This document shows, in pieces, positions 1 to 64,000 of a stretch of DNA of 64,000 bases. Where the stretch lies: positions 310,001 through 374,000 of the forward strand of contig NOWV01000011.1 of the NCBI GenBank assembly GCA_003344405.1, written 5' to 3'. This DNA is from Trichoplax sp. H2. Lineage: Eukaryota. The translations under genes were made by a program, and so were the position numbers. The stretch's first letter is position 1. Every line of letters begins with the position of its first letter. A model generated the notes under the pieces. That model was not told the DNA's origin and searched no databases. It saw nothing but the letters and a program-made list of their open reading frames with translations.

Positions 1-42
1 ATCTATCCATTGTCTATAGCATAAATCAGCACATATACACGT

Positions 43-849
43 ATATAATGAGTAGATATATAGGTAATGTTAATAAATCTTCTGCAGCACTACAAATATT
101 AAGACTTTCAATATGTGTCAACAGGCCTGTAGTAAAATATATATTTACTCGTATAAGAAGTACAATCAATTGATTAATCAATTAAAAAGAGACTTTTTCA
201 TATAAAAAACTTAATTACTTTATCTCATCTTCAGATGCGGTTACTCTCTCATTCTCATCAACATCGCCATCTACAAAAAAATTGGTCTTGGTAACCTTCC
301 TTCGTTTTGGAGTCTAAATATTGGGTAATAAATAGAAGCAACGGCTTTATCAATTCATATTAAATGATCTTTCTGTCAACTAGCACTAACTAATTTATAT
401 TTGATAAATACGTAAATCAATTCAAATGGTAGTATATCCATGCCGACATTAGTTACAAGAAAGAACTTATTGAGTATCATTTTACTGAACTCCAAACGTA
501 AACATTGCATATTATAAATTGTCTTGTCCAGCATGGAGACATATTTAAATTAGAGTATAGTGAAAAGATGAGTCCTTATATCGACTTAAGATGTAGTAAA
601 CAACTATAAAGATATGCAGTATTCGTATCTAACCAATATAGGGTAAAAATTGACTTTACTATAGAAATATGCCATGTTGGTAAAATCGACTATTTTACAA
701 TAAGAATATGAATATCCTGTAAAAAAGATTTAAGATAATATTGAAAATTATAAAAATTATACAACACTTACCCGCGTTTTAGACTGCCTTCCTTTATTAG
801 CGGCAGGATTGCCCGGTGAAGTACTTTTCCTTTTACGTAAAGTAGGCAT
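43..849 (-). CDS. 5' part of an unidentified gene with a basic, NLS-like N-terminus; probably continues past the left edge
   Basis: ATG at 849. Exon 849-772 (MPTLRKRKSTSPGNPAANKGRQSKTR) ends at a GTAAG donor. Exon 313-219 (TPKRRKVTKTNFFVDGDVDENERVTASEDEI) lies between TTTAG and GTAA and is in frame. A possible third exon starts at 89 (AAEDLLTLP...). Family not recognised. Confidence 0.5.
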
Positions 850-909
850 GGAGAACTGAGGTGGTGGTGGTGGTGGTCAATGGATATCTATGGAACATGA
901 ATTGTAAAA

Positions 910-1365
910 AATCACTATTCATTACAGTAACGTACGAGCGTTGCGTATGGAGAGAATTAGCAACTAAAAAAATAATTCGAACTATCTCAGTGTTCCATTT
1001 ATCTACGATCAACACAGACTAGGTAACATTGTAACGCATGGTAACCATACTATAACTTGTGGAATGATATATTACGTATATCATTTGAAGGTATCATTTA
1101 GCATTTCCTCTTACTCGTACAGTATTTAGAATACCAAAAACGAATCACTGTCCATTACAGTAATATACTATACTCACATAGCTTGAGAAAAGAATGAAGA
1201 AATGAAAATTAATTTGAACTATTTCAAAGTTCCATTTTATCTACAATCAATACAGAATAAGCGGCATTGCCATGCCATGCATGGTAGCAATGCTGAAGTT
1301 TGCGGAATAGCATAGTGTATTATTTGAAGTGTCATTTAGCATTTCCTATTCTTGGTACGGTATTT
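910..1365. repeat. Diverged tandem duplication, 2 x ~230 bp
   Basis: Copies 910-1127 and 1143-1365 share colinear blocks AATCACT..CATTACAGTAA, GAACTAT..GTTCCATTT.ATCTAC.ATCAA, GCATGGTA and ATTTGAAG..TCATTTAGCATTTCCT. Confidence 0.75.
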
Positions 1366-2119
1366 TTAGTTCCTATCCATGTTACTGAAATAGATAATCA
1401 GCCAACAGAATGCAACCACTACAATGTCGTAACATGAATACTAATAACCGAGTGGATGCAACTGTCATAAACTGTATCTTTCACTCTTTTCCACTGTCAA
1501 GGAGAATATCAAAGTATAAATCCATTTGTATCTTCCACGCGGGCAAGTACAGTATTGAATGTCAGTGAATGTATAGTAGTCCTGGATAAAGCGTCTCTCT
1601 TCTATCCTACAGTATTTCCCGCCGTAGACGAGTTGCTATCCAATTTCTAATTGTTCATAATAGTCTATTGGCCAACTTTAACCAAAGAGTAAAGTAATTC
1701 TACTTGTCTAGTTTACTCTTAATCCATGTAGACTACCATAGCCACTCTTTCTACATTGTAAAGTGTGTAATAAAAGCAAGCCTAATGCTGTACAGTGCAT
1801 AAAATAGAACATACAACTATGAGATCTTTCAATAGACTGTGTACAAAAGTGCACTCATTTTGCCACCAATTCAACAACAACATTTGCCATTCTCAATTTG
1901 CTGTCATTACGTCTACCTCATACCAGTATAAAGAGCTAGTTATTTTTCAAGGGTATTTCAATCAGCTTTTAATCCTAAGCCTAGAAACTTACCGAAATTG
2001 CGACCAGCAACAGTAACAGTGAATGCAGGTTGATTTGGGCTGGAAATTGCAACAACGTCTGTGATAGAGGAAAGTGAAATGCAAGAAGCGCTGAGTGCCT
2101 TAAATGGCAAATAGCTTCA

Positions 2120-2525
2120 ATACAGTGCTATTCACCAATCAGACTGGAGTGTACTGTATCGTGTAGTAGTATTCAACATATACTGTACCCTGGCAGATCG
2201 CGCTACAGTACCTATATCAAGATTCTTGCCATCAACACCAGCACGTTGCATTCACTCACTTGCAAGTTGTAACGCGTTACGAGACCTGGACGTAAACCGT
2301 ACAATACCAAAGGCTACTGGAAATACCAAGTACTGTACACTGTACACTGTAGCTTCCGGGAGTCCTTGACACTACTGTCCACAGTGTACAGTATAGTACA
2401 AGGAATACAGTATATAGTACTGGTCCGGATCGGTCATGGCCTTCTGAATCCTTTGCAACTGTACCGCACAGTACAGTACTGTACGGTACAGTATGTACTG
2501 TAGACGTACTACTGTAGTACTGTAG
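2120..2525. repeat. Degenerate TACAG/CTGTA pentamer array in both orientations
   Basis: For example ACTGTACCGCACAGTACAGTACTGTACGGTACAGTATGTACTGTAG at ~2458-2503, plus many TACTGTA/TACAGTA words. Confidence 0.8.
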
Positions 2526-2552
2526 CTCATGTTCTAGCAAGCCAAAGTTATA

Positions 2553-2581
2553 CCGCGCATGCCTTTCGAATTTTCGCGCCA
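2553..2581. promoter_or_regulatory. Putative promoter motifs: NRF1-like GCGCATGC and E2F-like TTTTCGCGCC
   Basis: GCGCATGC at 2555-2562 and TTTTCGCGCC at 2571-2580, in a local CpG-rich patch next to the pentamer array and upstream of the minus-strand gene. Confidence 0.45.
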
Positions 2582-2649
2582 GAATCGTGCAAATCCCACT
2601 TGGAGACTACTAAGTTACTACGAAAGGAAGAGAGAATACTGGACAGCAT

Positions 2650-4800
2650 CATGGACCCCTCGAAGGAGACCTAATGGGCTATGAATGCATGCACCGCTTG
2701 AAAGAGGACTATTTTGAATAATATATCGTAGAACATATACACACTATATTATTACCATACTAGTCGAACCCTCTGCTCGTGATACTTCGCATACGTGTTA
2801 ACTGAGTAGACTATTTCCCCAAGCTGAAGCTACTAGATCGAACATTGTCTCGTACTTGTCGCAGCCCGTACATGACGAATAGAAGTCCTCCAATACGTCC
2901 ATAGAAAATATGCAAGCTACTGCATCTAACATTGTCACATCACTAGATGGGATAGGAAATCGAGCAGTCCATGCCACTAATAAGCTGCTGGCTGCAATCA
3001 GGCAAGAAATGAAGGCATTGTATAACCCAGCACCGTGTTTAGTAGCGCGTAAAATTCAAATTAGAGCGCAATCAAATACTCAAATACTGTTGAATGCGCC
3101 TGCATTTCTCCTAAAACAACGAGATTGAAGACTCTAGATAAATGCAAGATCCAGCGGTTCTCTCAGTACCACAGTATTTCGTGAATCAGCTGCTGCGATC
3201 TGACGTATACCTACACGATGTTGCTTAGTCTGAAACCAAGGACTTCTAAAAAGAAAATCTTAAAGAAGGTCCAGTCCTGCTGAATCACTTTGCTGCGTCA
3301 TGGTCTCAGGGATTGTTAACCATCGTATACTGGAATACCCATGCCCAATTGCCCATGTACAGAAAGTAAATTAAGTCATCGATTACTAAAAGAACACCGG
3401 TATTCTTCTAGTAGTCCATGACTACTGTATGTATACCCTTAATTGGCTGCTTCTGGTTCAAAATATTGAAAATCTTGCAATATTAATAATAGCTCTTTCC
3501 CTTCATCGAGCAAAGTAGACTTTACTATCAATGATTGCTATTCTGTGCTCTACTACAGACAACACTTACTCAACGATCATAATACTCGCCAACGTTGAAG
3601 ATGCTCAGAGTCTCAAAACGTATCTGCAAGCTGCATTACAGCTGCAAAGAAAAAAATAATAGACCAGCATGGCATCACATTCACCAAATTTGCAATCTTA
3701 ACGAACACCACAGATTATGGTAATACGACATCATACTGGACATTATTATACACCGGTCATAGCATAGTACAACATTTCATCTAATAGAAACTTTTGCATA
3801 AATCTTGAATTCAAATGACTCCATACCTTAATTAACATAGAGTGAAGAATGGATCGTGACATATACATGTCGCAATAGCAGACATGCTATTGCAAATGTT
3901 AAATGATGCTTCTCTTATTAAATTAGATTGATTTCAATCGCCAAATATCACCCTTGTAAGTCGATTACACATACAACGCATACTAGAATTTCAATATCAA
4001 ATCCTATAGTGTTTAATAATTAATTGACCAATATTCAGCGTGAAGTATGACTCGTAGATCAGTTGGTATTAGCATCGGTTTTATTCGATCTTACCAGAAC
4101 TAATGATAATTATAATTACAAGATGCTCAATTCTCAAATATACGCTTATAACGCATAAGAAGTTCATCCTATAATAATCATGACGTCAATCGAAATACTG
4201 TACAGGGATTCCAGAAGTTGGATATTATTTGCTTTCGGCAATCTGGAGGGTGCCATTATTCTTGCCTAACGTGATTGGAAAATTATTATCACACATCGTC
4301 AAGGCAAATATTTAATTCACGCTATGTCGTCTTAGAACTTTGAACGCCTCCATTAATTGGTTGATTATAAAATCAATAGATAGATACACTGATAAACTAT
4401 AGATGAAGCCATGTAAGATCGTATGAATTTTACAGTATACCCAGGGTATTAATGAATTAAGAATCAATATCAATTAGCTTCTTGCTGGCATCAAAGAAGA
4501 ATCATTACTTTATAACTTCTTAGTCATCCGTTTAATTTTACTCAATAAAGCCGATAAATTAATCCCAACAGTATTATGACATCCATCTCTGTTAAGCATA
4601 ATATCTGTATTGTATTGCTCCTCTCTCTGTTATTACAAGGACTACTAGCTGAAGAGTTGACGCTTATACCCACTCTAAAAGAACACCTTCCTTTTTCTAC
4701 CGTCTGATTGTTATCACTAATTTCCGCCCTGAAGAAATGAGCGCATATTCATGTAAAGTATTTCGATAGTTATTTGGTAGCAATTCTGAAAACAAGGTAG
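2650..4800 (+). pseudogene. Possible decayed coding sequence of unknown family
   Basis: Less AT-rich than background, with protein-like frames broken by stops (..QAEATRSNIVSYLSQPVHDE*KSSNTSIENMQATASNIVTSL..; ..IIILANVEDAQSLKTYLQAALQ..; LLAGIKEESLLYNFL) and AG/GT-bounded blocks. No family recognised. Confidence 0.25.
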
Positions 4801-5338
4801 GAAATCCCTATATTCATCTTCATATTTGCAAAAATTGACTAAAATGATACTCAATGTATAGGAATTGAATAAAAATGCATATGTTTACAATATACTCATC
4901 AACTCCTTATATTACCGTACTTTTGAACTCTGCCTATAAAATAAATAAATTTTCGGGCGAGTATCAACAAAACATCCCTCCAGGTCTACCTTTTAGACTC
5001 ATCAATTACATATTTAAGAATTTAGTCATTGTAAAATGCTAAATTCAAACCTATTTTAAAAATTGCTGATTGTAGGAATGTCTGTCCCCCTATGAATTGT
5101 ACACAATATGCGTATATACTCGAGTATCTTTGTATATGTCATATACAAAACTAGAAGGCCACAGAATACCTAGCGAAGGACAGATGTAGCGTAGCACACC
5201 CTATAAATTCTGTATAATTCGAGATGATAATGTAATACATTCCAACTGAAACAGTATAAAATAATTCTGATTGCGACACTGTTACACAAGGAATAATTTT
5301 CTTGTTAACCTTAAAAGAAAAATTTCTATGCCACTTCC

Positions 5339-5667
5339 GAACAGAGTCCAGACCGTTGCACGGGTCAACCTAACCCGCGGGTCAATCCGTTCATTTTGTA
5401 CCCGTGACGTCACGGGTTGTCCATGAGTCTGTTCTACAGTACAAACTTTGACGATAATAAAAAAAGAAAAAATAAGTGATTTAGCCATGGATTTACAAGG
5501 TATAATAGGGTCAGTAAAATGGATAACATAGGCTTTTGACTGCGGGTCAACGACAGGTACTGGAAGAACGCAAGGATTGGGTTGCAGCGAAGCCAATGAC
5601 GTCACGGGTCGAAAGTGGATCACCCGATTTTTCTGTTGCTGTTACGGGCAATGTATACAATGCCCGA
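5339..5667. repeat. CGGGT/ACCCG motif island with palindromes (regulatory cluster or transposon-end remnant)
   Basis: About 10 CGGG(T/C) or (A/G)CCCG words in ~310 bp. Perfect 18-bp palindrome ACCCGTGACGTCACGGGT at 5400-5417. Second TGACGTCA at 5597-5604. Confidence 0.6.
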
Positions 5668-7409
5668 GAAGTATATGATATAATTTAATAATTCATATAT
5701 ATAATTATTGATTGATTAGTGCTGAAAAAAAGTTAATATAATGTCCGTCTTAAATATGTGGTAAATACAATGCAAATTAGTAAAAAATAATTTGAACTAT
5801 TAACTCGGTATACCGCTTGTGGTCGTTGGGAGATCACATTATGCTTTATCATTACTGATACCGTTCTCCAGTTGTATTTAATCATATCTTAAAAAGCCAT
5901 TTTCACAAGAATAATAATTTCATCAATTAACTCACATACAAATATACCGAACTGATTCGAAGTATCAATATGAAATATCACTCAAATAATAACACATATA
6001 ATCGGTCGAAGATCTACTGCAGGGCTCCGATTTTACTTCGGACACAATTCAGAACGTACCGACATAGCATTCCAATTCGATATATAGGTAAAAGTATGCA
6101 AACCTGTCGGATGCCCGATCTGGTGAAAGTAATATTTTACTTTTGCAACTCAGCCTATCAGCAATTTCCTAATCCAAATTACAACTCTAGATTAATTTTG
6201 ATTACGTCGATTGCATTACTATATGAGTTGTATCTGTACTATCTATAGCGAAGAAAGTAAATATAATGTATCATTATAATTATTGATTGTACAGAGCTGC
6301 AGTAGTTTACATTCACTATGTCCGTTGCCAGATATTTCACATAGATAACGATAAGCCGAATTCTTTATTATGCGAATGTTTTATTTGTTGATGGTCACGT
6401 AAAGAATATGGTACAGTAAAACTTAAAACTGATGATGGTATTTAGCAGTCTTGGCACACTGTAGTGCACGATATACGCGTATATACAGTCTACTATGCCA
6501 ATATACGGTAAATATCTAATAGTTTTTTATATTGCCTTATAAATAAAAGTTTTAGATTTTAGCTAAAAAATTCTATTCCATTGCAAATATATAGATCTAA
6601 GATTGTAATTTGTTATGAAATGAAAAGAATAGGATTTTTCTGTCTTAGCGTTCACGATATAAACTTTTCTAAGTGGATTCGCAACCTTATTTTATATTTT
6701 ACGATTAAAATCTCGTGCATAGGTATTGACTAAAAAATTAGTATGAAAGAATAGTTAGTATACACTACCGGTATACGATATAAAAAATCTCATAAATAGA
6801 GACTCCAGTAGTAAACTCTTTTCAACGAGAATAAATATTTGATACCTGTTAAGTATACGGTCAATTCACTTAATATCAGCAGGAAAATATGGTAGACAAT
6901 ACTTTCAACAATATTTTTAACATAAGTACGATACATAAATTCACGTTCTTATAAGTATATTTATAACGCTACTAATACAGGCGAAAACGAAGAAAATGAC
7001 AATCTTACATTCTAAGAAACAGGCCAAAACTAATACAAAATTACGCCCAAAGATATGCAAATAAAGTTATAACACACGATGATTGCATTAGGTGTTGATG
7101 TATGATTGCCCCAAATAAATCGATAACAAATTGTGCGATGTGTTTTTTTAACCTAAACCAGTACTAAGACATAGGTTCAAAGTTTAATAAAAATTAGTAA
7201 AATAAACAAGAGCTATTTCCCCGTGACTTTAAAGACAGTTTAATATCTCTCAACTCCAGTATATTGTAACATTCCACTACGATGTAGTAGATAAATAAAC
7301 AACTATGTCTCGTACCTGTCACGCCGGAATGCGTTATGACAGTTGAAGAGTTAACAAAAAGGATTGACATCAAATTATCTGTTTTAGTTTGAAATTGGAA
7401 TTGGTATCG

Positions 7410-10400
7410 ATGGAGTCAAAGATGAGAACCTTTGCTCTAGTCGCTGCCATTGTCGTCTGCGTATTAGCCCATGTTACCTGCGGCCAAAAGAATACTAACG
7501 AAGCTGAAGCAATCGCTTTCTTAAGTCGATTCAATCATAGCCATACCTTATATCGCCATAATTCATCTAAAGCTGGCTATGCCTATGGCTCTGATATTAA
7601 TCCAACCACTGAAAAAGCTAGCATTGATGCTAGTTTGGCGTTAGCCGAGTTTTTAAGTCGGTCTAAGAAAGAAGCTGAATCTTTTGACACCACCAATATG
7701 AGCGCTGATGTTAAAAGGCAGTTTTTTTTCTTGACCCTTGACGACTCTCCAAAGGATTCCACAAAGTTACAGGAACTATTAGCTACTATTGCAAAAATGG
7801 AATCAACTTATAGTAAAGGCCAAGTATGTAATAAAACTCGCTGCTATGTCCTTAATCCTGACCTTTATAGCATCATCGGTAAATCTAGAAACTACGACGA
7901 ATTAGTATTCGCTTGGAAGGGATGGCGTGATTCAGTTGGACGCAATGTTAAGCGTGATTATATGAAATATGTCGAAATATCCAATATTGGTGCTACTGAT
8001 AATAATTATGCTGATGAAGGCGCCTACTGGAGAGTGCAATACGAATTACCCGATGAACAATTTTTTGCTGAATTAGAAAAATTATGGACACAAATGAAAC
8101 CATTTTATGAGCAGTTGCACGGGTATATTCGTGGTAAATTGAGGCAGAAATATGGCAAAGATAAAATTTCTGAAGATGGCCCAATACCAGCTCATCTATT
8201 GGGCAACATGTGGGCACAATCGTGGGAAAATCTCTACGATATGGTTGTTCCTTATCCCAATCAACCCATCGTTGATGTTACTTCTGAGATGGTGCGACAA
8301 AACTATACCGTATTGAAAATGTTTGAATTGTCAGAAGAATTCTTTTTATCCATTGGAATGAAAAAATTACCTGAGATCTTTTGGAGGAATTCTATCATTG
8401 AAAAGAGGAAAGACGTTGCTATGACTTGTCATGCTTCCGCATGGGATTTATCTATCGATTACGACGTTAGGTAAGCACAATATCGAATTTAATTATTTTC
8501 TATGTTACAAAATGCCAATTGCCATAATTCTTAATATTCCAGCTGTACATGCTGACACATTTCATTACGATAGTACGTGAAACTCTTCCATTTCAGTGTT
8601 CTTAACAGTTGATCCCTTGTAGAAACTGATAAACTAATAATCGTATAACTTGCTTTAGCTTTTCTCTGCATATACGAAATTTATATTTTTCTTGTAGTTG
8701 ATCTTGATCTGGTTTACATTTTCTAGAGTAAAGATGTGCACTAACATCAATCAAGGTGATTTGATAACAGTACATCACGAATTAGGCCATATCCAATACT
8801 ATCTTCAATATTGGGATCAACCTAGTGTGTATAGAAGAGGAGCCAATCCTGGTTTCCATGAAGCCGTTGGTGATACCCTTTCTCTGTCAGTAGTAACACC
8901 CAAGCATTTACAAAACATTGGATTACTTAAACAAGTTAGCAGCTCTAACGGTAGGCAAAATCATGGTCTTATATCCTCAGTTTTAATCAGATAATGTACA
9001 TAAATTTATTAAGTCGCTATTAACGTTGTGCGCAAGGTTATTTTTGCACTACCGTTGTTAATTTGAATTTTGATAATTAAAGTACTATGCTTGATATTAT
9101 TTTTCTTCCCCGAAAATTATATCATTAATTAAATATATCTGAATTGTATTCATACCCCAATTATCTGCAACAACAGAGGCCGACATTAACTACTTATTAT
9201 CGCAAGCTCTGGATAAGATTGCTTTTATTCCATTTGGCTACTTAATGGATCAATGGAGGTGGAAAGTCTTCTCCGGCGAAATTATCCCAACCGATTATAA
9301 TTACAACTGGTGGGAGCTACGGAATAAATACCAAGGAATTGTTCCACCTGAACTTCGTAGCGAAATTGATTTCGATCCAGGCGCAAAATATCATATTCCT
9401 GCCAGTGTACCTTATATCAGGTAATTATTGTGTAGAACCATACGACAACCAAATATTCAATAGTAATTAATTCCGTATTTATTTCTCCCATCGTCTTTAA
9501 ATTCGCATTAATGTCGCGATAAGAGTTGCTTAAGATCATGATAACTAATCCAAAAATTTCAATATTAATAGATATTTCGTTAGCTACATCCTCCAATTTC
9601 AATTCCAGCGATCGCTTTGTCAAGCTGCAAACAAAACCAATGAACCTTTATATCTTTGTTCTATTTATCAATCTCAAGAAGCTGGTGAAAAATTAAGGTT
9701 AAACAAATAATTATACTGCATAAAGGAACTTATAGCATTTATTGATTTATTAATTTAACACCATATCCCTTGATCTGCTATAGCCATTACATTTATAATC
9801 CTCTTGCAATCTCATATTTATTCATGAACTTAATAATTCTTGGATATTTGTATAGTGAAATGTTGTCGCTTGGAAGAAGCAAACCATGGCCAGAAGTATT
9901 GAAAGCTCTTACCGGTGGTACTGGTATGGATGCTACAGCAATCATCGATTACTTTAAACCATTAAATGACTGGTTGACGAAATATAATAAGGATAATAAC
10001 TTCAAAGTTGGCTGGGCCGGAAACGGTGAGTAGCGACACAGAGTAAAATGATTTTATGTACTTAATTTCAAAAGTTTCTCTAATGCTACTATACCATAAT
10101 TTATATTAAAGTAAGCAAATAACATTTTTTATACCCGTATCTCAAAATTCTCTTATTAAGCATGATTTTATAATGTACTGTTCAACTACTGTAGGTACTG
10201 TCAAACAGCAAGCTATTAAGTTCGTCATGTGGTATCAACATGAAGCTGAAAAGATTTATCATAAGAATACTTGGTATCAATGGAACTACAGCACAAATTT
10301 AACATCTCATAATGCCAAACTCTCTGCTGAGAGCTCTATTAACACAACCGCCGCCATTGTAGCTTTAAGAAGAAAGGGACACAGTTTACAGAATGTATCG

Positions 10401-13062
10401 ATCAATTCAGAGATTGATCGCCAATTACGGATTGCTACATTTATACCCGCAAGTGCTGGCTCACCAGAATCGGAAGAGCTTCTTGGTGTTAATAACGAGA
10501 TGGATAGGTTATATAGTACTGGAAAAGCCTGCAATGGGACTAGTAAGATATTACCTTTTTGCTAAAATCTCACTTAATGACTATAACTGATTTATTTAAC
10601 AGTACTGCATTTTGTTGGTTTCTAAGTACTGTACATCAAAACTATGATCGACCCGTAACTATTCAATAGACAATTAGAAAAATAACGAAAATAATGTGAT
10701 TTATTGAAACATTAATGTATTTGAATTTCATTTTAATTTACAGCATGTTATTCGTTAAATCCTGGCTTGGATGGAATTTTAGCGAAGTCCAGGGATTATA
10801 ATGAACTACTTTTCGCTTGGCATGGCTGGAGAAATGGTACCGGACCAAGTATCAAGCCTTACTATATAAAATACGTTTCATTAATGAACACCTTAGCTAA
10901 ACAAGCAAATTATAGTGATGCAGGTTTGTTCACTTTCTGTTTCCTATAATAACTTGTTTTGTCGTAATTAATATTTTAAATCTCAACTACAGTTGATGCA
11001 ACGCTACTAGAAACAACAAAATATTAAAATGAAATACATGTAAATTCAACGTACATTTAGTCGCACCCTTTATAAACAGCGTATGTACCAATCCTACTTA
11101 TAGGTGCCAGATGGAGATCCAGATATGGCAATAACTCCAAAGCCTTTACTGACAATGTTCAAAAGTTATGGTTACAATTGAAACCGTTCTATCAAAATCT
11201 GCACGCTTATGTTAGAAAGCGATTAAGAGAAAAATATGGTGCCGATAAAGTCTCACGCACAGGTCCAGTACCCGCTCATCTCTTTGGTAATATGTGGGCA
11301 CAATCATGGATTAATATTTATGATATGTTGGTACCATATCCCAAAAAGCAAATATTGGACGTAACTGATGAAATGGTTAAACAAAACTATACGGTCAAGA
11401 AAATATTTGAAGTAGCTGATGAATTTTTCGTCAGTATGGGTCTAGAACGTGTACCTAAATCCTTCTGGAAGAATTCTATGCTTGAAAAACCAAAAGATCG
11501 ACAGGCAATCTGTCATGCATCCGCTTGGGACTTTTACAGAGGAGATGTTAGGTGTTTACTCTTTTCAAGTTCTGTTACTATCACTATAATACTGTAGTAA
11601 TATTAACTTAAACACGGATTAACTGCTAAGCAGCACAGTCAAAAGTTTACTTACTTTGAATTTTAAACTGAAGAAATATTGATTTACTGACAATTTGATT
11701 CATTACTTATCTAAAGGTGTGCATTTTTTATTTTTAACGAATATCTGTCTTTTTTAGGGTTAAAATGTGCACACAAATTAACTTTGACGACTTCTTAACC
11801 GTCCATCATGAAATGGGCCATATTCAATATTATCTTCAGTATGGATTCCAACCCTTGAACTACAGATCCGGAGCTAACCCTGCTTTCCATGAAGCTGTTG
11901 GTGATACTATTTCTTTGTCCGTCACAACACCTGATCATTTAAGGAAGGTTGGACTACTAAAATCCTCTGAAAACGATCAAGGTAAAAATAAATTATTTGC
12001 CCATGACTAAATGCGTGAAGCAAATAATCTACTTTAAATGTGTGATATCGATAGCTGTAATCTTTTCCCATCCTGTCTGGGTAATTATATAACTATTTGT
12101 CTTTTACAATCAGCGTAATTTGCTATTTACTGATTACAACTTTAGAAAGCGCTATCAATTACCTGATGTTGCAAGCTTTGGACAAGATTGCATTCCTTCC
12201 ATTTGGATATTTAGTCGATCAATGGCGTTGGAAGGTATTTGATGGCTCTATCACTCCTGAAAATTACAACAAAGCTTGGTGGGAACTACGAACCAAATAT
12301 CAAGGTATTATACCGCCCGTTTCCAGAACTGAAGAAGATTTTGATCCTGGCGCGAAATATCATATCCCTGGTAGTACTCCATATATTAGGTAAATATTAA
12401 CTGATCACTTTATGTGCCGATATATAATTACAAACCATTGATGTACACTATGACTATGTTACCACCAATTATAAAATCGTTCTATACACGTATAATCAGA
12501 TTGTTTTTTAATTTGCATCTGATCGTCATGCTTTTGATACTATTTACAGGTATTTTATTAGTTATATCATTCAGTTCCAATTCCAGAAGGCGCTTTGCCA
12601 AGCTGCGGGCAATACACAGCCATTATATTTATGTTCTGTTTACCAGTCCAAAGAAGCCGGAAAGAGATTAGGGTAAACAGTATGAGTTCGAGATTTTGCT
12701 CGAAAACAATTACTCCATTTTAAATGCAAAACGTCAAAAATTTTTACGCTAGCTAGACTAAATTAAAATATCCTCTATATAGAGATATGTTGAAATTAGG
12801 TAGAAGTAAATCTTGGGAAGATGCTATGGAAGCCATTACTGGTCAGCGAGAGATGGATGCTTCAGCAATTGTTGAATACTTCAAACCACTTGATGACTGG
12901 TTGAAGGAACAAAATAAGGACGAAGTTATCGGTTGGGACACTACTACCACGAAACCGCAAGTAACTACACCGTCTACAGGGTCTGCCGGTCGTGCTTTTA
13001 CATGGTCTACTTTATTCATCGCATTGTTTACATGTTTAATTGCATTTGATTTACGTTGGTAA
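7410..13062 (+). CDS. ACE: Angiotensin-converting enzyme-like peptidyl-dipeptidase A (peptidase M2) with two catalytic domains, 12 exons
   Basis: Exons 7410-8470, 8727-8950, 9177-9420, 9572-9697, 9856-10025, 10195-10542, 10744-10923, 11104-11551, 11758-11981, 12146-12389, 12550-12672 and 12783-13062 are all GT-AG bounded and phase-compatible. Signal peptide ([21 protein letters not shown]). Motifs [21 protein letters not shown] / HHEMGH, GANP(G/A)FHEAVGD and [15 protein letters not shown] occur in both domains. Confidence 0.96.
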
Positions 13063-14933
13063 ATTTTATAAATGACTTTTATGAAAACTGTTGTTTAATT
13101 TATAGCTCACTATTTCGGATAATTTTTGTAAGCCATTAGTAGGTTTTAATTTGTGTCAACTTGTTAAATGAATGAATAAATAATATGTTACAACCGGAAT
13201 GCGTTGATCGCCTATGGTATACATGAAAACGTTGCCATTATAATATGAAATTATTTCTGTTCTGCGAATCAGTTTACCCCATTATTTACTCCTTGCTTAC
13301 AGTCGTATTACCTTATATGTGATCATTTTCACTAGATCCTATCTTGTTTCGATAAATGTTTATTTGATATAATAAAATGATCGATTTAAGAAAGGGCCCA
13401 ATTAATCTTATATTTGGGAGCATTTCTATAGCTGGTATAGTACAAGCAACATTGCAACTTTAACGATCTAGAGCTATTGATAGCCTATGCCATACGCAAA
13501 ATTTTTTTAAATGTGAAATTCGACGGTTTGTCTTAGTAGTAAATTATCATCATCACTTTATATTGGATGATTACCATTCTATCAACAACTAATTATTAAT
13601 TTGGCTATTGCAGTATCTTCTCTATTAAGAGCCCAGTAAAGAAAAGGGATCCGATTAATTAAATGCTAAATATAGAACAATAACTGAAACATTGAAACGC
13701 CGATAGTGAGCGTAAAGTAAACTAAATCAGTTCTATTTAATAGTGTTATTCAGGTAGTGTTATTCCCATGAATTAATACGTATTAAGCTTTCTCTTATTA
13801 TAACGTGTATTATTTACGATTTAAAAATTTCGATTAAAGCAATGTTCTAGTCAAAATCTGATATGAATACTGCTCCTTATACCTTTGCAATGTCTTATTA
13901 TTAATGTAGGATAACTCTAATACATAATCAATGCTAGTAATGCAAATTTCAGGTTGAATTTGGTACACCTAAAAAGACAGACTAAATTCATCGTAAACAG
14001 CAACGAAATGACGATTGTTACTATAGTGCATAAATTTATAAAAGTACACCAAATACGATATAATCAATATCATACTTTAAATTTGAATAACAGCTTGAGT
14101 AAATAAATTTACAATTTCAATAATTCGTTTTACCAGCTTCATTATTTCTGGTACTTACCATATCCTAAATATACTTTAAATGAAACGGATTTTATAGACA
14201 AATTCAAAGTTTTAAAGTTCGATATTGTCGTTATTATGAATATTCAATTGTATTACTGTGCTAAAATTTTGAGTAGGAAATAATTAGACAATTAATTTAT
14301 TAAATAAGATTGTACCGAAATGCTTATATCATGGGTAAAGTTCCTGTTGCAGTCATTGAAAAGCCCTCTTATCGACTGTGCCAGTATAAGGTAGTATCTG
14401 ATGATATTAATTATTTATTACGCTTTTTGTTTCAAAAGCACAATGATTTATTATGATAGTCAAGTGATAATAAATATCTAGCGGCATTAAGAATAGCTTT
14501 CATCACTCGACCAATCCTAAAATCTTTTACTGGTTTTCTTCTTTGGAACAAGCTTGAAATATACCATTTACTTTTTACCGGCGACTGATAAGTTTAAAAA
14601 TGATATTTTCCCTTCTCAATGCATCACTAGACTTTATATCAGAAGCATCATGATTTGGTAATACTTGAGTACAGTATTTAGTTATAAGATAGAATCAGCT
14701 AATTGTACATAAAAGGGGTTATTGGAATAGCAGGAGTTTACTCATTACTAGATCCTATCGATTTTGCTGTTAGTATGATGCAGTATTTAATATGCTTTCT
14801 ATTTATTACCCAGTAAAAAAATTGCTGAATTAAATTGCGACTGTATACGAATAACGTATCACATAAATAGTATGCTGTACTCTATATTGTATTTAAGTGG
14901 AAAATATGTGAACTATTTCTATAACCTCTATAT

Positions 14934-14946
14934 TGCTGAGTCAGCA
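14934..14946. promoter_or_regulatory. Perfect Maf recognition element (T-MARE) TGCTGAGTCAGCA
   Basis: Exact 13-bp match to the TGCTGA(G/C)TCAGCA consensus, extended by flanking T/A to a 15-bp pseudo-palindrome. Confidence 0.5.
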
Positions 14947-17900
14947 AGAGCAATAAGTAATTTGTAAGAGCGCGCGGAATAGTGTTTCTTGATATCCTTT
15001 GTAATAATTATGGATAGTAAGTAAACTGCAATTAGGTAGTTCTTTTGCAATTTAAGTGGCTCTATAAGATTGAAATCTTTAAATCCGATACTTTGTACGC
15101 AAGTTTACTTTGTAATTATAACGATGAAGAGTTTTACGTCATTTTACGATATGCTTTAATCATTGATTGTCTATTTGTCTATGCTTGATCAATGTACAGT
15201 AAAGTACTTACAAAATACAAAAAAGAATTAGTAACAAAAAGCTTTTCTCTCCAATTGCCTAGAATATCCGAAGTCAATATACAACTATTTTTCAAAACAA
15301 TAACTCGTTATTATGGTAGGTGCAAATGTTATCGAGTGTAGATGGAGGTGTCGTAAACGTAAATATGTTGTGATAACGATAAAATGTTGGAATTAGATAT
15401 CAACTTTTTCTTCTTTGCATAATTCATGCAATTAATAATTTTTCTCTTCTTTCAGCTATTATTATAGCATAACAAATTAAAATTTCAAGATATATAACAG
15501 CCAATTTCTAGATTTACGATTTAAATAACTTTGATTCACGAAATAAATTGGCAAGACTAATAATGAGAAAGTCTATTATAATAATAATTGAACTGCGTTT
15601 CGATTATAAGAACCAAACATTGAATATACAGTAATTATCGGTCATACTAGGATACAATAGGCAAAAATGAATGCAAAATTTTCGTTTAGGTAGTCCAGTA
15701 ATGGAATACCTGTATTCTTATCATACTTGTATACTTATATATTTGCTTTTTTATAGCCTATACACTTACAACATTTCCTTTGAAATAAATTATTACTAAT
15801 TTTCGACAGCTGCTTGGATGGAATTTCTATCGGTGAATTTTACTCTGAATATGCCACGGAGAACTAAAAGGAGTTTTCTTAGGTAGTCGCATAGGGTACT
15901 TATTACCTCCACAAATAATAATTTAGTAATGAGTGCTCACAATCACACAGTATACATGTCTAATGAAGTGTCGGCTAAAATACTTAGCTTTAAAATGAAA
16001 GCTATTTCGTTAAGATGCTAAATGTGCACATATCTAAATATGAATACGCGTAAATACCACATGCTATTCTTAGACGAATAAATACTTTAGTGTCCGGATC
16101 ATCTCTGGTAATAAATTTACAGTATCATTGTATCAGTATATTTTTAATACACCCGTTCTTCTCCTTCTAGATTTAATAGCGTTTACTTGTATAAACAAGT
16201 GATTTTTTTCTACTTCGTTTTTCGATTTTAAGCTGGTAATGGAATAAATAATTAATTAATTTATTGTAGAGTCCCAATATTAGGAGTAATCGATTCGATA
16301 TATCCAATTCTGCCATTTATTATTATTTATTGAATAAGTTACATCTATATCAATAATTGAAACATCAGAATAATATACTGTGTAGCTTTTTAAATGATTT
16401 ACTAAAACCTTTTAGAGTGATTAATAGATAGTTATACTCTCATTCCGCGTATTACATATAAATAGAATACATAGCTTACTAGAATATCGTATTAAGTACA
16501 GTACTCCCCCCCCCGTATACACGTAAGTTTATTCACAAACTACATATACTAGATTCAGTTCTAATAAACAATACAGAAATGAATATTATTGCAAGGATAA
16601 TTAAAAAAAGTTCTATTAATTTTTGCCTATGGGTAATTTGAATAAATTGTTGATATTTAATTATCATAGATTTTTTTAGTATTTGCGTCACTGGATACTG
16701 TGTATTTCAACAATGGATATGAAATAAAAGTTCCATTTCCGATATTGATTTAACTTCCGTGAATACTATTGGTAATTTTTAGTAATTATTCGTATAATTA
16801 GCAATACTCAGTTACTCGCTTTGCCTAGTACCATAGAATTTAGATTTAGACTGTGCTATTGTTGTCTGCGTCGTTTAATAGCGAGTTGATGTATTAATGC
16901 CGTCGGAAATATTAGCATATTACAATTTCTATGTTTAGATAAATGTACAGCAATTTATGTATATATGTTCAATATAGGCATATTATCTATATTTTCTAAT
17001 AATACATTTGATTTATTATTTTATTAACATTAGTATAAAATATCTATCCGTACTATATACAAAATATAGTATAATATTTCATAATGACCTTCTTAAAGGT
17101 TGAATGTAAACAGCGCAGTTAATCAAAAATCTTTAATAGAGTTTTCTTTTACACTACCTTATATTTTAAGTAAATTCGGTACTTACACGTATGTTCAATA
17201 AATTGTCACAAGTAAATTATCAATATCCAACACAATGTAGATAAAAAATATTCTTATCTTGAATGCACTTTTATTAGGTAACTCTTACAAATCTATGCTC
17301 GCATGTATTGGTTAATTGGTGATAGGCTCAAAAGTTCATGTAGCTAGGGCATCAATACACTGCATACAGTAGTATACTACATAAATTATTTGTCAATAAT
17401 AAAACATACAATCATATCTCAGCTATAGTCGATATTAGAAGCTTTTGAAAATTTATAATTTAACAAAATATTGAATAATATGTCAGAAAATCATCTATTG
17501 TATAATATTCTATACAATAACATGTTTGTATTTTGAAATTGATGAGACTAAGTAGATGAGTACGTTTCTAGAGTATATATACTTTGATCTATCAAGAACT
17601 AAGTGTGACTTTGATTTAGGATGCTATTTTTACTATAGTAAATAAACTGAAAACCCTTTGAATTCTTAAAAAATTTTTTACTGTAATATGAAATGCTACA
17701 GTAAATAAGACTCCCATTGCAGCTGGTACAATAAATTTAATTTGCGTTCCGGTTAATTAAAATGCCTACACATAGTCTGCTAGAGTATAGGAAACAAAAT
17801 ATTAATTATGCAGTTCAATAAAAAATTAGTTTCATCTACCATTGATAATACTGCTCTAACGCGAATGTTTAAGATAAAAAATACGATGACTTAATTATCA

Positions 17901-20900
17901 TTTCTATTAATAGAAGTATATGACTTAGACTCAGAGATATATTTATATCACAGCAAACAAGGTATCTTATGTAGTATTATTAATGTAACAACAACAGTAA
18001 CTTCTGCAAGCTGAATAATAGGAACTAATTGGAAAATTTTATGAGAGCGTAGTTAGAAATAAACAAAGTTAAGGATAAACTGACTTTTCATTCAAGTCTT
18101 AGAAATTATGAAATAAAATAGATTTATTATATATACATATGTTTCCTTTGTTCTGCATTCGTAGACTGTGACGGAAAGCAAATATTACATGTACGGTTAA
18201 AATTTTTACTGCTCTTCTTTTCATAATGTAGCTGCATTTGCTCAGGTTTTCTACTGTATAGCGAAGTTTTGAATAGTTCAGTAGTGATACTACACCAATT
18301 GTATCGTTTTCTGTAATACAGTAATTGAGTTGAATTACAGTGTAACGATACTTTATGCTAATATAAAAATGTAGCTATTTTTCTTTTATGATGGTACGCA
18401 ATAGATTATAATATTGGCATATAACTCATAAATCTTGAAAATACGTCAGAAAATTTGGGTATACTATTTCTCAGATACTCCTTCAAATAACGATTATTTA
18501 ATGTTTGTTTTCAACTGCTTTCTATGCTAATTAACTAGGATATACAATGAGCTCAATATGACATTTAAAAGATCTACTTTATTATCCATTATTACTATAT
18601 TTTATCAAATTGATTATCGATACCTACAGCTAATAAATCAGTATATGCGTAAATTATCATGTATAGTTTTTTCGTAAGCTGAAATCGTTATGAGACTTTT
18701 ACATTAACTACATTGTCTGTTTATAGAAGCTAGTGTATCAACAAAATATTCACTACTATCAAATTAGCCTACTTTACCCACTATAGAGTAGGAATTGTAA
18801 AGTAGGGAAGGACGTAATTTATGTTCAATAGCAGGACTATTCTGGTGTTAATAATAGTGCCTTAGAAAAGATACCTGATGAGGATAACGTTGTGCAATTG
18901 TAATCTTTCATACAAATTTTAGTATAAAGTACGACTACATATATAGTTTGGCAATTAGTGATTTTATGCTTTGAAGGCATATTTTTAAGTATTGTGTTAT
19001 TGTTTCAGCTTAGTTTTTGTATTACCGAGAGCACGGTGGTACATCCTTTTCAAGCTAATATAATTAGCAATTACTTCTAACGAAGAAAATGTTCAATTAT
19101 AAAGTATTCACCAACAGTCAGAATGTCGTATTACATCCTAAACCTTTTCTAGTTAATATTTATTTAGCGAGTAAGCATAAATAATTGGATGTGATTCACG
19201 TATGTGATCATTATTGTTAGGCAATGTCAATTTAGAAGTTTCTTCAAATATGAAGAAACTTTCCTAGATTTAGCTTGAGCAAAGAATTGAAAGTACGATA
19301 GCGTGCAATTGTCTACATTTCAATATACGTACGTATATAGTACTAGACTAATGAATCAACTCATATATACTGTATATAATTTGAATTTCTATACTAATTT
19401 TACTAGTCCACAACAATAAGATTTATTTAAAAATGCGTGGTTATATTTACGAATGTCCTTGTATGGCCATCTGCAATATACAGTATTAGATTATTAAACA
19501 GACACTGCTAATTGCAACTATTGAACATCCATTGATTTATCTATTCCTGTTCTTTATCGCATCAAGGCCTCTTGCCAATTTCAATAAGTTACCAATTCGT
19601 AAAGATAGCAGTATATATCTAAATGAAACAACTTTTAAAAATTTTCAAGGATTAAACTTTAATGATTGCAGCTCTTATATTACTATTTACCGTGTACTAC
19701 AAATGAATAATACGAGTACATATGGTAAAATTCTAATAGCGATTTAGTATATAAATCCTCCAAAAAGGATATATGAGGTTACAGTAGGCAAAGCTATTTC
19801 ATCTTCTAATACCCATTCTAACCTGAACTGTGCATAGTACTATACAATGCTTAAGAACATGCAGTAGTATGAGATAAAATGCAGTATAATAACGATTGTT
19901 CGAAAGTGCTATTCATAATTATTACTCATTTTATATCGATGTTTAAGTTGTGGCATGTGAGAGATAGTGATATAGCATACAGAACCGAGCTAAGCGATCT
20001 GCTTTAGTAGGGTAGATACTACCTAAATTTACATAAATTTTTTCCTATAGCCATGCCGTGCTAAATTAATCCAACGACATCACAGTTTTAATAGGATATT
20101 AATTAAGATAGTTCTTTCTGAATTTGTAGGCTGATGAAGGCTAATTACCTCCATATTAGTGAGCACTTACTAAAATAAAAATGTCAAATACAACGTATAC
20201 TCGTGGAATTGCTAGGATTTACGATTAACTCGATTGGATTAGACAGATGAGAAAAATGATCATGCTAATGAATAATTTAAATGATGCATTATAACTGACT
20301 TATTTCAGTAATCGGGACGATTACTATGCTATACGAGTGGACGTAACCGTAGTTTTTTTGCATCATTCAGTAGATGGCCAGTACAAAATTGGTAAATTTG
20401 AGTCTATTTTACAGCATTGCTGAAGATGTGTTCGAGAAAAACTTCCGTATTATCGTTACATGAGTTGCAAAATAACTGTATCACTGTGAATTATCGATAG
20501 TTGGCTACTGTACTTTATGTATTGAAATAGCAATTTTCGTGTAGTCATTTGGATATATCTGGAATCGATTATTAATCTGACTAGTCGAATCGTTGCTCGT
20601 AATAACTACCAATCATGGTATGCTTGTCTGGAACTATGCAGTTACTGTATACTATATACCGTGCATAGTGTAATTATATTGATGGGGGTATTGAAAAGGT
20701 TCTTATATTTATGCGCTTGTTGCCTCGTTTATAAAAACTACTGTTGCATTGAGCATTAGTTATTAGGTTGTACAAGAAATATTTCATAGCTTTTGTATGA
20801 TCGCAATTTATTATCCTTGTATCACTACTCACCAATCGTTGAGCAATAGAGACAACCGCATGAGTGAGACTCCATTTTATATCAAAACCCCGTTCACTGA

Positions 20901-21094
20901 CACAAAAATGGAGATTTTAGAGTTCATTAGGGGCTAATTCAATGTTAGGACAGTGCCTAATGTAAGCACCACCGATTTTTTGCTAAGTGTACACTAGACT
21001 AAAATTGGAGTGAGGATTCAATGAATTTGTTTACAATGAATGGGGAGTAGCTGATTTTTACCGCTTTCGATATATACAGTGTACATTAGGCCGC

Positions 21095-21235
21095 TTCAGA
21101 ATGCACAAAGTTATAAAAAGTCAATCTTTCGACAATTCCATATTATATTCGCTGTCGTCCATTTTTTTCCAATTTTAATACGACATGATATGGAATTATC
21201 GAACCATGACTTTTTTCAACTTTGTGCATTCTGAA
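21095..21235. repeat. Long imperfect inverted repeat (hairpin / MITE-like)
   Basis: TTCAGAATGCACAAAGTT (21095-21112) is the exact reverse complement of AACTTTGTGCATTCTGAA (21218-21235). Pairing continues imperfectly inward for about 50 bp in total. Confidence 0.8.
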
Positions 21236-21303
21236 TCTGTATCGTGGGTGCGGCCATTTTTGTTTATGAACTTCCCTCGATTTCTGTACTCAAGTTGAGA
21301 ATC

Positions 21304-21731
21304 AACACTTGAATTGGTTGTCTACTTTTGCGAAATTGTGTATTTGGAAATATTATCCTTCTGCCGAGGCGATCCAAGTTCAGTATAAACTATGGCTGAG
21401 TAACGAATTAACATAACGCTTGAATTGGTTGTCTACTTTTGTAAGATTGTGTATTTGGAAATATTATCCTTCTGCCGAGGCGATCCAAGTTCAGTATAAA
21501 CTATGGCTGAGTAACGAATTTAACACTTGAATTGGTTGTCTACTTTTGTAAAATTGTGTATTTGGAAATATTATCCTTCTGCCGAGGCGATCCAAGTTCA
21601 ACATAAACTATGGCTGAGTAACGAATTTAACACTTGAATTGGTTGTCTACTTTTGTAAAATTGTGTATTTGGAAATATTATCCTTCTGCCGAGGCGATCC
21701 AAGTTCAACATGAGCTATGGCTGAGTAACGA
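21304..21731. repeat. Tandem array of 4 x ~107-bp near-identical units
   Basis: Units start at 21304, 21415, 21522 and 21629 (AACACTTGAATTGGTTGTCTACTTTTG...GCCGAGGCGATCCAAGTTCA...CTATGGCTGAGTAACGA) and differ by only a few substitutions. Confidence 0.95.
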
Positions 21732-22143
21732 CTTGACATAAGTCTTCTTGCGAGGACAGTACAGCACTGTATAATATATAATCTATCAGTCGTCAAGGTG
21801 AGCACAGTGAAGATGTATAGGACCTATAGATACAGTACAGTATTGGCGCTTGAATCAAGTATCGTCATCCAAAGCTAAGCGTACTTTCTTGGACCACACC
21901 TAATATCTTGGTCGGTTTTTCCAATTTTCCAAGATCAATAAACGATTAACTGATGCTTTTATTCAACAAAATGGCAAGCAGGCCTTTGTACCATCGTCCA
22001 AATTGGCTCATACACTACAGAATACCAAACACTATTTGATGTTCTCCATTTTCAGATGTTTATTTTTGTTTACCTGAAGCTATTGTTCACTCTGGATATT
22101 GGATAAAAGGCAACATGATGAAGACTTTTGTAAAATAATATAA

Positions 22144-22174
22144 CCAATAGGAGGACTGGCAGTAGGACCACGTG
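22144..22174 (+). promoter_or_regulatory. Putative RasGAP proximal promoter (CCAAT box and E-box)
   Basis: CCAAT at 22144-22148 and CACGTG at 22169-22174, about 450 bp upstream of the ATG. Confidence 0.3.
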
Positions 22175-22626
22175 ATCGATAGACTACTTTAAGAATCTTT
22201 CATTGAGTTATCGCCAGTTAATTGCTGACGTTTTGTATATCGTACAATAGTACAAGCTACTTGAGTCTTGTGCGTTTTTTTAAGTAATTTCCTTAAAAAA
22301 GCTTAGTTAGATTGAATTTACTGTTAGTCTATTAAGTAACTATTAAGTTCGCCACTTTGCAGTAACAGTGGATGTCATAGCGAATAAAGTCAATCATTTT
22401 TGTAATTTATTAATCTAAAGTTACAAGGGGTACATTCAGTAGATATCAAGATCGTGTGCTTATTAACCATTTTTATTTGACTAGTGATCGTTGTCGTTTG
22501 GGTAAAAAGGTATTGTTTTACTTTAAATGTTTTTATTCCATTTTGGATATACATTATCAAAGTGCGAGCTTTGTCTTCTATTACACAGCCATCATCATTT
22601 CTATTACATACCACATTTGAAAGATT

Positions 22627-25600
22627 ATGATGGCCGCCGACGAGCGTCCTCGAGTGCGTGTTGAGGAAACGATCAAGATTAAAATTGGTAGGTTTAGGTA
22701 TTGTTGTCTTAATTCTACCGCATATGCGGTTCTATAGGATTGTGTACCCCCCCGTATTGTATTGTCTCCTTCTCTTGCTTTTTGAACATGGCATTACAAG
22801 AGTCATAAAATATTTCGTAAAATGTATTAATTTTTCAAACTGTTCAATATCGTATCTGATCGATAAATGACTGCCTCTATCGCACGACGGTATTCTACTT
22901 TCGCTACTGTATCTTTAGCATCAGTTCAAGATAGGCAAATGATTTATTTGACGTTTCAGGATTGATTAATGAATGAAGTGTGTTTTTTAGCGGTGATCGA
23001 ACAAGAATAATTAAATGAAAAATTAATACTCCAAATTATACAACCGATTAAAAGCTTGTTATTAACAGAACACGTTGAAGAGATTAACTTAAAACGCTGA
23101 AGTATTGGATGATAACAATGACGGGGACTAGAATTGATTTTGTTTCTAAAAACGCTATCCAATACCAGTCATCACCAAATAGATACCATACTACAGTCTT
23201 TTCGTGCAGTATACCCGTACAACATGGCAATAGCAACGCTAAAATTTTTTGTCCTGTTTTTGACAAGAATGTACTTCCTATAGCAAGTAGATAAAGTAGT
23301 TATAAATTGGATAGACTAAAATGATGTCTTCCCTTCCATAGATTATTTTATTTTATTATACAGTACAGTACAGTCAATCACTCCAAGATTTACTTTTATA
23401 CAGTCATGGTGCGTTCGTTGTCACGTACTGAATCAAGAAGCCTATGATGATCATAATACTGTGTAAAGCAAGCATACTGTTATTACTGTACGTAGAAAGA
23501 CAGAACTAGATGGTAGTACTGTAGTCCGTGCGTTTGTCGTGCAAGAAATCGCCTTCTTTGCATGCGGTAGGCGAATGTTGTTGTGTAAAAATGTCATGAT
23601 AACAATTTTGCATATTTTTTTACATTGAAATTTTACTGCATCAATTTCGACTTTAGGATCGTCAAATGGATGTTCTACAGTAGTGACAGAGTAAGATGTC
23701 AGTACGTCGGCACCTAATCGATTATATTATAAACTATCGCTGCAAAACACAGTGATACTAACTAGTCGAAATAACGTTAAACCTTGAATGATGGAAATGC
23801 ATTCTGAAATTTCTTCTCATTTTTTTTTCAATGTGAAGTTAATGAAACTAGAAATTTGCTATTGAGTCATTATTAATGATTTTTACCGATCAATATCATT
23901 TTCTTGTTTATAATTCATTGTTGGTTAAACCTTGCAGGTGAAGCTAAGAATTTACCCAATAGTTCTGGTCGCAATTGCTATTGTAAAGTCTCATTAGATA
24001 ACGAACAAATTTTTCGAACAACTTCCGTAGAGAAATCGCACAGGTTAGTCGATTGATACCATATGTACACTGTACTGTGCAGCTACTTTAAAAGTCAATC
24101 TCTGTGGCACTGTCTACGGAAATCTTAATGTTACTTGCTTAATTAAACAGAATGGTTAATTTATGCAACGTACGCGAATAAAAAAAATTATGAACAGCGT
24201 AATTAATGCCGCCGCCTTCATAAACTAAGGTGCCACATGCGATTTTACCATCTAATTATACTATCCTATTTGAGTTCCATGTCGTCGTAAAAATGCTGTT
24301 ATGCCATTTTGCCTATTGGTAATTTACGTTTCTACCATATCCATGGACATGAGTCATTTATATAACCTTGTCTCAGTGTATGGTTGAACCATGGTTTAAC
24401 CAGGGACTACTAAAAGAAAGAAGGGGCTACATTAACTTTAAGTTGAAGCTAATTACTTGATCAAATACAAAGTGTACCGTACTGGATTGCGCTATGTTTT
24501 CAGCCAAAATATCATACCATAATGACGTCTGTACTGTCTCTGTCTGCCTACGTGTAATCTTTAGTCATCGCTGCGCGTAAAACAATAACTCTCATTTTAC
24601 TGGATTGTGCCATAAACTACTAGAAACAAGTACAGTAGTTCAAGACTGCGGTAGTCTAAAAATATTGTATCAGAGACATAATTGTTGACTGAAGAAAACT
24701 CAGGTATTTTCCTACAATTACTGCAAAATTTCAAAAAGTCTAGGTATTTGATTGGGATTTCACTTGGATGAGATGATTGTTAGATTCTGTACAGTATACT
24801 GTGCTATGATGTCAACGGTTGGTCAGGCATTACTAAAAGAGATCTTCGCTTAATAGTCTATAGTACACCACTTCTCATATTACCCATAACCCATACTACA
24901 CTAAAAAGGCAGTTAACATAAGCAATTTTATACAACACAGAATCAGGCAAGATCGCTTAATTTTTTAAATTGAATAAAAATTCTTGTCTACTGTCCCCTA
25001 AGAAAAGTTTGATTTAATTTTGAAGCCGAAAAGTCGACAATACCTTGAACCCCTCCAGTACCGTACAGTATCATACTGAATATTTCTTCTGCATACAGTA
25101 CAGTACTGTACACTGTAGCGGAACTGGTACCAACTACAGTACAGTACAGTACTGTAGGGTATGGGGTATTTTTGGGGAACATTAGCCCTGCCAATTTCAT
25201 TCAACTCTGCTGCCTTGACAGTAATAACCATCAAATACTCTATATTGTCGTTTAGGCTACTCATCAAGAAAAAATAGACTAACAGCATAAGGTCGCTGAC
25301 TCAGCGGCCAAGTAATAAATCGAAAAAAGCATTTTGAACATTTTATCGTAATCCCTGGTAACATGATATTGTATTGCAAACAGATCTTTTGTAATCTGAT
25401 CAGGGATATTACCAAATGTTACTAACCGTAAATAAATTTATCAAATATTTATTAAATTAAAGCATATTTTGGTCGATGCTCCTCAGCACAGTACAGTTGA
25501 ATATAGACAGTTGTATATACAGTAAGCAACAAACAAAAATCGAAATTGATTAATTAATAGTCAATGCATTCAACTGAATTATTGATAGTTTTAAGGCTTA

Positions 25601-28600
25601 AAGTCTAGTATCTACACTTGACTTTATCTATATTATACATATTGTAGAATATATTCGTACATGGACAGTAATACTGAAGCAGATTTTCAATTTAGATATT
25701 CTCGTACAGTATATGCTGTATGGAAACGTATACATTCGTATAGGTTATACCATGGTATATATATATACCATGAAATTGAGAAAAATCTTAACAGTTAGTA
25801 TAACTTATACGCGCTTTGCTAAGAGTAAAGTGGTGCTAAACGGTTCAATGCCTACAGTCAGGTATCGTTACAATTTTTACAAAATTTATGTGCTGTTTAA
25901 CAGTAAGCTATGCGTATTTCAGTTATGCCCATAGAGGTTATATGGATAAGAAAGATTAAAGTAGAACCGTAGAGATGATCAAGTTAAAAGGACCAAAATA
26001 GGCTTAAGTCTACATCATTGCCTTCCAATATCCCTACAGTACAGTAATGCACCTAACGATGGTATTCTTATTTGAAATACTAAAAAACAAGCTGTGATTT
26101 GTTTATCCTAATTCATACTTGAATTAGGATTCATTGAAAAGTTTTCCTTATTTATACGCGTAGATTGAAATTAGCTGCAATACCATTAAGCGTAATGTAT
26201 AGTGGGTATGAATCAACACCACTATAAATACAGTGACGGAATATGATTATACACTTATGTACGCGGACGTATAGTTTTATTAAACTTGCAATACACCTGC
26301 TGTATGCTAGCTCTGTCAAGATGTGTGTATCATTAGCTGCTAAAGGTTAACTTGGATTTGTTAAGTACTGCAGTTGCTAGATAAGTAAGATAGCCATATA
26401 AAAACTAGGATTAAGTAAATGAAATTTGTTGTTTTTATTGCAGTCCGTTCTATGGTGAAGAATTTGAATTTGATATACCGAGAGATTTTGGAGTGTTATC
26501 CTTCCAAATACATGAGACTGATTTGTTTGGTTTTCGTAAAGATCAAGCAATTGGCAAGGTAAGGTGTAGTCAGATACTAGTTTATCGTTAGTCAGCTTTT
26601 TTAGTAAAAGTCTAGATATATAGGACTGTCCTTTTGGATGGAAAAATCTCAAAGTAAGATCGGTATAGTATACTGTATAACAAAGCTTTCGATGCCGTTA
26701 GTACGCTTGCACATTTATGATTTTATTTATTTTACTACAATGCAACGGTAACAAATTGAGGACCTTAAAATGATGTCATAGCCTTTTGCATAGCGATCTC
26801 TTTAATAGATGCAGTATTTGCCTAACTTGATGGAAATGGGTTATTGGATCAAGTAAATAGTTATTGTTTTCGTAATGATAATTTGTTAATATGATGAGAA
26901 ACAGAAACAATTACCAAGTCATATTAATGATTAAATGTTGAATAGAAGTTGAATTTGTTCAACTAGGCAAATTTTGTTATTCTAAACACATAAACTTATT
27001 TATAATCGAGCAATTGCGTTTAATTATTTATTTAAAGAGAAGCAGATTGTAAAACTTTCGCTATCCATACTGTAATAAAAGAGAGTTATACTGTAAGAGG
27101 GATATCGCAATCTGATATTCAGCCATTTATGCTATTTTTTCTCGTTACCTCATGAATTACCTCATATAGTATGGCCAGCTTGTTTAGATAGTACTGTAAA
27201 TCAGTACCGTACGAAGATCAATTGATCTCTTATAGTAATACTCTAGAATTTCTAAATCTTTATTTTACATTATCGATGTTTTTTGGCTCTGCCATAGAGA
27301 TATCATTAACATTGCCAAATAAAATGGCAACCTTCTTGTTGTTTTTGAATTGTTATACTGTACGTAGACTATAGCTTTACACAAACAATTTAAATTTTGT
27401 AATTTAAAGGTCAATTTATTCAAGCTCTACGAGCTAAAACCAGCTACATAATACCTATATTTCAAAACTAACTTCAATTTTTAACATATAAGAAATTAAT
27501 AAGTTTTTTTATAAAAAGAAAATATACAAACTTATGTTAATTTGATCTTTCTGTAAAAAAATGTATGCTATTAAAACAGCAAGTAATTGCAAGACACGTC
27601 GATTAACCAAATAACGGGTTGCAATCTTTATTTTCGATGCGTAGTCTAAATTTATTTCGTTAGGTCGTCCTTTATCTGAAACTGTCTTAAAATATAACAC
27701 AATTTTTTATTTGTAAAGTTATGATTATATTAAATACTATGCGTTATCTTTATTGCTGTCTAATGTGATTTTGCAACAGTCTAAAAGTCGGTGATGGTCA
27801 TTCTAGACAACGTTTTAATAGTAATAACATTCTTATTTTATACTTGCATAGGTGATTATAAGACGATCTGAATTGCATACTTACAATGGGCTTGATAAAT
27901 GGCACCCTATTTTGCCAGTTGATACTGAACCTGAAGCTCAGGTTAGCATAGCCTGTCGATAAAAGGGAAATATTAGCTAATGGTATTATAGGATATTGTT
28001 AGGCATTACATGGATTCTGAAAGATACGGATGTGATTTTTTAGTACATTTTATTTTTTTTGATTTTTTTTAAATCGATGTAATCACGCTTAATACCGTTA
28101 TTTTCTTTTAAATTTTATTATAGTATTCAATGCTAGATGTTAATAAATAATATGTTACGCATGGTCAGAAAATTATTATAACGACTCAAATGGCTATTTG
28201 CTTTTTTTCACCTTAATAATCAAAGTGTATTGTAAATCTTTATAAAATATTTTTAGTACAAATATTCTACCAACTTAGCGTCAAGTTGGATGTATTTATT
28301 ACACCTTTCGATTTCTAATATTAGTTATTAATTTCTGGGTCACATAATATACTCTTAGTTGAGAATAAAAGATTCATTCACCTATCTTCTAAATTGCTTA
28401 AATAGGGTAAAATTCGGGTACGATTAAAGTTACAAGATGCATATGTGAATAAGACATGTTATTATAAATTACATGTTAAGTAAGTGTTAAATTTTTAATT
28501 TTTTGTATATCAATTTAATTTTTTTAATGATCAGAAGTAATTTTGTTACTAATCAGCGGTATATATGTATTTCACAGAGTCATAGAGGCAACAGATTTGC

Positions 28601-31600
28601 ATGCATGTCAAAGTAGTGGTACATCGGATACCTTCGCTTCTGTGAAATTAATGAACTATACGACAAAGTAGGTCGAGATGTGATGGCATTGATTTAAGAG
28701 AAGTTATAGGATATTTAATTTAATACCATAGCTTTGACAATGTTATTCTTTTCAATTGTTATCGTCAGATAAAGGCATTTATACTACCTTTTATTTTAAG
28801 GAATAGACCAGAAGTAAAGCGTACAAAAGTTAGGAAAAAGACTCTTAATCCGACATTTGACGAAGAATTTAATTTCAGTGTAAATATATTTTACATTCTA
28901 TTATCGATACATTTTAAAAGTTTTGATGTATATTAGCGATAGACATATATAGCAAAAATGTTGTAAATATTTATTATTGAAATGTATTCTTTTATCCGTA
29001 GTTATGGGATAATGATTTGTCAAATTACTGCGTCAAGTAAGAGTATATTTCTAGTTGTGGTCTTGGTGACTTGCAAATAAAATAGAAATATTGTTCCTGT
29101 ATATAATGATATCTACTTTAATCTGGTTTTAAGTTTGTACTTGTTTCTACTGTGTGCTTTTAGTATCGAGCTTTGTAATGCAAATATGATAGGGGATACA
29201 TTTATGGGCAAGGTAATAAATATCATTTAGCAAACTAACTATTTTTGAAATAGTTTTTGATCAATTCTTACTGTTGACTAATCTAGTATTTAAAAATTTT
29301 ATTACTATTGTTATTTTTGCTATCATTGATAACAGCACGGATGATAATTTCTTCCAAGACTTTTATAGAATGTTTGAAAATATGATTAAAGAATGCTATT
29401 TTAAATTAACGAAATCTAGGTTACAATACCACTTCAATCTTTGGATCTGTCGAGTAGTCACGAGGCAAGGTACGTTTCGCACTTATAACTAAAAAATTTT
29501 AATTTTTATTTAATAGTCAGTTAATTTTTCAAAATAGCTATATGCTCAGTGAAAGGGAAGGCCGACACAGTGGAAATAAAGCTGATCTAGGATCGCTTCG
29601 TCTAAAAATTAATTATGTGGAAGATTGGGTTTTTCCCTCGCGATCGTATGACCAGTTAAGAAAATTAATTGTAAATTCTATTGACTGCAATGTAAGTATA
29701 ATAAACTTTTTCGTCATCACATTGCCGGACTAATATTAATGATTACGATTCTTACTCTCAATTTGTTTCTTAAAATCAGCCGATCAACTCAAGTCCTGCC
29801 GCTGTTCTAGGTAGAATTGTTAAAGATAAGATAGACGCTGCAAAATCGTTAGTGAAGATTTTTCTCCATTACGATAAGGTAAATGGACAAGATAGTAGTT
29901 ATGTGGATAATTTTAAATTTTCTCATTACAGGAATACTTTTTATTTCGTTGTAGGTTGTAGATTTTTTAAGGTGTGTAGCCGAAAATGAAATCCGCCATA
30001 CAAGGTAAATGACCCTACACTGCAATGTATATATATACATACGATGTTGATATAGAAATTGAAGTACATCAATCACTATTCTTTTTATTTTAAACATTCT
30101 ATAGTGATCCTAATACTCTGTTTCGCGGAAATTCACTTGCTTCAAAAGCGATAGATGAATTTATGAAAATTTATGGCCAACATTACTTACATTATACCCT
30201 AAATGGCATCATAGATGAGGTCAATATCTAAATAGTGTATTGTACAGTACATGTGTAGTTTGCTAACGTGCAATATATGTATATTACAAGGACCAGTAGT
30301 AGTTAAATTGTATTAAAATAAATTTTTTTATATTTATTATCGTTACCGAAAATGCATACCAATGTAGATAATTGAAGACAAGAAACCATGTGAAATTGAT
30401 CCCTCTAAACTGAAAGATAGCGAATCTTTGGATGCTAACCTTGTAATCTTATCTTCAATTCTAGCTTGTGATTCCCTAATAAATATTCTATACGAAGAAA
30501 GTGGCATACTACTTATACTCATACGATTATTTTTATACGTGATTGCTTTAGGGGAATTTACAAGGTTATGTCGAAAGATGTTTTGTAGCTATTACTTGTT
30601 CAGCAATTCATTGTCCACCTCTTATGTGTGAACTATTTCGATATATCAAAGAAGCAGCAGTTAGACGTTTTCCAGGTTATATCATAAATTATCGCGTTTC
30701 ACTATTGATGACTATGTATTAACTTTTCTAAATTATTATCTTTAACTAATTTTAGATATTGAGGACATTTGCTTTACCTCAGTTAGCGGTTTTATTTTCC
30801 TACGTTTTTTTGCTCCGGCGTTGTTAAATCCTCGCTTGTTTCAGATGAGAGCGGATCATGGGGTATACATAAATACTAACTTTCTGAGATTATAGAGTCT
30901 ATGCAATTCTGATAACTAAGTAAATCCATTTGTGTGAACTTGGTAAAGATATTAACTTCAATCGCCTTTCTAATGTTTATAAATATTGCAGGAACCGCTA
31001 ACCTGCAGAACATTAACGTTAATTTCTAAAAGTATTCAAAATCTAGGAAATCTTGGATGTGTTCAATCTGTAAGCTGTCCTTTACTTATATTTATCAGAG
31101 TTTTACCAATTTTAAAGATACAAAATTTTTTGTAAAATATGGATTACTTTTAATTCTTATCAAAGATGAAAGAAACTTACATGGAAACTCTCAATAGCAT
31201 GTTCTTAAATGATACTCACATAGCAGCTGTGAAGAATGTAAGCACTTTGTCTAAAAAAGATTTCAGTAATGATCGTATGAGTGATATATTACTCGTGGAT
31301 TAGTTTTTAGATTTTATTTCATCTCCGCATGAATACAACGAAAATTCTGGGATGCCTTTAGTACTCAAAGAAGGGTAATGAAACATTTATTGAGTTTGAA
31401 CGTATTTCTGTGATAAATTAGAATTGATAGAATTTATCAACTTGCGATAACTTTAGAATTATGATTAAACGTGCTCAAGGAAGACGGAAAAAATTTGGTG
31501 TAAAGCCTTTCCGGAAAAGGTGTGTACCCTAGACTCTCTATGCCAGTGGCTTATTTTAAATTTTTTATATAAAAATTAATATTTTGCGTTATTTTATATT

Positions 31601-32947
31601 TTTAAGATATTTCCTGCTTACAACTGAAGAATTAAGTTATGCGAAGGAGAAAGGTCGATAACTATAATTCTAACATCATGCGAAGACGTTTCCAAAATGT
31701 TCTATTTTTCTATTTTAACTTAAATCTTATGGATTCTGTAAAGGCTCTGAAATCCTATGTCAAATTCCAAAGGAAGACATTCTTGCTGTAGAAAGAGTTG
31801 ATTATGAAGCATTTAAAATGAAACTGGTACTATAATCTGTAAAATTAAGAATATAGTATTTAGCTTGGTGTCAGTAATTAAATAAAAACTAAACATTCAC
31901 TTTTTAGATGTTCCAAATAGTACAACCGAATAGACCATTATATGTTTTAGCTAATAATAGTGTAGAAGAACGAGATTGGTGAGTGTTTAGATTCTATGGT
32001 GGAATTAGGGACGTAAACTTTTCCTATTTTACTTTTGCTGTTACTTTTTACTCAATTGAAACATTGATTTATGTGTAGGATTTATGTACTAAAGAAAATC
32101 TGTCAAAAGAACCCTAATAGATTGGAAGCTTATCACCCAGGTGCATTTGATGAAAAGAAAAACGCTTGGATATGGTACGGCTATAATTTTATTTAAGACG
32201 AAAATTTGTGTAATTGGATATTACTAATATATATATATATCGTAACAGTTGTGGAAAACCACAGGAAGTTATCGCTGGATGTACGCATGTTACAAGTATA
32301 TCTGAGTGAGCTCTCTAATGTTCTATTAGCGTTTGTAATCCTAATTTTTTGAAAATACAGTAGTACTGATATACCACGTATGATTTCATAGGGCTGACTC
32401 GCCTGATACCACTATGCATATAAAAGTTGATGTTGATCGGGAGCTAGAGAAGGTGTACACATTATTTGTAAATAAATTGGAAGATTTACAAAATCTACGG
32501 GGTAAACAATAATAGTATTATAAGATCTTTAATCAGTGTGATTATGGAATTTATTTGACAGCAAGAGCTAGCCTGTCATTTTATATCAATTGAATTGTTT
32601 ACACGAATTTATAGAAGAAGCAGCGTCTAGCTTGCAGAAAGTATCCGATTTTCAACTTTATTCGAGGAATGAATTACAAATTGAATTAACCTCCTTAAAT
32701 GATATTATCGAGTTTTGTCATCGCCATTTATCTGAGCATGAAGACAATCGAAAATTTAACAGATCAGGAAATATATCATTCAGGTTAATATTTTATTCGA
32801 TTCTTGTATGGATAGACACATTTTTAATTTAAACTTGGTGTACTAAGCAAATGTAGATCATTAATTACACTCAACTGTCTATATGCTAGATCGGGGACTA
32901 CGCAAGTTTCTGATACTTTTGGTATTGGTGATTTAAAGGTGCGCTAG
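22627..32947 (+). CDS. RASA3: GAP1-family Ras GTPase-activating protein (C2-C2-RasGAP-PH-BTK), RASA2/RASA3-like
   Basis: Exon 1 22627-22687 ([21 protein letters not shown]), exon 2 23938-24043 ([20 protein letters not shown]), exon 3 26444-26558 ([15 protein letters not shown]), exon 4 27852-27941, then about 20 small exons. These carry the arginine finger [39 protein letters not shown] motif [13 protein letters not shown] and BTK motif YHPGAF..W.CCG. Stop TAG at 32945-32947. Likely co-orthologous to RASA2 and RASA3. Confidence 0.93.
25056..25158. repeat. TACAG/CTGTA pentamer array in RasGAP intron 2
   Basis: CATACAGTACAGTACTGTACACTGTAG and CTACAGTACAGTACAGTACTGTAG. Confidence 0.8.
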
Positions 32948-33715
32948 AAAATAGAACTGAATGGATAGTTTTATTTATTATGAAGCGCGTCAAACTAAGA
33001 ATTACAAATCAACGTTTAATTTTGGTGTATCAGTAGCAGAGTATAGATCTAGGTTGATTTAATGTGGTTGCTTATTGATTTAATGATCAATATGATATTA
33101 ATTAGTTAATTGTTATGCAATATAGCGCATTGTATAACAATAAATCATTTGCTGTAACTATTAACGTCTTAATGCCCTTTTAAAATTGCTGGTAAGGAGC
33201 AAACATTTCTACCGTTACTAGCGCTACTTTTATGATATTGAAATTCTTGTATTAATGTAACATCCATGTTACTACTTTATTGAAATTGTAAATATATGCA
33301 ACTATGTTTTAACGCATCAGAGCAATGATTCTATTTCATTAAGCAATTTAACATTATCAAACAGAATTTAATGCAGATCATGTTATAATACAACAATAGA
33401 TTAAAGATTGGTACATTACAGGGTCTCATAAATTAAAATTAGATTTTCATCTATATCAATATCAAGATATTGCTTTCTGACCTTGTGCAAGGACCAAACT
33501 TGTAGACTGTGCATAAATTGTTGATATCATAATATAAAATGTGAATCGACTATCCAATGTATAAGACATTGCAAAGAATTATTAAAATTTCTTTTTATGA
33601 TATTTATCTTCCAACATTTCAACATTTTGCACATTATTTATAAACAAGATAAATGTACTAACTTAGTATTAGATCTAATGGAAAAGAGACTTAATAATAT
33701 AGAACTATAGAAATA

Positions 33716-36030
33716 TCACAAAAAGGCATTAGTAGCGCTTCGAGAAAAACGACTATCAAGCTTTTTAGCTTTATTAATAACTGAGCGACGCTGTGTCGCA
33801 TTTAAGGCACTATGATTTAAGTCTTTTTCTCTATCGAAGGGTCTCCTTTCCTTTTTCGTATCCTCTGGTTCTTCGTCCTAGTAATAATTAGAATAAATTA
33901 AGATAGTTGCAGCACTTTAAGTAATATATCAAGATATGAAATATTACTAACCCGTTTTCTTTTAACGTGAAGATCTATAAGCGACTCTTTACGGTGATGT
34001 TTCTATGAATTTAAGTTAAGCAGGTAAATCCCATTCGTTAGAATTATCTGTCCTTTATTTACTAATCTTGTGCTCTGTTAGGCTGGTAAATGTAATTAGA
34101 GAGATTAATATTAGAACTTATATATGTATAGTTACATTGTAATCATCGATCTTCCTCAATACTAGTGAATCATTATCGGATAATTTCACATCGGGTTGTA
34201 TCGGGCTGCGTTTTCTTTCTCGTTTTTCCTTTTTTAAGTATTATGAGAATGATCAAATAGCTATCATAATATTTAATAAAAACTATAAAATTATTATGAT
34301 CTTAGCGACTTTGAAATACAATTTCATATTAGTAGAGTTGGTTATTACTACGGCTATACCTTATTCATCTTTTTAGCTTTATCACTTGGAGTTTCTGTCC
34401 AAGAAGTAGGGTCATATTTGCCTACTGACTCGTTCCTACGGAATTGTCGCGGTCCTAATCCTAACATTATTAGACAAACCCAGAAAATAGAGTGAGGCAT
34501 ATCAACTTTGCTAGTACCTTCTAAAATGATTTTACCAACTTAATTTAGCCTGATCAGCTTACCAAACTGATTTCCTATACTGGCAGGCAAGTCCGTCATC
34601 CACGATTCACGCCCGCTCTTTGCCTGTCATTACCGATTTACATAAAATTAGAGTATTTGTTGTATCTATAATTATATAATGTGTTGATATTGTATTAATC
34701 ATATTACATCTAATATTAACAATGGAATGTATTATCTTTAACAATACGATAGATGTGTAATAATTTATAACTGCAATAGAGCGATAATAGTAGAATTTTT
34801 TTAGATATTAGCCCAACTGGCTCACTACCGTAAGACGTTACGTTGTAAATAACTTTTACATTTTTCGTAGAACCTTAAAATATTATAGAACAAACAACTA
34901 AGGTAGAATGAGTAGTATGTACATTATATTGCGGCAGTGTTCTATTTAAAATAAAATTACATCACCTCTTCCAAGTTAGATTGTTGTCTCGCTGCTAGAA
35001 ACTGACGTTCTCTTTTCATGGCAATATCAGTGATATCTTTCTAACATTATATACATAAATAGTGCAATACATGTATCAACTTGCAGATTTGTGTATTGTA
35101 CAAAATGATATAAGTATAAGTTAAACGGAGCTATCACTGATTACAAGCCCTAGTTTAAAAGTTCGTAAAAAGTACTGTATCACCTTGGTAATATAGAAGT
35201 ATAATTGTTACTATGCGTATCATATATTCCAAGTAGCTTCTTTAACATAACTTTATCAAGATTATTCTTTGCTTTATACTGACTTACCCGTTTCTCATTT
35301 ATCTTCTCCGGTAATGGGCCAACAAAGTCGTCATCAACAGTATCGTCATTGCTAACTATTTAGAACAATGATAGCAAAAATGATAAAGATATTACTTTAC
35401 AGCATTTCTATATCAAAATTTTATCATTTATTAACTATAGTATAAATTTCAAAGATACTTAGTTACATTAGATGTAGTAACTATTAAAACATTTTAAAAT
35501 ATTATCCTATCTTCCATATCAATTACTGTTTATATGTATATTTAATACAATATGTCTGCATTAAGATATTGGCTAATTGGTTTACTATTCTAACAGAGTT
35601 AATAAAAACAATGCAGTTAATTATATGTTTCAGTCAGTTCACCTTGATGGAGAGTGATTTCGTCTTCCTGGTTAACATTACTTTGATATGGCATGATCGG
35701 TCCAATATATTTTGATTCTTTTGATGGACTATTGTTATCAGTATTTTGATCCTGAATACTTAGAGCAAAACCTGGAGGTAATGCAGGTCCGTATTGCTGA
35801 GCCTCATTTGCTGTCTGTTCACTTTCAGGTGAATCATTTTGATTTGATGTAGAGGCTGCACTGTTGCTTGCATGTGAAGACGGTAATATTGGACCGTAAG
35901 TTGCAACCGCAGTTGTTTCTTGTTTGGTTGATTCTTTTAATGTTTGACCAGTATTAGAAGTTGGTGATGCCTCCGTGCAGCTAGGTGGTGGCAACGGTCC
36001 ATACGTTTTGGATGTCATTGACGAGGACAT
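33716..36030 (-). CDS. GPALPP1: GPALPP motifs-containing protein 1 (DUF3752-type C-terminus), about 8 coding exons
   Basis: Repeated YGPLPPP, YGPILP, YGPALPPGF, IGPIMP and VGPLP motifs. Downstream exons encode RESWMTDLP, LGPRQFRR, SWTETPSDKAKK and RRPFDREKDL...KLDSRFS. Stop TGA at 33718-33716. Confidence 0.92.
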
Positions 36031-36619
36031 AATCTCTAAATAGTGTTGTGTACCCTAGACAGAAATAAATTTATCAATAAGATACTGCTGTTTGACTTTG
36101 AACAGGTACTTTAACTTGCTGATTAATCATGATACGTTTAATGTGCCAATGGTATATTATAAAATAGTGATATAGAGTTTCAGCCATCTGTATTCAAATT
36201 GCTACTTAAGATATACTGATGTTGTCGCATTTTTTAAGGCCATGTCGATTTTACATAAGCATAATCAGGTGCATCACCGATGAGGCTTTTCAACTTTTTC
36301 TGAGCAATCATACATTACAAGATGGTAACTTGTGCATTTAATACGTTCCACTGACACCTCTTCTGTCACTACCTGTCACTATACGCGTGTATTTATAGCA
36401 ATATCGATATTAAGCAACACATTTGTCTATAATCAACCTCAATTAGCTTGATCGATGTCCGCAATCATTGCCGCCATGATTGTTTCCATTTCATCGATTG
36501 AGCAATAATTACATTTAAAAAGGATGGCAAGTTGAGTCTTTAGTAAACACTATCTTAAGATCTCTTGTTCGGACACTAAGTAGTACCAAGCACTGCCGAA
36601 CTCTCACACTACGATACGC

Positions 36620-36892
36620 GAAGGTACAGTACTGTACAGTACAGTACAGTACTGTATTGTACGCCGGTACGATTCTGAGGTACTGTACGGTACAGTGCGC
36701 AGTACTGTGAGATACAGTACTCTATACTGTAGTGAGAGTACCGTACTGTACGGTACTGTACCGAACACTTGTGCCTACTTGTACTGCGGCTGCGTCTGGA
36801 ATTTGTTGACAATAAAACAACATTGTACTGTATACTTATACAGCAAAATCAATCCTATTTTAGGAAGTAGTCTTTGGGCCATGTACTGTACG
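36620..36892. promoter_or_regulatory. Bidirectional promoter region of GPALPP1/FBXO22 filled with TACAG/CTGTA pentamers
   Basis: Lies within the 1.15-kb gap between head-to-head ATGs (36030 on -, 37185 on +). Dense array such as GGTACAGTACTGTACAGTACAGTACAGTACTGTATTGTAC, with elevated CpG. Confidence 0.65.
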
Positions 36893-37184
36893 ATTCTCGG
36901 TTTAAAGGAGAGACGTAATCGATGGTTTGTAAGATCATGAACAGCTTTGCAGATATTTAAAGCAGTTTTACACATAACGTTAATATCTGTGATTTTGAAA
37001 GGAAAGGAAACTGGAAACTTTGAAAATACGATATACAGCATCTGTTATTTTGCTAACATTTACTCAACCTGTTTACTACTGCTGTGTCATTAACGGCAAT
37101 ACAGTACATGATCAGCTAGTTGTTGTGGTTATCTTACATGCATTGTATGATCCAGTAAGTCTGTTGTAAGAAGATCGTAGAAAT

Positions 37185-38762
37185 ATGGATATAGGTAGTA
37201 CATACAGTCAGCATTTCGCACTACAATTGCCTGAGATTTTAAGCATGATCTTGTCCAAGTTGGATGCAAAATCATTATGCAATGCATCCGCTGTTTGCAA
37301 AGAATGGAATCAATTAGCTACTAAAATTTTAATGGAACGCCGTTGTTGTGCTACTTATATCGTAGAATCTCCCGACGCTATCGGTGATCTCCACCATTTT
37401 TTTCACCAGTTACCTATTGTACCCGCTGCAATCAACGTTTTTTCCACCTTTGATAAATTAAGAGATACACGAGCATTAATCTCTTGCATCAAATCGAATG
37501 TGCCTTCCAACTGTCAAATCCTCGGTTGCTCTGGCAATGGTATTGTCGGCAGCCATGAAATGGATCAAAAATCCGTTTCTTTAGAACTAGAGGAAGCTGG
37601 TAAAGCCTCGATTCTAATTATTCCTCGCATAACAGGTATCATGCTATTTACTCACCAATAGATATTATTCTGTAATCGCTTCTGATCATAAAACAATATT
37701 AATTGGTGCAGCGCTTGCTATAATAAGAATTAATTATTAACTGGGCTTGAATTTCTTTATAACCTTAAATGATAAGAATTATTTATATATTTACTAAAAA
37801 CTCACTCCATTGTATTATCTTTTATTTTGCTGATTTATATGTACTGTGGATCATAGACTATTCCCTAAAGTTATGCTCTATTCTACTAGGAGTTACAGTC
37901 AAAGCCTTTACCTTATATAAAAGTGATCTAAAACCGGAAGAAGAGGATACAGCTAAAGTATGGAAAGCTTCCATTGGAATGACTGATATAAAGGCTATCC
38001 TTTTACTAACCGATTTCGACATGCTTGAGAACGATGACTTTACAGCCTTGCAAGCTGCTTTCAAAGATGAAGAAAAATCTGCGATCGTTGGATGTCTATG
38101 CCAACCTAAAGGTGAGTTTTTTCAGAATGTTGTTATTTCACTCGTGATAATATTACTTTTTACCTTTATATAATATAATATAAAATGAAGTTCGCCTGGA
38201 TAAGCTCTGATTCAGAGATTATGTGAATACTTTTAATTATTTACCTATTTTACCGAATATAAGCTTACATCATAGCTGTATTCTAAAATTATATGTGGTA
38301 TACTTACTGACTGGTCACGATACTATTTACTCCGGTATAGCACGATTGCATTGCAATTTTCAATTTATGCGAGATTGCCGAAAAGAGCCAGCCTTGGTTG
38401 CGATGGCGATAGGCGGTGAATACATGGAAGCATCCACTGTTCTCTTATATGAGAATGATAAAAGCGACTTAGCAAACTCTATTGCTAACGTAGAAAGGCC
38501 ATCATCGATATCATATTCTCCGGATATTGTTTATATGTTTCCTTGTGTTGGTCGGGGTTATATGTATTACGGAGAGCAAAATGTCGAAAGTGGTCTGATC
38601 AGAAAAGCCTTTCCCTGTATTCATGTAATTGGTTGTTTCGGCTATGGTGAAATTTTTAATCTGAAATGTAAAGATGGCTACAGTTATTATCATAGCTACA
38701 GCACGGCTTTGTGCTTTTGCTGGCTTAAACATGACAATTATCATTCTAATTCTTCCTATTGA
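37185..38762 (+). CDS. FBXO22: F-box only protein 22 (F-box plus FIST domain), 3 exons
   Basis: Exons 37185-37635, 37890-38111 and 38341-38762. F-box LPEILSMILSKLDAKSLCNASAVCKEW; CQILGCSGNGIVG; FIST-C motif MFPCVGRGYMYYGEQNVESGLIRKAFP..IGCFGYGEI..HSYST. Confidence 0.92.
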
Positions 38763-40495
38763 TAAGAAACTTTAAATTACTAATCAATTTAATATGCTTT
38801 GGTGCGACTTGTAATATTTCATTATTGCATTATTGCTTATATCTTTGTTACTGTATTATTATTATTAATGAGGCCTTCTATCAATCTCTAAGATCTTAGC
38901 TCTAGCGTGACACCATATCGTTGCGGAATACAACCTGTCATAGTGACAAAAAATTATCTTCTGGATTGTAAATGAACTGTAAATAGCTTTATACCGGGAT
39001 CATATTACTGCCGTGAATTTTATGGCAATCTTTGATTAAATGTACAATTATTGATTTTGATCGCTATCTACGTTTCTGCGTGATCGTGACATTGTTTAAA
39101 AAATACAAGTTCCAGTTAGAGACTATGAATTATTTCACGATACAGTACAGTAACTGTCAGCTATTGCATATACTCACTGATACATGGTAATTAGTACATC
39201 ACTTTAATTTTCGATGGCAAAAATAAAGTTGAAAGATTGTTTCCTGTAGTATAATTAATGTGACCATCCTATTACGATTTGTATAGGTATACGTAGATAT
39301 CGACAGATATAATTGTTCTGGTTATCTTTATCTCATTAGCCCATCTATAATGATATTTCAATAGGGATTGTATTTTTAAGTAAAGATGGATCTGTTGTAT
39401 AACCTACCGTCTATGCGACGGAGACGACTTTAACTTCTATTGATTATACCTAAATGTTTGCTTATATAACAGGTGTCATTTTGAATATTTTTAAAATTGA
39501 ATTATCATTCACGGCTAAAAACTTTATTTGAATCTATTGAAATTACATTACTACGATAACAGATATCCTATGTAGGATTTTGTATTTTCTAACTACGTAG
39601 TTCTTTACGCATTGCTATCAAGAGATAAACAAAAGGGAGAAAGATAGGAATACCACAAATCATGAAGTACAGCTTTGAGACTTAAATCGAAATTTCCCAG
39701 AATTTATGAATTAGCTAAGCCGTGTTTCTAACAGGAGTTAGGTAGTAGTGATCCTTTGGAATGGAAATGAATAAGGAATTTTCTTACAACTATTAATCTA
39801 ACGAGGAATGCTCGAGTACATAATACAAGCACGCTTGATAATGCTATTGTTTGTCTATCTGTAATCTCTCTAACATTTTAATTAAATCATTAAAAAGTCT
39901 CTATATCGCTGCTTTGAAAGATTCAGCAGATCAAGCCAGGAAGTTATCATTTCTTTTATAACCTTTAGCGGATAAATGCCTGTCACTAATTTTTCTGCGT
40001 TAATTAATTACTGTCATCATGACTGGAAGTAGATAGGTTAGATTAAAAAATTCTAAATATTAATATTACAACATACAATATATACAGCACCAGCTAAATA
40101 AATCAAATTTTTTCGAAATGTATTAGCTGATGTTATAGTGCATTAACTTGGATCCGTATAAGAAGAGGTTAGAAGATAAACAGTATCCCGTAGCCCCATT
40201 TATTAGGTATTGCCAACTCTGTAGAGAAACCTTTTTGATTGCGAAGGTATAATCCCAATTTTGTTTATGAATCGTTAAATTACAGTATACCAATACGCAG
40301 TCATGGATGCGTAACTGGATAGCCACTGTGTAGCACGTACTGTACTTATATTTTTGAAACCTCTGTACTATGATAGTAGTACAGTAGCTTAGACCATGGC
40401 TAGAGTTCTATAGTAATGCTATTATACCACAAACAGTGTCGCGAACATGCGCAGATTTCTCCTCTAGAGATTTGAAAATTATTGAAATGAAGGAT

Positions 40496-40509
40496 GAAAC
40501 CATAGCAAC
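40496..40509. promoter_or_regulatory. RFX X-box-like site upstream of TTC6
   Basis: GAAACCATAGCAAC (reverse complement GTTGCTATGGTTTC): one consensus half-site and one imperfect half-site, ~110 bp upstream of the inferred ATG. NRF1-like CATGCGCA at 40446-40453. Confidence 0.45.
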
Positions 40510-40618
40510 AATTCAGTTGTAAATGCAAATGGCGGATTGTTATGCTATACTATCTAGGCAGCGTATTTATTGCAATTTAATCGTCTATTAAATTTTACAA
40601 GGTCATCTAATATCATAA

Positions 40619-43600
40619 ATGGATGGTCAAAATTTCGTCAATTCTAGCGCAAGGTAGGTGGAAGGAATAACGACTTCTGGCTGTCGTTGTGTAAAATATC
40701 TGAGATGTTAATATACAGTATACCGAGTAGAAAGATCAATGATTTTAAGGACAAGCTGCTTAGTGGATGGGAACGTAAATGATCATACTGTGTACATATG
40801 TAAATCTTGTAGTAATGGTACAATAATATTCGTTATATACAACCATTATCAAAGTTATGGGATTTTTAATACAGTACATACGAGTCTACAAGTATTGTAC
40901 AGAAATATAAACTTCTAAGCGTCGTTCTTTTCGTTCAATTTTTACGTTATTTATGGTACAGTATTAAACTAAATTCCATTGGTAGACTATACTGTATCGA
41001 ATGATTTCAGAAATGGAACCAAATATTATACAATTTGATTATTAATTAACGTGCTAAATACTTCAAAAATCTGTATCTTCAAGCAAAGTAGTTAATTAAA
41101 AAGTATATACATATTTCCAAAAATTGATAAACAGGGAAGTGTCTAGTCCTGATGAGATAGCGAATGAAATGGCTCAGCTTGGATTATTAGATAGTCGGAG
41201 GATAGAGCTAAAACTAAGAAGGGAAATTAAAAAACAAGTTAATCCTGTAAGTAATCAACTACGGCAACAAATGTTTATTAACTATTGACGGTATGTCTTG
41301 TCTTCTACTGATATAACACGCATATTTTATTTGAATTGATGTGAAAATTTCACTCTTTATTTGGAGTGTTTGATGTTATGATATAGTATCAGCTGTTTTA
41401 TTTTCGACTGTGATCTGTATAACTTTATCTCCATACATGTTTACATTAGCCTCTCACATCACGAGCTGTGCTTTCTGCGTCAGGAAGAATAGCTTCTGCT
41501 AGTAAAGATAGGTACGTAAGTAGCAGCTTGATAACAAGACTGTATCAACATGTCTTTTTACTAATCAGTTTAAAGGACAATTCCGTAGACTGTAGTGTAG
41601 CATTGATCACCGTAGCGCATCATGATATAGTAATATTGAATTTAAATGGCTATTATAGTTTAATTTTGAATTTATTTCTCAAATTAAGTACCAAGTTGCT
41701 AGATAAGAAGAAGCCTGATGTAACAAGTACGAAAGGTATTTCTAACGAGACTATCCATAGCTATGAAGATAAAGTTCGGGTATGCTCTTAATTGTGATAC
41801 AATGATATCAATAGGAAAGAATTAATGCTTTCTAACAAAAAAATATCCTTTTTGCTATATTGAATTAGGAAACGAATACGTTAGAAACCGATAATAATAG
41901 GTAATTAATAAAATTAACTTGTTATACCTTATACGATTATAGATACAAATATAGTTTCCATTTTATAGCTTTATTCTGCTGTACTTAAATATTCCATATT
42001 ATGTCAAATCTCAGAGATTTACTGGGGGTTTTAACGCTATCGAGTTTAAATAAGAATAAAAGCACAGAAGAAGAAAGTACTAAAAATCAAACGTTTAAAA
42101 CGAAGCCTTTAGCAGGTAATGATGCAATACTTGCATAAGCTGTGCTACATAAGAAAGAGAGCTCTAAAATTGATACTAGATTTTGTAATGTTTATGCTAA
42201 AGATTTTTATTTCATATGTATTCAGTTATCAATAGCAAGCAAGAAAATCTAGAGTCGAAGCAAGTTCAATTGAGGTAGATTAATTGATAAAGACAGCTGA
42301 TTTTATATCCGAAAAATGTTTCCACTCATTGTTTTATTTCATTTCTATTCAAATTAAAATAGCGATGAAGTATCAAAATTAAATGTATTACTAGAAGGAC
42401 GTAAGCTTGAGGATGATCTTGGAAAAACAACTAAACCGAGTAAGAAACTTTGGAAATCTGAGCAAGTAAGAATTACCCTAAAGATTGTCATACATTCATA
42501 GCATAAGTGTCCAATATTAATTGCCCGTAGTGTTAGACAAGACATTCTTTAATGCTATAGATTTGACTTTATTACATCTTTTCTAAAACAGAAATTTATC
42601 ATTACGGAAAATGTTGGCCCTGTTGTTATGGACGGAAGCCATATGGATAGTAACGATGCTTCTAAACCAGCAATTGTAAAAGGGAATAAGACGTTATTAG
42701 CCGCTACATTACATCAAAGACAACCTTCTAGGCCTACTGTAACACCTCCTATCGATAATACCTCGATTGTAATACATAGTGCTACAAGTACGGCCTCAAG
42801 GTAATTAAATTGTAATTTCATTCCTTATACGATAGATGATTTATGTATGAATATGGGTAACAATTTTCTTTCCCTTTTTTTAATAAATTTTTCTGTAATA
42901 GCCTAACAAGTGAAAAGAAAATGCTGTTACGAAAGCGGAACAGTATTAATATCCTTCGGCAAACTATTGATTTCAGATCAAGTAGTAGAAGACCAAGACG
43001 TAATACAGCAACTTCAACTGATGTTATTGTTGTTGATAAAGATGAATTTTTGCAAAGCGTTATTGAGGAGGAGCCTAGTGTGACTGGATTGCAAGAATAT
43101 GAAGAAACTGAGGAGGATAAAAATGATACTCGGCAAGCTAAGATGGAAGATTTACAAGTTGCAGCCACTGTTATTAAAGATATTTCTAAATATGTTGAAG
43201 ATTTGGAGAAATTAGGAATTGATTTAGCACAGTATCGGAGTCGTAGTACTAGTCCACGTAGTAATGTTGGCTCACAGCGAGAACATACTAGTTCATCCAT
43301 TAGTTCTGCTCCAACATATCGACGTAAATTCTTTCGACATAGTCGCCCAATATCACCTAGCAGTAAAGAGCAAATTGAAGAAAGTCCATCACAAGAAATA
43401 AATAATGCTCATGGAGAAAATAGTAAGAAATTTCTTAATTATTATTAGTATTTATTTGCAATGTCATTAAAGCCATACATTATGTAGCCATAAATGATAA
43501 ATAGAGGCTATCGTATTAAGGTGCTGGTATTATTACTGCACTGTCATTTAAATAACAAATCAGAGGCGCGAAATCTTTTTAATGTTAACGGTAACTAATG

Positions 43601-46600
43601 CTACTTCGCTCTACAGTATACTTGGAAAGTTAGAGAGACATAGAATTCTCATTTTATTAATACGCGGTCATACTGAATAGTTCAGAGTAAAGACGTAGAG
43701 ATCTATGCTAAATACAATTAATCTATTCCATTCTATATTTGGAAAGTTAAAGAGCCGTAGAATGCTCATTTGGCTGCTGTATTGATGATCATGATATTAG
43801 TAGATGATTTAGATCTCATTAGAGGACGAAAATACTGCAGTATTTAGTTATACTTAGGTATTGCTTCATTTTAGGATTGCATTGCATGTTTAAGTTTCTA
43901 TGCCAACAGGTTGTCAATTGAATTGAATCTCTTTCTGTGTAAAATGGCACCACTAAAACGTTGGCAGTACTATACATTCGAACACCTTCTGTATAAAGTG
44001 TACGCACGCTCTACAAGAACTTTAACTACATAAGGGGATTATTCTGAAGATATTAATTTTGCATATTAAACAAGATCATAAGCTTCAGTTTATGGATTTT
44101 TTATGATATCAATAATACGATAAGGATATTGAGCTACTGTATAGGTGCTTAAAACTATACTGTGTCTTAGCATTATTCTACTTTAGTCTGCTACCATTAA
44201 TTTTGGATCAATGACAACCAAGGATCCTTGGTTATCATTGATCCAAAATTATTATAACCTGAGAATAACTACTATAGAGTAAATATTTATTGCATAATTT
44301 CTAGATCTTGATTCGATCTTAATGTTTACTTTACCATCTACCACTTACCTTTCAGTATTAATTAACAGCAAATTGCCTAACTCTATGCATTTATCCACTT
44401 TCGTTTTTTAAATATAGGGTCTCAACCTTTCGATAGCCAAGACTTAAAAAATCCTGATCAGATTGGAGTGGTAGGGATGCCAAGCCATATGATGTTTCGC
44501 TACAAATCCATAAATTCCAATAAGAAGTATCAAAAAACGAAGTTGAACCAGAATCGAACTACCATGCATCAGTTTTGTTTGCCTACTTCTGCTATCTATC
44601 TACCACCAAGATTTCAAGTTATTAGTCAAAATGTGTCTGGAAATATTCCTGCTAATGTTTTACAGGTTCTAACTGTTCTATAGATGATTACTTTTTATTG
44701 GATTGTTTACCTTAGAAAATGATAATTTCTTATTTTATTTGTCGGTTTAAAATTCTATTACAATCGTATTTCCCAAACATAACTTAATATATTAGAAATT
44801 TAAAAAGCAACAAGATGAAGATATTGATGAAGACTTGCTGCAAGATAAGGAAAGAGTTACGAAAGCAGCAGATAGAATTATGAAGGATATCGAAGCTTCA
44901 TACGATAATGAAACGGAGTTTGAACAACTTGATGAAAATATTGATAATTTAGTAAGCATTAAAAGAAGTCATTTTTTAATAACCTAGGGTTCAGCACTTT
45001 ACTTTTATTGAAATAAAGTCAAATTTATTGTATAAACTGCAAAGGATTTGAAAAATATAATGATATTGATATTTCTTGAAGTGCCATATTGTCTTTTACG
45101 CAGATTTTTATGAATTTGCGGGTTTATACTTATCTTTTTAGATTAATCAAACCCAAGGCCTAGCTTTGATTGGAAAGGCAATACCAAGAGAGAAGGGTCT
45201 TTCGGATATGTTATTTTCTGTTGGACCTCCTAAAATTCAGATAGCTCCGGAAACGATACAAAATCAATTATTTCCTCAATACTTTGGTGCCACATTTCCT
45301 GTATTAAAACCTAATAATCTTACTGCATTGACTGCTTTAAGTACATCTGAAGGTAGTGAATCTGAAGATTTCGAATTTGAAGATTTGGATCCGGAAGATC
45401 GCGAAATGAGACTAAGGTTAGCGAAATAATTTTGAAGTATCGTACAAATATCTCGGTTAATTATCAGATTGATGTGAAATTATTGACTGATCATTAATTA
45501 GATCTAGACTAAGTAGTCTAAGTTACCTGCGTTAACATGATTTCTTGTTTACATGCGGCATATCTTATTTGAATTAAAATCATAATTTAATTGCCGACTT
45601 TAAACGTATTTTTGGGGCGAGTTTAATCACTGGTTTTAATATCTGCGAAAATATATATTCATAGCTAAACTGCAATTAATCGTATATTATGCATGATAGA
45701 ATTTTAGGCAGACGTCATGGATCTGTGAATGATATTTCTAAAGTAGTAGAATTTTCAGCGAATGTTATAGTCGAAGATAAACCACCTGCTGAAGAAACTG
45801 ATCAAGAAGGTAGAGTTTAGCGAAATCCATTCTTTTATTAGCCAACTTAAGAATAGATTTATATATGTACTGTAGTTCTTCAATTACTGAGAATAATACT
45901 GTACAAACCATTATTCAGTAATAAATAGTAGCTTTTTCCATTACAAATGCATGTACTATAGTTTATAGCACAGTATATACTTAAAGTAGTATGTACTGTA
46001 AATTTATAACTTATTTTAAGATCAAGGGTTTAAGTTCATCAAATGATAAATAGTTACAACTTGTACCTGTGAGAACTAACAATAATTTAAGCATATATAA
46101 TTGTAAAAAGTCGGAATAGATATATATAGTCAATTAAATTGTAACAACGCGGAGGTTATAACAATTTGTATACGAGTACAGTATATAGTAAATTTACTTA
46201 TTATTCTAAGATCGAAGATTTAAGTTCATAAGCTTATCGGTCGATAGACGTAAGGATGAGAAACAGCGTTGTAGAACCCGAGTATACTTACTCGCATAAA
46301 GTACTGTAATAGTTATTCACTGATATTAAGAATTTCTGTAGTTATTTAATTGCAATAATATTCTCATTGGTAAAGAAGTTTACTCATGCAGGAATATTAT
46401 GCAGCACAACAAGTTCTAAATTCCGCATTTAAACAACAATTCCTTGATTCTCTCTCAAGACTATTATTTAAATTAAATTTATATTTCTTATATAATATAT
46501 AATAGATGCCATTGAACAAGATGAAAAAATAGAAGGTAATAGTACACTGAGCTATTCCTGCCCACTTTCGTTAGTATTCAACACATTTAGCTCATTACTG

Positions 46601-49600
46601 CCGTTTCTACATAATTAGAGTCGGCCCTTAAAGATGGTGATATTACTGACAGTCTACAGCAGCTGCCTTCTGTTAACTCCAAGGTCAAAAAGCAACATCC
46701 TAACATTTATCCTTTACCTAAAGTGTCGGAAATAAAGTAAGTTCTACTGAACTACTATAAAGATATTTATAACATGAACATCGTATCAGCTGCTATTATT
46801 GATAACCTATCCATTGTCATAGCTAGTTATAAAATTCTTCTACGAAAAATACACTTTACGGATATTTTAAAAGTGATTACTTCCTTCCTTCTTATAGACG
46901 ACGTAATTCCCAACCGAATCCTATCAGATTTGAAGAACAGTTTTTACGATTGCCAACTGATTATGATTCCACAATGGCAGAAGTTAGTAAGAAGATTGTA
47001 GCAGTCTAGTGTAAAATATCACATCTACGATACAGATATATATTTGCGAAATAATGCTATCAATATATTTATTTAATCGTATAAAAATAATCCACAAGAG
47101 TAAGCGTAATCGTCTTTTATTTTACTAACTTAGGTTCAAATGCAGGCAGAGCAAATTGATCAAATAAGATATCAAATAACTGACTCAGAGATATTAGAAG
47201 GAGTTATCAATTCTAGAGATTCCCCTTTATCGGACCAGGACCTTCATGATGGTGCCTTAGAAGAGTTAGGCCATTATACTAATAAAAATTGGGCTAGCAA
47301 TAAGAACAAGCAAAAGTGAGAATCGATCATAATAAAAACAATTTTACATTATAGTTGATATTTCTGCGAGTAAGGTAGTCAAGAAACGTATTAATTATAA
47401 TTATCTGCATCTTTCCAATCATATTTATATGGTCAATTTACAGAAAGAAAACGAAAAAGAAAAGAAAGAAAGGAATTATATCGGCAGAACGAATTAAAAA
47501 AATCGAAGCATTTCTTAAGCAATCAGCACAACCCCTACAAAGAAGTCAATCAATTCATCAAATAAATGAAGTTGATGTAGCGTTGGTCAGGCAAAGACGT
47601 AAAACAGTACCATCTGCAATGGATGTGGAAAATTTTCAAGCAGCTAATCCTGAAAGGTACAGTTCTTGGGCTAACAAACTAGTATTCACGCGTATAAAAG
47701 TAGCTCTTATGAGGCTAAATTATTAGTATTAATATAGTGTCTAAGATTTTTACTGTAATATGTAAAGCAATTTAGATTCCTATGATTCCACTAAAGAACA
47801 ATGGGAAAAATGGTTTGACGAAATTTATCCACCTAGTGAAATAGAATTCGGTATTTTACATTTGACTTTATGACTCAAATAAGTTCTTAATACATTAATA
47901 AATAGTTTGCAGAAGACAATCTCATACTAGTATTGGCTATAGTTTTTATCCTGTCTAGTAATTATTAATATTGATTTTACCTTCATGCGTTGCTAGACTT
48001 TAGTGTGGCACCAAAAGAAGAAGAAAATGTCGAGGCTGAATCAACTACAATTAAAGGATTTAATATCGAGGAATTAGATCCCATTATTAAAGATAGTAAT
48101 CCTCAGATCTATGAGGTGACGCCCTATCATTTATCACTCTTACAAATTCTTAGACAATGATTTACGAATAATGATCTATTTGAATACATTACTTAAAAAA
48201 AAATGAAATCCTTTAATCTTTACCCTTTTGAAGGCTATTATGAAGGAAATCGGTACTTTAGATGATGAAATTAAATTGCACAATAAGGTAACAGCTTATA
48301 ATTTATCACGGCGTGGAGCTCTTTTGCGTAAAATTGGCCAACTGTTGCGATCACAAGAAGACCTCGAACTTGCTATAAAAATGGAACCACAATTTTTGGA
48401 TGCATTTTGGCAAAGACATCTGTTATATTTATTGCAAGGAGAGGACTATGTAATTGCTAGAAATTAGCTTTCTTCTTAGTGTATCAATTATTAATAATTT
48501 TCATGATCTTTATCTAAAGTATGTAAAAATTGCTAACTTTATTTCGATTTCTCCTTAATCCATATAGAAAGCACTAGATGATCTGAATTTTATTATAAAG
48601 ATAAATAAAAATCACGCTAGAGCGTATCGAGCTAGAGCTGAAATATTCCGACGTCTTGGCGATGCTACAATGGCAGCTATTAATTATACGCAGGCAATTC
48701 GGCTAAATCCTGATGATGCAGAAGCTTATTTTAGAAGAGCTGAAATGTATGAAAAGGTGCTGACTGTGAATGTAATATCGTTATACCCGGATTTTATCCA
48801 AAAATGAGCGATAGTCTTTATTTAGTCTCATGATAATGTCGTTATTATTAGAAAATAACATGATAGCTTTAAATTATAAATATTATAAGTCATCTATATC
48901 TGAAATCTCGTAATACTAATAGAATCATTTTATTCTGCTAACATTGAAAATTCCGTAGAAAAATGATATCTTATCTGCATTAGAAGATTATGCGATAACT
49001 AGCAAATTGATGCCCACGAAAACGGAAGCGATATTTAAGCATGGAATGTATATGTTTAAACAAGGATCTTGGTTAAGTGCTATCAACGATTTTTCAAAAT
49101 TACTAGCAATGACACCTTATAATGCCGAAGCAAGAAGTTATCGTGGTCGAGCACAAGCACAATTAGTGTGTTTTTATTAATAACTTTAATTTAGTTATAG
49201 AAACAAAGAAATTATTATAGTAGGCATCGAGTGATAACATGTTTGTATACTGCAAAGATTAATTATTTGATGTTTTATCTCTATACTAAAGGGCAATTTT
49301 ACAAGTGCTTTAAAGGATTTATCAATTGCTATTCACTTTAATCCAGACGATGCGACAATTTTTTATCATAGAGGATGCATTTTAAGGCGGTAAATGTGAC
49401 AGCAGTTACTGTAATCCTATTTATTTAAAATTTGAGCTTGATCAATTATGCATCTACTAGGATCATATTTTACCGGTTTATCGATGATTATTTTTACTAT
49501 TGCCACAGTATTAGTGATGCTATAAGAGGTGATAAATGCAGCGGTTACTTAATCTTAAATTTAAAATTTGTGCTTAATTAATTTAGCATCATACTAGAAC

Positions 49601-52600
49601 CATACTTTTAGCAATAGTAAACTTTTACCACTGTCATAACTGTAGTAAGGCGGTAAATACAGCAGTTACTGTAATCTTAAAGATAGTTTCCACATTATTA
49701 TGCGCCATATTAGAACCATACTTCAAATAGATTTCTTGTTGAAATTTTCCACTGCTATAGTTGTAGTAAAGCTATAAAAGGCGTTAAATGCAGCAGTTAC
49801 TATAATACTAGCTTCGATTCATACTTAATTATGTATCATACTAGAATCATTCTCTTAAAATATTTCTCACTAGCATGGTTATCTTAAGGCTATAATAGAA
49901 AACTAAGTAAATAAATGTTAATAGTAGTTATTATTTTTAATTTCTCCAACATAGAAGCCACCCTAAGATGGCCTTACAAGATCTTAGCACATCTATTCTT
50001 TTAGATGATTCCTATGATAATGTATTGGCGTATGCCCATCGGGGTATTATATACGCATCTATGAAACGGTTAGCTTTTGCATATGTTAAATTCCGCGAGC
50101 TTTGCAACCCTTTTTAGTCATGCGCATAGTTTTTATCGTATTATAGTATAATTCGTTTAATTTTTTAAATGTGTGAAAAAATCGCGGCCGTGAAGATTTC
50201 ACATTTATTTGATTTCTTGCCATAATAGTATTGCATCGTATTGCGTACCGTACTTAGCAAAATTAATGTCATTTTTAATGTAGAGTAAATTCTTCATATT
50301 GACTATAGCCCGATAAGACGGAAAAGATTTCTTATATAATGCGGAGTTAAATTTAAATTCTGTAATACAAATGCAGGAGATAAATTGAGCTGCGTTATAT
50401 CACCCTTAATTAATAGCAATTTTAATAAATATTTGTAAAAATGTTATACCATTAATCACTAATAGAGTAGTAGAAGATTATTCAGTTTTCATACAAGCAT
50501 AACTAAATTTGTAAATTAAACGTTTAAAGTGCTGCACTTTGAATACTATACGATTATAATCGAATACCCAAAGTAAGATTTCTTTTACAGTCAAAGTAAC
50601 AACATATCTTCTAATATATAGTATCTCCCATCAAAAACTTGTTTAAATTCTTATAATTAGCTTAAATTGTTTAATATTTGTATTCACTTACTGGTCAATA
50701 GATGGCCGGAAGCTGTGAGCGATTTTGAAGCCGCTGTAAAACTAGACAAAACAATCGTGCTGGCTCATGTCAATTTAGGAGTTATATACATGCGGCAAAA
50801 ACATGATTATACCAAGTAAATTTTGCTATAATTAACGAGTATCAAGATATTTTATGCCATATGGAAAGTATGGTAATTTATATCTGAAAAGTGCTGATGA
50901 ATTAATATCTTTCTTGCAGTGCAATTCGACGATTAACATCGGCGATACGTATTGATCCAACCTATGTCAGAGCTTATGTTTGCCGAGCAGAAGCTTACTG
51001 CTATGAGTCGTTGGTATGTCAAAAATGCTGTGATATATTCTCTGCAATACACAGCTAATAGTAGATGTGTCAGCACTACTAGTAAATAGACACACTTACT
51101 CATAGATATATTTTTTAACTACATTATGTAGATACAATTCGGATTAAAGGACTACACCAGAGCTATCCATCTACGACCAGATAATCCTAAGTACTACTTA
51201 TATCGAGTAAGTCCTTAATTCTATATACTGTTGTGATTATTATTTACAGTCATCTTATATTACTTTTTCGTCTAACCTTGCTAGGGTAAACTACTACTTC
51301 AGATGGGTGAGCTTGATCTCGCAGGGCAACATATAAGGTAAGAGCTATGTTCTCAAGTAAAAGTTTTAATGCCAATTTTGTAATCGTGCGGTAGAATTTA
51401 TACTATAATCATCTATCGTAGATTTGCATTCAATCTCAACCAAGGTGTTGATTTATCAATCACCCAACAAGCTGCTGTTTATTCATTCTTGGGTGAATAT
51501 ACCGAGGTAATATTTCTAATCTCGATTATCATAAATACTAACTTATTTTTAGAGTATTTTAAAGGTTTATTCGTCAATTTATGCTATGTATTTACAGTCA
51601 ATTCAAGCTTTAAATCGTGCAATTCGAGCTCAGCCTGTCGCACCATTATATTTATTACTTGGCAAAGTTAGCATGAAAGCCAAACTTTTCAACGTCGCTA
51701 TTGACCATTTCAAGGAAGCTGTCAAACTTATGGTAATGCTGATACAATCTATTGTGATTATATGTCTATTACCGTCTTTTATAATAACTTAACATTATTT
51801 AGACACCTTGGAATGTTACTAAATTGATTGACATGCCACGTGAAGCTGCTGAAGCATTCTATTTGATCGGTTTAAGTTATAATGAATTTAAAATGTATAA
51901 ACATTCGGTCGATGCTCTAACTAGCGCTATCAAAGTTGATCCTCAACATTATCAGGTGATTGCGTTTTCTTAGGCTACTTGTTTTATTAAATCATACTTT
52001 ATGTAAGACATTTTATCTTGATTTGTAGGCATACTATCATCGTGGGCTTACTAGAATCAAATTAAAACATCCTAGAGCTATACAGGATATTAACAGAGCT
52101 TTAGCTATCAAATCCAATTTTTTCCAGGTATAATCAGAAATGATTGCTATGATCTATTATAGTATTAATTTCAACATTTTTTGGGTCAGCGTTGATAAGA
52201 GAGAAAGTATAAACATAATTTATGCGGTATTTAATCTAGTGCACTTTTAAAGCACGGTTGATAATTTTATTGAAAAGAAAAGGAAATTCTATTAATTTCT
52301 AACGCTCTAATCTAGGCATATCTAAGTCGTGCAGCTTATTTTGGAATGAAAGGCCGTTATAATAAGGCTATCCTCAATTGTAATGAAGCGATAGAAGTGC
52401 AACCTAATAGCTTAAGAGCTTATTTATATCGGTAATTGAATGAATAACATTTTCTTGTTTTGTTCTCAATTAAAACTAATCTTTTGCCGTTATTATTCGT
52501 TCCTATATGTATAGTGGAGCACTTAAGTACTTGATTAAAGCCTATAACTTTGCTGCCAAAGATTTAACTAAAGCCATTGCAATAGATCATACATGCGTTT

Positions 52601-55226
52601 TAGCTTATTTTAATCGTGCACTTTGCTACCAGAAGTTAAAAGAATATCATAAAGTACGATGATGAGAAGTTGCTAATCTTATTTATTTGTTTATTTATTT
52701 AAGTAATAAATTAATAATATTGAGTACGTTAATCGCGATAATTAAATCTCTGGCGGAGGACTATAATTAAATATATAATCGTATGGTCAACATCGTTCCT
52801 ATATAGGCTTTGCAGGACTATGGAGTTGTTCAATTACTCGACAATGATGAAGATCAAAAGGTAAAGATACCAAGATACTATACTTGTGCCTGCTTACGTT
52901 GTTTACTTATTGTTAAATATTATTGATACGATTATAATTATCAACGTTATCTTTGATAGGTTTTGCAAAATCGCAGTTTACTTTATTTTGAAATTGGCGA
53001 CTACGAAAACGCCTTGTTAGATACACTATTATGCTTTAAGGTAATGAAGTAAAAGCTGAATAAGATTTGTTGTTACAGCAATCATGAAATTAACACATTT
53101 TATTACGTCTTTCAGGAAAATCCAAAAGATGTCAAAATCATCCACACCATCGGTCGTTGTTATCATCAGTGAGTAGAGATGTTATTGAGTGGAATTACTA
53201 TGCAGCTAATACTGAATAATTTAGACTTTATTTTATCAAACTGATAATGATTTTATTTAATGGATTAGCCTTCAATACTATGAAGATGCAATTTATGCAT
53301 TCAATGCCGCATTAGCTATAGATCCGTTCTTTCTCGATGCTTACCTTGGTCGAGGAAATGTAATGATGGATTATGTTACCTTGAATCACAATGCTATCAG
53401 CAGGTAATGTACTCATAGGCGTGTAATAAACTATTTACTGTATGATCATTGATGAAGGTTCTTACATCTCACAATCTATTGTTGATAACTTTTTGGAAAT
53501 TTTAAGGAGGGATTATGGGAAAGCTTTACGTTTGAGCCCTTTCTACTTACCTGCACGTCTTAACTTAGCTTATAGTTTACAGGTGATAATTAATTTCTTG
53601 ATTGTTCGGCGTTTGTCATATACTAGGTCAAGATATTACTTTGAAACTTGATTACTAACAATTATGACTACTATTTCAGGTCGATGGCCATTTCAAGCTT
53701 GCTTGGAATCAATTTACGATCGCTCTTAATATAGATAAAGGTAAGAAAAATACCTGCCTACTGATTCCAATTAGATTTATTTCGCTTTGTTGATACCGAA
53801 GGACATGGGAGGAATAATTGAATGGCTCTTATTATTAGGTCTATGATGTTATAATAGTGTTATCAACATCTTCTTTACATTTAGAGTGCATAAGTGCCCT
53901 TGAAGGAAGAGCAGTAGTTAATTTACAAATGAGCAATACATTTGCAGCCTTGACTGATATTAATCAAGCAATTAAGGTTAGGCAATAAATCTTGCACCAT
54001 TGCATTTATTTCGCTATTAATTTTTAAAAAAATCTTCGAATAAAGTAAAAAATAATGATAAATTATTTCTCCATTTTATATCGTCGGACTATGACTGCTG
54101 CTATGTTTACAGATTAAGCAGACAGCAGAACTTTATACTAACCGTGGAGTAATTCATCTAGTAAGTAGGATGATCAGTACATCTGGATTAGAAGTAAATA
54201 TTACTACAACACTATTTTCACTATATCCTTATATTTTAAGGCTCCCTTTTAACATATTTCTGGTTAATTCTTCTTTACAGTTTCGGAATGATGTTGTAAA
54301 TGCTATGAGAGATTATCAAACTGCTATAGCTTTGACTCCGACTTATAGCCTAGCCTACTTTAACGCAGCCAATTTATATTTTATTCAACGCCGATTCCAA
54401 CAAGTAAGTCTTTAAAATTACTTTATTAAAGGATTTATATTGACTGAATTAAGGTGCTTCTTATAGTCTGATGACTGCAATATTTTATTAAGTTTGGAAA
54501 TGTTAGTCATATGATAATTATACTTATTACTTATTAGGCTCTAATGTACTATGACAAAGCCTTAGAATTTGATGCAAATGATGAGTCAGCTCTTCATAAT
54601 AGAGGTGTTGCTAAGGTAAGCTAATTCCTGATTCACTTGTAATTAATGCTTTTAAAGTGATCAAGAAGGATATTTGTAAGTCAGATAAAAGTTTATTCCG
54701 ATCTTGCTTTAATTCTCAAAATTTATTTCTTTTTATCAATTCTAGATTATGATGAAAGATTACGAAGGTGCCTTGGAAGATTTTAATAAAACAAGTAGGA
54801 CATTGTTTCTTGATTATTTACAAAGTCTCATAACAATTACATTAATAAATATATTCATTCATGTATCAGTTGATATTTACCCGTATGGAGCTCATGCTTA
54901 CTTTAATCGAGGAAACTTACTTGCAATAATGGGACGATATGGGGAAGCAGAGAATGATTATGGCATTGGTAGGATATTTTATCTTGAATATATAGACGAT
55001 TTATGTAAGTATGTTTCTTACAATATTAAATCATGGTTATACATTATTATTTACAGCCTTAAAGTTAAAGCCTCAAGATGCCATAGTTCTAAAAAGACGT
55101 GCCTATGTTAAAGGCAAGCAATCGAGAAAAGAAGAAGCTCTAGAGGATTATAAGTTGGCTGTGAATATTCAAAGTGAATCTGTAATAAAAGATTTATTGA
55201 CCGAAGAATTAACTTCCTCAGCGTAG
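40619..55226 (+). CDS. TTC6: Tetratricopeptide repeat protein 6-like: long low-complexity N-terminal half and a large C-terminal TPR array, roughly 40 exons
   Basis: Inferred start MDGQNFVNSSAR|EVSSPDEIANEM (40619; 41135). The TPR half matches TTC6 signatures as I recall them: RRGALLRKIGQL..MEPQFLDAFWQRHLLYLLQ, ALDDLNFI, AAINYTQAIRLNPDDAEAYFRRAEMYE, AIHFNPDD..FYHRGCILR, ALQDLSTSILLDDSYDN, YTRAIHLRP. Stop TAG at 55224-55226. N-terminal exon structure is less certain. Confidence 0.88.
44198..44251. repeat. 54-bp near-perfect spacerless palindrome (intronic)
   Basis: TAATTTTGGATCAATGACAACCAAGGA|TCCTTGGTTATCATTGATCCAAAATTA; 26 of 27 pairs are complementary. Confidence 0.95.
49384..49930 (+). repeat. 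Diverged intronic tandem repeat, about 4 units of 125-140 bp, starting at a splice donor
   Basis: AAGGCGGTAAAT..CAGCAGTTACTGTAATC..ATACTAGAACCATA recurs at ~49384, ~49524, 49647 and ~49778. Confidence 0.8.
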
Positions 55227-57281
55227 TCTAACCAATATATAATTTTAAATTGTGTGTATATGATGTACATTAATCCTTATAGATATATGTTGATTATATA
55301 TTTATAATGTATTGATATTTTACTATGTCGAAATACGATCAAATCAATTTACTAATTAAAGTTAATTAATACTACTGAATCAATAAGTTCTCAGCAATTT
55401 GATGCATAGAACCATGTAGTCTATCATACGCTAAACAATCTTTATGAGCATATATGGCTCATTAAATACAAGTATTTAAACCACTTTTATACATGAGAAT
55501 TTAATTCTTACACATTGCAATCACAAGATTGTTGTAAAATTCTAAAATTTGTACAATTGTTTCTTGATGTTGAGGTATATAACGGCAACTAACTTTATGC
55601 CGGGCTAGAATTTATAATTATAGCAGTAGTACGGAATTTATCATATATTTCTTTTGCAATCCTTAAATTTGAAGAAAATTTTGATTTCCAAGTCATTTGA
55701 TAACATTTATATCATCGAGCATTTTACGTCTGTTTTATAATAAGAAGAATACTAACAGGCGTAAAAGAATATTTTTAATCATGTTAACTTTATATTAGAA
55801 TGAAGTTTTATTTGTACTGTTTCGAAAATTAATCATGACCTGATTCTATCGCATAAGTGGATTATGCACATAAATTTGACTTGGTTTTGTGCTAAACATT
55901 GAAAAAATTGATTGGAAAAATAAAAGTAAAACATTTGATAGAGTTTCATCAAACATAGCTATGATTTATGTCATTGATTTGATCACATGTAATCAAGATC
56001 TTCATGTTATCGAGGGTTCAGAGCCCATAACAAAGTGTGTTACTTTCGCAAGATAGTTTAAGACGATTAGTAGTACTATATCGAAGGAGTAATATTCAGG
56101 CGATAGAAGCAATAATATTGTTAAACACTTCTAAGTGATAAGAAGATATTATTAAAGAATATAGCAATGTTTCGTGGATATACAGTATATGCAAGTAATT
56201 AATGGTTGTAGTAAGAGCGGCTGTATCGTCTTTTTAGGGGTGACGACGGTCTTACAAGCCAATAGCGAAGATACTTTGTGAAATGATTCCTTGGGCTAGA
56301 TAGAAGACGATAACATTCAATTAACGGAGATATTGGCTCCATTACAATACTTGTAAGAGGTAAAAAAGATAAAGTAATAAAGGTAAAGGCGATATACAGC
56401 AGAGCTACAATTAATTAATTAATTGTAGGAGCAGTTCAGTAAAGATTTTAAAAATTGACGACGATGTTACTCCATTAAGAGGGTGTACTAGTTTACGTGT
56501 AGAAGTAATTAAAATAGTAAATGGAATAAAGTGAAAAGAGGACAGCATTCATTCAATAGTGGTGCAGTTACGTTGATATTATTAATGCTATTTTAAATGA
56601 TCCAATGAAGAAATAATTAGAGCTATACTACGGATCTACTGGCCGTAAGAATAGTATCGCAGTTTACGGCATCCATTCCTTACGAGACGGTGATGGTGAT
56701 CCTATAGCTTCAACGGAATATTAATTACTGCCCTAATTGAAATATTAATCCCGCTAAGCCTTACCCTTAGATCCTATATTTTAGGTAATATTATGAAAAT
56801 ATGTCGGATGTCTGATCTGGTGGGATCAATGATTTAGTTCATACCGGCAAGCAAGCCCTTTAATATGCAATAAACTAATAATTAATCGGACATGCACTCT
56901 AATGAAGGACATTAAAATCAGTTCCAGAACGTTATCCTTGAACTGGTAAGTTAACTTTTGAAAGAACGTGCAGATGTCAAGTTATTAGTGAAGCAAGGTA
57001 TGTTGGTACATCATGCAGTTACTATTCTTGGCTTTCAATATTTACAATGTTGATCTTCGACCGCCCGCAGAACATCGTACTGTACAATACTGACGTTGGA
57101 GGGTAGCAGATGTTAATTTACGGTTTACCAATCTAGCCCACCATCTCCGTCACATATATACTGTATATATCCGATACTAAAGGTAAAATTTCAATTTAAT
57201 TTGCTAGCAATATTGTTCGGGTAAAGTAAGGCTGAATTCTTGTTTGGGTAAGGAAGGAAGGCTAATTTCCATCATCGTATC

Positions 57282-60200
57282 ATGGACGCTTCAAGACAAT
57301 CCAGCTATAGTAATACATCCTATACTAGTGAATCAAGTAAAAATCGTTACGATCGATGGCATTGGACCGTTTTCTTACAAGCATGTCAGTATAATGAACA
57401 GGAGAAAAATCTCATAGATAAAAAATTATCAATCGTAAACGTAGAGGATGATATTTACTTAATAAACTACGATAGAGAGAATCTGCAGTAATAGAGATCT
57501 TATTTAGCCCTGATATCATTGATCGTTTGATTCTTTACTGATATGGGCAATTTTTTCATTTTAGATTTTGTCAGTATTGCGGCTATTTTGGGTATTGGTA
57601 TTCTCGGTAAGTAATTAATCACTGCGGCTAAAATAACCAGCAACCAGCAAGATATCAAATAATCAAGTATCCTTTTTACTTCATTCATTTTTGGGGGAGG
57701 GCAAAAGCTTCCATATAGCGTACCTTTCAATGTACATCATTATTGATGAATATCTCTTGATTATTAGGTCTGCCTGTAACATTGTCTCATTCTGGCATGC
57801 AACCTTTGATCTTAAATCTTATTATCAGCTTCTTTGCACAGGTATTAGTAAATGTATGCTATTACTATATCGATATTTGCTATATATCGAAATAAGAAGC
57901 GTAAATTATTTCTTCGGCAAGTTAGCATTGCTTTGATGAACTAACTGTATAGAATTATTTTCTTATCCTTTTAAAACGAATGCAAAATTTTTGTGCGGAA
58001 AGTTGGCATTAATTATAGTCTTTAATTTTAGTCAATTTTGGTTTTATGCTTTACTACACTTTTACAACAAGCATCAGCGATTAAAATCCACGAAGCCAAT
58101 CAATTTGAGGATGTAGGTTTATACTTTTAGATATCCTAAATTTACGGTTTAGTGGAATAAATTAATCATCTATTATAGCAGATATCTGCCTACTGAACCA
58201 GGCTAGTAATGAAATTAGAATATTACCATTGGATAACAAGATATTTCTACTTGTCTCAGTTTGTTTGTATTGAAGATGATTCAACGCCTTTAACCTCGGA
58301 AACGAATAATACTGAAGCTTTAGCTATCATCGAGCATAAGCTTGCAGAATTAAAGGATTTAATGGTGCAAGATAAAGATCAAGACGAAACACAAGATGAT
58401 GAAATTAGCCTACATACCATTTCCAAACTTTTTCTACCCTTTGGAGCTTATCAACTGTTTGATATTCTAGTCATTGCAACATTGTACGTTAGAGTTATTT
58501 ATAGTCTTCGCCGTACTTATTAAATCAGCAGTTATCATTTCTATCTATAATTAATCTAAATTTAGTAGTATAGTAATAGAATGATAGATAGTACTACTCC
58601 TAAATCGGAAAGAATAAAACTATAATAGGAAACTCAGCACAGATATACAAACGAGCAACCTTCATTTAGTAATCCCTATCTCATTTTTCTTGTTACGATA
58701 TTTCAGTTTATCTATCTTGATCAGCTTTGCATTAGCCGGTGGTCAGGCCTATTCAGAGATAACTGAACTACCGTAAGATTATATCATACCTACAGTTCTG
58801 ATTTGTGACTAATTTAATACTTATAGCAAGTAATCAGATATAAAATTTATTCCTATTAACGGTTACTGTTGTCATTAACTCCTCTTTTAATACTATCTTC
58901 TTACTACTTGATTAGATTACCAGTGATGATATCCATCTTTGTATGGAGTTGGGCCGCTGTTATCATTTTCCTTCGAAAAATTGTTCAGCCTTTTGTCTCT
59001 GTTTTAACAATCGTTAAATGTATTGCCTTAGTAGTTACGGTGAGATCTTCTGATACGCTTTGCATTTATTCCTAAAATTTGATTATAATATATTATGAAT
59101 GGATTAGATCAATTTACTCGAATATTGTACGATAGGTTATTTTTATAAGGCGTCAAATCACGCCAATTGTATCATCCGTCGTACTATAATTATTAAGTTA
59201 ACTTCGATTAAGATTGATCAGAAATATTAATAATTCCTAATTAGTTACTTTACTTCGATATTATAATACTTATAAACCAAATAGATACATATAAGCAAAG
59301 ATTATTAAATTGGCCATAATTTGTTAACATTTCAAACGGTATTTCTAATAGGATATTGATATTGTTGATCAACAGGTATCGGTTACTTTTTATGTTGGCT
59401 TAAAAATTGATCTCCCAATACACAACAACTGGAGCTATGTTGGCTCGTCTTTTCTAATGACAACAGTTTCCCTCGGTATAACTACTATGTCATTATTTTA
59501 GCCTAAGTTACGCTACTTTAGAGATATCATAGAATGGTCATGATTCTATTAAGCATACTTATTCAATGGATAGATCCAGTAAATGAATTTAATGGATTGC
59601 CGTAAAGTTATGATGGACATATAGTTTGCTATACAATTATTAAGCCTAAAATTCGTACCATCAACAACTGCGAACTTATTTTTAGCTTTTTCTGATATAT
59701 CGAAAATTTTCAATTTCTATTTTAAAAAGGTGGTATCATTTTGATCATGCCCATGCTTTTTGCTAGAATCCGCTTCAATACCCGAGAGGTACGTAAAATT
59801 GTGTCGCTATTTTTTTGGGCTACGGAATTGATATTCATATATCATTTTAATACGGTATGCAAGTAGGTTCGATCTTGATTACTTTAGTGTCTACTTATAA
59901 TTCATCTCAAAGCGATTATGATATTGTATAAATGGAATTATTATAAACAGCTTTTAAATTTCGCAACTATTACATTTTTTTAACAACATCTTTCCATCGA
60001 GTAATTATATTGCTATTGTATAGTTTTTTTCAAAGCTAGGCTTGATAGTTGGATACATATAAATAAGTATCAGATCTTTTCTAACATTTAAGATTTGTAT
60101 ATATTTCGCAATACAGTAATTTTGATATCATTAAACTTTTAACTCAAAATACTTTACGAGCTTTGACATTATATCTTTTTAAGAAATAGAGGAGCAAGCT

Positions 60201-62032
60201 ATATATTAACTTCTTTCTATGCAAAATATTATGATCATACTTAATATCAGTCAATCTTAAATTTGCAGGTAGTCCTATTTAATACAGCCATAATAAGTGC
60301 GTTAGGGACGGTGGTGATCTTGAATCTCCTTTGGTATGGATAATTCTATCAGAACTATTTATTTATATTGCCATAACAATACAGTATACGATATATCGTT
60401 CATGAACAGACTTGAATATCAGTAGTGAGAGCTAATGTAACTGTAATATGGCTTTATAAAATGAATAGCATTTATAGCGTAGTTGATAATGTGCATTTTA
60501 TGATGTAAATAAGCTACTTAAGCTGATTACTCTACTACAATTTTTATCTTGTCTCTTATCAGTTCCGTTGTGCTATGTCTGATCGAATAGTAAACTACCG
60601 TACTTAAATTTATTCGACTTAGCTGCTTCTCTTTCTAATACATTACAAATACCAACTAGCTATACAGCAATATAAGGATCTTGAATATCGCTTTATAGGT
60701 CGTATGCTGTGCTTGGGGTTGTTCCTCAACGATGTGTTGATATCCAGCCAACTATAATGCAACCCGATAACCAGAATACGACCTTAGCAGGACACTGCAA
60801 CATTTCCTTAGCATGGTACATAGTGGTGAAATTTTGATATCTTCCAGTAAATCATTTCGTCGCCTGCGAATAACAGTATTATTGCGTCGTAGTAGTAAGG
60901 TTAAAGTTTCGATTTTTTGCGCTATTTAGGGCAGAAAGAAACGGTAAAATATCGACTGTTCCATTAACTGAGGTAAAATTGTAATTACGAAATATTTATC
61001 TGCTGTGATCACTTTAAGAAAAAATAAAATCTACCATATATAGATTCTTCGACAGCATTATCCGAAGTACGATTGGATTGCTAGTTTGGTTGAAATCTTT
61101 ATCGTTATCAGTATCACCGTCTCATTTTTAACTTTAGGATCAGCTTTAAGGCACACATGTGAGAAATAACCTTATGCTATTAGCTACTATTTTAGATTAA
61201 AATTAATTAGGTAAAAATTGTATTAAACTTACTATCTTGCTTTGGCACTTTTTCAGTGTGTGGAACGTTAGATACAATCTGGAATTACTTTAAAGCGAGA
61301 ATGTCTGAGGAGGCAGCTGCCCAAGTAGAAGATGGGGTTCGCACTACTACGGAAAAAAATTGGCTATGGTAAAACAATTATAAGTTTATTTTACTCAGTA
61401 TCATACGCTCTTAAATTTCCAATAACCACAATTTTATCAATATCAATTAGCGATAATACTAAAACTAGTCGGCTTAAGTATACTTTATTACCCATATTAT
61501 AATTATGAAAGTCTTTTTATTTAAATCTTTCATCACCCTACTCTAGGATTACTAAAATTCTAGTCTATATCCTTACATTTGGCATCGCTTTTATAGTTGC
61601 AATGTTTAATCCAAAGGTAATATATATATCGTTTTATATTACTAGCCTGCACAAATAAATTACTTACCGTGCAACGATATACCCGTATGTATAATTACCT
61701 TTTATAATCTATCAGGCATTTATAGCAATCCTAAGTTCTGTAGGATCATTTTTTATCAATTTACAAGCTGGATTGTTCATACCTATGATGATCTACAAGG
61801 CTAGGCGGCATGCTAGCAGGTTGATTATGATTAGGATATTACAACATTTTAAAGCATTAATTTCAGATAATTAATAGGCAGATTATCTTTATTCTTCTTT
61901 AGCAATTTAAAGACGCCTTGTCCGATGGGGAAAATTCTGTATATATTACACTTTTTGATGGCCTTTTATTTCTTATTTGCAGTTGTTTATGATATTGTTA
62001 TTGTAATTATACAATCTGTTCATAAATCTTAA
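57282..62032 (+). CDS. Multi-pass amino-acid permease, APC superfamily (TyrP/Mtr-like or Aa_trans-like), about 14 exons
   Basis: Spliced N-terminus ...VFLQAYFVSIAAILGIGILGLPVTLSHSGMQPLIL (TM1 G-x-G-I-L-x-L-P motif); SLHTISKLFLPFG..FLSILISFALAGGQAYSE; VGSSFLMTTVSLG; many hydrophobic exons. Last exon ends ..FYFLFAVVYDIVIVIIQSVHKS* with TAA at 62030-62032. Confidence 0.8.
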
Positions 62033-62946
62033 GAGATGTACATATCATAATCATATCCTAAATGAATTCTAATGAAATCCAAGGTTATCGATAGTCCAAT
62101 AAATGACTGATGGAAGAAAAATTGACGTACACGATCATTTCAGCTAGCTTTAAATTAATCGGTATGTCATTTTATGATCAACAAATTGTATATTATTTGC
62201 TCGTACGACTGAATATTCAATATCCTAATTTGAAATGATGGGCATGTAATAATTTCAATGTTTATACTATTCACTTATCATCTACTCTGTATAAAACGCA
62301 GAGCATGCTAACGATAATTTACAAACGTCTTCTACTGTATACGACGAAATATCGAAGACATGTATATAATAATAGACACAGAAAAGTGATTTTATTGAAA
62401 ATTTAATGCTCATATTAATTCATAAATATTACAATAAATACAGTTCATCGTTGTTTTCAGTGACATTCTAAATTAATCTGAGTTGATATAGTATTTTTAA
62501 TTCCTATAGAAAATTTAACCCATTGCAGTGTATTAAGCACGTCATACCCTTATACCAGATGACAACATCAATCCAAAATCGAGCTTGCACCTGTTTATAA
62601 GAATACTACTAGCAGCTACAAATAAATGTTTTATGTAAATAACCTAAATGACATTGTGTTTGATTTATTTACAAATGGATATCATGATATATAGTTTCAT
62701 GTGGTGTACATGTCTTGTATCTTACTGTATTGTTGTCTCTTTAATTGGATAAAGTAATACAACAATATATCCAATAAGCGAGGTGTACAGTAATTACAGT
62801 CATCATTGCCCTTTAACTGGAGGACTACATTTGGATCCAGAATTATAAGGCTACTAATATATGAAGAAATGTAGCCATTGATAAAACCAACCATATCCAA
62901 TTAAGAATGTTGCTTTAACGGAAAAGCCATCTTTTATACATTATTT

Positions 62947-63875
62947 TTATTGAATTTTATCTTGATTTAGTCCTTTCAATTGATGAACTACTTCTTCTTT
63001 TAAACTGTTCACTTTAGCAGCATCATCTAGGGTATCACAAATAAATGACAAGGTAAATCGATTGATTTTAAAATTGTTACTGAAAACGTGCAACTTGACG
63101 TACTATCTATCTGTTTTATCAGCTCTTCCATTCTTCTTATTTCAGAGGTGATCTTTTTCACCTACAGTTTAAATCAATACAAGAACTGTTGTATTATGTT
63201 AAAAAAAAAAGGAGTATGACTTTCAATTCTATTGAGATTATTCTTCACAGTAGTAAACAGCATATTACTGATAAGCTTTATATAAAATCTGGAATCGATA
63301 TACATGGTGTTTACGATAAAGAATTTATAAACTGGTGAAAACTCTAAACGATAATAACTGCTCCATTTCAGCTTAGTTGATTGAAGTAGATAATACTAAA
63401 AGTTACCCTTGCTGTATCTAAAGATAACTACAATACTGAAGCTTATATCTAGTAATGGAATAAAACCTTTGTTTGTGTTGTTTCAGAAAGCCGTTGTGAT
63501 TCCTGGTGTGCCTTTGCTTTCATGTACTGTAACTAAATAATAAATATCACTGTGTTATGATTTCAATATCATGAGGATGTTGTATGGTTTGCAGGTTATA
63601 CAGCTGCATAAGTTTAGGGCCATTGATTAAGCAGTCTATTGAATATAAGTTACCTTTCTAATTTCTTGGCATACCAAATCGATTTCATGATCCAGTTTTT
63701 CTTCTTCTTGTTCGGTATACTGGTTAATTTGCACCTACAATGATTATTTTATTAGTCATCGCTGTCTAATTGAGTGCAATTCAATATATATCAAGTCGAT
63801 CCAGTGTACTTTAACCTCATCTTCAGGTAGTAAGATATCATCAGGAATATGGAATACATTTGCTGGTAGATATTG
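62947..63875 (-). CDS. MIS12: Kinetochore protein MIS12-like, 3' five exons; 5' part lies beyond the right edge
   Basis: Spliced peptide QYLPANVFHIPDDILLPEDE|VQINQYTEQEEEKLDHEIDLVCQEIRK|LQYMKAK..|VKKITSEIRRMEELIKQID|..QDKIQ*. The (F/L)xIPxxILLPED motif followed by a coiled coil is characteristic of animal MIS12. Confidence 0.75.
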
Positions 63876-64000
63876 CTATTTGATCAATAGAGTAGAACAA
63901 TAGAAAGAAGGTTTATCACGAGTCTCTTTAGCTCGTTACTGGTTGTGATATAAGACAATCATTGTAGTTGGTGATTTTGATACTGTACCATTAATGCTGT

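What the first reader, a model, noticed from the sequence alone, without database searches (positions are those of the whole stretch)
36620..36892. TACAG/CTGTA pentamer arrays mark gene starts: candidate lineage-specific promoter code
Seen: the GPALPP1/FBXO22 head-to-head gap is tiled with TACAG and CTGTA pentamers in both orientations, forming palindromic junctions (CAGTACTG, CTGTACAG) and mixed with CpGs. The same word clusters recur near 2120-2525, 21756-21843, 23358-23525, 25056-25158, 40325-40387 and 57078-57166. These positions are at or near the 5' ends of most genes in the window (not obviously ACE), and only scattered single copies occur elsewhere. Frequent orientation switching is not what simple slippage produces. 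Inference: a multivalent binding platform for a sequence-specific factor that keeps promoters open or clusters them, functionally analogous to GAGA repeats or CpG islands. I do not know of a description of this motif class, but cannot confirm novelty without a search.
Basis: partly seen in the sequence, partly recalled or inferred. Interest (0 to 1): 0.75.

Follow-up and report, generated by a model that had tools for sequence, protein, structure and literature searches.

The report
Known Trichoplax ACAGT promoter repeat array
This is one of the five-base ACAGT repeat clusters already reported in front of genes of the tiny animal Trichoplax; the only open points are how the clusters grow, since their units point in random directions and appear as clean inserts at TA sites, and whether a protein actually reads them.

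Summary
Real but already published. The window is Trichoplax DNA. The array between divergent GPALPP1-like and FBXO22 genes holds 13 TAC[A/T]GTA units in 273 bp; simulations reach at most 6. Wang et al. 2010 (PMC2871265) described ACAGT as this animal's dominant microsatellite, 54% within 1 kb upstream of genes, and proposed a factor-binding role. Their table lists a 19-bp run upstream of the FBXO22 orthologue, matching this array. Kim 2025 and a 2026 Hi-C model link placozoan promoter motifs to chromatin hubs and folding. My genome sample agrees: arrays precede 36 of 65 Ras/UBC/proteasome genes, 2 of 31 GPCR genes, 26 of 120 random windows. Less explained: orientation is random (169 same, 153 switched), and paralogues differ by exact CWGTA inserts at bare TA sites, the shape of a Tc1/mariner excision footprint; no source element was found. 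The scan reported this motif and the footprint idea before on other pieces of this genome.

The parts
36625..36890 (.). Focal (TA-CWG)n array, 13 TAC[A/T]GTA units plus 3 TAC[C/G]GTA; dense part 36625-36760
36634..36652 (+). Perfect 19-bp ACAGT run; corresponds to the 19-bp run listed upstream of gene 55220 in Wang 2010 supplement 5
33719..36609 (-). GPALPP1-like gene (DUF3752, GPALPP motif); spliced RNA contigs, RNA cover appears to reach at least 36609 (weak: contigs cannot show a start)
36890..39079 (+). FBXO22 gene, ATG 37185; RNA contigs 37131-39079, a further contig probably from about 36890 (weak)
37100..37106 (+). Single unit in the FBXO22 5' region; runs X18 and X13 carry a second allele with a net 4-base loss here, compatible with absence of one CAGTA module (letters not seen)
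   Evidence: table 4
2121..2524 (.). Second strong array region (12 units); neighbouring genes not identified
25064..25156 (.). Array of 8 units in intron 3 of the C2-domain (RasGAP-like, name inferred) gene; other strains' contigs are 10 and 20 bases longer across it
23359..23525 (.). Small cluster (4 units) in intron 2 of the same gene
21757..21843 (.). Weak cluster (2 units) about 500 bp upstream of that gene's RNA contig start
40281..40996 (.). Two loose triplets upstream of a TPR gene (candidate ATG 41169)
57078..57166 (.). Two units about 120-200 bp upstream of a candidate ATG near 57282; not a cluster by my threshold

Best explanation
The array is a member of the known Trichoplax ACAGT repeat (shown; about 0.97 on its own). 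Its unit TA-C[A/T]G-TA is self-complementary except at the centre. Arrays grow mainly by exact addition of CAGTA or CTGTA modules at TA dinucleotides beside existing units, in either orientation, with some ordinary slippage (pattern shown in paralogue pairs). The most likely writer is local templated copying from either strand of a nearby self-complementary array during break repair or replication (inferred). Arrays build up in open DNA at and near promoters of broadly expressed genes (shown by proxy). There they most likely act as an orientation-independent, multivalent landing pad for a placozoan architectural or nucleosome-displacing factor, which fits the published promoter hubs (inferred; no factor known).
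For: Identity. Promoter bias: array (4 or more units in 300 bp) within 3 kb upstream in 12 of 13 proteasome, 16 of 34 Ras-family and 8 of 18 UBC genes, vs 2 of 31 GPCR genes and 26 of 120 background windows (pooled 36 of 65; p 2e-6 vs GPCR, 7e-6 vs background). In 1.5-kb windows, 21 of 67 upstream vs 2 of 67 intragenic. ACWGT-array words top the discriminative 10- and 12-mers. Growth: 31 of 60 clean paralogue indels of 3-16 bp are 5, 10 or 15 bp (p 3e-7); 11 of 13 five-base indels are TA-anchored CWGTA; 8 events sit at a TA that is not a duplicated unit. The filled copy is the minority in 4 of 4 families with 3 or more copies. All 8 lie within about 70 bp of another unit, against 27% of bare TA sites, and 3 of 8 add two units. 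Centre A/T flips in aligned units are 6 of 80 vs 1.5% background (p 0.002); the strand folds back (z -4.0). Function: non-centre positions of in-array units differ in 2 of 330 comparisons vs 5.8% overall. PMC12817080 reports repeating ACAGT as a motif that changes predicted T. adhaerens contact maps; PMC12221973 reports a motif at housekeeping promoter hubs.
Against: Templated copying through a 2-bp TA overlap should also copy other TA-nnn-TA words, which are 407 of 600 such sites in the aligned DNA, yet 6 of 6 non-duplication five-base events were CWG (p 0.001). 29 of 65 housekeeping-type genes lack an array within 3 kb, and intronic arrays exist. The low in-array divergence may reflect homogenisation or alignment register, not selection. 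The letters of the Kim 2025 motif were not visible, and PMC12817080 ties ACGG, not ACAGT, to the transposon motif. Gene starts were approximated by the first Pfam match, not by mapped TSSs. The paralogue set (24 kb aligned) is small and enriched for array-rich loci.
Confidence: 0.45

Rival explanations
1. Stacked Tc1/mariner excision footprints. An element with CAG(TG) ends inserts at TA in open promoter DNA and excises, leaving TA-CAG-TA or TA-CTG-TA; repeated cycles build the arrays, which may since have been co-opted.
For: TACAGTA and TACTGTA are the two canonical Sleeping Beauty footprints (10.1101/659086). Exact inserts at bare TA, gain polarity, CWG specificity and 50:50 orientation all follow. 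The second module is TA-CA[G/C]TG-TA (53 vs 15 for the slippage-equivalent TACACAGTA, each 8 expected; p 4e-6), which extends the same end by two bases. Tc1/pogo-family genes exist in the genome.
Against: No TA|CAG...CTG|TA element with arms matching at 21 of 26 bases in 1.0 Mb (0 hits). The Tc1-like gene L154 has an in-frame stop, a single-copy 3' end and no inverted repeats; L158 is frameshifted; L151-153, L155 and L157 show no convincing inverted repeats. Non-canonical footprints, over half in that preprint's cell assays, are not enriched (o/e 0.7-1.0). Wang 2010 found 0.13% TEs and none active. The excess implies on the order of 10^5 events (about 780 per 400 kb). 3 of 8 events are double units.
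Confidence: 0.2
2. Neutral by-product. Whatever writes the modules works best in nucleosome-free DNA, so arrays mark active promoters but nothing reads them.
For: Arrays are length-variable between strains (net +5, +10, +20 and -16 across four clusters) and between paralogues. Many housekeeping-type genes lack them. Central and flanking substitutions inside arrays occur at similar rates, so there is no clear recognition signature.
Against: In-array units are about tenfold less diverged than their surroundings. In silico insertion changes predicted contact maps (PMC12817080), though a model can learn a mere correlate.
Confidence: 0.22
3. Relics of Mutator transposon terminal inverted repeats inserted at promoters, as proposed for the GP1 motif by Kim et al. 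2025.
For: PMC12221973 reports a motif in Mutator TIR consensus sequences and Mutator density at housekeeping promoters in four placozoans. Some arrays flank dispersed repeats shared between loci (L002/L116/L081, L077/L078). Wang 2010 lists 6 degenerate MuDR fragments.
Against: The focal inverted repeats consist only of the repeat units. Any two such arrays look like TIRs, and the published annotation was automatic (EDTA). No MULE transposase match in G000 (PF10551 0 candidates; PF20700 0 of 4 with a silent control). Single modules arrive at bare TA without any element.
Confidence: 0.08
4. Ordinary slippage microsatellite, with point mutation flipping units and selection keeping arrays at promoters.
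For: 5 of the 11 module-type five-base indels are perfect tandem duplications. Spacing peaks at 5, 10 and 15 bp.
Against: Orientation of neighbours is independent (169 same vs 153 switched, p 0.40), while other substitutions run at about 2% per position. Modules appear at TA sites with no unit to slip on.
Confidence: 0.05

Closest known systems
(ACAGT)n pentanucleotide microsatellite of Trichoplax adhaerens (Wang, Zhang, Meyer, Bao 2010, Biol Direct 5:18, PMC2871265; parts 1-2 of 4 of the text read, supplements searched by term)
   Same: Same organism group and unit, same upstream bias (54% within 1 kb, 85% within 5 kb), enrichment at translation genes, and a proposed factor-binding role. Supplement 5 lists a 19-bp run 511 bp upstream of gene 55220, the FBXO22 orthologue; here a 19-bp run lies 533 bp from the ATG.
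   Different: The parts read treat it as a perfect one-strand microsatellite. They do not mention the palindromic core, random orientation, or insertion at bare TA sites.
Placozoan loop-anchor / GP1 promoter-hub motif annotated in Mutator TIRs (Kim et al. 2025, Nature, PMC12221973; abstract, passages of sections 8 and 43, sections 10, 24, 31 read)
   Same: A motif at housekeeping promoters that form 3D hubs, shared across four placozoans. My top housekeeping-upstream words are ACWGT arrays, and ACGGACGG is nearly absent (5 copies in 65 upstream regions), so it is probably the same motif.
   Different: The logo is in a figure and its letters were not seen. The Mutator origin is not supported by my tests.
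Repeating ACAGT and ACGG motifs found by the Chimaera Hi-C model in T. adhaerens (PMC12817080; passages and section 61 read)
   Same: Names ACAGT repeats as a sequence determinant of predicted chromatin folding.
   Different: In silico only; assigns the transposon link to ACGG.
Canonical Sleeping Beauty / Tc1-family excision footprint (bioRxiv 10.1101/659086; passages read)
   Same: Identical heptamers TACAGTA and TACTGTA, arising at TA in both forms.
   Different: No source element or intact enzyme found; non-canonical footprints are not enriched; stacked arrays of this scale are not described in the passages read.
CERP2/CELE2 MITE-derived promoters bound by HIM-17 in Caenorhabditis (PMC9757741; passages read)
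   Same: Precedent for a repeat-derived motif seeding a third of a promoter class and read by a transposase-related factor.
   Different: There the elements and the factor are known and the motif is a spaced pair inside a MITE; here neither is known.

Membership tests
Trichoplax (ACAGT)n microsatellite (Wang 2010) | Trichoplax genome | tested here: met
   FBXO22 exon 98% identical to two Trichoplax proteins
Trichoplax (ACAGT)n microsatellite (Wang 2010) | Perfect ACAGT repeat longer than 12 bp | tested here: met
   19 bp at 36634-36652
Trichoplax (ACAGT)n microsatellite (Wang 2010) | Upstream of a gene; listed in the paper's table | tested here: met
   533 bp to FBXO22 ATG here; row 1890 of supplement 5 gives 19 bp, 511 bp from gene 55220
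Placozoan GP1 / loop-anchor motif (Kim 2025) | Motif letters match the published logo | not testable with these tools
   Logo and Supplementary Data 1 not readable as text; 2 of 6 supplement files are pictures
Placozoan GP1 / loop-anchor motif (Kim 2025) | Enriched at housekeeping promoters, rare at cell-type genes | tested here: met
   By proxy: 36 of 65 Ras/UBC/proteasome vs 2 of 31 GPCR genes
Placozoan GP1 / loop-anchor motif (Kim 2025) | Overlap with ATAC, H3K4me3 and Micro-C anchors | not testable with these tools
   Only assembled contigs were served
Mutator/MULE element | Terminal inverted repeats with family-specific sequence | tested here: not met
   The 5 longest of 18 inverted pairs at the focal site are built from the repeat units; masked flanks of L001 match none of L002-L010
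Mutator/MULE element | MULE transposase in the genome | tested here: inconclusive
   0 matches for PF10551 (control rang) and PF20700 (control silent); exon-wise search can miss split genes
Mutator/MULE element | 8-11 bp target-site duplication (recalled) | not tested
   No element boundary could be defined
Tc1/mariner excision footprint | TA-CAG-TA or TA-CTG-TA, both forms common | tested here: met
Tc1/mariner excision footprint | Appears as a gain at a bare TA | tested here: met
   8 events; filled copy in the minority in 4 of 4 multi-copy families
Tc1/mariner excision footprint | Source element with CAG ends and TA duplication | tested here: not met
   0 hits in 1.0 Mb, about 1% of the genome; none around 8 transposase-like loci
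Tc1/mariner excision footprint | Intact transposase able to write it | tested here: inconclusive
   L154 has a stop, L158 a frameshift; L151 is an open 549-aa frame with two aspartates and a changed third residue; PF01359 0 of 3 with silent control
Tc1/mariner excision footprint | Accompanying non-canonical footprints | tested here: not met
   TACATA, TACTA, TACGTA, TATA o/e 0.7-1.0; none among 11 three- and four-base indels
CpG island | CpG o/e above a depleted genome background | tested here: not met
   Focal 0.89, arrays 0.49, background 0.92
GAGA-type factor-bound repeat | A sequence-specific factor binds the repeat | not testable with these tools
   No binding data available

The most novel reading that the evidence does not exclude
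Placozoan promoters are being written, module by module, by a dedicated TA-targeting activity (a cryptic or domesticated Tc1/pogo-type transposase system, or an unknown precise insertion process) that leaves CAGTA/CTGTA in either orientation in open chromatin. The stacked scars have been co-opted as the genome's architectural code for promoter hubs, and the published Mutator TIR label is a misreading of pairs of self-complementary arrays.
Probability: 0.15. Interest if true: 0.85.

Novelty: already known. Interest (0 to 1): 0.22.

Why it matters
The repeat and its promoter association are in print, so the finding itself adds little. What remains useful: the loop-forming factor of non-bilaterian animals is unknown (PMC12221973 discussion), and this array class is the obvious bait for finding it. 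The growth pattern (exact five-base gains at TA in random orientation) is not slippage. If confirmed genome-wide it points to an undescribed mutational process that builds promoters, and it questions the Mutator annotation of the placozoan hub motif.

Tried and rejected
CpG-island analogy: rejected on composition. Structured RNA: 0 Rfam matches at gathering score in the window. Coding: ORFs across the array are low-complexity by-products of the repeat. Shared unique flanks among the ten best array loci: none for the focal locus. ACGG repeats as the main promoter word: ACGGACGG occurs 5 times in 65 housekeeping upstream regions and 0 times in 120 background windows. Telomerase-like addition: considered and dropped because placozoan telomeres are recalled as TTAGGG (not tested). 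A possible Tc1 right end after the L154 stop codon: single copy in the genome; no full-length Trichoplax-like version among 99 longer hits, best 53%. Depth peaks and the 25117-36630 'joint' are repeat cross-mapping, since they also appear in DNA runs. RNA contig ends near 36609 and 36890 are only a weak hint of transcript starts. Letter-level literature searches missed Wang 2010 because I searched TACAGTA-type words; the lead came. Searches for other treatments of placozoan Mutator motifs returned only PMC12221973 and PMC12817080 as relevant; none was aimed specifically at a footprint reading of ACAGT, so I do not claim that reading is absent from print. Rows dropped: L095 (near-duplicate of L088), L099 (shares upstream with L071), L033 and L064 (truncated); L098 (truncated). 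GPCRs were 32 hand-picked high-ranking hits of 147 listed, mostly one per contig; Ras 35 of the N-terminal matches among 108 rows.

Full report
Organism and locus. The window is 32% GC with no CpG depletion. The ORF at 37185 is 98% identical to FBXO22 proteins labelled Trichoplax sp. H2 and T. adhaerens TRIADDRAFT_55220. The minus-strand neighbour carries DUF3752 and a GPALPP motif (the name GPALPP1 for this domain is recalled). Spliced RNA contigs from two studies support both genes. The array lies in the gap between their 5' ends.

Observation. 36620-36892 holds 13 TAC[A/T]GTA heptamers. Markov simulations of the window reach 4-5 per 273 bp, and random placement of the same 116 heptamers reaches 6. 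The heptamer is the top over-represented 7-mer in the window (116 vs 26) and 5.5-fold enriched in 400 kb taken at fixed positions of 38 large contigs (954 vs 175). That sample holds 40 arrays of 4 or more units, median 188 bp, or roughly 9,500 per genome. 23358 and 25056 are in introns 2 and 3 of a C2-domain gene transcribed from about 22320. CpG is not enriched: o/e is 0.89 here, 0.49 over arrays, 0.92 in background.

Grammar. The unit is AC-W-GT at 5-bp period, an odd palindrome, so 'orientation' is the A/T choice at the centre. Adjacent units agree 169 times and switch 153 times (p 0.40). Between two perfect units, other substitutions occur at about 2% per position, so the mix cannot come from point mutation on a slipped run. 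A second module, TA-CA[G/C]TG-TA, is also an odd palindrome and outnumbers the slippage-equivalent TACACAGTA 53 to 15.

Promoter test. I anchored genes at their most 5' Pfam match and fetched 3 kb upstream and 2 kb downstream. An array lies upstream of 12 of 13 proteasome, 16 of 34 Ras-family and 8 of 18 UBC genes, but only 2 of 31 rhodopsin-type GPCR genes and 26 of 120 background windows (pooled 36 of 65; p 2e-6 and 7e-6, four rows dropped as listed). In 1.5-kb windows the count is 21 of 67 upstream vs 2 of 67 inside genes. UBC alone is not significant at this threshold (p 0.07), nearly half of housekeeping-type genes lack an array, and anchors are not mapped TSSs.

What is in print. Wang et al. 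2010 (PMC2871265; parts 1-2 of 4 read) report ACAGT as 78% of pentanucleotide repeats, 54% within 1 kb upstream of genes, enriched at translation genes, and suggest a factor-binding role. Their supplement 5 lists a 19-bp run 511 bp upstream of gene 55220; the window has a perfect 19-bp run at 36634-36652, 533 bp from the orthologous ATG. So this very array has been tabulated. Kim et al. 2025 (PMC12221973; passages and sections 10, 24, 31) describe housekeeping promoter hubs with a motif also found in Mutator TIRs, and leave open domestication versus targeted insertion. The letters are in figures and picture supplements I could not read. A Hi-C model paper (PMC12817080, section 61) names repeating ACAGT and ACGG in T. 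adhaerens and ties ACGG to the transposon. ACGGACGG is almost absent from my promoter sample, so I think the hub motif is the ACWGT array, but this is inference. The lead to Wang 2010 and to the footprint idea came from earlier scan notes on other pieces of this genome; I checked both.

How arrays grow. In 70 paralogous pairs (24 kb aligned) among my loci there are 120 clean indels; 31 of the 60 sized 3-16 bp are 5, 10 or 15 bp (p 3e-7). Eleven of 13 five-base indels are TA-anchored CWGTA: 5 perfect duplications and 6 not. Eight events (5 single, 3 double) sit at a TA that offers no unit to slip on. In the four families with three or more copies the filled copy is the minority (1 of 3, 1 of 5, 1 of 3, 1 of 4), which indicates gain. 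All eight lie within about 70 bp of another unit (seven measured, L019 by inspection) against 27% of bare TAs. Aligned unit centres flip A/T in 6 of 80 cases vs 1.5% background, and non-centre positions in arrays differ in 2 of 330 vs 5.8%. Other strains' contigs differ by net +5, +10, +20 and -16 bases across window clusters (letters not seen). The set is small and partly chosen for array richness.

Origin models. TACAGTA and TACTGTA are the canonical Sleeping Beauty footprints (10.1101/659086, passages), which explains TA anchoring, CWG specificity and even orientation. Against it: no CAG-ended inverted-repeat element in 1.0 Mb; the Tc1-like gene has a stop and the DD37D-like gene a frameshift; the pogo-like frames are without inverted repeats; non-canonical footprints are not enriched; and on the order of 10^5 events would be needed in a genome with few TEs. 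Local templated copying from either strand of a self-complementary array (fold-back z -4.0) explains proximity, double units and centre flips without an element, but does not by itself explain why other TA-nnn-TA words are not copied. I rate it ahead, modestly. Mutator TIR relics are least supported at this site: the inverted repeats are the units themselves and no MULE transposase was found (the second with a silent control).

Function. Shown: upstream bias at broadly expressed genes. Inferred: a strand-symmetric, multivalent site suits a shared bidirectional promoter and hub formation, and low in-array divergence hints at constraint. Not shown: any binder. A neutral mark of open chromatin remains possible.

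Verdict. A real feature, already known as a class and even as a tabulated locus. Interest 0.22. The residual value is the non-slippage growth pattern and the doubt it casts on the Mutator label, both of which the scan has raised before on other DNA.

Noticed in passing
window 21304-21731: Four copies of a 107-bp unit at 95% identity, just upstream of the weak cluster and the C2-domain gene.
   Followed up: no
window 32888-33876: One RNA contig (X18 record 17) runs from the plus-strand C2-domain gene into the minus-strand GPALPP1-like gene, suggesting overlapping 3' ends of convergent genes.
   Followed up: no
window 24287-25323: RNA-run contigs (X19) cover part of intron 3 next to the 25064 array; pre-mRNA, DNA carry-over or a nested transcript.
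   Followed up: no
window 7368-13062: Two tandem ACE (Peptidase_M2) units, the first with a 368-codon opening exon; no array upstream.
   Followed up: partly
window 2614-3128 and 218-2116: GC-richer ORF fragments on both sides of the 2121-2524 array with no Pfam match at cut-off; genes unidentified.
   Followed up: partly
L154:1378-2541 (G000:C323): Tc1-like transposase gene with a probable intron, D-D-E motifs present, one in-frame stop, no inverted repeats, single-copy 3' end; best database hit 53%.
   Followed up: yes
L151, L152, L153 (G000:C276, C248, C339), L155, L157, L158: Open pogo/CENP-B-like frames (549, 419, 426 aa) and IS630/Tc1-like frames without inverted repeats, mostly with changed catalytic motifs; L158 is DD37D-like with a frameshift. 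Candidate domesticated DNA-binding proteins.
   Followed up: partly
L077:921-1124 and L078:1067-1276: A 210-bp, 79% identical segment flanked by ACWGT units lies upstream of two different proteasome genes on different contigs.
   Followed up: partly
L120/L146/L134, L002/L116/L081, L005/L010, L033/L117: Dispersed 150-490 bp repeat families at 80-90% identity, several embedded in arrays; possible unrecognised non-autonomous elements.
   Followed up: partly
L111-L150: TACGCGTA is enriched (25 vs 4 expected) in the background sample, a separate palindrome.
   Followed up: no
L088 and L095 (G000:C515, C808): Two UBC loci are 92-96% identical over more than 2 kb: recent duplicate or unmerged haplotypes.
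   Followed up: no
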